This document shows, piece by piece, positions 1 to 64,000 of a stretch of 64,000 nucleotides of DNA. The stretch spans positions 39,013 to 103,012 of the forward strand of contig PQAL01000042.1 in the NCBI GenBank assembly GCA_003105035.1, in the 5' to 3' direction. The translations under genes and the position numbers were made by a program. How positions within the stretch are numbered: position 1 is the stretch's first letter; each line of letters starts with the position of its first letter. Below the pieces are notes generated by a model that was not told where the DNA came from, made no database searches, and saw nothing but the letters and a program-made list of their open reading frames with translations. Source of the DNA: Anaerolineales bacterium (GTDB lineage: Bacteria > Chloroflexota > Anaerolineae > Anaerolineales > UBA4823).

Positions 1-72
1 CCTTCAAGCAGGATGTCGGACTAATGACGGATATTCTAATCTAATTTCAAACGAGTTATGCAGTATCTTGGC

Positions 73-107
73 TGGGGTGACCTGGTATGCACTTTACCGG
101 TTGAGGG
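73..107. repeat. 35-nt intergenic repeat, copy A (tggggtgacctggtatgcactttaccggttgaggg)
   Basis: An exact 35/35 match occurs at 57289-57323. The flanks remain partly similar (cacccgagaccaaca here, gcccgaacccaaca there). Confidence 0.85.
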
Positions 108-284
108 TGGGGGATTTTCACCCGAGACCAACAATTCAATTATTTTCTGGCATCCCCGCAATAGGTCATTATTTTCTCGGCAATTTCGGTATAAATTGAT
201 ATATTTTGACAGTCAATGATGCATCCAATCCCAGTTTGTGGTGTTAGAATAAGCGATTAAATAATCCTATTTATAATAAAAGGT

Positions 285-1583
285 TTGATTGAGATGGATA
301 ATACAGATAAAACATCGGAAAATACTCCGGTCAATAATGCAGGTGAATCTTTTTATGAACAGCCCCTGGTGCAGGTTGAGCGAATCCCGGTAACGGATGG
401 CGTTAAGATTGGCATCCAGCGCGTCACCAATCCACTGGTGGGCATTGGCGGTGCGTATGGGACATGGGGTGAGCACATCGATAATGCAGGTTTACCCAGC
501 ATGCTTGAATCGGTACTTGGCGAAAAGCTGGAGGATGGTGAGCAGCTGAACCTGACCGAATTGGGTTTTCAGCACCGGCAATTCACCCCGGTTATGTCTG
601 AGGCAGAAAATATCGAGCTGGAAGTACAGGTGGGCAAGCGTTTCCTGGTGGAAGCCGCTGATGCTTGTGGTTGGAAGCCTGCTGAGGTGGATGCGGTGTT
701 GGTGGGGATCAGCGGGCCGGTGAGCGATGATTACGTCGAGCGCATCTGCCAGGAAGCTGGCATCCCAGACAGTGCTATCAAGGTGAGCGTGCACAAGGCC
801 TGTGATGGCTCTGTGGCAAGCCTGAACCTGGCACTCAACCCCACATTGCGGGTGCAACAGCAGATTGGGCAAAATCTGGCCAAGGTATTGAATGGGAAAA
901 AAGTATTGGTAGGCGGGATCGAAGGGTTAAGCCGGTTGTTGCGGACCGCGCATGATAAAAATGCGGTGCAAATCTTCGGCAACGGTGCGGGCATCATTGG
1001 CCTGGTACCGGGAAAGTCGATGAAATTCCTGGTTGGCAAGGCGCACGAAGTCTACGATGAAGCTGGGCTGTTGGCTTTTCACATGTTTTACCCGCATTCC
1101 AAGGCATATGTGGAAGGCGAATCGATGATTGAGGTGACCCAACCCAAGCAGAACTTCATCAGGGTTGCAGGGCTGATGCACGAGCCAACGAGGGGGAACT
1201 CGGTGGAGATGGCCGGGATGGTGGGGATGGTGAAGCTATTTGTGCGTAATGGCGCACAGGTGGTGGAGGATGTCTATCAATCCTACAAGCAAAAGATGGC
1301 TGAGCTGGGCATGCCCGGGAAAGAGATTGCGGTTGCCATTGTCCACCACGCCAATTTCAAGATTAACCAGCTGCTGGAGAAGACCTTGAATAGAGATGGC
1401 ATCCATTTTGACATGCCCTGGCTGCTGAATGAATTCGGCAATGTGAGCGCTGCCTCCAACATGATTGCTTTCTTGCGCAAGCTGTCCAGCTTGAAACCCG
1501 GTGATCATATCCTTTTTGATGGATACGGGGCTGGCACGTATTACGACGTCCTTGCAGTTGAACTCGGGGGTCGAACCGAATAA
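285..1583 (+). CDS. KAS III (FabH)-like thiolase-fold condensing enzyme
   Basis: 432-aa ORF. It carries the Cys/His/Asn triad motifs HKACDGS, VHHANFKIN and FGNVSAASN, typical of 3-oxoacyl-ACP synthase III. The first in-frame ATG is at 294. It has roughly 90 extra N-terminal residues compared with a canonical FabH. Confidence 0.7.
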   Translation: MIEMDNTDKTSENTPVNNAGESFYEQPLVQVERIPVTDGVKIGIQRVTNPLVGIGGAYGTWGEHIDNAGLPSMLESVLGEKLEDGEQLNLTELGFQHRQFTPVMSEAENIELEVQVGKRFLVEAADACGWKPAEVDAVLVGISGPVSDDYVERICQEAGIPDSAIKVSVHKACDGSVASLNLALNPTLRVQQQIGQNLAKVLNGKKVLVGGIEGLSRLLRTAHDKNAVQIFGNGAGIIGLVPGKSMKFLVGKAHEVYDEAGLLAFHMFYPHSKAYVEGESMIEVTQPKQNFIRVAGLMHEPTRGNSVEMAGMVGMVKLFVRNGAQVVEDVYQSYKQKMAELGMPGKEIAVAIVHHANFKINQLLEKTLNRDGIHFDMPWLLNEFGNVSAASNMIAFLRKLSSLKPGDHILFDGYGAGTYYDVLAVELGGRTE

Positions 1584-1675
1584 TAGCTTTTAATGGATTG
1601 TTAGGTTTCGAAAAAGAGAGCATTTTCCCGCATAAAGTTCATGCAGGTGACCTCAACCCAACCTACTACTATTAC

Positions 1676-2485
1676 TTAACCAAAACGGCTCTGCCTCATC
1701 GCGAAATCGAGTACCACCCGCATGGATATCTCATTCTCCGCCGTAAAATGATCGGCATTCGGGATTATGAACAGCTCAGCATTTGGGATCCGCTCATACT
1801 CCTCCACCGCCTGCTGTAGCTCGATGATCCCATCCCGGTCACCGAGCATGACCAGGGTCGGTTCGCTGATCTTCTGGAAATCCACTTCCGTGTAGTCGAG
1901 GGGGGTCCACCACAGCTCTGAGATTTGCCTGAGCAGTACTTTCCAATACTCCGAGTCAGGGCTGGAGACGTGCTCAAGCTGCATTTCTTCGACCCAATCG
2001 GGAGAGTTTTGCCTGATGCGCGAGAAATCCACCTGCCCTGGGGCATCGAATCCGGCCATCTTCATCGTGTCGAGGTACACATCCGAGAACTTATACCACG
2101 CCGCCCCCACCACCAGTGCCCTGCACAAGCCAGGATAGCGCATCCCCAGCTCCAACACCACCTGGCCCCCATCACTATACCCGCACACGATGGGTTGATC
2201 AAGGTTTAACGCCTGGATCAAGCCTGCCGTATCCTCCGCCATCTGGCGGTAGCTGAGTATCCCGGAGGGATTATTCGTCCGTCCATGTGCCCGGCTGTCG
2301 GGGGTGATCACCCTGAAATGCGAGCTGAAGATGGGCAGGAATGGCTGCCAGGTCTTGCAGCTGCTCGTACCACCGTGCAGTAGGATGAGCGGTGTGCCTT
2401 CCCCGGTTTCTTCAAAGTACATGTCCATGCCATTCACCGGCAGATACCCGCCTTCTGCCTCGGGTAGATTGTCACGATCGGTCAT
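1676..2485 (-). CDS. alpha/beta-fold hydrolase
   Basis: 269 aa. LILLHGG oxyanion motif, GYSDGG nucleophile elbow (GxSxG), and a C-terminal NADHF histidine. Confidence 0.8.
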   Translation of the reverse strand: MTDRDNLPEAEGGYLPVNGMDMYFEETGEGTPLILLHGGTSSCKTWQPFLPIFSSHFRVITPDSRAHGRTNNPSGILSYRQMAEDTAGLIQALNLDQPIVCGYSDGGQVVLELGMRYPGLCRALVVGAAWYKFSDVYLDTMKMAGFDAPGQVDFSRIRQNSPDWVEEMQLEHVSSPDSEYWKVLLRQISELWWTPLDYTEVDFQKISEPTLVMLGDRDGIIELQQAVEEYERIPNAELFIIPNADHFTAENEISMRVVLDFAMRQSRFG

Positions 2486-2500
2486 GTTCCTGCCTCCGCT

Positions 2501-2872
2501 TTAGCCAATGTTCTGCGCCGTTTTCTTGGCGGTTTTCTCCGCTTGCTTGTGGACGTAATTTATCGATTCTTCAAATAACGGCATGTATTGCTTGTAATCT
2601 TCCGCATTGCTCAGGTTGATCTGGATCCATTCGCGCATCTTCGGCCGGCCCAGCGGCATGAAGGGGATCACGTTTGGGTCACGTTCCAACAGCTGCGCGG
2701 CTGTTTCCACCGGCACTTTGAGACCCACGCCCTGCTCGAAGACACACATACAGAGCTTCTTTCCCACGTAATATGCCGGGTAGCCGAACATCTTGCCCGC
2801 ATGGACCAGCGGGTGGGTGAGCAACAGGTCGTCCAGGATGAGCTTGATAGCGGGATTAAAAGTGATAGGCAT
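2501..2872 (-). CDS. TfoX N-terminal domain-like small protein
   Basis: 123 aa. The KMFGYPAYYVGKKLCMCV...GLKVP pattern resembles the TfoX_N fold. The call is from memory only. Confidence 0.45.
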   Translation of the reverse strand: MPITFNPAIKLILDDLLLTHPLVHAGKMFGYPAYYVGKKLCMCVFEQGVGLKVPVETAAQLLERDPNVIPFMPLGRPKMREWIQINLSNAEDYKQYMPLFEESINYVHKQAEKTAKKTAQNIG

Positions 2873-2985
2873 TCTCTTCTCCGGTCATAATGAACAATAA
2901 CTGGAAACAGCTCAGGAGCTCAGAAAGTAAATTGTATCCGATGAGGCTGGGACACTGCTCATTGGAAGCTCTCTTCCGGCATACA

Positions 2986-3489
2986 TCACGGCCTTACGAT
3001 GAACTCAGGTGAACTGATCGTCGTCCGACCGCCATTCAGGTAATACATGATCTTCAAGCGCTCTTCACCAAGCAAGCCCAGGCCTTCCAGGTTAGTGAGC
3101 TCCAGGTCGAAAGCCTCTCCGGGAGCCAGTGAGTGGATGATATAGTCACCTTCCTGCGGGTAGTTGCCGAATAACGGTTCAATACTGGGGCAGAAACCTG
3201 CGAAATATTCCCACTCACCATCTGCATACTTTTCGACCGTGGTGGGAAAATTTCCTAAGGCGCAGTTCATCGGGCAGTAGATATCAATCGTGCGCTCATC
3301 GAAGTTCTCTATGCGGACGTGGATCGTCTCTCCTGCCCGGTAGGTCAATTTGTCAGTATTGATGAGTACTTTATATATATCCTCATGGCTGAATTGGTTA
3401 ATTAAATAGCAACCTGCCACAAGCACGATTATTCCAGTTGCGACGATCCAAGGCATAATCTTGCGTATTTTCATGGGATGGCCACCCAT
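2986..3489 (-). CDS. membrane-anchored hypothetical protein
   Basis: 167 aa. N-terminal hydrophobic helix IMPWIVATGIIVLVAGC followed by a beta-rich soluble part. An alternative ATG start lies at 3474. Confidence 0.5.
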   Translation of the reverse strand: MGGHPMKIRKIMPWIVATGIIVLVAGCYLINQFSHEDIYKVLINTDKLTYRAGETIHVRIENFDERTIDIYCPMNCALGNFPTTVEKYADGEWEYFAGFCPSIEPLFGNYPQEGDYIIHSLAPGEAFDLELTNLEGLGLLGEERLKIMYYLNGGRTTISSPEFIVRP

Positions 3490-3531
3490 CGCCGTAATTC
3501 CCTCCAGGAAAGCAATTCGGTGTCAGCCAAA

Positions 3532-4434
3532 TTACCCTGTCCTTATTCGGGCTCGGATAAATTCACCAATCTCGCTGATCGCCTGGCGTGCCTCGGGCAG
3601 CCATGGCACGAATATCTGGAAAACATGGAACATCTCCGGCCATACCTTCACCTGAGCCTCAACCCCAGCTGCCCTTGCCCGCGCAACGAATCCAACTGCA
3701 TCGTCCAGCAGTACTTCATTCTCTCCGACGTGGATCAGGATCGGCGGCAAACCTTGCAGGTCAGCATAGATCGGTGAAATCGTAGGCTCATGCGGGTCAT
3801 GATCGCGAATGTAATCGCTGACGATCGAGGTGGAGCCGAGGTTAGCCAGCACCGGGTCAACCTTGTGGCGCGTAGTGTACGATTCTCTCTGGGAAGCCAG
3901 GTCAGTCGCTGGAGATAGCGCCACTGCTCCAGCGGGTAACGGTTTACCAGCCGCCTTAAGCTCCACCAGCAGCGCCAGGCTCAGGTTGCCACCCGCCGAG
4001 TCGCCTGCCAGTACTATTCGCCTGGCCGGTATTCCTTGGGCTTGTAGCCATTCGAAGGCGGTCAGGCAGTCCTCCAACCCGGCCGGGAAAGGGTTTTCAG
4101 GCGCCAGGCGGTAATCAATAGATAAGGCATTAACCCCGCTGGCATAGCACAGGTGCGAGACCATCCCGCGGTGCGTGCGCGGTGAGCCCATATACCATGC
4201 ACCCCCGTGGATGTATAAGATGGCGGCATCACCCGGGGCACCGTTTGGGATTGACCACTCAGCAGGCACGCTACCGGCTTGCACCGCTTCATTCTGCACA
4301 TCCTTATGCAGCTTAAAGAAGCGCTGTGACTGCTCCATACGCTCTCGCATCTGCGGCGGGGTGTACTTTTTATTGGCCAGGTATTTGTTCTGCCTGAACC
4401 AGAAGGTGAGGATTCTGCTTTGGATGGATGCCAT
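3532..4434 (-). CDS. family IV (HSL-type) esterase/lipase, alpha/beta hydrolase fold-3
   Basis: 300 aa. HGGAW oxyanion motif, GDSAGGNL nucleophile motif, and a C-terminal FHVF histidine. Confidence 0.85.
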   Translation of the reverse strand: MASIQSRILTFWFRQNKYLANKKYTPPQMRERMEQSQRFFKLHKDVQNEAVQAGSVPAEWSIPNGAPGDAAILYIHGGAWYMGSPRTHRGMVSHLCYASGVNALSIDYRLAPENPFPAGLEDCLTAFEWLQAQGIPARRIVLAGDSAGGNLSLALLVELKAAGKPLPAGAVALSPATDLASQRESYTTRHKVDPVLANLGSTSIVSDYIRDHDPHEPTISPIYADLQGLPPILIHVGENEVLLDDAVGFVARARAAGVEAQVKVWPEMFHVFQIFVPWLPEARQAISEIGEFIRARIRTG

Positions 4435-4548
4435 GGATTACTTCTCTGTAAACAATGCTGGGTATGGGAAGCTCATCAGGGAATAGAGGTTCCTGCCTCG
4501 CACGGGTAATTTCCCATGGGATCAGGGATGCAATTTACCTGCAGGTGA

Positions 4549-5013
4549 TCAGCTGCCGGGTTTAAACCAGCGGCTATCGTAAAGCACCTCGAAATCAGCG
4601 CTGCGCGGCACCAGCTCGAAGACCGCCATGATCTCGGGGGTGGGCACGCTGGGTTGCCGGGTGGTCAGGTTGAGGATGGTACCCTCCAATGAGACCGTGA
4701 CGGCTTTCTTGCCGTTGGCTTTGAGGAATTCATGTCTCACTTTCCAGCGCATCCCCGACGGGGAAAGCCCGGAGAGCAGGTACTTGATGGTGAGGGTTTC
4801 ACCCAGGCGAGCTTCCCGGTAGAAGGTGGCTGTCAGTGTGGTATATACCGGACCTACGTTCAGGTTGTCGAATGCCTCAGGGGGCAGGTCGTGTTCAGAG
4901 AAAAAGCGGTAGCGTTGCTCAGCCGCTGCATCGATGTAAGCCGAGTAACGTACATGGCGGTTGGCGTCAATATCGGTCCAGCGCACTTCATAGGTCGTTG
5001 CATAAGCATCCAT
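4549..5013 (-). CDS. hotdog-fold acyl-CoA thioesterase (YbgC/FadM-like)
   Basis: 154 aa. The N-terminal YEVRWTDIDANRHVRYSAY motif is typical of the 4HBT family. Confidence 0.7.
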   Translation of the reverse strand: MDAYATTYEVRWTDIDANRHVRYSAYIDAAAEQRYRFFSEHDLPPEAFDNLNVGPVYTTLTATFYREARLGETLTIKYLLSGLSPSGMRWKVRHEFLKANGKKAVTVSLEGTILNLTTRQPSVPTPEIMAVFELVPRSADFEVLYDSRWFKPGS

Positions 5014-5171
5014 CGGTCAGCCTCCACTGGGATGATGTTAGTCTGCTCTGTTTTGATACTATACTCGAATCCTGTGGAGCGTCAAGCACATACCAGGATA
5101 TGCTGCCTGTAGGAAAAATCAAAGTACCCTATACTGGATAAGGAAGCAGATGGTAAACTCATAAGATATCC

Positions 5172-6086
5172 ATGAAAGCTGTCATTTACGAAAAATACGG
5201 TCCACCCGAGGTCCTAAAGCTCACCCAGCTTGACAAGCCTGTTCCCAAGGCAAACGAAGTGCTGGTGAAGATCCATGCCACCAGCGTGACTGCGGGTGAT
5301 TGGCGCATGCGTAAACCTGATCCAATGGCTGCCAGGCTATTTAATGGCCTTTTTAAACCTCGTAAAATCAAGATTCTCGGATTCGAACTGGCTGGTGAAA
5401 TCGAGGCGATCGGTCGCGAGGTAAAACGATTCAAGCCTGGTGACCAGGTATTTGCATTTACCGGTTTTGGTTTTGGTGCTTACGCAGAGTATAAATGCCT
5501 ACCCGAAGGAGGTGCTCCTGAAAAAGTTGGCTTGATCGAGTTGAAACCAGCCAACCTGACATTTTTACAGGCTGCTGCCTTGCCGTGCGGGGCGATGACT
5601 GCCCTCGGATTTCTTACCAAGGCCCATATCCAGCCTGGCCAAAAGGTGCTGGTTTATGGCGCATCTGGCAGCGTGGGCACCTATGCCCTCCAGCTTGCCA
5701 GTGAATTCGGCGGGGAGGTTACCGGTGTTTGTAGCGCCTCCAATATCGAGCTAGTGAGGTCGTTAGGTGCCATTCATGTATTCGATTACACCCGCGCTGA
5801 TTTTTCGTTAGGTGTGGCGGCCTATGACATGATCTTCGATGCGGTCGGCAAGTTGAACCCATCAAAATACAAGCCTGCCTTGAAGGAAGGTGGGAAGTAC
5901 TTTTCTGTAACTGGCTCGATACGCTTGAAAAATGATGATCTTGCCACCCTCAAAGAGATGGTTGAAGCGGGTAAGATCACGCCGGTCATCGACCGGGTTT
6001 ACCCGATCGAACAGATTGTGGAAGCCCATCATTATGTCGAAATGGGCCACAAAAAGGGGAATGTTGTCATTTCCATTCTTGGCTAA
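5172..6086 (+). CDS. NAD(P)-dependent MDR-family oxidoreductase (quinone oxidoreductase/alcohol dehydrogenase-like)
   Basis: 304 aa. GDWRMRKP..., Rossmann motif [18 protein letters not shown], and the end GHKKGNVVI typical of zeta-crystallin-like MDRs. Confidence 0.8.
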
Positions 6087-6208
6087 CATGCGCTGATAAA
6101 ATCACTTTCAATCGACAGTCACGTCTGATGACAGCCAATAACGAGCAACCGATAACGTATTTTGGAACAATTCGCAGATTTCTCAAGGTAGGCACCTGAT
6201 CTGAGGCG

Positions 6209-6988
6209 GTGATGAGCGTCGTCGACTGCTCATACCACAATCCCATGGTCCTGGAGGAAAGTGCCGTCGCGCCCCTGGCTGGTGGGCTATTGCAAAACGG
6301 CTATCAGTGCGGTATTTTGTGGGGCGCTGCGTTGGCAGCCGGTGCGCGGGCATATCAGCTGCTGGGACCCGGCGCATATGCAGAAACCCAGGCAATCCTC
6401 GTTACCCAAAAACTTGTTGAGGCTTTCCGCCTGCGTAATAAAGAGATAAATTGTTCCGACATCATTGGCATGCGCTGGAAGGTAAGCTCGCCGCGCAGCC
6501 TGGCAGCCCAGGTCCTGAAATTCTTCCTGAGAGGTGGACCATTGCTCTGCTTCAACATGTCGGCGAATTTCGCCGAAGCTGCCTTTCGTGAGATTGATCG
6601 CTCTTCTACAGCCAGCTCTGCCATAGCTCCATCCACTCCGGTGAGTTGCGCATCGCTACTCGCCAGTCGCATGGGTGCTTCAGACATGCATGCTGTGCTG
6701 GCGGCTGGTTTTGCCGGTGGCATTGGGTTGAGTGGAGGCGCATGCGGAGCTTTAGGCGCGGCTATCTGGATCATCAGCATGGATCATGCCAAAGTGAGCG
6801 GTAGCAATCCAGGCTTTGCTGACCCACTCGCCCTGGCTGCGGTTGAGAGATATCTTGCTGCTTCCGATAATGAGTTCGAATGCGCCAGGGTCATCAGCAG
6901 GCAGTTTGAGAGTGCTGCCGACCATGCTGCCTATATACAGGGGGGAGGCTGTGCGAAGATCATCCAGGCCCTATCTGCTCCCGCCTGA
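6209..6988 (+). CDS. C_GCAxxG_C_C-family putative redox protein
   Basis: 259 aa. GYQCGILWGAALAAG and GGACGALGAAIW motifs. ATG at 6212 lies 5 nt after a GAGG. Confidence 0.45.
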   Translation: MMSVVDCSYHNPMVLEESAVAPLAGGLLQNGYQCGILWGAALAAGARAYQLLGPGAYAETQAILVTQKLVEAFRLRNKEINCSDIIGMRWKVSSPRSLAAQVLKFFLRGGPLLCFNMSANFAEAAFREIDRSSTASSAIAPSTPVSCASLLASRMGASDMHAVLAAGFAGGIGLSGGACGALGAAIWIISMDHAKVSGSNPGFADPLALAAVERYLAASDNEFECARVISRQFESAADHAAYIQGGGCAKIIQALSAPA

Positions 6989-6997
6989 TTTATCGTA

Positions 6998-8293
6998 TCA
7001 ATCGGATCTCTTCCTGTGAACAATCACCAGCGTAAAATCATCTAAATATCCATAATGGTCAGAATGGCTCTCTGTTGCCTGGATAATCTTATAGATGATC
7101 TCTGCGGCTGATTCGTGCTCGTTTTCTCGTATCACGTCCGTCAGGCGTTGCAATCCGAAGGTCTGTCCAGCCCGGTCCATGAGCTCGATCACGCCATCGG
7201 TATACATGCCCAGGATATCCCCTTCATCCATGGTGCTTAACCCATCAGTGTAATTCAAGTCCTGGAATATTCCCAAGGCAGGGTTATGGTTATCCAGCTT
7301 CTCAACCTCACCATTGGCTCGTAGCTTGAAGGGTGCCGGGTGACCGCAGCTCACATAAGTCAATTTTCCAGAAGCTGCATCCAGGACCGCGTATAGGGCG
7401 GTTACAAAGTGGTGGTCACCTGTGAACTCAGGTAAAATCTGGTTTATCACACTGGCTATCCCCGCAGGGGTAGATCGCCCACGCGCCTGGGTGCGCAGTA
7501 AAGCCCGGAAAGCCGTCATGACCAGGGCGGATGAGATGCCATGCCCGGAGACGTCTGCAATGGCCAGACCAAGGCAGCCGGGGGAAAAAGAGATGTAATC
7601 AAAGTAATCTCCGCCGATATCATCGGTAGGGATACATATTCCCGCGATATCGTAACCCTCCAGCTCTGGTGCTTCGTTGGGTAGCAGCCTTGATTGCACT
7701 TCCCGGGCAGTCTCCAGCTGCCTGTTGATCAACATCTGCTCCATCAGCTGTTTGTGCAGCATGGCTTTCTCGATCGAGATCGACGCAGCATCTGCGATAA
7801 GCTGCAGCACCTCAACATCCTCCGCATGATAAACCGATACCCGGTCGCTCTCTAAGTTCAGAGCACCAATTGCTCGTTCATTACGAATGATCGGCACGGC
7901 GATTTCTGAACGAGTCGTGCGGCGTCCTTCCACGTAGCGCGGCTCCTGCCGTACATCCTGAACGACCACGCTCGTGCAGTGTTGGATCACATAACCGGTG
8001 ATCCCCTGGCCGCGCATCAGCATGTCGTCATTTTCTGGCGGGTTTGGGTCAAAACCGCGGCGGGCGATTCCTGCGATCATTCCCAGCGAAGTTTCGTGCC
8101 GGCCTCGCACCAGGTCTTGATTGAGCACGAAGATACCGGCAGCGTCGTATTCCAGTACGCTTCGTACCACATCCAACAGGTGCTGCATGATATCGTCCAG
8201 GTCTAAGGTATCGCGCACCTGGTGGGAGATATCCAGTAACAGCTGGTATTTTGCTTCAGAGGTCAGTTTCACTGCCCGCCTGCCTTTCTCCAA
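6998..8293 (-). CDS. GAF-domain PP2C (SpoIIE/RsbU-type) serine phosphatase
   Basis: 431 aa. N-terminal GAF-like region, then GGDYFDY and ADVSGHGISSAL PPM motifs, then DDFTLV at the C-terminus. The 5' end overlaps the upstream gene by 38 nt, so the true start may lie further in. Confidence 0.8.
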   Translation of the reverse strand: MEKGRRAVKLTSEAKYQLLLDISHQVRDTLDLDDIMQHLLDVVRSVLEYDAAGIFVLNQDLVRGRHETSLGMIAGIARRGFDPNPPENDDMLMRGQGITGYVIQHCTSVVVQDVRQEPRYVEGRRTTRSEIAVPIIRNERAIGALNLESDRVSVYHAEDVEVLQLIADAASISIEKAMLHKQLMEQMLINRQLETAREVQSRLLPNEAPELEGYDIAGICIPTDDIGGDYFDYISFSPGCLGLAIADVSGHGISSALVMTAFRALLRTQARGRSTPAGIASVINQILPEFTGDHHFVTALYAVLDAASGKLTYVSCGHPAPFKLRANGEVEKLDNHNPALGIFQDLNYTDGLSTMDEGDILGMYTDGVIELMDRAGQTFGLQRLTDVIRENEHESAAEIIYKIIQATESHSDHYGYLDDFTLVIVHRKRSD

Positions 8294-9206
8294 GTGCTTT
8301 GCGGATTGCCGGAACCGGGATGTTTGCCCTGTCCACCAATATCCATAGCTCTTCGATCATCCGTTGTACTTCGTCTGGTGCTTGTGAAATGTGATATTCC
8401 AACCCCACCTCCCCGAATCTGGAGTTTAGCAGCAGCCGGGTGGATAGCACACCGATGAAGTCCGGCAGGTTGACCAGGGTGGCTTCCATCCTGGGTACCA
8501 CTTCGTGGCCCAACGCCCGCACGAGCCTAAGTCCCTCCCGCCGGGCAGCCACGTATAGCTTCAGGTCATCCGTGGCCCTGCCCAGCTCACGGACCTTACC
8601 CCCGTGTTTCAACACCAGGCTGGCAATGATGGCAACCCCCACCCCGTGGTTCAGCTGGTAATCCACGATGTTATCGGTGAGCCTGGCTCTAAATCCTCCC
8701 TGGGCAAGGATCTCCTTCAGGCGTTTTAATCGGCTGCTGATCGTCCCGTCGATCTCCCCCATGGGTGACGCAGCCGATTTGAACAGCATGGCCTTGATCA
8801 GGCCGCCTTCCCGCTTGCCGGCTGCATAGACCCCACCCATCATCGCCCGCCCTTTACCCAGTGCCTTCACGAACTCTTCCGGGCCCAGCAGGTTGTTGCC
8901 CATAAAGACGATATTCGGTGAGGCGTTCTGCGCCAGGAGGGGTAATAAGTCCAATTCCTGGTGCTTACGGACGACCACCAGAACATACCCGTATTTATCC
9001 TGGGGAGAGAGCTGGTCAATCACCGGCACTCGGGTGATCTTGCGTTTGTGGTTGAAGGGATTCTCGATCACCACCCCTGCATTGCACAGCTCTTCATAGC
9101 GTTTGCCCCTCGCCAATAGCCTCACATCCACCCCGCCGCGGTATAACTCTGCGGCGATGGCTGAGCCGTTCACGCCTGCCCCGAGCACCAGGACTCGTTC
9201 CGCCAT
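8256..9206 (-). CDS. ketopantoate reductase (ApbA/PanE)-family oxidoreductase
   Basis: 316 aa. N-terminal Rossmann motif VLVLGAGVNGSAIAAEL and a helical C-terminal domain. Confidence 0.55.
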   Translation of the reverse strand: MAERVLVLGAGVNGSAIAAELYRGGVDVRLLARGKRYEELCNAGVVIENPFNHKRKITRVPVIDQLSPQDKYGYVLVVVRKHQELDLLPLLAQNASPNIVFMGNNLLGPEEFVKALGKGRAMMGGVYAAGKREGGLIKAMLFKSAASPMGEIDGTISSRLKRLKEILAQGGFRARLTDNIVDYQLNHGVGVAIIASLVLKHGGKVRELGRATDDLKLYVAARREGLRLVRALGHEVVPRMEATLVNLPDFIGVLSTRLLLNSRFGEVGLEYHISQAPDEVQRMIEELWILVDRANIPVPAIRKALGERQAGSETDL

Positions 9207-9349
9207 GTTGCCCCTCCTGCTGACTTTATCATTGGGATGGAGACCAATATTACTATATGCCGTTTACCTTCCCTGTCAAGCACGATTCTTGATTTTTTTC
9301 CATTACGGGCACCAGAGTATTGTCGTTGTAGCTATCCCCTCGCTCTGCG

Positions 9350-9737
9350 GGGGAGAATCCCCGCTGGTTTTCGGGGAAGTACTGAAGGTTTTGTCATTGC
9401 GAGGAGTGAGGCCAGGGTTTATCTAGCTAAACGACGAAGCAATCTTCCCCTCACCACCCAGTGCCTGTATATCCTTGAATGTCTGTCGATCACGATGGTT
9501 GAATGAAGATCCCGGCATAGCCCAACGGGCGGGTGCATCGGAAGGGACCGCCTTCCATGTAAAACCATGGATCCCACAATGACATGCAGGTTTTTTTGTC
9601 ATTGCGAAGGAGCATAGCGACCGAAGCAATCCTCAGGGGATTAAATTAATCATTACACATTCCGTCAGCTCTTAGCACAGAATGGTTATGTGAAGATTGC
9701 TTCGACCAGCAAAGACCGCTGTTCTCGCAACGACAGG
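9350..9737. repeat. cluster of short palindromic intergenic repeats (gtcattgcgagg...cgaagcaatc family)
   Basis: Copies lie at 9393-9451 (+), 9598-9637 (+) and 9692-9737 (inverted). In addition, 9350-9377 is the exact reverse complement of 63465-63492 (28 nt). Confidence 0.8.
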
Positions 9738-9758
9738 AAATGTCAGTGTGAGATTCCC

Positions 9759-10694
9759 TTACGCTGGCTTCGTGAAATCCAGGTACTGGTTCACCACCCT
9801 GAAACCGATCGATTCGTACAGGTTCCGGGCAGGCGTGTTGCTGATCCCAGTGGAGATGCACACCCGCTCCATCCCATAGGACTTCATGCGGCGCAGGCTC
9901 TCCAGCAAAGCAAGGCGGGTGAGACCCTGGCGGCGGTATTGCTCGCGTGCTCCCACCGGTCCCTGGTCTCCAATGTGGTTGAGCGGATCGATCCAGTTAT
10001 TCACTTGCGAGGCGATCACCCCCTCCGAGGTCAGGCTGACCACATCCAGGTCGCCGATATAGCCCGGCAGGCGGGTCAGGCGTAGATAATCGTCATCGCT
10101 CACATTGCCCACCGTCCAGGGTTGCCAGACCTCGCGCTCCACTGCTGCTCGGTCTGGGAGTTCTTCTTTTTTAAGCTCTCGCACCTGGTAACCAGCCGGG
10201 ATGGGCAGGTTTGGGATCGGATCCTCTAGCGAGAGCAGCATATTCACCTCGGCAAATTGGCCGCGATATGTGAAACCGTGTTCTTTTAGGAATGCCAGGC
10301 GTGGCAGGTCATCCTGGCGTCCGCCAGCTACCAGGTCTCCGCCCCACCGGTGTGCATCCCGCTGGCGCAGCTCGGCCAGGCATGCCTCTGCCCAACCCAG
10401 CGCCTCGGCTTCGATGCCTGTCCACTCGTATTCAGGCAGCACGTGCCAGTCAAATGTCGGGTCTTCCCCCAGCATGGCAAACGCCACCATCCGGTCATCC
10501 TGGTTATGCCACACACGCATGTGCTCACAGGGGTCAAGGTGGATCAAGACCATGAAATAGTTCCACAGGAACTCACCGATGTGTGGGTAGTGCCAGTCAT
10601 TGGTGTTGCGCCTGCCCACCATCAGCATGTCCAGGATATCGCGCAGGTCGCATTTGTCGTCATAGTTGCGGACTTTCACCCCGTTGGTCATCAT
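9759..10694 (-). CDS. GNAT-family N-acetyltransferase (two-lobed)
   Basis: C-terminal RRQGLTRLALLESLRRMKSYG...ARNLYESIGF acetyl-CoA motif. I chose the start at ATG 10694 (MMTNG), which is preceded by AGGAGG. The track ORF extends to 10808. Confidence 0.75.
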   Translation of the reverse strand: MMTNGVKVRNYDDKCDLRDILDMLMVGRRNTNDWHYPHIGEFLWNYFMVLIHLDPCEHMRVWHNQDDRMVAFAMLGEDPTFDWHVLPEYEWTGIEAEALGWAEACLAELRQRDAHRWGGDLVAGGRQDDLPRLAFLKEHGFTYRGQFAEVNMLLSLEDPIPNLPIPAGYQVRELKKEELPDRAAVEREVWQPWTVGNVSDDDYLRLTRLPGYIGDLDVVSLTSEGVIASQVNNWIDPLNHIGDQGPVGAREQYRRQGLTRLALLESLRRMKSYGMERVCISTGISNTPARNLYESIGFRVVNQYLDFTKPA

Positions 10695-10881
10695 TTTGTC
10701 AGCCTCCTGCAAATAGATATTATAGAGGGATTTCACCGCTGGCGTACAGTGAATGCCCCCGAATGTCACTTTCGCCGGTGTGGTCACCGGGCTTGTGCAC
10801 CAGTCCACTGTGTTTTGGGAATGTCCTGACCAGCTTACCTTTACGGCGCACCCAGACCGGGTTTCGCGTTACAATTCCAGT

Positions 10882-11559
10882 ATGGAGCGTAACGAATGGC
10901 TCAAGCAACGCCGCCACCTTTCTGAAGAGCGCTATGACCGGTTGTGGGCCCCAATTTACGACGAGCAATGGGGCAACTACATCGGTCCTCTCCACCAGCA
11001 GATGCTCACCCGCGTGCTTAATGGCCTGCCGGCCCAGGCTCTGATCCTGGATGCAGCCTGCGGGACGGGTAAATACTGGCCGATACTATCCGCCAGTGGG
11101 CGCGAGTTTGTTGGCATTGACCAGTCAGCTGCCATGCTGGAGCGTGCCCGTACGAAATTCCCCCAGGTGCCCGTTCACAAGCTGGGTTTGCAGGAGATGC
11201 GCTTTAAATCAGCCTTCGACCTGATCATCTGCATGGATGCCATGGAGAACGTCTTCCCCGAAGATTGGCCGCAGGTGCTGGCAAATTTCCGGCGGGCGCT
11301 TAAACCTGCCGGCCAGCTGTACTTCACCGTGGAGATCGCCGACCCCGCCAGCCTCGAGGCCGATTATCACTCCGCCCTGGCGAGAGGGCTGCCCGTGCTG
11401 CCTGGCGAATCGATTGGACCGACAGGCCCTGGAGATGAACAGGGGGGTTACCATTTCTACCCTTCTATGGAGCTGGTACGCCAGTGGCTATCTGCAGCCA
11501 ACTTTTCCATCCTCGAAGAAGCTGAGGCGGACGACTACCATCACTTCTGGTGCCGGTAA
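10882..11559 (+). CDS. class I SAM-dependent methyltransferase
   Basis: ILDAACGTGKY motif I. Start set at ATG 10882 (MERNEW). The longer track ORF begins at 10753. Confidence 0.8.
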   Translation: MERNEWLKQRRHLSEERYDRLWAPIYDEQWGNYIGPLHQQMLTRVLNGLPAQALILDAACGTGKYWPILSASGREFVGIDQSAAMLERARTKFPQVPVHKLGLQEMRFKSAFDLIICMDAMENVFPEDWPQVLANFRRALKPAGQLYFTVEIADPASLEADYHSALARGLPVLPGESIGPTGPGDEQGGYHFYPSMELVRQWLSAANFSILEEAEADDYHHFWCR

Positions 11560-11581
11560 TTAGAAATGGCCGATCGCGACG

Positions 11582-12544
11582 TCAAACTGGAAAGCTTCCA
11601 TTCCCCCAGGTCGCTAATCCCACCAGCAAGCCGGTCACGGTATCCATGCCCGAGGTATGCCCCTCATGTAGTGCTTCTTCAGTTGTAATTACCAACTGCT
11701 CTCTCCCTGCACATTTTGTGATTGCCGTCGCCAGGCCTGCCAACCGGCTTGAGACTTGGCCGTGCGCCGCGTGATAAAGGTATGTACGGCTGATGTCGTT
11801 CGTCTGGTGTGAAAGGCGAATGACGAGCTTCCACAATTCCCTGAGGTAAATCAAACGCATTGCATTGCTACCTGCCACACATTGTAAGCCTGTCAGGAAT
11901 CCCACCAGGAAGTCATCGCCGCTGGGGGTCAGCCCAGATCCGAGGCCGATCAATCTGGCGACGATTTTCCCAACAGACGCATCGAGGTTCCGCACAGCTT
12001 CAATGAGCTCACGGATCAATTCCCCCACTCTATTGCGTATAGTCGATTGGGCTGAATCGCCCGCATGCCACAGCTCAGCTGCCTGGATCTCTGCGTTGTA
12101 CGACCTCTGCCGTTCATTGAGTGCCTGCCATACCAAGGTCCAGGCTGCAACGACCTGCGGGGTGATGTCATCCGCCGCCAGGCTCGGCAGGCTGCACTTC
12201 CAGCGCTTCGCCGGAGCCAAGTCGATCTCAATTTGCTCCTGGTCATCGGCTAAAACCGCGCCCCGGCAGGTAAGCCAGTCACCGGCCTTGAAATACAACT
12301 CAAAGGAGAAACCCTCTGGTGTCGCCATGCGCACCCCCTGGGGTAAATCCGCACACCCGGCAGTCACCAAAGTCAGCAGCCGGTTTGATGTTATCGGCCG
12401 TAGATTTACCGCCTCATGGAATACGCTGTGCACAGTCGCATCGAAATCTTTGCGTGGCACAGCGTATCCCAAGGTGATTGCTTTTAGCTGAATCACGTAT
12501 CGTTCATCGTTCGAATGGCATTGCGTGAGCTGGCCAAGTGCCAC
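11582..12544 (-). CDS. DUF2877 (YlbF-like) protein
   Basis: 320 aa. The LIGLGSGLTPSGDDFLVGFLTGL signature is typical of DUF2877. GTG start lies 5 nt after the upstream stop. Confidence 0.65.
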   Translation of the reverse strand: MALGQLTQCHSNDERYVIQLKAITLGYAVPRKDFDATVHSVFHEAVNLRPITSNRLLTLVTAGCADLPQGVRMATPEGFSFELYFKAGDWLTCRGAVLADDQEQIEIDLAPAKRWKCSLPSLAADDITPQVVAAWTLVWQALNERQRSYNAEIQAAELWHAGDSAQSTIRNRVGELIRELIEAVRNLDASVGKIVARLIGLGSGLTPSGDDFLVGFLTGLQCVAGSNAMRLIYLRELWKLVIRLSHQTNDISRTYLYHAAHGQVSSRLAGLATAITKCAGREQLVITTEEALHEGHTSGMDTVTGLLVGLATWGNGSFPV

Positions 12545-12549
12545 TAACC

Positions 12550-12903
12550 TTACTTGATCGGCTCGAATTTTAAGCCGTATACATCTTCTCCGTATTGCTC
12601 CTTGATCGGCTCCCAGCTGGGCTTTACCTTCATGCCCACCTTCAGCTTGTCGACTGAATCGGTCTTGATCTGGCCCATGGCCTTGACCTTGTTCTCAAAT
12701 TCGGCCACTCCAATCACCAGGTAGCGTTCGTCGAAACCCCAGGGCAGGTTGAAGATGGCCGTATAGGTCAGCAAGGTGGCATTGCCTTTCGGTTTTACCA
12801 CCTCGAAATCCCGGTTTTTACATTCCAGGCAGCGGTCGTGGTAGGGGTAGTGTAGCTTTCCGCATTTCTTGCATTTATAGGCCGTGATGGCGATTTCCTT
12901 CAT
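12550..12903 (-). CDS. DUF35 zinc-ribbon/OB-fold protein (thiolase partner)
   Basis: CKKCGKLHYPYHDRCLEC is a four-Cys ribbon (CxxC-x10-CxxC), followed by an OB-like C-terminal half. ATG at 12901-12903 overlaps the thiolase TGA at 12900-12902, an ATGA junction. Confidence 0.8.
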   Translation of the reverse strand: MKEIAITAYKCKKCGKLHYPYHDRCLECKNRDFEVVKPKGNATLLTYTAIFNLPWGFDERYLVIGVAEFENKVKAMGQIKTDSVDKLKVGMKVKPSWEPIKEQYGEDVYGLKFEPIK

Positions 12904-14090
12904 GGCTGCACCCTCCTGAGGATAAAGCATAATACGTTGTTGCCGAAACCCCCAAAATTAACCGTCAGCCCGATCTCTGCGCCTTGCACTTGCCGGTTCT
13001 GGGGTAGCTCATGCCGCAGCTGCCAGACGATATCCACCACCTGGGCTACACCGGTGGCGCCCACCGGGTGACCACGCGCTTTCAGCCCGCCTGATAGGTT
13101 GATCGGTATTTGCCCACCCAGGCGTGTTTTCCCCGTCTGGGCAGCTTTACCGCCTTCGCCCTTCTTGAAGAAGCCAATGTGCTCACTCTCGGCGATCTCC
13201 AGGATGGTGAAGGCATCATGCAGCTCAGCCACGTGCACATCCGCTGGCTTGATCTTTGCCATGGCGAATGCCTGCTGGGCTGCCAGGCTGACCGCTTTCA
13301 AATCCGTTGGATCGTCGCGTTCCGCCAGTGTGTGCGTGTCGGTGGCCTGGCCGAAGCCGGCAATGACCACCGGCGTCTTGGTGAATTTTTTAGCCATCTC
13401 CAGCGGGCACAGTACTACTGCGGCGGCCCCATCACTGACGGGGCACAGGTCATACAGGTGCAGCGGGTCGGCTGAAGTGGGGTTATTGACCACGGCGTGC
13501 GGGCTATCGAAAATCCCGGCCCGGTCAAGCGCCATCTCGACATGTGCATAAGGATTGAGCGTGCCCATCTCCTGGTTCTTCAAGGAGACCGCCAGCAGGT
13601 CCTCACGGGTTACTCCATACTTTCTCATGTATAAGCGGGTAAACATGCCCGCCATGCCAGGCAGGGTGATGCCGTAAGGGTATTCCGCCTGCGGGTGGGT
13701 CATGGTGGCCACAAAATCGGTGGCGCGCCAGCCGGTCACCTCGCGCATCTTCTCGCCACCCACCACCAGCACGGTGTCGTAGTAGCCTGATGCAACCGCC
13801 AGCAGGCCGTTTTTAATCGCCGAGGCTCCTGAGGCGGGTCCATTCTCAATGGTCTCAGCCGCGGCGGGCAGCAAGCTGAGCCGGTCCACCAGCGAGCTGG
13901 CGATGGAGGTTTGATGCTGTAAAATGCCCCCACCCATGTTCGCCACATACACAGCATCGACCGATTTATCTCCCAGTCCGGCATCGTCCAGCGCTTTTAA
14001 CGCCGCGTATGCCAGCATATCCATCAGGGTGTCTTCGTCACGCCGGCCAAAGGGAATCATGCCGACGCCAACGATCGCTACGTCTCTCAT
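12900..14090 (-). CDS. thiolase-like (SCP-x/DUF35-associated type) protein lacking the nucleophilic Cys
   Basis: 396 aa. It has GGLKARGHPVGATG and NFGGFG thiolase C-terminal motifs. The expected N-x-C-A-S-G motif reads IENGPASG, with Pro85 in the Cys position. Confidence 0.8.
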   Translation of the reverse strand: MRDVAIVGVGMIPFGRRDEDTLMDMLAYAALKALDDAGLGDKSVDAVYVANMGGGILQHQTSIASSLVDRLSLLPAAAETIENGPASGASAIKNGLLAVASGYYDTVLVVGGEKMREVTGWRATDFVATMTHPQAEYPYGITLPGMAGMFTRLYMRKYGVTREDLLAVSLKNQEMGTLNPYAHVEMALDRAGIFDSPHAVVNNPTSADPLHLYDLCPVSDGAAAVVLCPLEMAKKFTKTPVVIAGFGQATDTHTLAERDDPTDLKAVSLAAQQAFAMAKIKPADVHVAELHDAFTILEIAESEHIGFFKKGEGGKAAQTGKTRLGGQIPINLSGGLKARGHPVGATGVAQVVDIVWQLRHELPQNRQVQGAEIGLTVNFGGFGNNVLCFILRRVQP

Positions 14091-14094
14091 CTCC

Positions 14095-14784
14095 TCACCT
14101 TCCTTTCAGACCGGCGATACGTTCGCGGATCGTATCATCATCTGCGAACTTGATATCAGCCATGGCTTCTTCGAGCAGGTCCTGGGGTACCGGCCGATCG
14201 CCCACTACCAGGCGTGATTTGGCAGCATTGTAGATTTCGCGCGTCAGCCGATAAGAATCGCCACCGCCCATCTCATGCGGGATCTTGGTCGGCTCCAGAG
14301 GATACTCGATCATCCAGCGCCTGAAGCCGATCGGGCTCTCGGCCACGATCAGCACTTCCTCCTGCCCGATGAAGTCCATGTGATATTCCATCTTGGCAGC
14401 AAACAGGTGCGAGCCGATGCGCAGGCCTCGGTCAATCGCCAGGGTATGGTAGCTCATACCCACTTTTGGGTTCTCCAGCCGCCCATTGACCACACCCACC
14501 AGGTAACCATCCACCTGGCCCATCAGGCAGTACTCGCTCTTCACCCGGTAGCGGTACCATGCCAGCAGCTCGCCGTACAGCCTGGCACTGACGATATCGT
14601 AATAGTCTCGCTCAATGAACATACACGGGTGAACCGATTTCAGGATCACCGGCACATCCTCGCGCCTTGCCTGGCGCACCACCATCTTCTTGCCATTGGC
14701 TAGGATGATCACTTTGGGTGGATAAGGCGGCATGGGGATCTGTTCGGGGCGTAGAACCGCTTCAAGTTCCATATCAATTGGCAT
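14095..14784 (-). CDS. hypothetical protein, possibly a divergent GNAT fold
   Basis: 229 aa. VRQARREDVPVILKSV... and AIDRGLRIGSHLFAAKM loosely resemble GNAT motifs A and B. I recognise no confident family. It sits 4 nt upstream of the thiolase-like gene. Confidence 0.4.
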   Translation of the reverse strand: MPIDMELEAVLRPEQIPMPPYPPKVIILANGKKMVVRQARREDVPVILKSVHPCMFIERDYYDIVSARLYGELLAWYRYRVKSEYCLMGQVDGYLVGVVNGRLENPKVGMSYHTLAIDRGLRIGSHLFAAKMEYHMDFIGQEEVLIVAESPIGFRRWMIEYPLEPTKIPHEMGGGDSYRLTREIYNAAKSRLVVGDRPVPQDLLEEAMADIKFADDDTIRERIAGLKGR

Positions 14785-14851
14785 ACGGGGCCTCCTAATT
14801 TACATCCAATATTGAAACTCACGGGCAGGCTGATCGCCTCCCCTGGGTTCC

Positions 14852-15733
14852 TTATTCCATATTTTTGCTGCTCAGCTTGTTGATGCGCTCGAGGTGAGCC
14901 GGGTCATAGGCATCCCCAAACTTCGTTTTCTGCATACCGGCTTTCTTGGTCATGAGTTTCTCATATTCGGCATCATCCACCATCGCCACGCAGCGCGAGA
15001 TACACGACTCGCCATCCACGAAGCGCCATGGGAACATCCCGATGGTCACCCGACCGTTGATTAGCAGGTCTATCTCACCCCCCAGGCACTCGGCATGGAT
15101 GATGCCGTATGGGAACATCTCCAGGTGCATAAGCTGGTATTTAGTGTCGTCAAAGAAGTCAGCCAGCGGCATGCCATACTTCTTCCGGAACACTTTATCG
15201 GCCTGGCGGGCCTGCCGGGGCATCCAGTCGCGGATGATGGTGTTCATCGGGTGGTCGGCACTGCCGCAGTCTACACCGATCCAGCGCAGTTTCTTCTGCT
15301 TAGCCCACACCGCAAATTCCCGGTCGGGGCCGGGGTGTTTGACCATGTAGCGAATTTCGTCGGCATTGGGCGAATCCCATCCGAAGTGATGGTAGCCGGT
15401 GTGGATGATGAGGATATCTCCCTCCCGCACCTCGACGCGCTCCTCCACCATTTGGCTGGTGTAGACGTCGTAATCCCCGCAAGCATCGCTCAGGTCAACC
15501 ACCGCCGCTTCATGGACGAGGAAATCCAGATCCAATGAAGCGATGTCTTTGCCGGGGGTATGGAAGTGGATTTCGCCATCCAGGTGGGTGCCCAGGTGGT
15601 TGGAATGGGTCAGCAGCTGCCCGTTAGCTCCATTCGGCGCCAGGCGTTTGAAATACTTGATCTGCAGCGGCTCGTACGTGGGCCAGGGTGGGGTGGCAAC
15701 CCCCAGAGGGACAGTCAGGTCGATAAATTTCAT
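14852..15733 (-). CDS. cyclase-family metal-dependent amidohydrolase (kynurenine formamidase/isatin hydrolase-like)
   Basis: 293 aa. NHLGTHLDGEIHF matches the HxGTHxDxxxH metal motif of the putative cyclase family. Confidence 0.8.
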   Translation of the reverse strand: MKFIDLTVPLGVATPPWPTYEPLQIKYFKRLAPNGANGQLLTHSNHLGTHLDGEIHFHTPGKDIASLDLDFLVHEAAVVDLSDACGDYDVYTSQMVEERVEVREGDILIIHTGYHHFGWDSPNADEIRYMVKHPGPDREFAVWAKQKKLRWIGVDCGSADHPMNTIIRDWMPRQARQADKVFRKKYGMPLADFFDDTKYQLMHLEMFPYGIIHAECLGGEIDLLINGRVTIGMFPWRFVDGESCISRCVAMVDDAEYEKLMTKKAGMQKTKFGDAYDPAHLERINKLSSKNME

Positions 15734-15791
15734 TTTTCTCTCCTTTTATGCATCATAAATTCAACACGTAGATACCCAAGGCTTGATATCT

Positions 15792-17189
15792 TTATATCTC
15801 ACTTAGTGCTTTCCACGCCTCTCGAAAACATGCTTCCGGTGCTCTGAGAATTCCTGCCCCCACCATGCCTACCCCGGGGTCTTTGTGGGCGATGCCGGTA
15901 TTGATCTGCGGCAGGATGCCGGTCTCCATCACCTTGCGTACATCGATCCCCAGCGGTGTACCGCGGAAGTTGAGCGTTGGGATGGTCAGATTCTCATGCT
16001 CACCGAAGGTGATCTCGTACATTTCAAGGGTCGTGCGGGTTGCCAACTGGGGTGTGCCGCCCACGAACTGGGTGATGGCTGGAGCAGCTGCCATCGCCAT
16101 CCCACCGTAACCCGCCGTTTCGGTGATCGTGCTGTCACCGATGTCAGGGTTCGCATCCTTTTCTGTGTATTGTGGGAAATATAATCCCTGCACCTTGCCA
16201 GCTGGTGCGGTGAACCAGCGATCGGGCATGCTCGCCAGGCGGATACCGAAGTCGGTGCCGTTGCGCGCCATCACCGTCACGATTGAGCTGCCCGCCACAC
16301 CTTCGGCTGGCTCAAGCATGGCCTTAGCGGCGGGCATGCTCAGGTTCAGGAAAAAGTGGTCATTGCGGTCGATGAACTCGATCACCCTGGCCAGTACTTC
16401 GTTATCCCGGTTGGTGCGCGCCAGTGCCGGTCCGATCGCCCGCAAGAACAATGAGGTGGCTGCCCGGTTGCGGTTGTGGCATTCATCACCCATGTGCAGG
16501 GCCTGGGCGATCAAGCTCTTGATGTTTATTCCATCAGGCAGCGATCCTAGGGCGCGGTCCAGGGCTGGATACAGGTCGCTTGCCATCCATTTAAGGCGGG
16601 CATACACCTCCTGGCCCATCCCGCCGTAGCGCAGCACTTTCCCCAACCCTTCGTTCAGTGTGCAGAAAGTCCGGTTGCCGAATGTCTTGTTCTCCAGGAT
16701 GAACACCGGCATGCTGGGCGAGACGACCCCTGCCATGGGGCCTACGGCGTGGTGATGGTGGCAGGGTGAAAATTCGATGGCACCCGAGGCTGCCAGCTTT
16801 TGAGCGGCCTGTTCATCCGGGCAGATCTCCTCGTAAATTAATGCCCCCATCACAGCCCCACGCGTCGGCCCACACATGCGCTCCCATGCAATGGGTGGAC
16901 CGGCATGCAGGATCATGCGCTCGTGCATCCCAGGGATGACCTCCCGAGCGATCCCCATCCCCACCAGCACGGGTTGGCCCCGGCGAATACGCTCAACTGC
17001 TTCCTGGTTGGCTTCGTCAATGTCGATCCCGCCTTGCGTATGCTGCAGGTGCGGGATGCCTGCCCTGGGCGGCTGCCAGTCGACGTTGATGACCTTTACT
17101 CCCTGGTCCTTGACCGACTGGGCCATGCTTTCCAGCCCCAGGTTGAGTACGGTTAATTCTTTTCCAAATAGGTCCTTGATGCCTGTCAT
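15792..17189 (-). CDS. DUF1116 (YlbE-like) protein
   Basis: 465 aa. It has the LHAGPPIAWERMCGP motif that I associate with DUF1116, and it lies directly downstream of fdrA, as in E. coli fdrA-ylbE. Confidence 0.7.
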   Translation of the reverse strand: MTGIKDLFGKELTVLNLGLESMAQSVKDQGVKVINVDWQPPRAGIPHLQHTQGGIDIDEANQEAVERIRRGQPVLVGMGIAREVIPGMHERMILHAGPPIAWERMCGPTRGAVMGALIYEEICPDEQAAQKLAASGAIEFSPCHHHHAVGPMAGVVSPSMPVFILENKTFGNRTFCTLNEGLGKVLRYGGMGQEVYARLKWMASDLYPALDRALGSLPDGINIKSLIAQALHMGDECHNRNRAATSLFLRAIGPALARTNRDNEVLARVIEFIDRNDHFFLNLSMPAAKAMLEPAEGVAGSSIVTVMARNGTDFGIRLASMPDRWFTAPAGKVQGLYFPQYTEKDANPDIGDSTITETAGYGGMAMAAAPAITQFVGGTPQLATRTTLEMYEITFGEHENLTIPTLNFRGTPLGIDVRKVMETGILPQINTGIAHKDPGVGMVGAGILRAPEACFREAWKALSEI

Positions 17190-17196
17190 TCCGTTG

Positions 17197-18768
17197 TTAT
17201 CCTCGATCTGCGATGATCATACCCGCCAGCCTGGCTGCCTGCGCGTTGCTCTCGCACACCATCACCCCCGCCTGGGTTAGCACAGATGTGGATCGGCTCA
17301 GGCATTGTGGGTCAGCCTCCGTGCCAGTCACCGAGGCCGCTACCGCGAGCTCGCGACCTTCCTTATGTGCCAATTCCCGCGCCGCGCTAACCGCCCTGGA
17401 TAGCTCACCGGCAGGGTCAGGATGTGCCCCATAGCCCAGGACTACATCGAGTAGGATCAGTGCGGTCTGTGGGTCGCTCGCTTCCTGCAGCAGGCGACGG
17501 ATGCGCAGGTCGTTATCGATCATCGGGTGCGGCCTCCCGACGGTGAATTCCTCCTCGCCCAGGTCGATTGCCGTATGCCCCTGGCTGCGAGTGGAATCTG
17601 CCAGCGTTAACCCGCCCGGTAGCGGGGCATTCGAGTACACCGGATTGATGCGCATATCCTTCCAGATCACCTGCGCCTCGTAGCACAGGGTGCCTCCCGA
17701 GAATAGCCCCCGCAGGTAACGCTGCTTGGGGCTTAGCTGCTTCCTGAGCTCGCCTGCCTGGTGTGCCAGTTGGGTGGCATCTTTAGCCAGGTATTCTTTC
17801 ACTTCCCCAAGCTCAGGCTTCACTGCCCGTGCTGCGTATAGCGCACATTCCTGCAGGGTGTGTGCATAGGTTATGTGTGGGATTTTAGTCCGATCCGCAT
17901 CATCGCCTCCCAGGAAACAGATCATGCTGGGTTTTTTGCTCTGAACCACCTGGCTCAGGATCGAATTTGCCACCGCCGGGTCAGGCGGCTTGCTGACCAG
18001 CACAAGCACCCGGGTGGCAGGGTCCTGTTGGAGCGCTTTCACGCTTTCCAGCATCATGATCCCCCCCACTTCTTTGCGCAGGTCACGCCCGCCCGTCCCG
18101 ATACCCTGGGTGATGCCCACACCCTGCCGGGCTAGCAGGCAGCTCACTTCCTGCAAGCCAGTCCCCGCGGCCGAGATGATTCCCACCGGCCCTTCCGGCA
18201 GCACGTTGGCGAATCCCAGCGCCACGTGGTTCAGGATGGCCGTCCCGGCCCCTGGCCCCATCAAGAGCAGGCCGTGCTGGCGCGCATAGGTCTTGAGGGC
18301 GATCTCATCTTCCAACGAAACATTATCGCTGAATAGCAGCACATGCAAGCCGTGGTGTAAAGCTTCCCAGGCTTCATCCGCGGCAAACCGTCCCGCCACC
18401 GAGATGACTGCCAGGTTCACGCCCGGGTTTGCAGCCAGGGCGCTCCGCATGGTCTTCGGAGTGTATTCGCTACCTTCTCCACCCCCGGTTTTTTTCTTCA
18501 ACAATGCTTCGGCTTTGGCGAGGGCGGCGATAGCCAGCGCATCACTCTCACACTTGACTGCGATCAGCAGGTCATCTGGGCTGGAGGTTTCCGCTTCCTC
18601 GCTGAGCAGCCCGGCCTCCGCCAGGATGGACAGGTTCGCCTGGGTGGCCATCACCACGGCCGCGTCGTGCACGCCTTCAAAATTCGTAAGCTCACGCGCT
18701 GCCAGCATCAGGCTGACCGAGTCATGATATTCAGCAGGTTTGATCAGGGTTCGAACGACCATTTTCAT
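17197..18768 (-). CDS. fdrA: FdrA-family acyl-CoA synthetase-like protein
   Basis: 523 aa. Long collinear similarity to E. coli FdrA as recalled: YHDSVSLM, FSDNVSLEDEIALK, GFANVLPEGPVGIISAAGTGLQE, FTVGRPHPMID, VTGTEADPQC. Its start overlaps the upstream stop as ATGA at 18765-18768. Confidence 0.85.
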   Translation of the reverse strand: MKMVVRTLIKPAEYHDSVSLMLAARELTNFEGVHDAAVVMATQANLSILAEAGLLSEEAETSSPDDLLIAVKCESDALAIAALAKAEALLKKKTGGGEGSEYTPKTMRSALAANPGVNLAVISVAGRFAADEAWEALHHGLHVLLFSDNVSLEDEIALKTYARQHGLLLMGPGAGTAILNHVALGFANVLPEGPVGIISAAGTGLQEVSCLLARQGVGITQGIGTGGRDLRKEVGGIMMLESVKALQQDPATRVLVLVSKPPDPAVANSILSQVVQSKKPSMICFLGGDDADRTKIPHITYAHTLQECALYAARAVKPELGEVKEYLAKDATQLAHQAGELRKQLSPKQRYLRGLFSGGTLCYEAQVIWKDMRINPVYSNAPLPGGLTLADSTRSQGHTAIDLGEEEFTVGRPHPMIDNDLRIRRLLQEASDPQTALILLDVVLGYGAHPDPAGELSRAVSAARELAHKEGRELAVAASVTGTEADPQCLSRSTSVLTQAGVMVCESNAQAARLAGMIIADRG

Positions 18769-21119
18769 TCCTTCACGATTCCGGCATCCAGCATGGCCAG
18801 ATAGACTTTTTCGGCAGTGAAGGGTGGGCCATCAAATCTAATGCCGATGGCATCGTAGATGGCGTTGGCGATGGCCGGCACGGTTGGCACCATCGAGTGT
18901 TCGCCGATGCCGCGCGCCCCCCACGGCCCATCCGCCTGGGGCACCTCGACGATGATGGATTGCATTTTCAGTGGGGCATCGGCGGTCGTGGCAATCCGGT
19001 AATCCACAAAACTGGCATTTTGCACCACGCCGCCTTTTAATTGCAGCTGTTCGAATAATGCCGAGCTGATCCCCTGCACCAGCCCGCCCTCCATCTGCGC
19101 TTTCACCATCTCGGGGTTGATCGCCTTGCCGACGTCAAAGGCTGCCACACCCTTGAGGATCTCGATCTTCCCGCTATCCAGGTCCACTTCGAGCTCGATC
19201 GCCTGGGCACCAGTGGTGAAGTGCACCACAGCTTGCTCGCCCTGCCCGGTTTCGGGGTCCAGGCCAGTGACATACGTAGGCATGAAGCTGCCCCGTCCGA
19301 TGATCGGACCCCCCAGCCAGCCCGAGCCGTCCGGTTTGGGCAGACCGTATACAACGAGCTTTTTCAGTGAGATTTCTTTTTCGGTCTTGAACGAGACCAC
19401 GCTTCCGTCGATGATATCCAGGTCATCGATATTTTCTTCCCAAGCGTTGGCCACCAGTTCCAGCACCTGTGTTCGAGCATCGTTCGCCGCATTGATGATC
19501 GCATTGCCGGTGCTCCAGGTGATGCGGCTGGCAACGGTCTGCCATTCGTAGGGGCTGTAGCGCGTGTCAACCGGGGTTGCCAGCCTGACGCTTTCGAAGG
19601 GCACCCCGAAGGCCGCGGCTGCCATTTGGGCCGCCACGGTGAAGGCGCCCTGCCCAATATCCTGGCAGCCGATCCCCAGCGTGATCATCCCGTCCTCCGA
19701 TAACTCGATCCAGGCGCTTGATCCGGCATTGGGGGGCATGGCAGGTGCCTTCCACATCAAGGCCAGGCCTTTACCGCGGCGCTTGTTCGGGCTGCTGGGT
19801 GGGGCTACCTTCCCCCACCCGATCGCCTGGGCCGCTTTCTCAAGGCACTCCGCCAGGCCAGTTGGGTGCATTTTCCCGCCTGTCGCTAATATGCTGTGCT
19901 CCGTCAGGCAGTTCCTGCGCCGCAGCTCGACCGGATCCATCCTGATCTGGTACGCCAGGTCATCGATGCACTGCTCCAACCCGGCGTGCATCTCGGGCAT
20001 GCCGAAGCCGCGCATCGGGCCGCCCACCGGGTGGTTGGTGTACACACAGTAGCTGTCGGTTTTCACATTAGGCACTTCGTACGGCCCGGTGCAGCTGTAA
20101 CCCGCCGCACGCGTGATATTCACCCCATATTCGGTATAGGCACCGCCGTCCCAATAGAAGGTGTTCTCCATGGCGAGGATCTTACCGCTCGCATCGCAGC
20201 CGATCTTGAAATAAGAGATCAGGCCCTGGCGTACGAAGGCGGTATAGAACTCCTCCTCACGCGTCAGGAGTAGCTTCACCGGGTGGCCCCTCACCTTGGT
20301 GGCGATGGCCACTGCCAGCGATTCCATGCTCACGCCGGCCTTACCACCGAAACCACCTCCCACCACCGGAGCCACCACCCGCATGCTGCTCTGGTTGATC
20401 CCCAATGTTTGGGCGATCAGGTCGCGCTGGGCGAAGGGTGACTGCGAGCTGTCCCACAGGGTCACCTCACCCGAGGCATCCACTTTTGCGATGGCCACAT
20501 GCGGCTCGAGCGGTACGTGCTGAATGTGCGGGATGCGGTATTTGCGCTCGATGATGGCCGCACACTGCCCCCATGCTTCGGTCATGTTTCCTTTGCGGAT
20601 CTTGAAATGGTTTGAGATGTTCGTGCCCGCTACCGGCATGATGAAATTCGCCACCACATATTGACCGAGCTCCGGGTGGATAATCGGGGCGGTTGGGCTG
20701 GCCCCAAATTCGGGGTCCAGCACTGGCGGCAGCACTTCATATTCCACCTCGATGAGGTCCAGGGCTGCCTCGGCGATCTCAACCCGCGTTGCCGCTACGC
20801 CGGCAACGGGGTCACCCACGTAGCGCACGCGGTCGCGGCAGAAGATGTAGCGGTCCTGCAGGTACAGGCCGATGTGACCAGGAAAATCCTCCCCGGTAAC
20901 GACGGCTTTCACGCCTGGCAGGGCGCGTGCTTTCTCAATATTGATCCGCTTGATCAGGGCGTGTGGGTGGGGGCTGCGTTTGACGCGGGCGTGGAGCAGG
21001 GCGTTGCCAAACTGGATATCATCTGCATAGAGTGCCGCGCCGGTCACCTTATCCGGTGCATCGACCCGTTTTGTGCTTTCACCGATTGGATGGGTATGTT
21101 CGCTGTTGCCCTTTGCCAT
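18765..21119 (-). CDS. xanthine dehydrogenase-family molybdopterin-binding large subunit
   Basis: 784 aa. RVDAPDKVTGAALYADD N-terminus, VVGGGFGGK motif, and aldehyde oxidase/XDH a/b hammerhead plus Mo-binding architecture. Confidence 0.9.
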   Translation of the reverse strand: MAKGNSEHTHPIGESTKRVDAPDKVTGAALYADDIQFGNALLHARVKRSPHPHALIKRINIEKARALPGVKAVVTGEDFPGHIGLYLQDRYIFCRDRVRYVGDPVAGVAATRVEIAEAALDLIEVEYEVLPPVLDPEFGASPTAPIIHPELGQYVVANFIMPVAGTNISNHFKIRKGNMTEAWGQCAAIIERKYRIPHIQHVPLEPHVAIAKVDASGEVTLWDSSQSPFAQRDLIAQTLGINQSSMRVVAPVVGGGFGGKAGVSMESLAVAIATKVRGHPVKLLLTREEEFYTAFVRQGLISYFKIGCDASGKILAMENTFYWDGGAYTEYGVNITRAAGYSCTGPYEVPNVKTDSYCVYTNHPVGGPMRGFGMPEMHAGLEQCIDDLAYQIRMDPVELRRRNCLTEHSILATGGKMHPTGLAECLEKAAQAIGWGKVAPPSSPNKRRGKGLALMWKAPAMPPNAGSSAWIELSEDGMITLGIGCQDIGQGAFTVAAQMAAAAFGVPFESVRLATPVDTRYSPYEWQTVASRITWSTGNAIINAANDARTQVLELVANAWEENIDDLDIIDGSVVSFKTEKEISLKKLVVYGLPKPDGSGWLGGPIIGRGSFMPTYVTGLDPETGQGEQAVVHFTTGAQAIELEVDLDSGKIEILKGVAAFDVGKAINPEMVKAQMEGGLVQGISSALFEQLQLKGGVVQNASFVDYRIATTADAPLKMQSIIVEVPQADGPWGARGIGEHSMVPTVPAIANAIYDAIGIRFDGPPFTAEKVYLAMLDAGIVKE

Positions 21120-21144
21120 AGGTTGCTTCCTTCATGAACGCAGA

Positions 21145-21636
21145 TCAAGCGGTAGTAAACGCCAATGCCGCCTGCTTTTTAGCAGCTACCTTCACGGATT
21201 CGATGATCCTCTCGTAGCCAGTGCAGCGGCATAAATTCCCGACCAGTGCTTCACGAATCTCAGCTTCATCCGGGTCAGGGTTGCGCCTAAGCAGTGCTAC
21301 GGCGGAGATCAGTACGCCGGGTGTACAGAACCCACACTGCACGCCGCCCGCCTCGATCAAGGCTGCTTGGATGGGTGCCAGGTGACCATCCTGTGCCAAC
21401 CCCTCCACGGTCAGCAGCGTCGCGCCGTCACATTCCACTGCCAGCACCATGCAGCTGTTGATAGGTTCCCCGTTCATCAGCACCGTGCAAGCCCCGCACT
21501 CGCCTGCTGAGCAGCCATTCTTCGTGCCCGTGAGTGCCAGGGTCTCACGCAGCATGCGCATCAGGGTCATGTTGGACGGAACGATGACATCTTCCTGGCT
21601 GCCGTTGACGGTTAAGCTTATCTTGTGATAATTCAT
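21145..21636 (-). CDS. [2Fe-2S]-binding small subunit of the Mo-hydroxylase
   Basis: 163 aa. CSAGECGACTV, CGFCTPG and CRCTGY cysteine clusters. Confidence 0.9.
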   Translation of the reverse strand: MNYHKISLTVNGSQEDVIVPSNMTLMRMLRETLALTGTKNGCSAGECGACTVLMNGEPINSCMVLAVECDGATLLTVEGLAQDGHLAPIQAALIEAGGVQCGFCTPGVLISAVALLRRNPDPDEAEIREALVGNLCRCTGYERIIESVKVAAKKQAALAFTTA

Positions 21637-21659
21637 CTGATCCTCTACTCGCCGTGGGC

Positions 21660-22565
21660 TTACAGTGCTGGTTTGCCGAGCTTTTCTAATACTTCGTGCA
21701 ACGCTCTGATGGTCAAATTTTTGACCATCCCTTTGCGATAGCGGGCGCTGCTGCGTATATCGTCAATCGGTGCGCATGCCTCAGCTGCCATTGCAGCGGC
21801 TTCCAGCACCGATGTGCTCGTGATGGTTCGCTCAGCCAGGTAGTTTTCAACGTTTAATAACAGGAGAGGTGTTGGGGCGACGGAGGAGAGGGCTACCCGT
21901 ATGCGCATGCTCGAAGGGAGCTCAACCTCCGGCCAGCCCAGCACGGTCACAGCGACGATGGCCAGGTCGCTGAGCTTGTTACGCCCCAGCTTGAGATACC
22001 TGCCCACCGCTCCCTTTTTGGGCGGCGGCAGGTGGATTGCCGTAACCAGGTCTCCATGGGCAAGGGAGGTCTTGCCCGGCCCCAGGAAGAATGAGCTGAG
22101 GGCTTCAAAGCGTTTGCCATGGAGGCCGTAGATCTGCAGCCTGGCATCCAAAGCCAGGCAGGCTCCGAGCGTGTCTCCCGCCGGGGAAGCATTACAGATA
22201 TTGCCTGCCACGGTCGCCCGGTTGCGCAGCTGGTAGCTCGCTACCGATTGGCAGGCCTCCGCCAGGAGTGGGTAGTGCTTCTGCACTGCCGGGGAGGCGA
22301 TCAGCTGGTTCATTGTCACTGCTGACCCGATCGTCAGGCCTTGCGCAGGATTGAAGGCCAGTTCTCGCATCCCGGGCAGGTTCTTTACATCTACGAGGAA
22401 CCTGGGCTTCAGGAAACCGTCCCGCATACGCACGAGCACATCCGTACCCCCCAGGAAGGGTCGGGCCTGCTCGGCATGCTGGGCTAAAAACTGGCTGGCT
22501 TCCAGCAGGGTGGTTGGGCTGATGTAATCAAATTCGGGCAGCGTTGGGTGAGAATCGAGGCTCAT
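21660..22565 (-). CDS. FAD-binding medium subunit (CoxM/XdhB-like) of the Mo-hydroxylase
   Basis: FLGGTDVLVRMR and ATVAGNICNASPAGD FAD-binding motifs. Start set at ATG 22565 (MSLDSH), preceded by AAGGATGG. The track ORF runs to 22607. Confidence 0.85.
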   Translation of the reverse strand: MSLDSHPTLPEFDYISPTTLLEASQFLAQHAEQARPFLGGTDVLVRMRDGFLKPRFLVDVKNLPGMRELAFNPAQGLTIGSAVTMNQLIASPAVQKHYPLLAEACQSVASYQLRNRATVAGNICNASPAGDTLGACLALDARLQIYGLHGKRFEALSSFFLGPGKTSLAHGDLVTAIHLPPPKKGAVGRYLKLGRNKLSDLAIVAVTVLGWPEVELPSSMRIRVALSSVAPTPLLLLNVENYLAERTITSTSVLEAAAMAAEACAPIDDIRSSARYRKGMVKNLTIRALHEVLEKLGKPAL

Positions 22566-22823
22566 GATCGTACCATCCTTACCGTGATCAGTGAATTCTC
22601 CACACAATAGAATGGCGGTTCAACGATATGTGCTATTTATATCAGACTGGATAACTGTTTATCTTTATTCTACTTTACTTTTCCAGCTTGTTGATGACCA
22701 GATGGGCAAATCGCTTCTGGCTGGTCAAAAAAGGTTGCACATCAGCCAGCCTGAAGATTTCTAAGGATCATCAATAGAATTCACTCTGATCCTGGAATTT
22801 TCGGTTCTATTTCCCCCATAGAT

Positions 22824-22875
22824 GTCATCCTGCCTGACTATCTATGTTGTACCTGAGATAGTTCAGGCAGGATGA
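22824..22875 (-). terminator. long hairpin immediately 3' of the membrane-protein gene
   Basis: The arms gtcatcctgcctgactatct and agatagttcaggcaggatga pair over about 19 bp with one bulge, around a 12-nt loop. It lies 10 nt after the stop at 22886. There is no clear U-tract, so terminator function is uncertain. Confidence 0.35.
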
Positions 22876-22885
22876 GGGGGTTGGT

Positions 22886-23881
22886 CTACGGTTCCACGGG
22901 TCGTCTTCCCCGCGGCTTCAGCAATCCTGCCAGGATAAGCGCTGCACCGCTGATCGTCAGGATCAATGCTGGTATAAATTCGTCAAATCGACGACTGAGG
23001 ATCGAAGTTACCAGGGCGATGATCAAAAAGCCTACGGCTGGATAGATGGCCCAGCCGGTAGGGCGGCTGGATCGCAGCATCCATAAGATACCAAAAGTGA
23101 TGGCGATCCCCAGCATAAGGATGCTGGAGTAGCTACCGAATGAGAGTCCGCCGATCATGAAGAAGGTATCGGGGGGGAGTAATGAGACCGCTATCGCCAC
23201 AACTCCAATGCTCGCGAAACAGCCAGCCGGGATCAACGCCCACCAAGCCTTGGGTGACATAAAGAATGTCACCAAGAATGGTATGGTGAACAGAAACATC
23301 ACGATGGAGCCCTGGATCTCGCCTGCCTGTAAATACTCGATCAGAGGCAGTGTACCGATAATCGCCAGTACTGAACCCGTGATGAGTGCCCATTTCCGTG
23401 TGCGGTTGATTCCGAAGACCACCAGGAATGGTAAAGCAATCCCGTAAAGGAATATGCTCCCGATCACATTCTCATCGATGAGCTCGGATAAGGTGGGGAT
23501 GAAGCAAACCACCGTCAGGATCCAGGCAGGGATGAGTAATCCCCAATGACGGCGGTCAACCAGGTAACCCACATAGAATGGAATTGCAATGCTTGCTAAA
23601 ACTACAGATGCGATATAGGGGCTGGCCCCTGGGATAAGGTTAAGCACAAATACCAACGCCAGGGCTGCGCAGGTCAAGGCGGGGAATAGCCAACCCCAGC
23701 GCCTGATTCCGCTAACAAAATAACTGACGAAAAATGCCAGGCTGAAGCCAGCAAAGATGGCTGACCACATCTGGTCGGACATAACATCCAGGTCAATCGA
23801 TTCCAGCTTGGCTGCCAGTACCAGGCCGCCCATGCAGATCAGGATGATTCCCCAGAATACTTTGATGATTGTTTCTTTCAT
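22886..23881 (-). CDS. polytopic membrane protein built from about five internal repeats
   Basis: Start at ATG 23881 (MKETIIK), preceded by GGGAGA. There are roughly ten hydrophobic helices. The basic-W-x-L-[IF]-P-A motif recurs as RRWGWLFPAL, RRHWGLLIPAW, RTRKWALITGS, SPKAWWALIPAG and RPTGWAIYPAV. Confidence 0.6.
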   Translation of the reverse strand: MKETIIKVFWGIILICMGGLVLAAKLESIDLDVMSDQMWSAIFAGFSLAFFVSYFVSGIRRWGWLFPALTCAALALVFVLNLIPGASPYIASVVLASIAIPFYVGYLVDRRHWGLLIPAWILTVVCFIPTLSELIDENVIGSIFLYGIALPFLVVFGINRTRKWALITGSVLAIIGTLPLIEYLQAGEIQGSIVMFLFTIPFLVTFFMSPKAWWALIPAGCFASIGVVAIAVSLLPPDTFFMIGGLSFGSYSSILMLGIAITFGILWMLRSSRPTGWAIYPAVGFLIIALVTSILSRRFDEFIPALILTISGAALILAGLLKPRGRRPVEP

Positions 23882-24764
23882 GTTCCTATCTCCCTTATAA
23901 ATAAAGAAATTTTCTGATGTGAAGTGTGCTCTAAATAGCTGCTGACGGTGAATAAATCCGCATTGTCGTACCACAAGGGCTTATTGACGAGTGCGCGCGG
24001 CTGCCAATGATTTATAGTAATTTCATTTATCTTTTTGTATGACATCATCCCTCCTATCCACCACCATTCAAGGTCTTGCAGCCTTATGGAATATCGGAAT
24101 GAATTCTGCGATCTTCCACCAGCCCGATCCTTAGTATGTTGGTATGTCTTTAGGTTTTTTAACATTACCCCTCTTTAGTTTTGGGTCAGCTCTTTTACGA
24201 CAGTCCCATAATAAAACAACCTGCCAAAAAAAACATGCCCTGAATTGGGTATTAAAAGGGGATTTCTTCGGTCAGCTACTCAGCGCCGCGGCTGCCTCCA
24301 CATGGTGTATTTGCAATTGTCTGATGAGCTATAATATCCAGAAAGGCGCAAAATAATAGCGACTATCACTAGCAATGGTTTCCAGAAAACACTGGCAGTT
24401 TTCACCGCTGCCATTCCAGTGCTAGGCCGAAAGTCAAGGCTACAAAATGGAATATCTCAATCTCAGGCTGCGATGGTCGATGTTTATGTGGCTCACAATG
24501 GGTCGGATTATGTGTCGACCCGGTGACGCTGGACTATTGGATGTGCAAGCATGTGATGTACCCGTGCGCTCCCAGCCAGACTTTTATGAACCCGGATAAT
24601 AATAACAACCTGCGTAAGTCATTGCTGGGTTGCCAATCGAAAGGCGTGGGAACCATAACGGAAGCGGAGATTAAACTCCACTATTTCGACCTGATAGCAG
24701 ACCATCGGATATTCTTGCCGAATACCACCAAATCCCGCTAACAGATGCAGATTGTCATAATGGG

Positions 24765-25460
24765 GTGACCTATAAAAAGCTTGTAACTCTCTATATCCTC
24801 GGTCAGCTCCTGAGCATCGTCGTAGCGGGGGTGGCCATGTTCTGGCCCGCCGGGCGGATTGACTGGTGGGCTGCCTGGGCAGTCATCCTCGTCTGGCTGG
24901 TGTGGTTCACCGCAGTGGATATCGTCATCCTGCGATCCAACCCCGACCTGCTTCTTGAACGACTGGCACCTCCCAAGCAGGCCAAAAACTGGGATAGGAC
25001 CCTGCTAAGTATCATCCGCCTGCTGGAGCTGGCACGTTACATCCTGGCCGGGTTCGACTTGCGTACCGGCTGGACGCAAGGCTTTCATCCAGCTGCTCAA
25101 ATTGTTGCGTTCGTGGTGTGCCTCTTATGTACTGCCCTGTATGTGTGAGCCATGGCCTCCAACACCTTTTTCTCCCAGGTTGTGCGCATCCAAGCAGACC
25201 GCGGCCACACGGTCGCAACGGGTGGGCCATATAAGGTTGTGCGCCATCCATCTTACCTGGGAATGGTCTTCTTTGAGTTGGCCTTATCCACCTTACTTGC
25301 TTCCTGGCCGGCGATCATCATTGGTGGAATATGTGCTATTTTGTTCATCCTGCGCACCGCCCTTGAAGACCGAACTTTGCAGGCAGAGCTGCCGGGATAT
25401 CCAGCATATGCCCAGCGCGTGCGCTATCGTCTTGTACCCGGGATATGGCGAACACGATGA
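24765..25460 (+). pseudogene. ICMT/PEMT-family membrane methyltransferase interrupted by an in-frame TGA
   Basis: ORFs 24765-25148 and 25152-25460 share one frame and are separated only by TGA at 25146-25148. The second half carries GPYKVVRHPSYLGMV and ALEDRTLQAELPGY family motifs. Confidence 0.6.
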
Positions 25461-25993
25461 AAAAAGGATTCCTCAAGCAAGCCCGCCGTGAGTATAACCC
25501 TAACCAGCGCCTGATTTTCCTCATCTGCCTGGCCCCTATTTTCCTATTCATTTTGCCCTTTCTGCAGGTCAGGCTGGGCGCAAAACTCGACCAATGGCTG
25601 GGATTGCCAAGTGTTTTGAGTTATCCATACAATCTGATCATCGGCTGGCTGATGATCTTCTCAGGGTGGTTGTTTGCCATCTGGGCGAATTACAGCCAGT
25701 ATACCATCGGGAGGGGCACACCCGTCCCGCTCATGGCCACCCAGCAGCTGATCGTCCAACCTCCTTACAATTACTGCCGCAATCCCATGGCCTTGGGGTC
25801 ATTTGTGCTCTACCTGGGGGTAGGTTTGCTTTTTCACTCCCTCGGCGCGGTGCTACTTGTGGTGGTATTCGCAGTCAGTCTCATAACTTATATAAAGCGC
25901 GTGGAAGAGAAGGAAATGGAAATCCGGTTTGGACAGGACTACCTGGCTTACAAGCAGCGCACCCCGTTTCTCATCCCCCGATTTTGGCGCTGA
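25457..25993 (+). CDS. ICMT/PEMT-family membrane methyltransferase (intact paralog)
   Basis: GRGTPVPLMATQQLIVQPPYNYCRNPMALG and EEKEMEIRFGQDYLAYKQRTP motifs. ATG 25457 overlaps the upstream TGA (ATGA). An alternative ATG lies at 25445. Confidence 0.75.
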   Translation: MKKGFLKQARREYNPNQRLIFLICLAPIFLFILPFLQVRLGAKLDQWLGLPSVLSYPYNLIIGWLMIFSGWLFAIWANYSQYTIGRGTPVPLMATQQLIVQPPYNYCRNPMALGSFVLYLGVGLLFHSLGAVLLVVVFAVSLITYIKRVEEKEMEIRFGQDYLAYKQRTPFLIPRFWR

Positions 25994-26154
25994 CCTTTCA
26001 GTTTATATAGCCGCCTTCTAGCCGGCTGATCAACCCAACTTGAAGTGCACCAAACAATACCCTGGATATTAATTAGTAGTTTTTACTATCATTTTGTATA
26101 ATGAGTTAAGCAGGGTGGATATAACGTATCTGCGTTTGAGCGAGAGGAGAATGA

Positions 26155-27780
26155 ATGAGAAAAACCCTAATATTGATTCTCCTGGTTAGCCTGATCCTGG
26201 CGGCTTGCTCAGCTAACCAACCCTCACCGTTACCCTCCAACCAGCCACAGGAGCCAGCCGCCAGCAGCCCGGTCGTGATGGCCAGCCCTACCAGCTTGCC
26301 TGCTACACCGACCATTGCACTTCCAACATCAACGAACACGCTCACGCCCGCCACAGCCACGCCGATACCCTCTCCAACCCAGCCGCTACCTCAAGGTATG
26401 CCTCTGATTGCATACGAACACCGTGTCGCCTCTGAACAACGCCTGGTCTTTCTAAATCCATCCGATGGCACCTCGAAGGAATTCAGATTCCCAACCGGAG
26501 CAATATTCGCCACGCCTTTCCTGGCAGGTCTTTCCCCCGACGCCCGGTACTTTGTATATTACGAAGGCGCCAGGCTTGAGATGTATGATCAGCTGGTTGC
26601 CGAGCCGTCCAATTTTGTAATGCGCGTCCTGGACCTGGAAAGTCAGAAGGTCATCTTTTCGACGCTGCTTCTCAGCCCGGATTTTCCCCAAAACCTGAAA
26701 CCGATCGTCGAAATGACGACGGAAGAGTATTGGATGGATGAGCCTGACCGCCAGGCTATGTTGGATAATATGTATTACACCATGCAGCGAACAATGCTGG
26801 GGAAAATTCGCAGCGTAGCCTGGTCGCCAGATGGCAGCCTGCTGGCATATGCATCGCAAGACCCGGGTCCCACCTCGGATATGTATTATTACGACCCGGC
26901 ACAGGGTAATTCATGGCGCGCATCTTCCGAACCGCGCCACGTGTTTAACCTCACCTGGGCGCCTGATTCCGCCGCGATCGTCCTTGAAACCACCCTGTAC
27001 CAGACCCAGGGGACGCACATTACCACCGATGTGCTGGACCGCCTGGGGACAATAATCCGGACGGTTGAAGACATCGGCTACTTCAGGGAGTGGTTCGCTC
27101 CAGACATGATGTTATTCAGTCGCTTTACCGATTCGGGTGATTCTTATTTCGAGCTGGTTCTGGTATCAGCCAGTACTGGCGAGCAAACCATGCTCTGGGA
27201 AGGTTCTTTCGCTGATCTTGCGATCGCACCGGACCTATCCAGCTACATGCTCACCAGCTCCCAACCCAGCAGCGGACAACCCCCCGGGCTCTACTTGGTG
27301 CTGACCGGCACTGAGGCTCCCCTGCATCTTTCTGAGTCAGTTGGCTGGAACGTGTCGTACGTGGGTGCGGAGCCCTTTAGTTATGTTGGCGGTGCACCCA
27401 GCACAGGCATCTTTGGCGACCCTCAAACAGGCGGCTCTTACAGTGTCTCGCTGATCGGTGAGTTAACCTTGTTCGACGAAGGCAATCATTATTTTCTGGC
27501 CTCCCCGGATGCCAGGTTTCTGGCTGCCTACGGACCTTATGAAAAAATTGCTGGTCTGCGCATGTTCACGGGCGATGGGAAACCCCTGGTAACCTTGAGC
27601 AACTCTGTGATTCGCTGCCTTAACTGGGATCCAGCTTCCAGCGTCCTGGCATACCAGGATGGGAAGAGCCTGTACCTCTGGCAGGTGGGAGAGTCATCCG
27701 CGCGCCAGGTAGCTAGCCAGCTCGAAACGAAACTGGAGTACGGCGAGTGCGGTTTTACCTGGGTTGGCATTCATCCCTGA
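26155..27780 (+). CDS. lipoprotein with Pro/Thr-rich linker and TolB/WD40-like beta-propeller region
   Basis: Signal peptide with lipobox LILAAC, then about 70 aa of P/T/S-rich linker, then SVAWSPDGSLLAYAS-type propeller blades. GAGAGGAGA RBS. Confidence 0.55.
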   Translation: MRKTLILILLVSLILAACSANQPSPLPSNQPQEPAASSPVVMASPTSLPATPTIALPTSTNTLTPATATPIPSPTQPLPQGMPLIAYEHRVASEQRLVFLNPSDGTSKEFRFPTGAIFATPFLAGLSPDARYFVYYEGARLEMYDQLVAEPSNFVMRVLDLESQKVIFSTLLLSPDFPQNLKPIVEMTTEEYWMDEPDRQAMLDNMYYTMQRTMLGKIRSVAWSPDGSLLAYASQDPGPTSDMYYYDPAQGNSWRASSEPRHVFNLTWAPDSAAIVLETTLYQTQGTHITTDVLDRLGTIIRTVEDIGYFREWFAPDMMLFSRFTDSGDSYFELVLVSASTGEQTMLWEGSFADLAIAPDLSSYMLTSSQPSSGQPPGLYLVLTGTEAPLHLSESVGWNVSYVGAEPFSYVGGAPSTGIFGDPQTGGSYSVSLIGELTLFDEGNHYFLASPDARFLAAYGPYEKIAGLRMFTGDGKPLVTLSNSVIRCLNWDPASSVLAYQDGKSLYLWQVGESSARQVASQLETKLEYGECGFTWVGIHP

Positions 27781-27947
27781 GCGTAACCCCATAGTTACCT
27801 CGTCGGAAATTTTTTTCTCGCAAGACATGATTGATACCCTGCTCATTAAGATTTTTTCCACCCAACAGGATTCAATATTGCCTGGATAAAAATGAGAATA
27901 AATCAATTTCTATCGCGGAGCTAACAGTCTTGGTAAGGTAAGGAGAA

Positions 27948-29318
27948 ATGAAACACCAGATATTAATACTCGTTGGGCTCGCAACGTTGCTGTCTGCCTG
28001 CACTTCATCGGCCATTTCTGGCCCCACATCGACCTCATTACCAACCCTGCTTCCTCCACGCAGTCCCACCATTGAACTCACAGCCACACCTGCCCCGACC
28101 CTCACCAGTGAACCCACGATCAATTCCTCGCCGACTCCCACGCCTTCGCCCGTGCCGATCGCGGAACACCGCATCGGTGTCCGTTACGTGGATGGGTTGG
28201 GTGAGTTTTATGACAGGCTAGACAATGCGAAGTTTGTGCCGCGCGGCATGAATTATGCCCGTGTGGACCACATCGTTAACGGCAATCACTGGCACTCGAC
28301 GTTTGACCCTGCCCTCTATGATCCGGACGAAATCGACCGGGCGCTCCATCAAATGGAAGCGGACGGTTACAATGTGGTGCGCGTCTTTTTCGACTGCTGC
28401 TCCGCTGCTGGTCAGCAGGTCGGCAGCACCCTGCATGGACTATCCCATAGCTACATGGAGAAGGTGGTCGATTTCCTGAAGCATGCCAAACAGCACCACA
28501 TCTACGTGATCCTGATCACGGATGGGACGCCTGCTTACGGTGGCTATAATGACGCCCTGTGGAGGGCGTATACCCCTCAGATTAGCGGGAATAATCCCCG
28601 CTACCTGACCAGGGGTGGATTGGAAGCTAAGCTGGAGTTCGAAGTCGATTTTATCAGGGCCCTGATCGAGCTCCAGGCACCCATGGACGCCATCTTCGCC
28701 TATGACCTGACCAACGAAGTCCATTTTGATACCTTTGAGCCCCCATTTACTTTATCAGCCGGCCTGGTGACAACCGGAAATGGTAAAACCTATGACATGG
28801 CGGAACCGGACGAACAGGTACGTATGGCCAGCGATAACTTGATCTACTGGATCGACAACCTGCGCCAGGCCATCCTCCAGTTGGACCCAACTGCCCTGGT
28901 GGAAGCCAGCTTTTTCTCCCCCCTGGCACCCATTCCATCGCGGCTTGATGATTCGTATGTCAGCGTAACCGGGGCGGTCATCGCTGGATCGCAGGCCGAC
29001 TTCATTGAGCTGCATCCTTATCCTGGAAAAGGGTATGACTTGATGGAATATGCTGAATATTATGGGATTGAGGCGAACACCTCCAAGCCAGTATTGATGG
29101 GGGAGTTCGGTGTATGGACGAGCGACTTTGATTCGGCGGTCAGTGCGGCGCAATTCCTGCAAAACTGGCAGATCCAATCTTGCCAGTATGGCTTTGACGG
29201 CTGGCTGTTGTGGACCTGGGATACCGAGGAATCTGAAGGATTATGGAATGCATTAAGCCAGAATGGTGAGATCGAAAAAGCGCTTGCCCCGATTAACTAC
29301 CCTGACCCATGCAAATAG
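27948..29318 (+). CDS. lipoprotein glycoside hydrolase, GH5-like (TIM barrel)
   Basis: Lipobox LLSAC and a P/T/S linker. YDLTNEVHF (acid/base NE) and VLMGEFGVW (nucleophile) lie in GH5-like spacing. AAGGAGA RBS. Confidence 0.55.
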   Translation: MKHQILILVGLATLLSACTSSAISGPTSTSLPTLLPPRSPTIELTATPAPTLTSEPTINSSPTPTPSPVPIAEHRIGVRYVDGLGEFYDRLDNAKFVPRGMNYARVDHIVNGNHWHSTFDPALYDPDEIDRALHQMEADGYNVVRVFFDCCSAAGQQVGSTLHGLSHSYMEKVVDFLKHAKQHHIYVILITDGTPAYGGYNDALWRAYTPQISGNNPRYLTRGGLEAKLEFEVDFIRALIELQAPMDAIFAYDLTNEVHFDTFEPPFTLSAGLVTTGNGKTYDMAEPDEQVRMASDNLIYWIDNLRQAILQLDPTALVEASFFSPLAPIPSRLDDSYVSVTGAVIAGSQADFIELHPYPGKGYDLMEYAEYYGIEANTSKPVLMGEFGVWTSDFDSAVSAAQFLQNWQIQSCQYGFDGWLLWTWDTEESEGLWNALSQNGEIEKALAPINYPDPCK

Positions 29319-29438
29319 CGATGCAGCCACCTATGCAGAATAACACTGTCGTGGTCATAAAACATACCCTTAAATTCCCGCGGCATGTCTGCATCGTGAT
29401 GCAAGCCAAGTGTGGAAATTGTCGATGAGGTGAAGCCA

Positions 29439-31553
29439 ATGGGCAAAACCTTCTGCGCCGTAATCACCCTTGGATTTCTACTGGCAGCCTGCACGCCAAC
29501 GACGACTGTTGGCATACCAGCCAGCAGCACTCCGGGTGCTGCCAGTGCAACCGCGCCCCGGGCTTCAACTCAGCCTTACACCCAGACACCCATAAGCCCA
29601 TCTACCCAGACCAGTTCGCCATCTCCCATGGAGACTCCTGCGCCTATCCCTGAAATTTCTTTCAACCTCACCCGCTTTGCCCAGCTGGGAGGCAGCATTA
29701 AAGGCATCAGCATTGCGGGTGATGTGGCCTACGTCGGGATGGGCCCACGCCTGGCGGAGATCGATATCAGCCAGCCAGAGCAGCCAATATTAATGCGGCA
29801 AAGCGAAGCGCTACCGGGCCTGGTCACCCAGGTCCTGCAAATCTCGGAAGATACTTTATTGATCAACGCCGGCAAGTTCTTGCTGGTGATGAATGCTTCT
29901 CCCCGGGCCGAATTACGGCCGCTCGCCCAGCTCGCCCTTGAGGGAGCCATCACGGCCATGGCGTGGGATGAAGAAAGTCGCATCCTATATGCCGGTCAGT
30001 CGATCTACCAGCGCCAATCAGCCTACACTGGGCTTATCGCGGCTGCTAAACTTTCCCCGGAGAACCAGTTTACCGTGCTCAATTCAGTTACCATGCCCGA
30101 GTGGCCCATGAGCATCGCCCTGGGCAGCCAGGGTTTATATGCCGGTGCAGAAGGAGAACTGGGCGGCCTGTACTACGTCCCGGTAAGTGGCACTGGTGAG
30201 ATGTCTATCCCTAACCAGGTGATCGCTTCGACCCCTGAAGAACCGCTACAACCGCTCAGCCTGCGCGTGATCGGTGAGCGCTTATATCTATGCTACCGCG
30301 ATATCCGGGCCTATGACGTTACCAACCCGGAGGAACCTGCGAAGATCTGGACAGTTTCTTCAGGGGGAGACGTGGTGGCGGGCTTCAGTTTTGTGGGAGA
30401 TAAGGCCTACTACTTCGGCTGGACTATCCTGAGCGAGTATGTTCAGGATGTTGCTAGCTTGCCACAGCCCATCCTGGGTGACGCGGTGGGAGAAACGGTA
30501 TCTGTCACGGCTATCCATAATGGAAATTTCCTGGTTGCCTACAATGACCTTGAGATCTATGCTGACTCTGGCACATCCCCCTTGCAGCTTCTGGGCACGT
30601 ACCAGGCGCCGATAATCCACGCCATCGATGCCACTGCGAACGACCAGGCAGTGTACGTGGTTGACAACGGGCTGGGAGCCAGCAATAGCCCCGTGACATT
30701 ACGGGCTTTCAGCCTGGCCGATCTCACCCCCCTCGGGCAGGTGAAGACGGAGCTGGCCAGCTGGTACCGCTACGTTGGCATAGCGCTTGAAGGCGATAGG
30801 ATCTACCTTGCAGAAGAGCAGGCCTTATGGGTGTATGACATCCGCGCTCCCCAGCCGGTGTTGCTGGGCAAAGTGGATATTGGCCAGGGAGCGATTACCG
30901 CAATCGCAGCCATGCTGAGGGGTGGCCAGCGATTGCTGGTTGCTGCCCAGCAAGCCGAAGATGATTTAAGTGTGCTTACGCTGGTTGACCTATCCGATTG
31001 GCAAAACCCGATCAAGCTGGGCGATCCGGTTATTCTCGATCAAGGCGATTCCCAGCAAATTATTTGGGAAGGAACCCATTTGTCCGTCCGTCTGGATGGA
31101 AGCTATCACTCAAAATTCGATACGATCTACACGCTTGATTTTGATGGGCAAAGCCTGGAATTGCGTGAATCGCTCATGTTGGAAGACTATATCCACCATC
31201 TGGCAGCCAGTGAAGGCTCGCTTGCCGTGACAGGCACCCGTAGTTTTTTAAGCGAGGACTACCTCTCGATGCTCGAGCCAGGGCCGTTGAGAGAGCTATC
31301 ACAAACGACTTACCCCGATCATGGCGTGGGTTTAGCCCTGATTGGGGATTTAGCCTGGATTGTCGTCGGGGGTGATTATGGAGCGGCCCAGCTACGGGTG
31401 TATGAGGTCAGCGATCCTGTCCACCCGCAACAGGTGGAAGTAATGGATATCGCTCAAAGTGAAAACTTTACCGTTCCGATCATTGAAACCAGCGCGTATG
31501 TTGTCCTGGCGAATGGTTCCGGAGGCATCGAGCTGTTGGAATACAACCAATGA
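29439..31553 (+). CDS. lipoprotein with LVIVD-like beta-propeller repeats
   Basis: Start at ATG 29439 after GAGGTG. Lipobox LLAAC and an S/T/P linker. Repeats of the form x-Y-D-[IV]-x-x-P-x-x-P occur as EIDISQPEQP, AYDVTNPEEP, VYDIRAPQP and VYEVSDPVHP. Confidence 0.5.
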   Translation: MGKTFCAVITLGFLLAACTPTTTVGIPASSTPGAASATAPRASTQPYTQTPISPSTQTSSPSPMETPAPIPEISFNLTRFAQLGGSIKGISIAGDVAYVGMGPRLAEIDISQPEQPILMRQSEALPGLVTQVLQISEDTLLINAGKFLLVMNASPRAELRPLAQLALEGAITAMAWDEESRILYAGQSIYQRQSAYTGLIAAAKLSPENQFTVLNSVTMPEWPMSIALGSQGLYAGAEGELGGLYYVPVSGTGEMSIPNQVIASTPEEPLQPLSLRVIGERLYLCYRDIRAYDVTNPEEPAKIWTVSSGGDVVAGFSFVGDKAYYFGWTILSEYVQDVASLPQPILGDAVGETVSVTAIHNGNFLVAYNDLEIYADSGTSPLQLLGTYQAPIIHAIDATANDQAVYVVDNGLGASNSPVTLRAFSLADLTPLGQVKTELASWYRYVGIALEGDRIYLAEEQALWVYDIRAPQPVLLGKVDIGQGAITAIAAMLRGGQRLLVAAQQAEDDLSVLTLVDLSDWQNPIKLGDPVILDQGDSQQIIWEGTHLSVRLDGSYHSKFDTIYTLDFDGQSLELRESLMLEDYIHHLAASEGSLAVTGTRSFLSEDYLSMLEPGPLRELSQTTYPDHGVGLALIGDLAWIVVGGDYGAAQLRVYEVSDPVHPQQVEVMDIAQSENFTVPIIETSAYVVLANGSGGIELLEYNQ

Positions 31554-31715
31554 TCTAAAGTGATCGGCGCGTCGGAGGAATAGGGGTGAGCTAAAAAGCC
31601 CAACCTACCCTGAACGCTGACCATCCCTTCGTGCATCCAGCCTGCTCAGCAGCGGTCGCACTCGCAGCCTCACCCCTTATGTACTTGAGCAACAGGCTGT
31701 TTCCGCGCGTGGTCC

Positions 31716-34700
31716 CTACTTATTCATCCTGAGCACTGCCGGAAGCCAGATGTACTTTATGCTACGCACCGTAACCACCCGCCCATTGCCAGTGTCGGCA
31801 ATCACCAGGTCGCCATCCTGGTCAACTGCCACGCCACGTGGGGCGTTAAAAAATCCCGAGTAACCATCATTCGGCTGGTCATACGCAGCCAGGAAGTTGC
31901 CATCCAGGTCAAGCACGACAATGCGGTTATTGCCAGTATCCGCTACAGCCAGGATTCCCGGTGGGCCAAACGAAACGCTGGTGGGAGCGTTGAATCCCGA
32001 GGTAATCGAGCCGAGGTAGCTGAACGTTTCCCCATTAAAGCCAAGGATCACCAGGCGGTTATTACCCCGATCGACCACGAAAACTCGGCCACTCTGGTCT
32101 ACTGCCAGGCCCTGCGGGTCGTTGAATTGGCCCGCGCCATTGCCGTAGGTGCCGAACTCAGAAAGGAAGTCTCCCTGGCTGTTGAATGCCTGCAGGCGGT
32201 TGTTACCACTGTCAGCCACCAGGATGCGTCCGCAGCTCAGGCTGTCACCCAGGCGAGGCGTGTCGCTGATGCGGAACTCATCAATGATCGCATCGATAGT
32301 CTGCTCGCTGCTAAGATCCGTGCCAATTGCAAAGCTATCTCCCGTTGGATTCGCAGTCCCTCCACATACAGTTTGCGCCACCTGGAGTCCGTCTTCGAAG
32401 AGTGCCATCTCAGGCCCGTCCCAGGTGATGGCCAGGTGGTGCCATTCACCATTTCGCCAGTCTGCCACGTTATGTGGAGCACCGCAGCTTCCGCCACCAA
32501 AAAACCGGTCGAATACCAGGTTGCTGATCGGGTCCTTGCGCAGGTGAAAGATATTATCGCCTTCTCCCCACCAAAATAGCGTATGATTGCCGCCATCATC
32601 ACCATCCCAGATGGGTTGAATCCAGAATTCGATCGCGCCCTGTTGGTGGTTTATGTTTCCCTCAACTAAGTAGGTCAGGGTATCCGTGTCATCGATCAGC
32701 ACCCCCTGGCCGTACCGGCCTGTGTCAAAGCTAGTGCCTTGATGCGCTCCAGGTTCTCCTTGTTCACCGTTATAAGAACCGTCAAAATGGAGCAACAGCG
32801 AGGTATGCTCATCGTCTTCATAAGGACCGCCAAAGCTGCATGCCTCCCCCCAACCTGCCACGCCGCTGGGGGTCTCAAATTGGCCCGGGCCGGAACCCTG
32901 CTCACCAAATTCCAGCAGCGGTGTTCCGTCAAGCTCAGCTGTCCTTACGGAGTGGGTGTCAGTGTACACGTCGCCGGGGTGGCTGAACAGCAGGTGGTTG
33001 CTGGCCGTCATCGCCATGTACTGCGAGTACTCCAGGTGAAAGTGGACCGAGCCGACATACTTTTGGAAGGTACCGCCTCCATCCTGGCGGATCAGTGCAT
33101 AACCGTTGCGCGGGTCAAGGATGTAGCGCCCTCCATCGGATGTGATTGCCACGGAGGTAGGGTTGGTAAGGGTGGGTGCCCAGGCAAAGTTGCTGAAGCC
33201 GCTTTCGGTGCCTGTGGAGCTGACCGCGGTCACAGCGTACACCTTGCTGCCGTATGAGCCGGCTGGGTAGTTATCCTCGAAGCACATGCTATCCGTCACC
33301 TGAGCGATCTGCTCGTAGGCGAACATTGGCGCTGAAGCACGGTACACCCGGTAGCTGGAAGGCACCGGAGGTGTGCCGGGTTGCCAGCATATTTTTGCTC
33401 CATCGCCCTGTACCTGCGGGTTGCTCACCCGCGGTGCCTGGGGTGCCAGAAGGGGTGGTACATGGCTGCTAATCACAAATGTGTGACTGATCGTGTCACC
33501 CATCCAATAAGCCAGGTTGAATTCCGTGATATCCAGCCAGCGAAACTCCTCGTGGTCTTCCTGTTTCAGGCTCACCAGGAACAGGTTCTGGCTGCCGATG
33601 ATATCCACCACCCCAAAGGGATTGTCGTGAAGCACATGCCCGTTGGCGGTGGTGGTTCCGCCATTAACCGTCCTGTTGGTGAGTAGAAAACGGCCTGAGC
33701 TATCCGTGGTGCCGTTGATATCCGGCGGGTCATCAAAGGCGGATTGGCCTGTCCAATCGGGCGTGCCGTTGCGCTGCCAGAGCTTCACCTTCACATCCTG
33801 GGCCGGGTTGCCCTGGTTATCCAGCACCAGGAAATAGTTCTCGAGTGGGATGTCAAACAGGTAAGCACCGTAATAACCGTTACGGTAACCCTTATAGGTG
33901 GATGCGCCTCCCACCACATGGCTCGAGTACCGGTACCACTCCGTATGCGGCCAGATATCACCCCCGCCCATCAGGTCGGGGCGTGGCCAGGCGAAACTGA
34001 AGTTGACCGGGTTGCCCAGGTGATCGTTAACCTTTAACGCCGAAGGCTCAGCACCGATGGCGTACAGGTCGATGATCGCCACCTGGTGGCTCATCTCGTG
34101 GATCAAAGCCCAGTCAATATCCGTGGCGGGGTCATACCAGCCACTCGCCCCGTGCCGGTAGTCGGCGTTGATAAACCATCCCCCGTCTGGCCCAGGGATC
34201 GTGGGGTACGCGTTGCTTAAGGCGATCTTGTCGATCCGCACCCGTAGCGTCGCTCCATCGGGTGCCACCGGGTAGGTTGAATATTTGAAATCCCAGTTCA
34301 TCATCGTCATTTGTTTCTGGATCCAGTCCTCCGCCGACCTCGGCCACTGCGGGTCGACCGGTTCGTTGTAAGCGGTGTACATTGCCGGTGTGAAGAAGAA
34401 GTGGAAGCTCATGGCGTTGGTCGGGTCTTCCAGAGTGTTGTTACTCTCAAAGCTCTCTGAGATCAGGTCGTCCGGATCGGCGCTGAAGGCTACATTATGA
34501 TCGCCCAGCGCCTGCTGCCCGTCGGCAGACATCTCATGTCCCCAGGGCCACTTGTAGGTCGTGGTGATCTCCTGCGCAGGGGCTAAGCCCGGCAGGCTAC
34601 CACTGGCGACCTCAACGGAATCAATATACCAGGCGTAATCGAACGTCGGGCTTGGAGCGGTTCCCTTGTTGATGATGTGAGCTGTGAAGGTTACGATCTC

Positions 34701-35027
34701 TCCCTGCTCAGGCCAGCGCTGGTCTTCTTCTGTACCAGGGCATAAAAAGGGTATGCCTGGCTGGCCGGGGACGTCCCACGGATACTCGACACAGTAGGCC
34801 TGGTATAGCGGACTGCGATTGATAAAGGTGACGTCCAGGTCGATATCTTCCAGGGCGGACGAGCGCATTTCTGGAAGGGATGCCTGGAGTGTACTGGATG
34901 TATTACCGCTCGAGCTGAACGCCAGGGCACGGCTGGCTTGTTGCCCTAATAAAATGAGCAGTGTGAATGCAACCGTCAGCCCCAGGCACAAGCAAACACT
35001 GGCTAGTAGACCCCGCTTGGATTTCAT
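31716..35027 (-). CDS. giant secreted protein: CARDB-like, HExxH region, FN3-like, LamG, NHL repeats
   Basis: 1103 aa with a signal peptide. HEMSH at aa 310-314 (nt 34086-34100). LamG-like block IEFWIQP...WHHLAITWDG. At least four NHL repeats (ADSGNNRLQAF, VDRGNNRLVIL, ADTGNNRIVVL, ADTGNGRVVTV). Confidence 0.8.
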   Translation of the reverse strand: MKSKRGLLASVCLCLGLTVAFTLLILLGQQASRALAFSSSGNTSSTLQASLPEMRSSALEDIDLDVTFINRSPLYQAYCVEYPWDVPGQPGIPFLCPGTEEDQRWPEQGEIVTFTAHIINKGTAPSPTFDYAWYIDSVEVASGSLPGLAPAQEITTTYKWPWGHEMSADGQQALGDHNVAFSADPDDLISESFESNNTLEDPTNAMSFHFFFTPAMYTAYNEPVDPQWPRSAEDWIQKQMTMMNWDFKYSTYPVAPDGATLRVRIDKIALSNAYPTIPGPDGGWFINADYRHGASGWYDPATDIDWALIHEMSHQVAIIDLYAIGAEPSALKVNDHLGNPVNFSFAWPRPDLMGGGDIWPHTEWYRYSSHVVGGASTYKGYRNGYYGAYLFDIPLENYFLVLDNQGNPAQDVKVKLWQRNGTPDWTGQSAFDDPPDINGTTDSSGRFLLTNRTVNGGTTTANGHVLHDNPFGVVDIIGSQNLFLVSLKQEDHEEFRWLDITEFNLAYWMGDTISHTFVISSHVPPLLAPQAPRVSNPQVQGDGAKICWQPGTPPVPSSYRVYRASAPMFAYEQIAQVTDSMCFEDNYPAGSYGSKVYAVTAVSSTGTESGFSNFAWAPTLTNPTSVAITSDGGRYILDPRNGYALIRQDGGGTFQKYVGSVHFHLEYSQYMAMTASNHLLFSHPGDVYTDTHSVRTAELDGTPLLEFGEQGSGPGQFETPSGVAGWGEACSFGGPYEDDEHTSLLLHFDGSYNGEQGEPGAHQGTSFDTGRYGQGVLIDDTDTLTYLVEGNINHQQGAIEFWIQPIWDGDDGGNHTLFWWGEGDNIFHLRKDPISNLVFDRFFGGGSCGAPHNVADWRNGEWHHLAITWDGPEMALFEDGLQVAQTVCGGTANPTGDSFAIGTDLSSEQTIDAIIDEFRISDTPRLGDSLSCGRILVADSGNNRLQAFNSQGDFLSEFGTYGNGAGQFNDPQGLAVDQSGRVFVVDRGNNRLVILGFNGETFSYLGSITSGFNAPTSVSFGPPGILAVADTGNNRIVVLDLDGNFLAAYDQPNDGYSGFFNAPRGVAVDQDGDLVIADTGNGRVVTVRSIKYIWLPAVLRMNK

Positions 35028-35465
35028 ATGATTATCCTTTCGTATATTACCCAGAAAAAGGAACTTACTATGCTATTGAGATTAACGGGCTTTTGTTGCA
35101 GGGAGTTCCCACGTCAGGCAGAATGCCCCCATTAACAATGATTATACAGATTTTTTTCCGAAAATCAACTACATCCTGCACATTTTCGGATAAGAATGAT
35201 GCTTAAAGAATGTCAGTCCAGAAAATCACACAACTTATAACAATATGTGCTATTATTCACCAATACCAGGTCTCACAAACAATATCATTTCCGATTGCTT
35301 ATCACTATATATTGACGACACCAAGGTATAGCATTGCCAGCCCGTGATTCGAACAACGACTTCATCAGAAAGGACATAGCCTTCGAAGAAAATTAGCCCC
35401 CACATTTGAAAAACCCCCGATAAGAGAACGAGCGACTGATTTCCATAAAACACAGGAGGATAATC

Positions 35466-37289
35466 ATGAAAATCATAAAAACACTCTTATTGTTATGTGG
35501 GATTTTCGCCCTGCTTGGCTCTGGCCAGGCATCTGCGCAAATCGACCGAATATTTTCCATTAATTCATCCCCCAATATCCCAAATGATATCGATTGGTAT
35601 TTTGAAACGAACCAGGCAGGTGATACCTCACCTTTAGATCACCGCGCCCTGACTGTTGGAGACAAGTGTGATGTTAATGATGATGGCTATGATGATCTGA
35701 TCGTCGGGAAGCGTGATTACAACAGCCTGGCCCTTGATAATGGGATTGCCTGGCTTTTCCTGGGCAGCGCCAGCGGATTGCCTGCTTCCCCCAGCCTTAC
35801 TTTCAGCCCTCCCTACACAGACCAGTATGGCTTTTTTGGTGAACAGGCGAAGTGTGCCGGGGATGTTAATGGGGATGGTTATGATGACCTGATCATCTCC
35901 ATGGACAATTACGACAGCACAGCATCTGATGAGGGTGCTGTCTACGTCTATATGGGCTCCGATACTCCGGATACAACCTACGATTGGATGGCGCGTGGCA
36001 ACAACACCTATGCCCATTTTGGTGTATCGGTAGACAGTGCTGGCGATATCACCGGGGATGGGTATGATGATATTATCGTCGGCGCGAATGGCAATGATTA
36101 CGCCGGAGTCACTGCCGCATACGTCTGGTACGGTAGCGCAAGTGGTTTAGGTGCCAGCGGTTTGCCCATTAATGCCGATTGGACTGCTACGGATAGTACA
36201 TTTTCGATTGGTTTCGCCTATCAAGTACGCGGGATCGGCGATGTGAACGGCGATGGCTATGACGATGTGCTGGTTGGGGCGCATCTGTATGATGGCCCCA
36301 CTAATCAAGGTGCAGTTTTTGTGTACTACGGCTCTGACACCGGGCTGGGACTCACCGGAACAACCGCCAACGCCGACTGGATGGCTGTCGGCGAGCAGGC
36401 CAGCGCCTATTTTGGTTATGGATCAGATGGCGTTGGAGATCTAAATGATGATGGCTATGATGACCTGGCTGTAGGTGCTTACGCGTACGACAATCCAGAG
36501 GTTAACGAAGGAAAAGTCTTTGTTTGGTATGGTTCCAGTACAGGGCTGGGGGCCAACGGCACCCCTTCCAATGCCGACTGGACTGCCGAGTCGAACGTCG
36601 TAAGCGCTGTGTTAGGCTATGCGGTGGTCCCGGCTGGGGATGTGAACGGAGATGGGTATGACGATTTACTTGTGACCGCAAGTAGTTACACCGGGGGTGG
36701 CGCCTGGTTTGTGTGGACCGGCTCGGAGGCAGGACTCGGCGATAATGGCACCCCACAAAACAGTGACCGGTCTGGTTACAGTGATCAGGCTGATGCGAAC
36801 CTGGGGCGGGATAATGCGAGCGCTCTGGATGTCAATGGTGATGGCATGGATGATATTATCGTGCCCGCCAGGTTATATTCGAATGGTGAATTCTCTGAAG
36901 GGATGGTGTTTGCGTATTATAACGTGGCGATCAGTTTTAGTTCTGCCTCCTACACGATAGGCGAATCAGACACAACAGCTACGATCACAGTAACCCTCAC
37001 AAGTCCCCGGTTAGTTACCATTCAAGTGGACTTCGCCACATCCGATGGTACGGCAACTGCAGGAACAGACTATACAGCTGCATCGGGAACATTGACATTT
37101 CCCGCGGGCGAAACCAGCAAAGTCTTCACGGTGACGATTCTCTCCGACGATAAACATGAATCTACTGAAACGATCAATATAACTCTCTCATCTCCTATCA
37201 ATGCCATCTTAGGTTCACCATCGTCAGCAGTATTGACTATTTTAGATGATGACAACAATAATATTTATACGCCTATGATACGGAAATAA
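35466..37289 (+). CDS. secreted FG-GAP (integrin-alpha-like) beta-propeller protein with C-terminal Calx-beta domain
   Basis: 607 aa with a signal peptide. About seven GD[VI]NGDGYDD[LI] repeats. Calx-beta signature DGTATAGTDYTAASGTLTFPAGE. AGGAGG RBS. Confidence 0.85.
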   Translation: MKIIKTLLLLCGIFALLGSGQASAQIDRIFSINSSPNIPNDIDWYFETNQAGDTSPLDHRALTVGDKCDVNDDGYDDLIVGKRDYNSLALDNGIAWLFLGSASGLPASPSLTFSPPYTDQYGFFGEQAKCAGDVNGDGYDDLIISMDNYDSTASDEGAVYVYMGSDTPDTTYDWMARGNNTYAHFGVSVDSAGDITGDGYDDIIVGANGNDYAGVTAAYVWYGSASGLGASGLPINADWTATDSTFSIGFAYQVRGIGDVNGDGYDDVLVGAHLYDGPTNQGAVFVYYGSDTGLGLTGTTANADWMAVGEQASAYFGYGSDGVGDLNDDGYDDLAVGAYAYDNPEVNEGKVFVWYGSSTGLGANGTPSNADWTAESNVVSAVLGYAVVPAGDVNGDGYDDLLVTASSYTGGGAWFVWTGSEAGLGDNGTPQNSDRSGYSDQADANLGRDNASALDVNGDGMDDIIVPARLYSNGEFSEGMVFAYYNVAISFSSASYTIGESDTTATITVTLTSPRLVTIQVDFATSDGTATAGTDYTAASGTLTFPAGETSKVFTVTILSDDKHESTETINITLSSPINAILGSPSSAVLTILDDDNNNIYTPMIRK

Positions 37290-37919
37290 ATGGCAAATAG
37301 ATAGTTATCAAAGGAGTGATCCTTGATATCGGGGTAATTCTTATTTCGATGGTGAAGTAACAGAAAGAATAGCCTGTATTTTTAAGCCGGATTCTGGCTA
37401 AGGTCGTGATCCTAATACCATCCGACGACCGAAGCCAGAATCCTTTCTTTATGTAAACCATCATCCAGGGGCGATACTTCAACGGTCTGCTTGATGAGTA
37501 TCATGCGATCGATGCAGTCCAGGCCATTATTTATGCTTCACCGCCGAGGGGAGCGACGCTGACTGCGGGTAAAATGCAGTGTCTTTAACGGCCTGTGTGG
37601 CCTTGGTGGGAGAAAATGAAGTATCCTAAAAATGTGGTTCGGTATGAAATGTGTGAGGGGGGTGCGATTGTTTGCATAGCGGTTTGTTTTATAGCTGTTC
37701 CAGGATTATACTTGCTTAGCTCTCCCAAGTGAAATTATAAACAAGGGTAAATAAGTCGGTAATACTTTTCTTGCAGCGTTTTGAAGGGATTTTTCTATCG
37801 ATTCCATCGGCTGTGCTTTCGAATAGCTATATAATCTAGCTAACTTCATTCCCACCCGGTTTGAACGGAACTGTGTGGGTTATATTTTCGTCTTCCCCAT
37901 GATGACAAGAGGAGGCTGT

Positions 37920-39512
37920 ATGAAGACGAATAAAAGACTTTCTTTTGTGTTCCTGGCTCTCTGCCCACTTCTGACCGCTATCATCTTTCTCCTGGTGATT
38001 TCCGGAGTCGCCCGGGCCGATGTAGGTGTGCACCCCGTGCTCCCTGGTGGCAGCAGCCTCCAGCCTGAAGGAGATACCCCTGTTCAGATGGAGGCGGAGA
38101 TCGTCGCGCTGACGGTGCGCCTGGCCACTCCGGACGATAATGCCATCCTGCAGCTGAACCCGCAGGCTTATGGGCTGGACCTGTACCCCGTCTGGTACCC
38201 GCTGGTTGCCGAGGTCCAGGCAAATTTCAGCATGCTTAACCCCACCACCAGCACCATCGAGCTCACCACCTGGTTCCCCCTGGCTTCCGCCCTGGAAGGC
38301 GTTGATTGGGAGCTCAACCCTGACGAGAGCGTGCCGCGCATCGCCAGCTTCCAGGTGGCCGTGAACGGTAGCCCTGAGGATTTCTCGGTGGCCGAGCTGC
38401 CCAACCCAAAAGGGGCTGATAAACCCGACCTGCCGTGGGCCAGCTTCCCCGTCGCCTATGCTCCCGGTGAGGCCACGCAGATTCGGGTCAGCTACCTGGT
38501 GCCGCTCACCCAGGCCATTAAAAGCAGCGAGTATGCCCTGTACTATGTCTTCCAGACTGGGGCGGGTTGGGACGGACCCATCCACAAGGCCGAGCTGGTG
38601 CTGGACCTGCCTTACCCCGCTTCAGAAGCCACCCTGCAGCGCGTAAATCCCCAGAAGCTGAGCATCCCCTACCCCATGTCTTACCCCGGGTCAGTCATCC
38701 CATCTCAGGCAGTGACGCAAGGCAACCAGGCGCGCTGGACCTGGACGGATTTTGAGCCCACCCCCCAGGATGATTTTGCGGTGTGGCTGGTTGACCCCGC
38801 GCTGTGGAATGAGCTTGAGGTAGCTCAATCCGCCGTGCAGGCTGACCCGCAGGATGGGCAGGCCTGGCTGGAGCTGGCAGGCATTTATCATTCTCTAGCC
38901 ACCCGTTGGCTCTACCGCCCATCAATCTTCAGCCAGAGCTACCTGCCCGCAGGCCTGGAAGCGTATCAGACGGCCTCCCAGCTTTTACCAGAGCATCCCA
39001 CCCCTCATATTGGTCTGGCGTTGCTCAGCCTCTCCCAATACGTGGCAGAGGCCAACGCCCCCGCCGAGATGATGCAGTTTTTCTATGATCAGATGCAAAT
39101 CGCCCGTGAACTGGAAGCCCAAAACCCTAGCCTGGCAGAAGAGGGTGGCTTGCCCAGCCGGATCGGCGATGATGCCCTGAGCTATTACTTTAACTCGATC
39201 ACCGCCACAGCTAATTTCGCGGCTTCCAGCACCGCCGAAGCCAAACAAACCCAGGCAGCCGCGATCACCTTTACCCCTACACAGACCTCCACTCCTCAGC
39301 CCAGCGTTACACCTTCCCCGCTCTCGTCCCCTTCTCTTTCTCCGCTGCCCCCCAGCCCTTCACCTTCCGCTGTGGTCCAGCCAGAGACAGCCGATTTCCT
39401 CGGCCGGGGGCTGTCGACCATCATCATCCTGGGGGCTGCTTGCTCGATTCTTATAATCCTCCTGGTGGTAACCCTGGCTGTCTTTTCCAGAAGAAGTCAC
39501 ACGCGGGCATAG
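37920..39512 (+). CDS. cell-surface protein with N-terminal signal/anchor, TPR-like region, Pro/Ser linker and C-terminal TM anchor
   Basis: ATG 37920 follows AGGAGG. C-terminus reads ...PSPSPSAVVQPE...STIIILGAACSILIILLVVTLAVFSRRSHTRA. I recognise no family. Confidence 0.55.
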   Translation: MKTNKRLSFVFLALCPLLTAIIFLLVISGVARADVGVHPVLPGGSSLQPEGDTPVQMEAEIVALTVRLATPDDNAILQLNPQAYGLDLYPVWYPLVAEVQANFSMLNPTTSTIELTTWFPLASALEGVDWELNPDESVPRIASFQVAVNGSPEDFSVAELPNPKGADKPDLPWASFPVAYAPGEATQIRVSYLVPLTQAIKSSEYALYYVFQTGAGWDGPIHKAELVLDLPYPASEATLQRVNPQKLSIPYPMSYPGSVIPSQAVTQGNQARWTWTDFEPTPQDDFAVWLVDPALWNELEVAQSAVQADPQDGQAWLELAGIYHSLATRWLYRPSIFSQSYLPAGLEAYQTASQLLPEHPTPHIGLALLSLSQYVAEANAPAEMMQFFYDQMQIARELEAQNPSLAEEGGLPSRIGDDALSYYFNSITATANFAASSTAEAKQTQAAAITFTPTQTSTPQPSVTPSPLSSPSLSPLPPSPSPSAVVQPETADFLGRGLSTIIILGAACSILIILLVVTLAVFSRRSHTRA

Positions 39513-39620
39513 CCTCCGCTTGCCTCAGCGAAAACACTGCTTAAGCGCCTTATTTTCAAGCGTGTGGCCTGGTTTATCAACATGGGCGTGCCTTGTGATC
39601 TTTTATTGGTGAGCTGATCC

Positions 39621-39660
39621 CCAAAAAAACTCCCCCGGGGTGGTCCTCCAGCCGGGGGAG
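39621..39660 (-). terminator. rho-independent terminator for the PadR operon
   Basis: 9-bp GC stem (ctcccccgg / ccgggggag) with a 13-nt loop. On the minus strand it is followed by a T7 run (a-run 39623-39629). It lies about 95 nt after the stop at 39756. Confidence 0.6.
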
Positions 39661-39755
39661 AGTATGAAGGGTAAAGCGCTGATGGTTTCCTGGTTGAATT
39701 TTTTAGGGGTTTACTTCCCCCGGTGAAAAGTTCCCTCCTGATATCCGACCGATTC

Positions 39756-40322
39756 CTACAACTTTGCGTGCCTGAGCTGGTTGATTCGGCGCAACAATTG
39801 GATGACAACTACCACGTAAATCGGTATCAGGATCATATAGCACAGCTTGGCGAATAAGTAAAAAGCGTTGACAATTTCCAGAGTACCTGATGATGACAAT
39901 GGTTGCTTCGGAAAAACCCTAAATGCAATGAACACCAAAAAAAACAGGAAGAAGGCCATATAACCGAGCAGGCGCTGGTATTTACGGATCTTCGATTCAC
40001 GGTCAGTGAATATCTCCGAGGCGTTATTGTTACTGTTAAAGGTACGCCAGTATCGCCAGTTAGACATCTCACCAATATACTGCCATCCTGCATCAGTAAA
40101 GATCTGCTGGTATTCCTGGATTTTATCCGCCCGATTGAGAGGCATATAGTCTAATCGGTAGGTATACCGCCGGGGTTCGCCTCGCTCGAACGTGTATATG
40201 CAGGGCAGATGCACTGAATTGAGATGCAGGCCTTCCGATGACATCTCCTCCAGCCAGGTTTCTTCTTTTTCATCTTGCCATGGCCAGAACCATTTGGTCC
40301 GTTTGATTGTTAATGCGTCCAT
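39756..40322 (-). CDS. DUF2812-like membrane protein (PadR-associated)
   Basis: 188 aa. N-terminal WFWPWQDEKEETWLEEMSSEGLHL motif, two C-terminal TM helices, and a position directly downstream of PadR. Confidence 0.6.
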   Translation of the reverse strand: MDALTIKRTKWFWPWQDEKEETWLEEMSSEGLHLNSVHLPCIYTFERGEPRRYTYRLDYMPLNRADKIQEYQQIFTDAGWQYIGEMSNWRYWRTFNSNNNASEIFTDRESKIRKYQRLLGYMAFFLFFLVFIAFRVFPKQPLSSSGTLEIVNAFYLFAKLCYMILIPIYVVVVIQLLRRINQLRHAKL

Positions 40323-40342
40323 CTTTCCTCCTTTTATTTGCC

Positions 40343-40660
40343 TTATTCCAACACGGATCCACTGCGGACCATGATTGATAGGCGCTTGACCTGTTGCTTC
40401 AAAATTTCGCGTCCCTTTTCGGTCAGTGCGTAGATCTTTCGACGTTCCTCTTCGCCAATCTTAATAATTAGGGCTTCCTTCTCCAAGGCCTGCAGCGCTC
40501 CATAAAGGGTACCAGGGCCGATTTCTACGCTACCCTCACTGAGACGGTCTACTTTTTGCATAATGCCGTAACCATGCAGGGGTTCAGTAAGCGCTAGCAG
40601 GATGTAATAGGTGCTTTCTGTCAGGGGAATATATTTTTTATAGTTGTAGGGTTTGTCCAT
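40343..40660 (-). CDS. PadR-family transcriptional regulator
   Basis: 105 aa. YILLALTEPLHGYGIMQKV...GPGTLYGALQALEKEALI winged-helix signature. Confidence 0.9.
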   Translation of the reverse strand: MDKPYNYKKYIPLTESTYYILLALTEPLHGYGIMQKVDRLSEGSVEIGPGTLYGALQALEKEALIIKIGEEERRKIYALTEKGREILKQQVKRLSIMVRSGSVLE

Positions 40661-41006
40661 ATCTTGCTCCGGTCAGAATTGTTTATACCGTTAGACGCTA
40701 TAGCGGTTTGTGATATAGCGAGATACGATATAACGTATGCCGATATAATATCATACGGTACTTTGTCTGTCAAGATGTTTTTAATATGAATTTTTGATCT
40801 GGTTGGGAATACCCTGGCTCACGAAGATGCCTGATGGGCCTGATTCAAAAACATACCTGAGTCAGATCTGGGATGGACATATGATTTCTGCGGCTGGTGG
40901 TTCACAGGCACTTGCATGTGAGTTTTTTCTAAATGATTATTCCCAAATTATTAACCTTTCGGTTCAGTATCAATGGGATAATCCTACAGAACAAAGGAGG
41001 AATTAT

Positions 41007-42005
41007 ATGAAACAGCGTAAGATTAATGGTACTTTGGTAGGCGAGATTGGTCTGGGCTGCATGGGCATGAGCCAGTCTTACGGCCCCAGTGATGATAACG
41101 AATCGTTGCGCGTGCTCGATCGTGCCGTGGAGCTGGGCTGTAATTTTTGGGACACGGCCGATGTATACGGTGCGGGTAAAAATGAGCTGCTGGTAGGCAA
41201 GGCCTTGAAAAAGCACCGCCAGTCGGTCTTCCTGGCTACCAAGGTTGGGAATGTATATGACCGCAACCTCACCACCCACCAGGATCAGGTGCAGGCGAAT
41301 GCCGGTTGGATCGTTGATGGCACGCCAGCATATATCCACAAGTGCATCGACCTGAGCTTGCAGCGCCTGGGAGTGGATGTGATCGACCTCTACTATCTTC
41401 ACCGGGTGGACCCGCAGGTCCCCATTGAAGATACGATGGGTGCCATGGCTGACCTGGTGCGTGAAGGCAAAGTTCGCTACCTGGGGCTGAGCGAAGCTTC
41501 TGCCGATACCATTCGGCGTGCAGTCAAGGTCCACACCATCACTGCCCTGCAGTCTGAATATTCACTGTGGACGCGCCACGTGGAAGCAGAGATCCTGCCC
41601 ACCTGCCGTGAGCTGGGCATCGTCTTTGTGCCTTACTCACCCCTTGGGCGTGGTTTCCTGACCGGCACCGTCACCGACATCGATCAACTCAGCGAGAACG
41701 ACTTCCGCCGCCGGAATCCTCGCTTCCAGGGTGAGAACTTCCAGGAGAACCTGAAGATCCTGCCTGTCATCCAGCGCATCGCCGACAGGCAGCATGCCAC
41801 CCCCGCTCAGGTTGCCCTGGCCTGGGTGCTCAAGCAGGGGACCGACCTGATCCCCATCCCTGGCACCAAGCACTTGCGCTACCTTGAAGAAAACCTGGCC
41901 ACGGCAGAGATTACCCTAACTCCTGCTGACCTGGGTGACCTTGATCGCATTCGCCCCCATGGTGAGCGCTATCCGGAGGTCAACCGGGCATACGTGCAAA
42001 AATGA
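41007..42005 (+). CDS. aldo/keto reductase
   Basis: ATG 41007 follows AAGGAGG. GLGCMGMS, WDTADVYG, DLYYLHRVD and LGLSEAS motifs. The track ORF starts at 40794, but its upstream part looks non-coding. Confidence 0.9.
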   Translation: MKQRKINGTLVGEIGLGCMGMSQSYGPSDDNESLRVLDRAVELGCNFWDTADVYGAGKNELLVGKALKKHRQSVFLATKVGNVYDRNLTTHQDQVQANAGWIVDGTPAYIHKCIDLSLQRLGVDVIDLYYLHRVDPQVPIEDTMGAMADLVREGKVRYLGLSEASADTIRRAVKVHTITALQSEYSLWTRHVEAEILPTCRELGIVFVPYSPLGRGFLTGTVTDIDQLSENDFRRRNPRFQGENFQENLKILPVIQRIADRQHATPAQVALAWVLKQGTDLIPIPGTKHLRYLEENLATAEITLTPADLGDLDRIRPHGERYPEVNRAYVQK

Positions 42006-42134
42006 GCCAATGAGCCTCCCATAAATCCCTAAATATAAGGCCGGATATCTTACGATCCGAGAGCTCATCAGTATAGATCCATCGCATTCCAGCTACAGCC
42101 CATTCCGCTCGTTCCCACCGACTTGATGTAAGGT

Positions 42135-42190
42135 CGAAGCATTCGGATGAATTTCGGTATAACTGTATTTCTTCATATCCGAATGCTTCG
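42135..42190. repeat. perfect 14-bp inverted repeat (cgaagcattcggat / atccgaatgcttcg)
   Basis: Arms at 42135-42148 and 42177-42190. The right arm runs into the 18-mer aatgcttcgccccaacca (42182-42199), which recurs at 42901-42918. Confidence 0.8.
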
Positions 42191-42349
42191 CCCCAACCAT
42201 GCGTTTTATGGTTAATATGTTATAAAATTATCGCTGGATCATTTATACGCTCGACCTGTCGGACATCAGATATCGATCACTGACAATGGTATGACATATC
42301 AACAGCTATTTTGCAGTGTATTAACTTCGCTAAAGGAGGCCATCTTCCC

Positions 42350-42733
42350 ATGAGCCCTGTCCGCATGGAACGCCTCGAAGCGGGTGTGCGCACGCTGATC
42401 GCCTTCACCGAGGCCTTCAACCACCGCGACCTGCCCGGTATGCTGGCCCTGGTCAACGAGTCGTGCGTCTTCGAAGACAGCACTCCCGCACCGGATGGCA
42501 AGCGCCTGGTGGGCAAACCGGCACTCGCTCAATACTACCAGGAGCTCTTCGCCCGGTTGCCGCAGTCGCACCTCAAGATCGAAGAATCATTCGGTTTTGG
42601 CTACCATTGCATCCTGCTCTGGCGCCACGACTGGGATGAGCCTGACGGCCGACAGGCTCACCTGCGCGGTGTCGATATCTGCCGCGTGCAGGATGGTTTG
42701 ATCCATGAGAGGCTGTCTTACACGAAAGGGTGA
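42350..42733 (+). CDS. SnoaL/NTF2-like fold protein
   Basis: ATG 42350 follows AAAGGAGG. About 127 aa with an NTF2-like pattern (FNHRDLPGMLALV...FEDS...RGVDICRVQDGLI). Confidence 0.6.
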   Translation: MSPVRMERLEAGVRTLIAFTEAFNHRDLPGMLALVNESCVFEDSTPAPDGKRLVGKPALAQYYQELFARLPQSHLKIEESFGFGYHCILLWRHDWDEPDGRQAHLRGVDICRVQDGLIHERLSYTKG

Positions 42734-42792
42734 AACAGGCTGATCGCCCATCTATAGCAACGTTGAATTTTCATCCTCCGTTCCATCCTGTC

Positions 42793-42886
42793 GTAGGGGC
42801 GGGTCTTTGACGGGTCTTCCGATAATGAAGGGGTCATCACATTTTGTTATCAATATCTCGCTCACTCACTGGTGACCCGCCCCTAC
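42793..42886. repeat. 13-bp perfect inverted repeat (gtaggggcgggtc / gacccgcccctac) flanking 68 nt
   Basis: Arms at 42793-42805 and 42874-42886. The core resembles the gtaggttggggtgac...caacccaacctac element at 57281-57393. Confidence 0.75.
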
Positions 42887-42950
42887 AACTCTCAATCGGA
42901 AATGCTTCGCCCCAACCAAAGTGATACGGGCGTAGGGTTTTTTAAAACAT

Positions 42951-42983
42951 TCGGGCTGCCCACTTTCTTACCGGGCAGCCCGA
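42951..42983 (-). terminator. hairpin terminator 3' of the 899-aa gene
   Basis: 11-bp stem (tcgggctgccc / gggcagcccga) with an 11-nt loop, 12 nt after the stop at 42995. The minus-strand downstream sequence is atgttttaaaaaa. Confidence 0.6.
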
Positions 42984-42994
42984 TTGAAGTTAAT

Positions 42995-45694
42995 TTACTT
43001 TCTCGACCATGGCAAGAAAGCTGGCTCGCCCCACTGATACCTGCTCACTTGCACGTTGTCAATTCGGCCGCCATTGTAGCCGTCCATACCGATGCCTGTG
43101 TCTCGCGCCACGGGTGCACCCGTACAGGTATACACTTGCGTGCCCGTGCCGCCGTTGATCTTGGTCAGCAGGATGGTCACGTTGTTATTCACATCGACCG
43201 AGACGCGGAGATGGGCATTAACAAAGACTCCGGAGAGGCCGAAAAATCCCAACCCGAACGGTGATGCATTATTGTGCTGGTAGCATGCACCAGAGTCGAA
43301 CGTTCCATTTCCATCATTATCCTGGATTTTTACAAATATAAAATCACTTCCAGGATCGTAATTCAGGGTAAAACCGGAATATTGAGTCCCTCCACCTGGG
43401 GTGAGCGAAATGTCGCCTTCCATCACTTTCGCAGTGACGCTATTAAAACTTGTTATGGCCGCGTCGGTTATACCCAGGCTACCAACCGCGATCTGGTTCA
43501 CCACGGTATAGTTCGCTGCCCGGTAGCTCCAGGTTGGGCCTAAGGGGCCGTCCACGTGGTTAAACTGGTCCAGCAGGACGGTGCGGTTAATACGTACATT
43601 ATCCATCTGGCCACCACCGTAGCCCACGATACCCGCCAGATCGCCCTCGGCTACCGGGGCGCCAGCACAGGTATATACCTGGACCCCAGCCCCGCCGTTA
43701 ATCCGTGAGAGCACGATGGTTACCACGCGGGCGGGGTTCACGCTCACGTGCAGGTGGGCGGTAGTGAACGGTGACGAAAGGCTGAAAAATCCTGGACCAA
43801 AAGGACCACCGTTATTACCTATATAACAGCCAAAATGAGTAAATTGGCCGTTACCAACATTATCCTGGGCTTTAAGGAAAAGGTCAGTCACACCGGCTTG
43901 ATAGTTGAGGACGAAACCCGTGTACTGGACACCGCCACCGGGTTTCAAAGAGATATCCCCCTCGATTTCACTGGTCGCCAGGCCATTGTAAGTCGCTAAC
44001 GCCAATACGTTGTATCCTTGGGCTACGCCGTTGACAATAGTAAATTCGCCGTCTCTAATCACCCAGTTGGAGCCAAGGGGACCATTGGCGCGTGAGAAGT
44101 TATCCTCGAAGTTGTTGATGACCTGGAAGTTATCCACCCGCCCCCCGCCGTAGCTGGCCATACCCACACCATACCCCTCCGGGCCAGGCGCAGTATTGCA
44201 AAGATAGTGAGCTGAGTCTGTGCCTCCGTCAATCTTCGTGAGCCAGACACTTACCAGGCGCGTTGCCCCGACGTCGATCTTCATATGTGCGCTGATGAAA
44301 GGTGTGACGTCGCGAAATCCGTCAAACGAACCCGAGTTATTCCCTCTGTAACAACCAAGCTTCTCAAAATTCCCGTTTCCGTCATTATCCTGGAACTTGA
44401 TGAACAGGTTGTCGACGCCTTCGTCATAGTTCAACATCAGGGCAGCGTACTGGAGGCCCCCGCCCGGGGTGAGCGAGATATCAGCTTCCACCCGGTTACT
44501 GCCCAGGCCATTATACAAGGCCACGTTGTTTGCAAAGGTAGAAGACACGGCCTTACTACCCTTAATCATCATGCTCCCCAGGCGCATCCGCCAGTTTGCG
44601 CCAAGTGGTCCATTTTGAATATTAAAATTGTCTTTGCTGACCGGTGTTGCCGGGGAGGTCGACAGGTTATCGATGCGCCCGCCACCATACGATCCGATCC
44701 CGACGCTAGAACCTTCGAAGGCTGGAGCGCCACTGCATACATAGGTCTGGGTGCCTGTGCCGCCATCAATGTGCGATAGCTTTATGGTGACCACCCGGGC
44801 TGCGCTGACCTTGACGCTCAGGTGTGCAGAAGTGAAGGATGAGGACAGGCCAAAAAAACCCAATCCAAATCCGGCGCCATTATTACCAAGGTAACAACCA
44901 CCTGTATCGAAACGACCATCGTGGGAATTATCCTGGATTTTTATGAACAGATTATTCACACCTGCGCCGTAATTCAAAACCAACGCCGAATATTGGACCG
45001 TGGTCCCCTGGGTGGAGATATCCGCTTCCATGTTATTGACCCCGATGCCGCTGTAAACTGCCAGTGCTGTTGTAGTATAGCCAGATGTGGTTTGAGCACG
45101 GTTGCTGGCGATTGAAATGGTACCGTTCACCGGGCTCCAGCTTGCACCCAGGCTGCCATTCGGCCGGTTGAAGTCATCCAGGTTGCCGGGGGTAGAGGCG
45201 GGCAGGTTCACCTCGTCAGGGTTTTGGTAAATCTCCCCTGCAGTGGTTAAGCTTGCGTCCAGGGCTGGATCGAGCACCTCGGGCACTGATAGCAGTGCTT
45301 CGTCCGGGGTGACCGCAAAGGGTATGGCGGCAAGGTCGGGGGCGACAGGCAACGTGCTATCGAGCGAGCCATCCGTTGTTAGTTGTGTGGTAACCGTATA
45401 CACGGCGCCAGGTTCCGCAGACACCTCCGGGATCGCCGGTGGCAGGTATGGCTGCCCATTTTCATCCAGGATGGAATAATCGTGCATATCCTCAGGGCCA
45501 CTGGCGGTCGGCCAGGTCGAGGGGGCTGCATCTTCAATAACCGGAGTTGGACCCGGTTCGGTTAAATCGACCGGGGGTTCATCTCCGGGCGTTTGAGCGC
45601 TGCCCACCGATGATGGCTGGATTGCAAAGGTGAACATGAACAGCAATACGAACGCAATTCGTAGCATCTGAGAAAACTGTGAAGTGCGAGACAT
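42995..45694 (-). CDS. secreted protein with four tandem ~178-aa domains of unknown family
   Basis: 899 aa with a signal peptide. Four units each start D-x-F-[NS]-x-x-[ND]-G-[SP]-L-G-x-x-W and end GGG-[RQ]-[IVM]-DN. Confidence 0.7.
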   Translation of the reverse strand: MSRTSQFSQMLRIAFVLLFMFTFAIQPSSVGSAQTPGDEPPVDLTEPGPTPVIEDAAPSTWPTASGPEDMHDYSILDENGQPYLPPAIPEVSAEPGAVYTVTTQLTTDGSLDSTLPVAPDLAAIPFAVTPDEALLSVPEVLDPALDASLTTAGEIYQNPDEVNLPASTPGNLDDFNRPNGSLGASWSPVNGTISIASNRAQTTSGYTTTALAVYSGIGVNNMEADISTQGTTVQYSALVLNYGAGVNNLFIKIQDNSHDGRFDTGGCYLGNNGAGFGLGFFGLSSSFTSAHLSVKVSAARVVTIKLSHIDGGTGTQTYVCSGAPAFEGSSVGIGSYGGGRIDNLSTSPATPVSKDNFNIQNGPLGANWRMRLGSMMIKGSKAVSSTFANNVALYNGLGSNRVEADISLTPGGGLQYAALMLNYDEGVDNLFIKFQDNDGNGNFEKLGCYRGNNSGSFDGFRDVTPFISAHMKIDVGATRLVSVWLTKIDGGTDSAHYLCNTAPGPEGYGVGMASYGGGRVDNFQVINNFEDNFSRANGPLGSNWVIRDGEFTIVNGVAQGYNVLALATYNGLATSEIEGDISLKPGGGVQYTGFVLNYQAGVTDLFLKAQDNVGNGQFTHFGCYIGNNGGPFGPGFFSLSSPFTTAHLHVSVNPARVVTIVLSRINGGAGVQVYTCAGAPVAEGDLAGIVGYGGGQMDNVRINRTVLLDQFNHVDGPLGPTWSYRAANYTVVNQIAVGSLGITDAAITSFNSVTAKVMEGDISLTPGGGTQYSGFTLNYDPGSDFIFVKIQDNDGNGTFDSGACYQHNNASPFGLGFFGLSGVFVNAHLRVSVDVNNNVTILLTKINGGTGTQVYTCTGAPVARDTGIGMDGYNGGRIDNVQVSRYQWGEPAFLPWSRK

Positions 45695-46239
45695 TAGACC
45701 TCCTTACTCGATTGTTGGTTGAAAAACGGTGTGCTTATCCCATGTGTAAATCATATTAATTATACATTAATTATGAATATTTTTACCAGTGAAATATAGA
45801 ATTTCCCATATTAATTGAATAGAATGCGAATTTCGCAATCCTGTTTGTACCTAATAGAAGTCGCAGATTGGCGTCGCTTAAGCAGCCCTTGGATAACCCG
45901 GGGGTGCTAGATCATTCACGGATGGGTGGGTTTCATCTTTTATTTAGACATATCAAATTTCATATTATGGTACTCCAATTATCTCCCATGCGAATACCTA
46001 TCATTCTCGCTTGACTTTAATCCATAATAATGCTAATTTTATAATGCCTGAGCATAACATAGATAAATTAGTATAGTACTATCTGGTAGTTCATATCTCA
46101 TGGGGAAAAGTGGACTGGACTGGAATGGGAGTATGTTTTTTTGAAAGGAGGGAAAATACCAGGATGGACTGTGTAAGTTCTCCTTCATGTCTCTGATTAA
46201 AATTCACCTCATGTTCTGAGAATATTTGGAGGCACTAAG

Positions 46240-49200
46240 ATGAAGAATACGCGTTTAGTAATGTTTATTGTGGTTTTGCTCCTATCACTTGCACTGGTGG
46301 GAATTACACTTGCAGCCGATAATACCTATCAACAAAAAGAAACCTCCTCCACAGATGTCAATTCTGATCAAGGACTCCAACCTGATGAGACAGGCGTCGG
46401 TGCCTCACCTTGTGCGCTCTGGCCTGGTCCAGATGGATTCGGATACACTGGTCAGACTGCTGCTTTTAACTGGGTAAATATCACCACAACTGGCACTCCC
46501 ATCGTAGGTTTGACCGACGATAACTTTATCGGGCCTATACCACTTGGTTTTACCTTGAATTTATATGGCTCGCCTTGGACTGAATTCTACGCAGCTAGCA
46601 ATGGCTATTTAACATTTGGTTCTGGTTCCACGAGCCTGAGTAACCAGTGCCCTTTACCCAACACAACTCAACCGAATAACCTAATTGCCATGTTGTGGGA
46701 TGATTTGAGTTTCAATACCAGCGGTAATGCTTATTACCAGACTTTTCCAACCTGTCCAGTTGGAACTGGAAAATGCACCATTGTCGAGTACTATAATGTC
46801 GCCCACTACGGCGGGGCTGCTGGCTCAGCCGGTACCTGGGAGGCAATAATTTACGAGAACGGTAATGTGCTTATCCAATTCCAGGATGCGGGGGCAGAAG
46901 AGGGCGCGGGGTCAACAACCGGGATTGAAGGCGACAATGTTGGGCTTGATTACGGTCTGACATATGCCTGCAATACGGCAACGTCGATTACCGATAACAG
47001 CGCAGTTAAATTCCTTTTTCCAACCGGGATAATACTTAGCCCTGACAGTGTAGAGAATCAAGGTTGCGTGAATAGCGATGTAACCTATACCTTGTCATTG
47101 GCTAACTACACCGGCAGCGATGGAACCTTCAGTCTATCCTATTCATCGGCATGGCCGATCTCCGGGCCTGCATCTCGCTCCGTCGCCAACGGGGCTTCGG
47201 TTGACTTTGATGTGGTGGTATCGATTCCTTGCAATGGTGTGAGTGATGTGGGCACGGTCACCGCCAGCGGAAATGGCTATACGGATGTCTCGACATTGAC
47301 CACATCGAAGACAGATGGAGGTTTTACTGCTTGGGAAAGTATCGCCCCCATAAACGGCGTAGGGCGCTCTCGACCCGCAGGTGCAGCTGTAGCTGGTAAA
47401 GTGTATGTGCTGGGTGGAGAGATCACTGGTGGACGGGCAAATACCGTCGAAGAATTTAACCCCGCTACAGGAAATTGGACCACCATGGCAGGCTTGATGC
47501 CCACGCCGGCCAGTAATATTTGCGCAGCGGCCATCGGTACCGACATCTATATCCCGGGTGGGTATGATGCATCATCAGTCTACCTGAATACCCTCCAGGT
47601 TTATCATACTGCGACGGATGCCTGGGTAACGATCACAACCGATCCCTTGCCGGTAGCCACACTTGGAATGGGGTGCGCTGCAGTAGATGGCAAGTTATAC
47701 GTCTTTGGTGGTGCAAATGCTTCTTCATATTTCAACACAGCGTATGTTTACGATCCAGCTGCAGCTGCCGGATCACGCTGGACTTCCTTACCAAACATGT
47801 CGTATGCCCGTGCCTATCTGGGCGGTGTGGCTGTGAACGGTAAAGTATATGCCGTAGGCGGGAGAGATAGCGCTGTACTTGACTTTGCATATGTCGAAGC
47901 TTATGACCCTGCGGATGGCCTGTGGCATACGGTGACCAGTCTGAATACTCCCCGCGGCGCACCCGGTGCCATGCTTTGGGGTGATCTGCTGGTGGTATGC
48001 GGTGGCGGTTGGTCTTCATACCTCAATACCTGTGAAGCGTACGATACCACCCAGGGATATGCGGGTGTTTGGAGTCCTCTGGCTCAAACGATGATCCAGG
48101 GACGGAGGACATATGCCTATGCCAGCCTCCCCGATACCTTATATGCAGTGGCTGGTTATAATGGCAGCTTCCTCACCTCAGCAGAGCGCCTGCCTACTTT
48201 TACCTGCCCGGCGTGTATAGAGGTCCTTGGCCCTCCACTGAATGCCATTCAACCGACCGACACCCAAACCACCGTACCACTCTCAGTCTGTAACAATGGT
48301 GGAATGGATTTAACCTGGGGAATTATGGAATTCGCAGGGATCCAAAGTGTGAACTTGCCGGTTAACCCACCCAGCCAGGGTAATTCCGCCGTTGCGCCAG
48401 ATAGCTACTCCCCTGGTCTCACAGTTTCACAGACTGCCGGGATAAGTTCTTTGGGCAATCGCGTGGCGATATTTAAGGATGCGAATCCCTGGGGGACCAC
48501 AGAGACAGAGGCTTACCTGACTTCAATGGGCATCCCTTATGAAGTCCACACCTCCGCTGAATTTGGCACGCTAGACTTCAACCAATTCAGGATGATCGTT
48601 TTCTCGGGCGATCAGCCAACGTCATTCTATACCGCTTACGCAAGCTACGTGGCAAAATTCGAAGCTTACGTCGCCCAAGGTGGTTTCCTGAACTTCTTCT
48701 CCTGTGATAGAGGATGGAATGTAGGCACATTGTCTGCCCCGCTTCCGGGTGGCACGACCTGGACCGGCTTGATCTATGAGAACTATAACGTGATTAATGA
48801 TCCAGCTCATCCGGTGGTACAGGGTGTGCCCAATCCATTCTACGGCAGCTTCGCCAGTCATGGGCACTTTACCAACCTGCCCGCAAGCGCCCACGTGATT
48901 GCCTCAGAGCAAGCTGGAGGATTTCCAACTATCGTCGAGTATCCCATCGGGGATGGATGGTTTATTGCCTACGGGCAACCTCTCGAGATTTCTTATAATT
49001 GGGATTGGGAGGCTGGTCGCATCTTCGCCAACACACTCCTTTGGGGCTACAATGTCATCCCCTGGTTGAGTGAAAGCCCTCTATCCGGGATGACTCCTCC
49101 AGGTGAATGTACCGATATTGAAGTAGAATTTGACTCAGCTGGTATGGCAACGGGGAACTACTTCGGCAACCTGGTAATTAATAGTAACGCCCCCATAAAG

Positions 49201-50289
49201 CCCAGTGTTCGTTTGCCGGCATCGCTGACGGTGTATAGCTGGGGGAAGCAAGCTCCATCCGATGCCTTCACGAGCGATACATTCTCTTATGAGATCAACA
49301 TCGATCCAGTTGAAATGGTGGGGACCGCGGTATTGACAGATACCATACCTACCGGTCTCACCTTTGCAGGTAACCTGGCCTGCAACCTCGGCACGTGCAG
49401 CTATAACGCCGGTAGCAAAGCAGTCCATTGGAGCCTCGCTGGTCCGTCAGGGCTTGCATCCTATCCACCGGCAACGGCGAATCCAGCAACCTACGTACCG
49501 CCTGAAAATATTCCCTTCAGTTTATCTGCAAGTGGGTCAGCTCCTCTTGCCTACCAACCTTCCGTTGCTCCCCAGGATCTGCTGTGGGATCAATACTCAC
49601 CAGGCGGTGCCGTATTCGCTGCGCAAGATTTCGAACCAGCATTTAATGACTACGATATTTATGCTGCGGATGACTTCCAGAACGCCGGGTCATGGAGTAT
49701 TGAGGCAATTCTAACTGCCGGGGGTTGGAATAGCCCTGTTGATCTGCACAACGCAACAGCCATCCATTGGTTTATCTACGAAGATGCCGGTGGTAAACCA
49801 GCAGGAGTCCCCGGCGATGGGGCTGAATTCTGGAGCATCACGCTACCTCCTACAGATCCTCAGGTAGTTCTGGGCTCAGTTGATCAACGCAGCGTGCTTC
49901 TAAGCCTTAATACTCCCATAAACCTGCCACCTGGGAACTGGTGGTTGGTGTATTACGCTTCTTTAAATTTCTCGTCTTACGGTCAATACGGTTGGCAAGG
50001 TACCACGCTACCGAAGTGGGGCGTCGCTGCACAACAGAACAACCCGGGAGGAGGATTTGGTTTGCTACCTGGGTGGAACATTAACAGTTATGGTTCAGAC
50101 TATTCGTTTCGCCTGGAAGGTGAAATCGTCTCATCGGTCACAATTTCCTTCGATGTCAGGGTGACTGCACGAGGCGGTCAGGTGGTCAACTCCGCCGACC
50201 TGTGGTGGAATGGCATAACTAGCTCTGCTTCAGCAAGTACTGAAATACACATTCGAACGATCTACCTGCCATTTGTAAATAAGAACTGA
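46240..50289 (+). CDS. giant secreted multidomain protein: NIDO-like N-domain, Ig-like, six-blade Kelch propeller, GATase1-like module, C-terminal beta domains
   Basis: 1349 aa with a signal peptide. Kelch blades GKVYVLGGE, DIYIPGGYD, GKLYVFGG, GKVYAVGGRD, LLVVCGGG and LYAVAGYNG. GGAGG RBS. Confidence 0.75.
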   Translation: MKNTRLVMFIVVLLLSLALVGITLAADNTYQQKETSSTDVNSDQGLQPDETGVGASPCALWPGPDGFGYTGQTAAFNWVNITTTGTPIVGLTDDNFIGPIPLGFTLNLYGSPWTEFYAASNGYLTFGSGSTSLSNQCPLPNTTQPNNLIAMLWDDLSFNTSGNAYYQTFPTCPVGTGKCTIVEYYNVAHYGGAAGSAGTWEAIIYENGNVLIQFQDAGAEEGAGSTTGIEGDNVGLDYGLTYACNTATSITDNSAVKFLFPTGIILSPDSVENQGCVNSDVTYTLSLANYTGSDGTFSLSYSSAWPISGPASRSVANGASVDFDVVVSIPCNGVSDVGTVTASGNGYTDVSTLTTSKTDGGFTAWESIAPINGVGRSRPAGAAVAGKVYVLGGEITGGRANTVEEFNPATGNWTTMAGLMPTPASNICAAAIGTDIYIPGGYDASSVYLNTLQVYHTATDAWVTITTDPLPVATLGMGCAAVDGKLYVFGGANASSYFNTAYVYDPAAAAGSRWTSLPNMSYARAYLGGVAVNGKVYAVGGRDSAVLDFAYVEAYDPADGLWHTVTSLNTPRGAPGAMLWGDLLVVCGGGWSSYLNTCEAYDTTQGYAGVWSPLAQTMIQGRRTYAYASLPDTLYAVAGYNGSFLTSAERLPTFTCPACIEVLGPPLNAIQPTDTQTTVPLSVCNNGGMDLTWGIMEFAGIQSVNLPVNPPSQGNSAVAPDSYSPGLTVSQTAGISSLGNRVAIFKDANPWGTTETEAYLTSMGIPYEVHTSAEFGTLDFNQFRMIVFSGDQPTSFYTAYASYVAKFEAYVAQGGFLNFFSCDRGWNVGTLSAPLPGGTTWTGLIYENYNVINDPAHPVVQGVPNPFYGSFASHGHFTNLPASAHVIASEQAGGFPTIVEYPIGDGWFIAYGQPLEISYNWDWEAGRIFANTLLWGYNVIPWLSESPLSGMTPPGECTDIEVEFDSAGMATGNYFGNLVINSNAPIKPSVRLPASLTVYSWGKQAPSDAFTSDTFSYEINIDPVEMVGTAVLTDTIPTGLTFAGNLACNLGTCSYNAGSKAVHWSLAGPSGLASYPPATANPATYVPPENIPFSLSASGSAPLAYQPSVAPQDLLWDQYSPGGAVFAAQDFEPAFNDYDIYAADDFQNAGSWSIEAILTAGGWNSPVDLHNATAIHWFIYEDAGGKPAGVPGDGAEFWSITLPPTDPQVVLGSVDQRSVLLSLNTPINLPPGNWWLVYYASLNFSSYGQYGWQGTTLPKWGVAAQQNNPGGGFGLLPGWNINSYGSDYSFRLEGEIVSSVTISFDVRVTARGGQVVNSADLWWNGITSSASASTEIHIRTIYLPFVNKN

Positions 50290-50310
50290 TAGGCAGGAAC
50301 CAGACCTTAA

Positions 50311-50346
50311 AAGGGGCTGACCCATTTTTCTATGAGTCAGCCCCTT
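50311..50346 (+). terminator. rho-independent terminator after the 1349-aa gene
   Basis: 11-bp stem (aaggggctgac / gtcagcccctt) with a 14-nt loop, followed by tgtattaattt. It lies 22 nt after the stop. Confidence 0.65.
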
Positions 50347-50595
50347 TGTATTAATTTATCGAGATAATTTTATATTTTTAAGACTGAGGCTTGCTCTCCT
50401 CATGGGTACAGCCGAATAACCAGATTGTTGACCTGGCGTTAAGCCCAGCTGTTGATGACCACACCGTTCGATAGGCATTTTTTTTTGCTTGCCAGACGAT
50501 TTCCTTTGTACCAGGGTGGACAATATTATTTAAAATAAAAATCTCTCCACCAATCTTGCTGCCTGTATAATGGTCTCTGATCTAAGGAGGCGAAT

Positions 50596-51717
50596 ATGGC
50601 TGATCTCGAGCAAGCATTACACGCAATTGAACATGGTTTATTGGTGACTGACCCCGGCGGGGATCACCCGCCGGTGAAAGCGGAACTGGATCAGCGCATG
50701 GCATTTCATAACGTACCCGGGTTTAGCATTGCTTTTATCGATCGGGAGGGGCATGCCTTTGCCAAGGGATACGGCGTTGTGGAAGCAGGAAGTGAAAAAC
50801 CAATCACACCAAATACCATCTTTCAAGCCGCTTCGATCAGTAAACCGGTCACGGCCATGGTCGCACTGCGCCTGGTTGAAGCGGGAGTGCTGGATCTGGA
50901 TGCGGACATCAACGATGGATTGCGCTCCTGGAAAGTCCCGCCGAGTAAATACACCCAGATGCGCCACGATGGGACATGCCGCAAGGTCACCCTGCGTGGC
51001 CTGCTCTCGCACACCGCCGGGATAAATATTCGTGGCTATACCGGTTATCTCGCCGGCAGAGACCTACCTCGCTTACTGCAGATCCTGGATGGCGAGCCCC
51101 CCGCCAACTCCAGGCCCGTGCGAGTGATGCAGGCGCCTGGAAAAGCTTTTCGATATTCAGGTGGCGGGTATATGGTGACCCAGCAACTGATTGAAGATGT
51201 CACCGGCAAGCCATTGGCGGCTCTGGCAAAGGAAATCATTTTCGACAATTTAGGGATGCTAAACAGCACATTCGATCCCTGCCTGCCGCAAGGATACCTG
51301 CCACGGGCAGCCACAGCCCATCGCAGAACAGGTAAACCGGTGCCAGGGAAATGGCACACCTATCCCGAACAAGCCCCTGCTAGCTTATGGTCCACGCCAT
51401 CCGACCTGGCGTGCCTGGTCGCTGAGGTCCTTCGCTCATATAAGGATGAGTTCAACCGGGTGCTATCCGCGCCGATGACCCGCCAAATGCTGACCCCCGT
51501 AAAGAGTATCGGTGGGCTGGGATTTAACGTCGTTATCCAGGACGGTCTGACCCGCTTCGGGCACCCGGGCTGGAATGAAGGCTTTCATAGCTTTATGCTG
51601 AGCTGCCTGGAAAGCGAGCAGGGTGTGGTCTGGATGACCAATGGCGAGAACGGGAAAAAGCTTGGCTGGGAGGTGATGCGCGGACTGGCTGAGGTCTACC
51701 CCTGGGCCTGGTGGTAA
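50596..51717 (+). CDS. beta-lactamase-family serine hydrolase (class C/PBP-like)
   Basis: 373 aa. The SxxK motif is ASISKPVTA. HPGWNEG lies in the KTG-equivalent position. AAGGAGG RBS. Confidence 0.8.
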   Translation: MADLEQALHAIEHGLLVTDPGGDHPPVKAELDQRMAFHNVPGFSIAFIDREGHAFAKGYGVVEAGSEKPITPNTIFQAASISKPVTAMVALRLVEAGVLDLDADINDGLRSWKVPPSKYTQMRHDGTCRKVTLRGLLSHTAGINIRGYTGYLAGRDLPRLLQILDGEPPANSRPVRVMQAPGKAFRYSGGGYMVTQQLIEDVTGKPLAALAKEIIFDNLGMLNSTFDPCLPQGYLPRAATAHRRTGKPVPGKWHTYPEQAPASLWSTPSDLACLVAEVLRSYKDEFNRVLSAPMTRQMLTPVKSIGGLGFNVVIQDGLTRFGHPGWNEGFHSFMLSCLESEQGVVWMTNGENGKKLGWEVMRGLAEVYPWAWW

Positions 51718-51904
51718 ACCAGTGGGAGAGCTTCAAGCAGATTGCCCCTATGCTTCAGCGTCACCTTCCATCCCCCGTCCCGTTGATGGGGACGAGGTGG
51801 GGCGCTTGGTGGTCATCCAGCTAATGATCCCTACATCTCTTGGTATCGTCAATATTGGAATCCCAATCAAAGACCCGCCCCTAACTTGCTGCCCAGGTTA
51901 TCCC

Positions 51905-52885
51905 TTAGGATAAGGTTCCGTCTGCCCCGTAATACCAGCCCAACACGCGCAAGGCGCGCAGCGTGTTCCACCGGCTGGCAGTGCCTACCGGGCCTTCCAT
52001 GACGAAGTTTACCTGGTCGGTGTGAGGGTTTTGCAGCGGCCAGCGTCCATTTTGGTGCTGCTTCTTCGCCACCAGCCCCACGGCCTCAGCCACTCGCGAA
52101 TCAGGTTGGACCCCGGCACTGCGCAGGTAATCCAGTCCGCGCAGCACATCGTAGTGCCAGGTGGGCGGGTACGAAAAGCGCAGCCACTTAGGGTCGACCA
52201 CCTTGCCGTTGGATAGCCTGCGGAACATATGGCGCTCCAGGAGATACTCCTGTGCTCGCAGGCGAGCCTGGGTGACCGTAGGATTGGCACCCCCAGCTTG
52301 CTCGTACGCCAGCAGGCCATCCAGCACGCAAATGGTCGTATGAAACGATGATCGCACGCTGGGTGGGGCTTCGCAATTCCAGCCCCCATCTTCAAGCTGC
52401 TCGCCGAGCAGCCGGTCAACCAGCCGCTCGCTTGCCCCACCGAAATACGCGCCCAGCGCAAGCACCCTGCCGTTGATACAGGGCTCCACCTCACCTTCGA
52501 AGAATGGGGAATCATTAAATTCCTCACCCCAGGTGACTTTCTGGCGAACGAGACCCACTGCCTTCTGGGCGGGCTCGCTCTGCGGGTCAAGCCCCATATC
52601 CTTTAAAAGCAGCAAGGCATAAAACGTTGTGGCCCATTCCACGATAAAGGGTTTCCCATCCCACCTGCCATCTGCCCCCTGGTAGGCCAGCAGCTGGGCT
52701 CCCCAACCTTCAGTTCCGACCCGCTGGCGCTCTGCTTGAACTAGCTCAGGTGGTTCCCTGGTCAGGTCATGCATCACCTGCCAGCGAATCGCAGGATCAG
52801 AATCGAGCAGCCATTTGATGACCGCTTTGCTTGGCTGTGTAATTCCCTGATACTCTGGATTATTCATCAATACCCCATCCCTCAA
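51905..52885 (-). CDS. prenyltransferase/squalene-cyclase-repeat (alpha/alpha toroid) like protein
   Basis: 326 aa. LLDSDPAIRWQVMHDL N-terminus and repeated DGGW/NGRW motifs. Family recalled from memory only. An alternative ATG lies at 52867. Confidence 0.45.
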   Translation of the reverse strand: MRDGVLMNNPEYQGITQPSKAVIKWLLDSDPAIRWQVMHDLTREPPELVQAERQRVGTEGWGAQLLAYQGADGRWDGKPFIVEWATTFYALLLLKDMGLDPQSEPAQKAVGLVRQKVTWGEEFNDSPFFEGEVEPCINGRVLALGAYFGGASERLVDRLLGEQLEDGGWNCEAPPSVRSSFHTTICVLDGLLAYEQAGGANPTVTQARLRAQEYLLERHMFRRLSNGKVVDPKWLRFSYPPTWHYDVLRGLDYLRSAGVQPDSRVAEAVGLVAKKQHQNGRWPLQNPHTDQVNFVMEGPVGTASRWNTLRALRVLGWYYGADGTLS

Positions 52886-53152
52886 TCATGAATTCTATCG
52901 GTGTGCTCATCCCAGCCTGCGTGTGGCCCAATTAAACGGACAAAAGTTATCTGAATTTGAATTATATGACCTTGGTTTTAAGTTGTCAAACTGGTGAATG
53001 ATACTCTTTCACCGAAATGCTACTTATTCCTATGATATCTTTGTGGTCATCACCGCTGTTTTTTAGGGACAACGGGCACCAGGAGAAAATATATAACTTT
53101 GCCTTATCGGACGCCCACAGAAGCTGTCTGCCTTAGCTGAAGATCGGGCTGT

Positions 53153-56100
53153 TTAGATAGCGCTGGATGAGCTGGTCGGGTTGCTCAGTAGAGCCGCGTT
53201 GCTGCGCTTCCTGGTGCTCACTTTGCGGTAAGCTGTCAGCCAGCTTCTCAACGGCAGACGCGCCTGGTTTTTAACCTCGTTCCAGGTGGTGGGTTGCTCC
53301 ATCACGCAGGTGGCGATCTCAATTGCCTGCGTAGCCTCACCTCCGGCTGCCAGGTATTCGGCGATTCCCGCCAGGATCATGGCCATCATATCCGGATAAG
53401 GCCAGCTGTTCACCAGCTTTAGGGCCTCATTAAGCTGCTGGGCTGCCGCCTGGTGATCACCCAATCTCACCAATGCAGTCGATAGCCTGCTATGGAAATA
53501 GATCAACCCCCAACCCCTGAATGGGCGAAGTTCTTGCTCCTGGTATTCCAGGGCTTTTATGAACCGGAGCCTGGCTTCGCTCCAATCCTGACGCATTATG
53601 GCCAGATCGCCATAACCCCGCTCATAAAATGCAAGGCCCAGCATATCGTTCAGCGCTTCGAATTGTGACAAGGCTTCATCGTAACACTGCCTGGCTTGTT
53701 GCAGCTCGTGCATCAAGCGGTAAATCTCGCCCAGCTCCCAGGTGTGCCAGGCGATATCATGCGGATTGCCTACTTCAAGAGCTACCTCCAGGCTCCTGCG
53801 GCGTAGCTCGAGGGCATCTTCCAGCTTGCCGAAGCGTGACACGGCCATGCTTTCCCACGAAAGGTCGATCCCCAGGGCGTGCCGGTTGCCTGACTTTTCA
53901 TTAAAACGGCGTGTCTCATCAAAGGCATGGATGCCTTGCTCGATTTTCCCCGAGTAGATATAAAAATCGGCCAGGTTCATCCAGGTACGATCCACCCCCC
54001 ACTGGTTCTGGACCTTTTCGAAATAACCCTGGGCTTGCAGGGTGTACTCGATCGCCCGCGAATAATCCATCTCCATGGCGGCCAGCATCCCCAGGTCAAG
54101 CAGGGTCACCCCTTGCTCATGCAGCACACCGATGCCCTTGAAGGCGGTCAGGGCTTTCTCCAGGTAGCTTTGACGCAGTTCCCGGTTCTCAACCCCGCAG
54201 AATTGGCTGGCATCCAGGTAGCCGTAGCCGGCTTCCCAGGTATTTGTCGCCTCGTCAATACCTTGCATGATCCTGAGATACTGCATCGACCCTTCTTCAA
54301 AATTCACATTGAAGCCGTAGAGGCTGACCAGCACGGTGTACCACATACCCATCTGCGCATGAATGCCGGCTTCATTGACCAACTCCAATAACCTGTGTGT
54401 ACGCTGATTAAGGTTGCCGGTGGTATCCGTCCGGTTCAAGGTGAAGTAGATTTCCGCGGTTTCCAGGATCGCCGCTTGGATCAGGGCTTTTCCGTTATCC
54501 CGGGGGGTAATCGATTGGTGAGCGGCTCTCAACACAGGGATGATATCTTCTGTGGTACCCCGGATCATCGAGTAATGGAGTAATCCCGTCAGCATTTTTT
54601 CGACGATCGTGTCGAATTTCTGCGTAGCCACCAGATGTTCCAAGGCTTCAGGGATATTGCTGTCGATATCCAGTTTCAAGGCGTCCAGGGCCTGTCGCTG
54701 GGAGGAAGTCTGCAGGGCCTGGGCATGTTGGTGCAGGTATTCGGCGAAGTATTCTGCATGGCGATCCCTCGTCTGTTGACATTCCTGCTGGTCGGCCTGC
54801 AAGCGCTCTTTCCCGTACTGCCTGAGTACCTCGTGAAGCTGATACCGTCCATCATCCCGCTGCTGTAGCCAGGATTGGTGCACCAACCTCAGCAAGGTTG
54901 GCAGGCTACAGCCGCACACAGCTTCCGCGGCCTGCCTGGAAAAGCTCCCCCGAAAGACACACAAGCGCTGGAAGGCTTGCTGCTCAGAGGCTTCCAGCAA
55001 TCTCCATGAAGTCTCAAACACCGCCCTCAAGCTGCGTTGGCGGTCAGGCAAGTCACCCGCCGCGCTTTCCAAAAAGTCCAGGCTGTGCTCGATCTCCCTG
55101 GCGATGTCTGCTGGGGGCGTCACCTCCAACCAGGCGGCTGCCAGCTCAATCCCCAAGGGAGAGCCTTCCACCAGCTGGCAGATGCGGGCAGCATCCACCA
55201 GGTTCTGGCGTGAGAGCTGGAAACCTGGCCGCACACGCCTGGCGCGATCGTAAAACAACTGGAGTGCTTCGTACTCCTCGTCCAACGTGGCCGGGTCAGA
55301 TAACCCCGTGATCGCTTGCAGCTCAGGGCTGCGTAAACCAACCACCTGCTGCACCTGCTCGGCTTGCAGGTTGATGCGCTCGCGTGAAGTAACCACCAGC
55401 TTTACTTGCGGAGCTGATTGAACGATTTCCACGATCAGGTCGCGGCTGTTGCTAACGATCTGTTCAAAGTTATCCAGGATGATTAGCATGCGTTTATGGC
55501 GCAGGTAGTCCAGCAGCTGTTGGTTAAAATTCTCCTCCCCCTGGTAGAAGGAGAATCCCAGGCTGGAGGCCATCGCCATAACCAAGCCTTGCAAGGTTCT
55601 CACGGCAGCCAGCGGGATGAACCAGATCCCATCGGAAAAAGAACGGTCAAGCTTTGCCGCCGCCTCGATCGACAGGCGTGTTTTACCCGTCCCACCCGGG
55701 CCAGTGAGGGTCAACAAGCGCACGGCCGGGTCTTGCATCAGCTGCAACACCCGTCCAAGCTCTTCCTTGCGCCCGATGAAGGGGGTGGCTGGCGTGGGCA
55801 GGTTGCCTGGCACGGCAGGTGCCTGGACAGCCGGGATTGCCCTGGCTGGTTTTTCGCCCTTCAGGATTGCCTCATACAAGAGGCGGGTTTCTGCTTGGGG
55901 GTCGACACCCAGCGTATTCTGAAGGGTCGCCTGGCATTCCTGATAGACCTTCAGTGCTGCACTGCGGTCTCCCAGGCCGTAATATTGCCGTATCACTGCC
56001 CGGTAGGCAGCTTCGTCCAGGCGGTCAAGCGCCAGCCAGCGTTGGGCATACGGTAGAGCTTGCGCATAGTCGTTGTTTCGCTCCAAGGCTTCCACAAGCT

Positions 56101-56578
56101 TCTCGAGCAATTGGACGAATTCCCGGCGGTAATGTTCAACCTGGGTCAGCTGCCATTCCTCGAATGGAGCTGTGTCAGCCACTACCAGGCCCTGCAGGAA
56201 ATCGCCGCGGTACAGGCTGGCTGCACTGGACAGCGCTTCGAGGTCAGCTTTGGGTGAGCCAATCACGCGCTCAAAGGCTACCACATCCACCTGTAGCTGG
56301 GGTAGCTGCGCGAGCCATACCTTCTCACGATCGGCCCCCACCCAGCCTTTGCCTAACATCTGGTTCAGCTCCCACAAGGTGCGCCTCAGGTAGGCGAAGG
56401 CGCTAGTACGCGGATAATCGGGCCATAACAGGGCAGCCAATGCATCGCGTCGCTGAGGTTTGGGTTGCACGGCCAGGTATGCCAGCAAAGCGATGGCCTT
56501 GTGCCGGTCGGTTACCACCTGGGCGTTATCCAGGCTGATCTCGGGCGGTCCGAGCAGGGCGATTTTCAAGGGGTGCAT
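53153..56578 (-). CDS. BTAD/SARP-like N-terminus + P-loop NTPase + TPR large regulator (STAND-type)
   Basis: 1141 aa. The N-terminal LLGPPEISLD...ALLAYLAV...ALLWPD and BTAD helices are followed by Walker A GPGGTGKT and then many TPR-like repeats. The 3' end is probably frameshifted (see findings). Confidence 0.85.
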   Translation of the reverse strand: MHPLKIALLGPPEISLDNAQVVTDRHKAIALLAYLAVQPKPQRRDALAALLWPDYPRTSAFAYLRRTLWELNQMLGKGWVGADREKVWLAQLPQLQVDVVAFERVIGSPKADLEALSSAASLYRGDFLQGLVVADTAPFEEWQLTQVEHYRREFVQLLEKLVEALERNNDYAQALPYAQRWLALDRLDEAAYRAVIRQYYGLGDRSAALKVYQECQATLQNTLGVDPQAETRLLYEAILKGEKPARAIPAVQAPAVPGNLPTPATPFIGRKEELGRVLQLMQDPAVRLLTLTGPGGTGKTRLSIEAAAKLDRSFSDGIWFIPLAAVRTLQGLVMAMASSLGFSFYQGEENFNQQLLDYLRHKRMLIILDNFEQIVSNSRDLIVEIVQSAPQVKLVVTSRERINLQAEQVQQVVGLRSPELQAITGLSDPATLDEEYEALQLFYDRARRVRPGFQLSRQNLVDAARICQLVEGSPLGIELAAAWLEVTPPADIAREIEHSLDFLESAAGDLPDRQRSLRAVFETSWRLLEASEQQAFQRLCVFRGSFSRQAAEAVCGCSLPTLLRLVHQSWLQQRDDGRYQLHEVLRQYGKERLQADQQECQQTRDRHAEYFAEYLHQHAQALQTSSQRQALDALKLDIDSNIPEALEHLVATQKFDTIVEKMLTGLLHYSMIRGTTEDIIPVLRAAHQSITPRDNGKALIQAAILETAEIYFTLNRTDTTGNLNQRTHRLLELVNEAGIHAQMGMWYTVLVSLYGFNVNFEEGSMQYLRIMQGIDEATNTWEAGYGYLDASQFCGVENRELRQSYLEKALTAFKGIGVLHEQGVTLLDLGMLAAMEMDYSRAIEYTLQAQGYFEKVQNQWGVDRTWMNLADFYIYSGKIEQGIHAFDETRRFNEKSGNRHALGIDLSWESMAVSRFGKLEDALELRRRSLEVALEVGNPHDIAWHTWELGEIYRLMHELQQARQCYDEALSQFEALNDMLGLAFYERGYGDLAIMRQDWSEARLRFIKALEYQEQELRPFRGWGLIYFHSRLSTALVRLGDHQAAAQQLNEALKLVNSWPYPDMMAMILAGIAEYLAAGGEATQAIEIATCVMEQPTTWNEVKNQARLPLRSWLTAYRKVSTRKRSNAALLSNPTSSSSAI

Positions 56579-56647
56579 AGGGTAATTATAAGATAAGTTT
56601 CAGCTACTCATCAGATTTTCAGGTCTGGCTGCTTTAATTACGATAAA

Positions 56648-56722
56648 AACCGAAACGCGAACCGAAACGCGCCCGGCTCATTTTAACCTTGCCAGGAATA
56701 CAGCAGCGAAACGCGGGTTTCG
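56648..56722. promoter_or_regulatory. direct-repeat candidate operator in the divergent regulator/ParB-like promoter region
   Basis: A perfect tandem 12-mer aaccgaaacgcg x2 lies at 56648-56671. A third cgaaacgcg sits at 56707-56715, inside the palindrome cgaaacgcgggtttcg (56707-56722). Confidence 0.35.
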
Positions 56723-56758
56723 TAAACTGTGATCATCAACGACGATGAGAGATAGGAG

Positions 56759-57229
56759 ATGACCATGATTGCGAACCTGGGAACAACATTGAACGGAATT
56801 GAAAACCTGGCATTCGGCGCCATCGACCCGAGCATCCTGGCGGGCAAGGCTTTCGAACAGGCGTACAACCGTGGCCGGCGCGACCAGCTGTGGGCCAGGC
56901 TCATCGGTCGCACGCGTCAGCTGGAGTTGCTGGCTTCACAACCAGTCGAAAGTCACCGGTCTGCCTCCCGCATCGTTTCCGTCCCCATCCGCCAGATCAA
57001 GGGCACATTGGGCCGCAGCACCGACTTCGACCTGGACTTCAACCCGCTCAAGCAGTACTGTCGAACGCGCTGGATCAGCATCCTCACCGCAATCCTGCGA
57101 GGTTCCAGCATGCCTCCAGTTGAGCTGCTGCAGGTAGGCGCCAGCTACTATGTGCGCGACGGTCACCACCGCATCTCCGTGGCGAAGGCGATTGGCCAGC
57201 AGGCGATCGACGCTTGCCTTGTGAATTGA
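56759..57229 (+). CDS. ParB/Srx-fold (ParB-like nuclease domain) small protein
   Basis: 156 aa. C-terminal PPVELLQVGASYYVRDGHHRISVAKAIGQQAIDA motif. A second ATG at 56765 is better spaced from AGGAG. Confidence 0.5.
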   Translation: MTMIANLGTTLNGIENLAFGAIDPSILAGKAFEQAYNRGRRDQLWARLIGRTRQLELLASQPVESHRSASRIVSVPIRQIKGTLGRSTDFDLDFNPLKQYCRTRWISILTAILRGSSMPPVELLQVGASYYVRDGHHRISVAKAIGQQAIDACLVN

Positions 57230-57280
57230 GTATGGATGGCGCTATCCAACCAGAACCGCTGAGAGTGTCTTTAGGGAGTT

Positions 57281-57420
57281 TTGTAGGTTGGGGTGACCTG
57301 GTATGCACTTTACCGGTTGAGGGATGCTTTTGCCCGAACCCAACACTCCTTCTGTGGTCGTTGGGTTTCGCACAGTACTCTCAACCCAACCTACAACTAC
57401 GCTCGCTCACAATGACAAAA
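57281..57420. repeat. composite palindromic intergenic element (contains copy B of the 35-nt repeat)
   Basis: ttgtaggttgggg (57281-57293) pairs with caacccaacctacaa (57384-57398). It contains the exact 35-mer at 57289-57323. An inner hairpin is cgaacccaac...gttgggtttcg. It ends with an inverted partial gtcattg-family copy, gctcacaatgacaaaaa. Confidence 0.75.
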
Positions 57421-57441
57421 ACACCTGCATGGCCTTCGTGG

Positions 57442-58923
57442 TTACTTCTTCCTCTCCACAGGCAGGCTCATGCTGAACGTGTTGCCCCCCTGCACCTGGC
57501 TGCTCATGGTCAACGTGCCTCCATGCGCTTCTACGATCTGCCGGGCAGTGAACAACCCCACACTAATACCTAATTCTGTCCGGCTGAGTGGATGGTCGAC
57601 CTGGTAATACTTTTCAAACAAATGCTCGCAGTCCTCGGGATCAATGCCGCGCCCTTCATCGATCACGTTGATCAAAATTTTGTTCTTCAACGTCTTGCCG
57701 GTCACTAAAACCGTCCCGCCCTGGTCGGAGTGATTGATGGCATTCTGCACCAGCTTGGTAAGCACCCGCCGGATGCGGTCGGCATCCACTTCGGCGACCA
57801 GTGCTTCCATGGGGGCGCACATCAGTGCCACTCGTTTTCCGCCGGCTTGCTCGCGGACGGAAGCGATCACATCATTGATCAGCCTGGCCATATCCACCCT
57901 GGCATGGTCCAGGGTCAATGTACCGCTCTCCAGCTGCGAAAAATCGGATAGCTGGTTGACCATGTCCAGCAGGTTTCCCAGGTCCCTGCCGGCATGCTGA
58001 AAGCCTACCAGCTGGGCATCCGTGCTGCCCTGATTGGCAGTGTGCGCTTGTTTAAAATAGCCCAGCAGACTGAGCAAAGGGGTGCGCAGCTCGCGCGCCA
58101 CGCTCGAAAGGAACTCATTTTCGAGCATCACCACCTGTCTCTCGGCATCCACGGCTTTCTTGCGCTCGGTGATATCATGGATGACGCTGATGAACCCCAC
58201 CGGCGTCCCGGATGTGTTGCATTGCACGGCCGTGCTGATCTCAGCTGGGAACTGCCGGCCATCTCTGCTCATCAGGGTGTATTCACCCGTGGTCACCTTG
58301 CCTTCATTCAACGTTTTGCGGATATTATGGGCAGCAGGTTGCCGGTCAGGGGGTGATACGAACTTGAAGAAATTGCTGCCCAGCATGGCTTCCGGGCTGT
58401 TATAACCGTACAGGTTGGCGGCCTGCTGGTTGCAGAGCAGCAGCTTGCCTTCCAGGTCCGACAGCGTGATGCCATTGGGTGAAGTCTCCACCAGGGTGCG
58501 GTAGCGTGTCTCACTGGCCCGGATGACGGCTTCCACCTGCTTGCGCTCGATGGCGTAGCGCACCACCCGCAGCACGAGCGGTCCGCTGATATCGCCCTTC
58601 ACGATGTAATCCTGTGCACCTCGCCGCACAGCTTCAACGGTGATGGCATCGTCCGCCAGGCCACTCAGCACTACCACGGGGATACGCGGGAAGCGCTTAA
58701 CTGTGGTGGTCAGCGTATCCAACCCCCGGCTATCGGGTAAGTTCAGATCAAGCAGGATCACGTCATACTCCTGCGCACCCAGCTGGATCAGGCCCCTGGA
58801 TAGCCGGTCAGCGCAATCCAGGCGGATCTTGCCCAGGCCGATATCCACCAGTGCTTCCTTAAGCAACATGATATCATCCGGGTCATCTTCGATCAGCAAG
58901 GCGTGGATTTGCTTGGCAGCCAT
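57442..58923 (-). CDS. hybrid REC-PAS-HisKA-HATPase protein with degenerate H-box (His replaced by Arg)
   Basis: 493 aa. REC domain (DDPDD, ILLDLNLPD), a PAS domain, an H-box reading SSVARELRTPL, then an intact N-box (LVQNAINHS), G1 (IDEGRGI) and G2 (GISVGL). Confidence 0.85.
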   Translation of the reverse strand: MAAKQIHALLIEDDPDDIMLLKEALVDIGLGKIRLDCADRLSRGLIQLGAQEYDVILLDLNLPDSRGLDTLTTTVKRFPRIPVVVLSGLADDAITVEAVRRGAQDYIVKGDISGPLVLRVVRYAIERKQVEAVIRASETRYRTLVETSPNGITLSDLEGKLLLCNQQAANLYGYNSPEAMLGSNFFKFVSPPDRQPAAHNIRKTLNEGKVTTGEYTLMSRDGRQFPAEISTAVQCNTSGTPVGFISVIHDITERKKAVDAERQVVMLENEFLSSVARELRTPLLSLLGYFKQAHTANQGSTDAQLVGFQHAGRDLGNLLDMVNQLSDFSQLESGTLTLDHARVDMARLINDVIASVREQAGGKRVALMCAPMEALVAEVDADRIRRVLTKLVQNAINHSDQGGTVLVTGKTLKNKILINVIDEGRGIDPEDCEHLFEKYYQVDHPLSRTELGISVGLFTARQIVEAHGGTLTMSSQVQGGNTFSMSLPVERKK

Positions 58924-58945
58924 AAGGGTGGCGGTGGGTCCTTTC

Positions 58946-59875
58946 CTACGGTGTATACTGCACGACCTGGTTGCATCCCAGATGCTTGGCCTGGTAAAGG
59001 GCCTTATCGGCTTGCTCGATCAGCCGGTCGCTCAATTCGGAATCTTCCGGGTAGCCAGCGATCCCGATGCTCAGCGTGACCGTGACCTTCTCAATGGGCA
59101 TTTCATTATTGAGGGAATGAATATCCAGGATTTCGACCGCCTTGCGCAGACGCTCGGCACCGTAAATCGCCTGTGAAGCGGGCGTCTCCGGTAGCACGAC
59201 AATGAACTCGTCACCCCCATAGCGGCAGGGCAGGTCACAGGCGCGCATGCTGGTGTTCAACACGTCCGCTACCCTGGTCAATACCTCGTCTCCGGTGCGG
59301 TGACCGAACCGGTCGTTGATTTCCTTGAAATTGTCCACATCCATCAGCAAGATAGAAAATGAGTGGTGGTAGCGCTTGCTTTTGATGATCTCATAATCTA
59401 TAAAACGGTGTAACTCCCGCCGGTTAAACAGACCAGTCAGTGCATCCCGTACGGCCAGATTGTGGATCTGTTTTAACAAGCGGGTTTGCTCCAGCGCATA
59501 ACGGATGGAGCGTTCCAATACCTGCCCGTTCAGGTTACCTTTCTCCAGGTAATCCATTGCCCCGGCTTTCAATGCCGCGTGGTCGATTTCTCGCCTGGAC
59601 TGGCCGGTGATGATGATCAACGGGTCCTGGCAGCCGGCCTTCACCGCCTCCTTCAATAACTCCAGCCCAGAATCTGCCCCCAGGAAATGGTCAATCAGGT
59701 ATACATCGTGTTCACCCCGCTCGATTTCCTTTAAGCCATCCTGATAGGTCTGCACCCAGTCAGTGCTAAAAGTATTTGGGCTATCGCTTTCCCGCAGGTA
59801 TTCCCTGATCAGGATATAGTCGTCCTCATCATCTTCGATGAGCAATACTCGTACGGTACTGGGTTCAGGATCCAT
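58946..59875 (-). CDS. response regulator-diguanylate cyclase (REC-GGDEF)
   Basis: 309 aa. REC domain (IEDDEDD, YLIDHFL). The GGDEF active site is RYGGDEFIV. The RxxD I-site RACD lies 5 residues upstream of it. Confidence 0.9.
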   Translation of the reverse strand: MDPEPSTVRVLLIEDDEDDYILIREYLRESDSPNTFSTDWVQTYQDGLKEIERGEHDVYLIDHFLGADSGLELLKEAVKAGCQDPLIIITGQSRREIDHAALKAGAMDYLEKGNLNGQVLERSIRYALEQTRLLKQIHNLAVRDALTGLFNRRELHRFIDYEIIKSKRYHHSFSILLMDVDNFKEINDRFGHRTGDEVLTRVADVLNTSMRACDLPCRYGGDEFIVVLPETPASQAIYGAERLRKAVEILDIHSLNNEMPIEKVTVTLSIGIAGYPEDSELSDRLIEQADKALYQAKHLGCNQVVQYTP

Positions 59876-59938
59876 GAAGTTTATCGGCCTCCTTACATTT
59901 CCATGACTGATAACCGGTTAATTTCGTCACGAATAACT

Positions 59939-60448
59939 TTAAATCGCCTCAGGTGTGTAAGGCAGCGGATGGTGGCGGTGATGTACATTGATCAGGCTTT
60001 CACCATTGATCAGCTCGACGACATCGAACCAATACTGTGTGATGCCCTTGATCACCTCAACCAACTCCTCGAAAGATTGTGGTTTGATGATGTAACCCGC
60101 CCCACCTTGATTATAAGTTTCCAGGATGTCATCTTCAGCGTCCGAGACCGTGAGTATCACCACCGGGATGCCGCGCAGCTCCGGATCAGCTTTAAGCTCA
60201 ATCAATGTGCTCCGGCCATCCTTGCGTGGCATGTTCAAGTCGAGCAGGATCAAGTCTGGTCGGGGAGTATTTTTTGAATTGGCATACTTGCCCTGGCGGT
60301 GCAGGAACTGTAAAAGGTCAATACCATCATCCACGAAGAAAACTGGATTCTCCTGAAGGCAGGCCTTAAACGCTTCCTGGAGCAACAGACGATATTCCGC
60401 ATCGTCTTCGGCGGTGAGGATGGTAATGACTGGGCTCTGGTTGGTCAT
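59939..60448 (-). CDS. single-domain CheY/Rcp1-like response regulator
   Basis: ATG at 60448 (MTNQSP). AEDDAEY, LILLDLNMPRKDGR, IPVVILT and YIIKP motifs. It starts 4 nt after the upstream stop. Confidence 0.85.
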   Translation of the reverse strand: MTNQSPVITILTAEDDAEYRLLLQEAFKACLQENPVFFVDDGIDLLQFLHRQGKYANSKNTPRPDLILLDLNMPRKDGRSTLIELKADPELRGIPVVILTVSDAEDDILETYNQGGAGYIIKPQSFEELVEVIKGITQYWFDVVELINGESLINVHHRHHPLPYTPEAI

Positions 60449-60452
60449 ATAT

Positions 60453-60911
60453 TTATGCTTTTTCCTTGATGGGCAGGCGGACGATTTGTACCCAATACTG
60501 TCCGAGGCCACGGATGGCTTCGACCAGGCCGTCGAACGTAACAGGTTTGGTGATGTAGCTGGCAGCCCCAATGTCGTAGCTACGCATGATGTCTTCTTCA
60601 GCCTTGGAGGTGGTCAGCACCACCACAGGGATGTAACGCAGACGTGGGTCGCTCTTGATCTCCGCCAGGGCTTCCCGGCCGTCCTTGCGGGGCATGTTAA
60701 GGTCCAGCAGGATCAGGTCAGGGACGGGGGCCGAGGTCGGGTCTGAAAATTCTCCCTGCCAGCGCAGGTAATCCATCAGCTCGACCCCATCTTCGACGAA
60801 GTAGATTTTGTTGTGGATCAGGCTCTCTTCGAAAGCTTCCTTGATCAGCAGGCGGTCATCCGGGTCATCATCCGCCATCAGGAATACAACTGGTTTCGGG
60901 TTTTTACTCAT
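60453..60911 (-). CDS. single-domain CheY/Rcp1-like response regulator (paralog)
   Basis: ATG at 60911 (MSKNPK), 2 nt after the kinase stop. ADDDPDD, LILLDLNMPRKDGR, IPVVVLT and YITKP motifs. It is roughly half identical to the next gene by eye. Confidence 0.85.
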   Translation of the reverse strand: MSKNPKPVVFLMADDDPDDRLLIKEAFEESLIHNKIYFVEDGVELMDYLRWQGEFSDPTSAPVPDLILLDLNMPRKDGREALAEIKSDPRLRYIPVVVLTTSKAEEDIMRSYDIGAASYITKPVTFDGLVEAIRGLGQYWVQIVRLPIKEKA

Positions 60912-62988
60912 AGCTTGTCTCTCCATTGGTTTGATGGATGGGCAGGACAATGATAAAAGTGGATCCCATCCCGGGTGTGCTGGTGGCGGTGATCTCACCG
61001 CTGTGGCGCTCGACGATGCGACGGCAGATAGCCAACCCCATGCCGCTGCCTTCGTATTCTTGCCGGCTGTGCAAGCGCTGGAAGGGTTTAAAGATGCGGT
61101 CGAGGTACTGCAGCTCGAAACCGATCCCGTTGTCCTTCACGTAAATGTGGCACTTGCCTCCTGAGTTATAAGAGGATACCTGGATCTGAGGCGGCACGTG
61201 CTCGCGATGGAATTTCAGGCCGTTATTGATCAGGTTCTGCAACAGCTGGTGCATCTGGGTTGGGTCGGCGTCGATCTCAGGCATCTCTCCTGCCTCTACC
61301 CGGCCACGCGTGCGCTCAAGCTGGTGCTCCAGGTCGGAGATCACGTCCTGGAGGATCAGGTTCAGGTCCAACCGGGTGAACGGCTGGGCTCGAGTGGATA
61401 CCCGAGAAAAGGTCAACAGGTCATTGATCAAGGTTTGCATGCGCTGGCTGGCTTCACGCATGCGTTTTAGATAATCAAAACCCGTCTCGTCTAATGCGCT
61501 GCCATACTTGTTTGCCAACCGGTCGCTGAATGCCAGCACTTTACGCAGCGGTTCTTGCAGGTCATGTGAAGCGATATAGGCGAACTCCTGCAGGTCACGG
61601 TTGCTTTGCTCGAGTTTCTCAGCATATATTTTGAGGTTTACTTCGGCTTGCTTGGCTTCGGTGATGTCATCAATGTAAAGCAACAGGTGCGGTTCAGCAT
61701 TCGAATAAAAAGGTGTGAACCGGCAGTCCAGCCAGGTCTCCTTGGCGAACATGCTGGTGGTGTGGATCTCACCCCGGGCTTCCTTCCCACTGGTGGTGGC
61801 TTCCAGGGCCAGGGCCAACAGCCCCGAGGTCTTCCAGGTTTCGATCGCATTGTAATTCTGACTGAGCAGCTGCTCACGCGGCATCCCCATGATCCGGGCG
61901 AAGGCTTCATTCACCAGGATGCATCGCCCGGCTGCATCATACGTGCCGATCCCCAGTGCGGAAGACTCGATCAATGTTTTGTTGTATTCGAGGGCATCGG
62001 TGATGCTCTGCTGATCAAGCTTGCGCTCAATCGCGGTTGCCACCTGGGTGGAGACAAACTGCATCAGCTCATACTGCTCCTGGTTGTAGACGATGCCCGG
62101 TGTGTAGCTCTGAGTGACCATCACCCCGATGACCCGCTCGGCAACCACCAGTGGCACGCCGATCCAATCCACCGAGTCGGTGCCGATGACATCTGCATCC
62201 CCGTTGAGCACCAGCTGAGTGAACACCTCGCCAGTGGCCCACAGGGGTTTCCTGGTGCGCAGCACATACTCCGTCAGCCCGTGTTCGGGTTTGGATGGCT
62301 GGGGAGGCATGTCGTACTGGTCTACATAATACGGGTAGCTGATCAGGTCGCTGACCGGATCATACAGGGCGATGTACAGGTTCAGGACCGGCATCTGTTC
62401 ACCCAGGATCAGGTGGATCGAGCGGAATAGCTCATCCAGGCCGGTGCTGGTGACTACCGCCTGCGAGATGCGATAGATCGCCGCCTGCATTTGCTCAGCG
62501 CGCTTGCGGGCAGTGATATCCACCATCACCCCCTGCCAGAACAAAGGTTTGCCTTTGCGGTCGCGCACCAGGCGGGTTTCATCGCTCACCCAGATGGTGT
62601 GCCCATCGCGGGTAATCAGCCGATATTCCGAGATGGAGGGTTGATCGGATGCATAGGTACGCGTATATTCTTCCAGCACGCGTTGCCGGTCGTCCGGGTG
62701 GATCATGTTCTCCCACAACGTATCATCGTTGATCCACTCCTCAGGCTCATAACCGGTGATGGTTTTAAGCTGTGGGCTGATGTACAGCGTCTGGAAGATT
62801 TTCTCAGCCGAGTCGGTATAGATGATCGCCGGCACCTGTTCAACCAACGTGCGGTAGTGCACCCCCAGCGTTGAGTCGCTGTTATTGGTCTTCACATTGG
62901 TCGCTTTAGGCTTTTCAGCGGAGCCCCCCTGATCGTTTGAAACCGGCTTTTTAGGCATCCATGAATCTCCAGGCTGGAATGAGGTCAC
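60904..62988 (-). CDS. PAS-GAF-PAS sensor histidine kinase
   Basis: 694 aa. Canonical H-box ASHDLQEPLRKV, N-box LLQNLINNGLKF, G1 VKDNGIGF and G2 GSGMGLAICRRIV. The likely start is ATG 62958 (MPKKPV), after GGAGA. Confidence 0.85.
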   Translation of the reverse strand: MTSFQPGDSWMPKKPVSNDQGGSAEKPKATNVKTNNSDSTLGVHYRTLVEQVPAIIYTDSAEKIFQTLYISPQLKTITGYEPEEWINDDTLWENMIHPDDRQRVLEEYTRTYASDQPSISEYRLITRDGHTIWVSDETRLVRDRKGKPLFWQGVMVDITARKRAEQMQAAIYRISQAVVTSTGLDELFRSIHLILGEQMPVLNLYIALYDPVSDLISYPYYVDQYDMPPQPSKPEHGLTEYVLRTRKPLWATGEVFTQLVLNGDADVIGTDSVDWIGVPLVVAERVIGVMVTQSYTPGIVYNQEQYELMQFVSTQVATAIERKLDQQSITDALEYNKTLIESSALGIGTYDAAGRCILVNEAFARIMGMPREQLLSQNYNAIETWKTSGLLALALEATTSGKEARGEIHTTSMFAKETWLDCRFTPFYSNAEPHLLLYIDDITEAKQAEVNLKIYAEKLEQSNRDLQEFAYIASHDLQEPLRKVLAFSDRLANKYGSALDETGFDYLKRMREASQRMQTLINDLLTFSRVSTRAQPFTRLDLNLILQDVISDLEHQLERTRGRVEAGEMPEIDADPTQMHQLLQNLINNGLKFHREHVPPQIQVSSYNSGGKCHIYVKDNGIGFELQYLDRIFKPFQRLHSRQEYEGSGMGLAICRRIVERHSGEITATSTPGMGSTFIIVLPIHQTNGETSYE

Positions 62989-63139
62989 TCGGACCAGCAG
63001 GTCTCTTCCTGCTGTCGTATCTATCTGTGCAAGCTTCGTGCCGGATGTTAATCATACCCGAAGGCGATTTCTTATATCCATTTGCCCTCCTCAAATCAAC
63101 CTTACAAAAATGCAAGGTAAACCAGTGTAAGTCGGGTGG

Positions 63140-63492
63140 GTGTACTCTGCGAAACCCAAAACCTTTCTGATGTCATCGCCAGGAGCAAAGCAACGAAGCC
63201 ATCTTCCTCACCGGGTACAAATTCTCCCGTTCCTGGTGGCTGCCAAGCTTAATCATAGATTGTCTCGTCGGACAAATACCATGCTCCTTCCCCGATAAAC
63301 AGCGGGGTTTTTGAAGTGTACTCTACGAAACTCAAAACATTTCTGATGTCATAGCGAGGAGCAAAGCGACGACGCTATCTTCCTCATCGGGGCAGCAATA
63401 CTCCCGTTCCTGGTGGCTGATGAGCTTAATCAGAGATTGTTTCGTGGGATAAAACCATGCTGATTCCCCGAAAACCAGCGGGGATTCTCCCC
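63140..63492. repeat. two tandem copies of a ~176-bp intergenic unit
   Basis: The units start at 63140 and 63316 (gtgtactct...). They are roughly 80-88% identical by eye. Each contains a gtcat[ca]gc[cg]aggagcaaagc[ag]acga... core and ends in tccccga[ta]aa[ac]cagcgggg. Confidence 0.85.
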
Positions 63493-63773
63493 TTAAGAAC
63501 ACGGGGATGAACGCAATGACACCTCATCATTTATAAACATTTGAAGGGTCGTAGGTCTTGATGGTGTCGCATTTACTAAAAACCCAACCTCGCTTGGGTT
63601 CGAAAGAGACTCCCCTTGCTCAACCTCCCAAAACGGGTTCCTTCGGAAAACCCTCAATCTCCCAAGAACCGAGATGCTTATGTTAAAATTCACTACCTGG
63701 TCAGATTGCCAATAAAATCAATTCATTACTTACTCTTCATCCACATACAGGGAGAGATCTAAGGAGTTAACGT

Positions 63774-64000
63774 ATGGTTACTGGTGAACACTTCATTGCA
63801 ATGAAAGCCCTCATCATCAACGATGAGCTCGCAGCGCAGACGGTGACCGGGCGGGCGTTGCGCGCCTTAGTCCAGGAGCTGCGCAATATGGACATGGAAG
63901 TCATCGAAGCAACATCACCTGAAGATGGAAGCTCGGTGATCCTGTCCGATCCATCCTGCCAGGTGATCTTGTTGGATTGGACCTTCGGTGATGAAGATAC
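63774..64000 (+). CDS. partial CDS: N-terminal wing domain of an Orn/Lys/Arg decarboxylase-like protein (truncated by the window end)
   Basis: ATG 63774 follows AAGGAG. MKALIINDEL...ALVQELRNMDMEVIEATSPEDGSSVILSDPSCQVILLDW resembles the receiver-like N-domain of AdiA/LdcI-type decarboxylases. Only 75 codons are visible. Confidence 0.4.
   Translation, partial: MVTGEHFIAMKALIINDELAAQTVTGRALRALVQELRNMDMEVIEATSPEDGSSVILSDPSCQVILLDWTFGDED

Follow-up and report, generated by a model that had tools for sequence, protein, structure and literature searches.

A conserved ten-gene cluster of Anaerolineae proposed to encode an oxygen-independent pyrimidine pathway via barbiturate

The window analysed here, a stretch of 64,000 nucleotides from an Anaerolineales MAG, contains ten consecutive minus-strand genes that run head to tail between positions 11582 and 22607. 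The open reading frame (ORF) coordinates, which are those used below unless another start is given, bear out the arrangement given in a preliminary description of this DNA, with two ATGA overlaps and gaps of 23, 25, 7, 58, 67, 4 and 5 nt. Both overlaps can be read directly in the sequence: at 18768-18765 a molybdenum (Mo) subunit ending in GIVKE meets an FdrA protein starting with MKMVV, and at 12903-12900 a thiolase-like protein ending in RRVQP meets a DUF35 protein starting with MKEI, with a Shine-Dalgarno AGGAGG 8 nt 5' of the latter start. A site scan found no terminator-like site in any intergenic gap of the cluster. A consensus scan of the 320-nt region 5' of the first gene yielded a putative promoter (TCAACA, 16 nt, TAGAAT; 22667-22694, minus strand), which is weak since promoter- and terminator-like sites show no excess over shuffled sequence. 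The domain assignments made earlier from the sequence were all recovered by Pfam and NCBIfam profile searches.

The first three genes encode the subunits of a Mo-hydroxylase. The FAD-binding medium subunit (21660-22607 in the ORF list; FAD_binding_5, 156 bits; CO_deh_flav_C, 54 bits) more likely starts at the ATG at 22565, which is preceded by AAGGA and gives a gene at 21660-22565 encoding 301 aa, than at the TTG at 22607 chosen previously. It is CutM-like, its best solved relative being CutM, which aligns over the whole length, while the beta subunit of 4-hydroxybenzoyl-CoA reductase (4-HBCR) aligns with residues 10-125 only, so the [4Fe-4S] insertion is absent. The [2Fe-2S] small subunit (21145-21636; Fer2_2, 110.5 bits; Fer2, 33.8 bits) falls under the cut-off of all NCBIfam equivalogs. 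So does the molybdopterin-binding large subunit (18765-21119; Ald_Xan_dh_C, MoCoBD_1, MoCoBD_2), a proposed uracil/thymine dehydrogenase, with scores of 518.7 for XdhA (cut-off 780) and 513 for the 4-HBCR alpha subunit (cut-off 994). The large subunit carries the motifs GGGFGGKAG, FVRQG and GIGEHS, the first of which differs from xanthine dehydrogenase (XDH) in having Ala at the position of Glu802.

Three other genes encode homologues of the E. coli All proteins. The FdrA/AllF homologue (17197-18768), a large subunit of the oxamic-transcarbamylase type, exceeds the NCBIfam cut-off for FdrA (NF004760, 478.8 bits against 433) and shares 39% identity with E. coli AllF across 521 residues; the GHAGA phosphohistidine motif was not found in it. 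The AllG homologue (formerly DUF1116; 15792-17189; AllG, 329 bits in Pfam) is 46% identical to E. coli AllG and matches PDB 3CLQ with E = 2.5e-131. At the far end, the AllH homologue (formerly DUF2877; 11582-12544; AllH, 89.6 bits in Pfam) shares 35% identity with E. coli AllH across 111 residues of the C-terminal part. Its start is ambiguous, because GTG at 12544 leaves a 5-nt gap and in-frame GTG at 12496 a 53-nt gap; an orthologue in locus L001 has 305 aa. The preliminary description had "linked" this triad to oxamate carbamoyltransferase, a connection that holds but was too weakly worded, as DUF1116 has become AllG and DUF2877 AllH, both belonging to E. coli oxamic transcarbamylase, and the purified AllFGH complex is the enzyme itself, interconverting oxalurate plus phosphate and oxamate plus carbamoyl phosphate (PMC11326118).

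The remaining four genes lie between AllG and AllH. The sixth (14852-15733) encodes a metal-dependent amidohydrolase of the cyclase family (PF04199, 104.9 bits in Pfam), whose metal motif HLGTHLDGEIH aligns with that of kynurenine formamidase 4CZ1 and which scores far under the NCBIfam arylformamidase equivalog cut-off (43 versus 223). The seventh (14095-14784) encodes a 229-aa protein without a Pfam or NCBIfam match. It had been called an orphan, a label that no longer fits: it has 3,132 homologues, and its AlphaFold2 model (pLDDT 89.7) retrieves GNAT N-acetyltransferases in Foldseek (probability 1.0, E ~1e-6, TM ~0.5), placing it in a widespread, divergent GNAT-fold family. The eighth protein (12900-14090; Thiolase_N, Thiolase_C_1 in Pfam) is thiolase-like, of the archaeal/SCP-x type, and scores 419.4 bits against the NCBIfam model PRK06064 (cut-off 420). 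Its ENGPASG aligns with EAACASG of thiolases 7YVY and 6ESQ, so that Pro occupies the position of the nucleophilic Cys, and this motif is found in 67 of 68 orthologues as well as in homologues at 55-58% identity. Because the replacement is family-wide, canonical thiolase action is impossible and thiolytic C–C cleavage is unlikely; the preliminary description had placed a C–C cleavage last in its scheme. Its partner (12550-12930 in the ORF list, 12550-12903 from the MKEI start) is a DUF35 protein with a zinc ribbon and an OB fold, both barely over the Pfam cut-off (zf-ChsH2, 24.7 bits; OB_ChsH2_C, 27.9 bits), and four Cys arranged as CxxC...CxxC; its closest PDB match is the DUF35 subunit 6ESQ_E of the archaeal thiolase/HMGCS complex (E = 6.8e-12).

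Together the ten genes make up a single catabolic cluster that is conserved across hundreds of species of Anaerolineae (Chloroflexota). Relatives of the GNAT protein occur in at least 563 stretches of species-representative genomes, the best 80 of which are all from Chloroflexota MAGs according to their record titles, and the order FAD-FeS-Mo-FdrA-AllG-cyclase-GNAT-thiolase-like-DUF35 is recurrent in Chloroflexota genomes. Among 42 related genome loci whose flanks are long enough, the first nine genes lie on one strand in 25 and all ten in 13, which is more than a chance arrangement. The FAD gene is on the same strand in 33 of these loci, the small-subunit gene is present in 35, and the cyclase gene adjoins the GNAT gene in 39; the DUF35 gene follows the thiolase-like gene in all 60 loci with downstream flank. 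Median identities across related loci are 82-87% for AllG (82%), the cyclase, the GNAT protein and the thiolase-like protein. AllH, found in 18 of the 42 loci with a median identity of 48%, is a variable, accessory member.

The window is without a nucleobase transporter, cytosine deaminase, barbiturase or carbamate kinase, so it is the orthologous and sister loci from which the substrate has to be inferred. The reported lack of a carbamate kinase, allantoinase or ureidoglycolate enzyme in the window agrees with tblastn searches, in which E. coli AllB, AllC, AllD, AllE and AllK gave no match. An NCS2 permease is encoded in 19 orthologous loci, in most of which its gene lies immediately 5' of the FAD gene, and scores best as a uracil permease (239 bits, versus 188 for RutG and 151 for PbuX). 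A cytosine-deaminase-like amidohydrolase lies within or beside the cluster in eight orthologous loci, and a Bmp-type ABC transporter is found in six. Sister clusters were reached via a second GNAT subfamily. Variant B keeps orthologues of the XDH-family enzyme (65-72% identity, also for the Mo subunit), FdrA, AllG and the cyclase (77-84%), while an MmdA-like carboxyltransferase (660 bits), BCCP and a Na+-pump OAD-beta (458 bits) replace the thiolase-like/DUF35 pair. Variant D lacks the cyclase and has in its place a true barbiturase orthologue, an AtzD-family enzyme that scores 578 bits against barbiturase 5HWE, a solved structure, and no more than 316 against cyanuric acid hydrolases; its neighbours are GNAT, an AccD/AccA-like carboxyltransferase, AllH, FdrA, AllG, an XDH-family enzyme and a RutG-like permease. 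In Thermobispora bispora the genes for carbamate kinase and barbiturase are adjacent, and a minimal operon (L177/L178) comprises permease, XDH, CoxG, GNAT and barbiturase, with as many enzymes as there are classical steps, namely three.

The Mo-hydroxylase in the window could nevertheless have another, related heterocycle as its substrate, as the XDH enzymes linked to barbiturase are mostly from other lineages, with 28-32% identity to its Mo subunit. The enzyme of locus L128, which adjoins both barbiturase and carbamate kinase, has a Mo subunit 42% identical to that in the window and is the only barbiturase-linked one to share its motifs. We consider it reasonably probable that the cluster encodes an oxygen-independent, energy-conserving "oxidative" pyrimidine pathway via barbiturate with uracil or thymine as substrate, a reading in which genomic context supplies the catalytic steps. 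The preliminary scheme, in which an N-heterocycle or ureide is hydroxylated, its ring is opened and carbamoyl or CoA chemistry follows, survives in general form, narrowed by the neighbourhoods to uracil/thymine and with thiolytic C–C cleavage now unlikely; in the literature searched, no published description of the pathway was found.

Overall, uracil would be converted via barbiturate and ureidomalonate to carbamoyl phosphate and a malonyl or acetyl thioester, the assignment to a pyrimidine pathway via barbiturate being firmer than the order and chemistry of the third to fifth steps. The Mo-hydroxylase, as uracil/thymine dehydrogenase, would form barbiturate or 5-methylbarbiturate with oxygen from water, and the cyclase-family enzyme would open the barbiturate ring to ureidomalonate (N-malonylurea), the role of the absent barbiturase. 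Ureidomalonate is the homologue of oxalurate, one carbon longer. The AllF/AllG(/AllH) homologues may then phosphorolyse its carbamoyl-N bond, yielding carbamoyl phosphate and malonamate, a step modelled on E. coli AllFGH, whose substrate is oxalurate; a carbamate kinase encoded elsewhere would use the carbamoyl phosphate to make ATP. This step is not obligatory, because FdrA and AllG are absent from minimal barbiturase operons. For the GNAT protein, adjacency and module replacement suggest that it cleaves ureidomalonate or malonamate at the malonyl-N bond, with CoA as the probable acceptor of the malonyl group. The Cys-less thiolase-like/DUF35 pair, whose genes invariably come next after that for the GNAT protein, would act on the malonyl unit, most likely decarboxylating it to acetyl-CoA, since sister clusters have a malonyl/methylmalonyl-CoA-type decarboxylase in its position; on the same grounds we propose that the thiolase-like protein is a malonyl-thioester decarboxylase or a scaffold. 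If true, enzymes never linked to this pathway would provide testable candidates for steps that have been without a gene since the 1950s.

The proposal that the cyclase is a non-homologous replacement for barbiturase draws on their distribution in 80 metagenome loci, where the cyclase occurs in 44, barbiturase in 11 and both together in none (hypergeometric probability 5.7e-5, for loci that are not independent). To our knowledge, hydrolysis of barbiturate is not known for any enzyme of the cyclase family. No other gene accompanies the ring-opening enzyme as constantly as the GNAT gene, relatives of which at 34-35% identity directly adjoin barbiturase in L175, L177 and L178. A natural barbiturase-AllH fusion protein (P0297) was also found.

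The reading of the cluster that we favour, and consider probable, is that its ten genes serve pyrimidine breakdown of the oxidative type, via barbiturate. This route has been known biochemically since the 1950s and, in its classical form in Rhodococcus, Corynebacterium and Mycobacterium, uses uracil/thymine dehydrogenase (EC 1.17.99.4), barbiturase (EC 3.5.2.1) and ureidomalonase (EC 3.5.1.95), the final step being hydrolysis to urea and malonate. To our knowledge, barbiturase alone has an identified gene, uracil/thymine dehydrogenase and ureidomalonase being gene-less. In the literature within our coverage, to which subscription journals do not belong, we found no account of this cluster, nor of uracil dehydrogenase or ureidomalonase genes. 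In the proposed scheme, the Mo-hydroxylase would convert uracil or thymine to barbiturate or 5-methylbarbiturate; the cyclase-family hydrolase (Cyc) would open the ring in barbiturase's stead, giving ureidomalonate; FdrA and AllG, with AllH as an accessory, would phosphorolyse ureidomalonate to carbamoyl phosphate and malonamate, by analogy with oxalurate; the GNAT protein would cut the malonyl–N bond, probably onto CoA; and the Cys-less thiolase-like protein (Thl) with DUF35 would decarboxylate or otherwise process the malonyl unit. We infer all five steps from genomic context, the third and fourth of them could come in either order, and the substrate assignment rests on orthologous and sister loci rather than on the window. 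The scheme shares with the classical route a proposed Mo/FAD/Fe-S hydroxylation, a hydrolytic ring opening and an acyl-urea cleavage, and in sister clusters a true barbiturase orthologue stands beside the same GNAT, XDH-family and AllFGH families. Unlike in the classical route, the window has a cyclase-family hydrolase at the barbiturase position, and the AllFGH-type, GNAT-fold and Thl/DUF35 partners imply phosphorolytic or CoA-dependent cleavage plus decarboxylation rather than hydrolysis. The pathway would be of a known type, but with non-homologous ring-opening enzymes and an unprecedented downstream module.

The layout set out in the preliminary description is borne out. The ORF list for 9-26 kb holds the ten consecutive minus-strand genes at the same coordinates (11582-22607), these coordinates give the same gaps of 23, 25, 7, 58, 67, 4 and 5 nt, both ATGA overlaps could be read in the sequence, and each domain call was reproduced with Pfam and NCBIfam HMMs. 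At the Mo/FdrA junction (18768-18765, minus strand) the Mo subunit ends in GIVKE and FdrA starts with MKMVV; at the Thl/DUF35 junction (12903-12900, minus strand) Thl ends in RRVQP and DUF35 starts with MKEI, with AGGAGG 8 nt upstream. The start of the FAD gene, which had been placed at TTG 22607, is probably ATG 22565, and the orthologue in the related locus L001 agrees. AllH may likewise start at GTG 12496 instead of 12544. That the ten genes form a single transcript is plausible. In a consensus scan, the intergenic gaps were all free of terminator-like sites, and a single weak promoter-like site came up 5' of the first gene; since the counts of such sites were no higher than in shuffled sequence, the scan says little on transcript structure. 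Neither riboswitches nor other RNA families came up when the whole window was scanned with Rfam, and megablast of the 11-kb region against plasmids gave no match.

The gene order is widely conserved. When one genome per species was scanned, relatives of the GNAT protein proved to be encoded in at least 563 stretches; the 80 best loci are all titled as Chloroflexota MAGs, mostly Anaerolineae, and tblastn mapping gives the order FAD-FeS-Mo-FdrA-AllG-Cyc-GNAT-Thl-DUF35 throughout. In the 42 loci whose flanks are long enough on either side, Cyc is found in 39, Thl in 40, DUF35 in 42, FdrA in 31 and AllG in 32; the first nine genes share a strand in 25 of these loci, and the complete set of ten is kept in 13. 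Even at the greater distance of 45-51% identity, GNAT homologues retain the GNAT-Thl-DUF35 triad, followed once by a cyclase. When the ORFs of the related loci were clustered and searched against NCBIfam for recurrent additions, an NCS2 permease emerged in 19 orthologous loci, in most of them directly 5' of the FAD gene, and scored 239 bits as a uracil permease, 188 as RutG and 151 as a xanthine permease. A cytosine-deaminase-like (CodA-like) amidohydrolase lies within or beside the cluster in eight orthologous loci and a Bmp-type ABC transporter occurs in six. The window has no NCS2 permease, CodA-like gene or Bmp-type transporter. Pyrimidine uptake or salvage genes also occur in barbiturase-containing sister clusters.

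These sister clusters are marked by a second GNAT subfamily (roughly 32-36% identity to that of the window), which was first seen in the related locus L056 and whose distant members adjoin Na+-pumping biotin decarboxylase genes. Scanning metagenomes with this subfamily gave 80 loci, and mapping these revealed variants B, C and D. In variant B (L118, L119, L120, L122, L127, L136, L161 and L170), the XDH is 61-72% and the cyclase 77-82% identical to the window's, FdrA and AllG are kept in L118 and L122, and the Thl/DUF35 slot holds an MmdA-like carboxyltransferase (660 bits to methylmalonyl-CoA decarboxylase alpha), a biotin carrier and an OAD-beta Na+ pump (458 bits). Variant C has the order GNAT, FdrA, AllG, two cyclases and a CoxL-like XDH. 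Variant D (L128, L148, L158, L167, L168, L171 and L175-L178) has a PF09663 enzyme and no cyclase; its barbiturase gene adjoins the GNAT gene, often in the company of a fused AccD/AccA-like carboxyltransferase, AllH, FdrA, AllG, an XDH-family enzyme and a RutG-like permease (366 bits). Within this variant, L177 (3196-11113) and L178 (3083-11113) have a minimal operon of seven genes, in the order NCS2 permease, FAD, FeS, CoxL-like Mo, CoxG, a GNAT protein of 241 aa (35% identity to that of the window) and barbiturase. L128 has a carbamate kinase gene after those for barbiturase and XDH (231 bits, scored on a partial sequence). In Thermobispora bispora (L173 and L174, 9098-11107), a carbamate kinase gene, its product 43% identical to E. 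coli AllK, stops a single base short of the barbiturase start; no FdrA or AllG lies within 10 kb there, so a different carbamoyl-phosphate-forming enzyme may operate. Further upstream, at 6-8 kb, are genes for a CoA-transferase and a carboxyltransferase. The 297-aa protein encoded after the Thermobispora barbiturase was considered as an AllH and rejected: it is His/Gly-rich and shows no similarity. In L056 (1-4704) and L114 (350-4655), a paralogous set of GNAT subfamily B, FdrA, AllG and cyclase genes is divergently transcribed beside an XDH-cyclase-GNAT operon, which in L056 runs on into thiolase-like and DUF35 genes; this arrangement suggests two related substrates or duplicated modules.

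The first step would fall to the Mo-hydroxylase. Three consecutive genes carry the XDH-family set with all Pfam domains above cut-off: Ald_Xan_dh_C, MoCoBD_1 and MoCoBD_2 in the large subunit, two [2Fe-2S] domains in the small one, and FAD_binding_5 and CO_deh_flav_C in the medium one. The putative catalytic Glu (the bovine Glu1261 position) was located by eye, without alignment to a solved XDH, in a GIGEHS motif of the large subunit; G-x-G-E is present in 11 of 14 aligned related large subunits, while three XdhA-like ones have GFAE in its place. The enzyme scores below every NCBIfam equivalog cut-off, whether for XDH (XdhA, 518.7 bits vs 780; PucD, 439.7 vs 783.7) or for 4-hydroxybenzoyl-CoA reductase (4-HBCR; alpha, 513 bits vs 994.6; beta, 115.9 vs 404.6; gamma, 191 vs 257.8). 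Its large subunit reads GGGFGGKAG and does not match the XDH Glu802 motif GGGFGGKE, and its FAD subunit, which aligns full-length to CutM, aligns to 1RM6_B (4-HBCR beta) over residues 10-125 only. The sub-cut-off scores, the CutM-like FAD subunit and the GGGFGGKAG motif lead us to call it an XDH-family hydroxylase without a specificity call. The closest solved relative of the Mo subunit is 4-HBCR alpha (348 bits), but a function of the 4-HBCR type was rejected on account of the equivalog scores together with the lack of the [4Fe-4S] insertion of 4-HBCR in the FAD subunit. The XDHs beside barbiturase belong to different lineages, most being 28-32% identical to the window's Mo subunit; the one in L128 reaches 42% and is the only barbiturase-linked XDH to share the window's KAG and GEH motifs. 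Overall, three XDH-family lineages are tied to GNAT-containing clusters, namely KAG/GEH as in the window, CoxL-like GPK/GEAG, and XdhA-like with GGAFGGKED and RHP (distinct lineages are represented by the Mo subunits of L145, L149 and L161 and by L096, L098, L115, L144, L148 and L177), which reflects either independent recruitment or differing substrates. In four loci the Mo gene appears split or frameshifted into fragments of ~340-375 aa (L004, 3698-4918; L020, 3684-4601; L027, 3674-4603; L047, 3650-4777), which are probably assembly errors rather than pseudogenes.

The second step would fall to Cyc. This protein matches PF04199 with 104.9 bits (cut-off 23.1), and its metal motif HLGTHLDGEIH aligns with that of 4CZ1 (HxGTHxDxxxH). 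In this domain and metal motif it resembles kynurenine formamidase (KynB) and isatin hydrolase, whose amide or lactam hydrolysis would suit the opening of a cyclic ureide; unlike them, it has wholly different genomic partners. It does not reach the KynB arylformamidase equivalog TIGR03035 (43.3 bits vs 223), is ~80 residues longer than solved kynurenine formamidases (293 vs 209-215 aa), and is covered by the Pfam Cyclase match at residues 4-161 only. We know of no cyclase-family enzyme that hydrolyses barbiturate. A tblastn search with a barbiturase orthologue found no barbiturase (PF09663) in the window or in 83 related genome loci; PF09663 enzymes were found in sister clusters only. Among the 80 metagenome loci, a cyclase is present in 44, a barbiturase in 11 and both in none (hypergeometric P = 5.7e-5, for loci that are related and many of them short). 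That the sister-cluster PF09663 enzyme is a barbiturase is indicated by 578 bits to the solved barbiturase 5HWE, compared with 316 bits or less to the cyanuric acid hydrolases of solved structure, and by its deviating, as barbiturase does, at the Arg that separates the subfamilies. It also passes the NCBIfam cyanuric-acid-hydrolase equivalog (471 bits), but cyanuric acid as an intermediate was rejected on the basis of the 5HWE score and the Arg position. Two further genes occur near Cyc in some loci. A 550-aa D-aminoacylase- or dihydropyrimidinase-like amidohydrolase is encoded between Cyc and GNAT in L011 (8312-9964) and L040 (8256-9905), and may provide an extra ring-opening or deacylating activity. 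Between AllG and Cyc, where the window has its 58-nt gap, eight Anaerolineae loci have a small ORF of ~128 aa (L018, 8607-8993; L041, 4203-4580; L042; L046; L055; L072; L075; L081) that by eye resembles GxxExxY or PD-(D/E)XK-like small proteins.

Carbamoyl phosphate would be formed by FdrA, AllG and AllH. All three AllFGH families are present in the window (NF004760, 478.8 bits against a cut-off of 433; Pfam AllG, 329 bits; Pfam AllH, 89.6 bits), with 39%, 46% and 35% identity to E. coli AllF, AllG and AllH, respectively; Pfam now gives the names AllG and AllH to DUF1116 and DUF2877. Kim and Kim (2024) showed that purified E. coli AllF-AllG-AllH is an oxamic transcarbamylase, which converts oxalurate and phosphate to oxamate and carbamoyl phosphate, needs neither CoA nor a nucleotide, and is encoded with the carbamate kinase AllK (PMC11326118). 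The window resembles this system in its three subunit families and in carbamoyl phosphate as the proposed product; oxalurate and ureidomalonate, the substrate proposed here, are both N-acylureas, the latter with one additional CH2, and carbamate kinase is linked as well, albeit in sister loci. In contrast to the E. coli all operon, the triad is non-contiguous, AllH is often missing, allK, allB, allC, allD and allE are lacking, and the genes sit among those for XDH, cyclase, GNAT and thiolase-like/DUF35 proteins. The split of the triad, with DUF2877 at the far end, was correctly described from the sequence, four genes lying between AllG and AllH, and so was the lack of carbamate kinase, allantoinase and ureidoglycolate enzymes, tblastn with E. 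coli AllB, AllC, AllD, AllE and AllK giving no match in the window. The related Anaerolineae genome loci have no carbamate kinase either. AllH is the least constant member, being present in 18 and absent from 24 of the 42 orthologous loci with full flanks, with a median identity of 48% vs 82-87% for AllG, Cyc, GNAT and Thl. A 623-aa database protein, P0297 (ENA contig of 3,459 nt), is a fusion of barbiturase (PF09663) to AllH/DUF2877 (PF11392), Rosetta-stone evidence that AllH would work on a barbiturase product. A role for FdrA as a nucleotide-forming acyl-CoA synthetase was rejected: it has no phosphohistidine GHAGA motif, and the E. coli enzyme needs neither cofactor. A parallel is offered by YgeW, which cleaves a ureido group phosphorolytically in the reductive uric acid pathway of gut anaerobes (PMC12507026; bioRxiv 10.1101/2025.05.19.654654). 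In both cases, anaerobes would save the energy of a nucleobase ureido group as carbamoyl phosphate rather than hydrolysing it; unlike YgeW, which has an ATCase/OTCase fold and acts on a purine after a reductive first step, the route proposed here would use AllFGH on a pyrimidine after a hydroxylating one.

The 229-aa protein encoded at 14095-14784 was at first taken for an orphan, a label that no longer holds, since it has 3,132 homologues in a database clustered at 90% (187 representatives at 50% clustering), the closest of which is annotated as originating from an Anaerolineales MAG. It has no Pfam, NCBIfam or PDB sequence match, and fold comparison alone gave PDB relatives. The database copy starts two residues later, the exact full-length sequence not being on record. 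Because a broad alignment (A1) was too divergent for search patterns, a narrower one (A2) was used. An AlphaFold2 model from 17 diverse members (pLDDT 89.7, pTM 0.88) gave 216 PDB matches at E <= 0.001 in Foldseek, with E of about 1e-6 for GNAT N-acyltransferases; the 50 matches listed are all GNAT-type N-acyltransferases or GNAT-domain proteins (probability 1.0, TM about 0.4-0.6). On the strength of this model and its Foldseek placement, the protein is a divergent GNAT-fold family. Its putative acyl-CoA pyrophosphate loop (canonical Q/R-x-x-G-x-G/A) reads R-G-L-R-I-G, with an invariant Gly124 and an Arg in place of the central Gly. In the L177/L178 operon, three enzymes match the three classical steps, so that this family becomes a candidate for ureidomalonase (EC 3.5.1.95), which still lacks a gene, or for a CoA-dependent form of that enzyme. 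As these minimal operons have no FdrA and AllG, the GNAT protein there would have to act on ureidomalonate itself.

The last step would involve Thl (12900-14090) and DUF35. Thl matches Thiolase_C_1 (151 bits) and Thiolase_N (93.5 bits) in Pfam, falls just below the PRK06064 cut-off (419.4 bits vs 420), and has archaeal-type acetoacetyl-CoA thiolases as its closest solved relatives (7YVY, 285 bits; 6ESQ, 256 bits). Where active thiolases read EAACASG it reads ENGPASG, a motif found in 67 of 68 orthologues and also in homologues at 55-58% identity; with Pro at the position of the nucleophilic Cys, thiolysis or Claisen condensation via an acyl-Cys is excluded. DUF35 passes zf-ChsH2 (24.7 bits, cut-off 23.2) and OB_ChsH2_C (27.9 bits, cut-off 27.1), has a CxxC...CxxC pattern, and matches 6ESQ_E, the DUF35 subunit of the archaeal complex, with E = 6.8e-12; its gene overlaps the thiolase-like gene by ATGA. 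This pair of an SCP-x/archaeal-type thiolase fold and a zinc-ribbon/OB-fold DUF35 protein, with probably translationally coupled genes, recalls the archaeal thiolase/HMG-CoA synthase/DUF35 complex (6ESQ/6ET9), Ltp2-ChsH2 (6OK1), BbsAB and PhlABC. A further enzyme is always encoded next to the pair, as it is in the archaeal complex; unlike there, this partner is the GNAT-fold protein, not the thiolase-fold HMG-CoA synthase, and Thl is without the nucleophilic Cys. The steroid aldolase Ltp2 is also said to lack this Cys, but it is much more distant from Thl (107 bits vs 285). Carboxyltransferase systems resembling the MmdABCD-type Na+-translocating methylmalonyl/malonyl-CoA decarboxylases and the biotin-independent malonate decarboxylase MdcD/MdcE stand in the Thl/DUF35 slot of variants B and D. 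This replacement, by MmdA-type or AccD/AccA-type carboxyltransferases, is what underlies the proposed fifth step and suggests that both kinds of system do the same thing, removal of the malonyl carboxyl; the equivalence comes from module replacement only, there being no kinship in sequence or fold. Decarboxylation by a Cys-less thiolase fold has precedent in the ketosynthase KSQ and CLF proteins, whereas no such activity is known to us for SCP-x-type thiolases.

How do other explanations fare? The same architecture might serve another N-heterocycle or cyclic ureide, be it a purine (xanthine), hydantoin, an orotate-like compound or another oxo-pyrimidine, with the Mo-hydroxylase and the cyclase making a different acyl-urea for the AllFG(H) and GNAT modules. 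We regard this as unlikely, though far from negligible, given a Mo subunit that is below every equivalog cut-off and merely 28-42% identical to barbiturase-linked XDHs, a cyclase unrelated to barbiturase, CodA-like and NCS2 proteins that also stay below their equivalog cut-offs, Bmp-type transporters at some loci, which generally bind nucleosides or purines, and an XdhA-like enzyme with the XDH Glu802 and RHP motifs in the GNAT-linked loci L145, L149 and L161. It is weakened by NCS2 neighbours whose xanthine permease scores are lower than those for uracil permease or RutG, by the missing XDH Glu802 in the window's own Mo subunit, and by the true barbiturase that takes the cyclase's place in sister clusters, never together with it; moreover, decarboxylases of the malonyl/methylmalonyl-CoA type suit the three-carbon fragment of a pyrimidine, not purine fragments. 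Much less probable is a ureide branch running from allantoin to oxalurate, in which an ordinary oxamic transcarbamylase would work with a xanthine- or urate-forming dehydrogenase and the rest would be accessory. The only characterised AllFGH is indeed the oxamic transcarbamylase of the E. coli allantoin regulon, and FdrA passes the NCBIfam FdrA cut-off, but by tblastn the 64-kb window has no allantoinase, allantoate amidohydrolase, ureidoglycine aminohydrolase, ureidoglycolate dehydrogenase or carbamate kinase, the related genome loci are without carbamate kinase too, the triad is split with a dispensable AllH, oxalurate cleavage leaves no part for a tightly conserved GNAT/Thl/DUF35 module or for decarboxylase replacements, and the association with barbiturase points elsewhere.

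An anaerobic aromatic or heteroaromatic acyl-CoA pathway, in which FdrA would activate an acid, a 4-HBCR-like enzyme would carry out a ring step and a BbsAB-like pair would cleave a beta-oxoacyl-CoA, strikes us as very unlikely. The 348-bit match of the Mo subunit to 4-HBCR alpha is offset by an FAD subunit that is CutM-like over its full length without the [4Fe-4S] insertion and by 4-HBCR equivalog scores all far below cut-off; the CoA-ligase and CoA-binding domains of FdrA come without a GHAGA motif, and the weak BbsA/BbsB matches of DUF35 and the thiolase-like protein without the nucleophilic Cys. Neighbouring genes, for their part, encode nucleobase transporters and deaminases, with no aromatic-pathway genes among them. 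Finally, there might be no functional unit at all, only juxtaposed operons for XDH, for FdrA-AllG, for cyclase-GNAT-Thl-DUF35 and for AllH. The 58- and 67-nt gaps that flank the cyclase gene would fit such a juxtaposition, as would sub-modules that occur alone (GNAT-Thl-DUF35 in L058, L060 and L091; GNAT-Thl-DUF35-Cyc in L089), the optional AllH, transporters inserted at some loci and a cyclase that has moved in L062, L066 and L070. We nevertheless hold it to be quite improbable: nine genes are co-strand in 25/42 full loci, the intergenic gaps are without terminator-like sites, and the same families regroup in new orders with non-homologous replacements in variants B, C and D, which is a signature of functional association.

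The cluster and its sister variants offer clonable candidates for uracil/thymine dehydrogenase and ureidomalonase, and suggest that anaerobes run the pathway without oxygen, gaining ATP via carbamoyl phosphate and acyl-CoA. The AllFGH transcarbamylase family, defined only recently, would gain a second substrate class, and roles would be assigned to the Cys-less thiolase/DUF35 pair and to a large family of GNAT-like proteins for which Pfam has no model. We tentatively go one step further, with a proposal about which we have considerable doubt, namely that Anaerolineae ferment pyrimidines and save energy twice per ureidomalonate, once as AllFGH-type carbamoyl phosphate (ATP) and again through malonyl-to-acetyl-CoA conversion by GNAT, Thl and DUF35 (a second ATP). 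These three proteins would then form a ternary machine comparable to the archaeal thiolase/HMGCS/DUF35 channelling complex, in which the uphill transfer of the malonyl group from a malonyl amide to CoA would be pulled by immediate decarboxylation to acetyl-CoA. Were this proposal correct, the cluster would hold the first genes for uracil/thymine dehydrogenase, the GNAT family would be the missing ureidomalonase or its CoA-dependent equivalent, the cyclase family would provide a second, non-homologous barbiturase, and an SCP-x-type thiolase fold would have been repurposed as a decarboxylase. Several hundred Anaerolineae species, from sludge, sediment, peat and groundwater, carry the cluster, which may therefore contribute significantly to the turnover of nucleobase nitrogen and carbon under anoxic conditions.

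The remaining genes of the window, for signalling proteins, surface proteins and hydrolases, are unrelated to the cluster, and a few of them may be mentioned for their position or family. A KAS-III-like 432-aa protein (ACP_syn_III_C; 285-1583, plus strand), a member of the thiolase superfamily encoded ~10 kb away, shows no synteny with the cluster. Directly upstream and on the same strand, a 362-aa polytopic membrane protein (22886-23974, minus strand) has a weak LiaF-like transmembrane match only and is missing from locus L001, related at 98%; a transporter role is conceivable, and nothing ties the protein to the cluster. Downstream of AllH lie a convergent SAM-methyltransferase gene (10753-11559, plus strand) and a gene for a 349-aa protein with a C-terminal GNAT domain (9759-10808, minus strand), a pair (9759-11559) that falls outside the wider synteny and is kept in L001.
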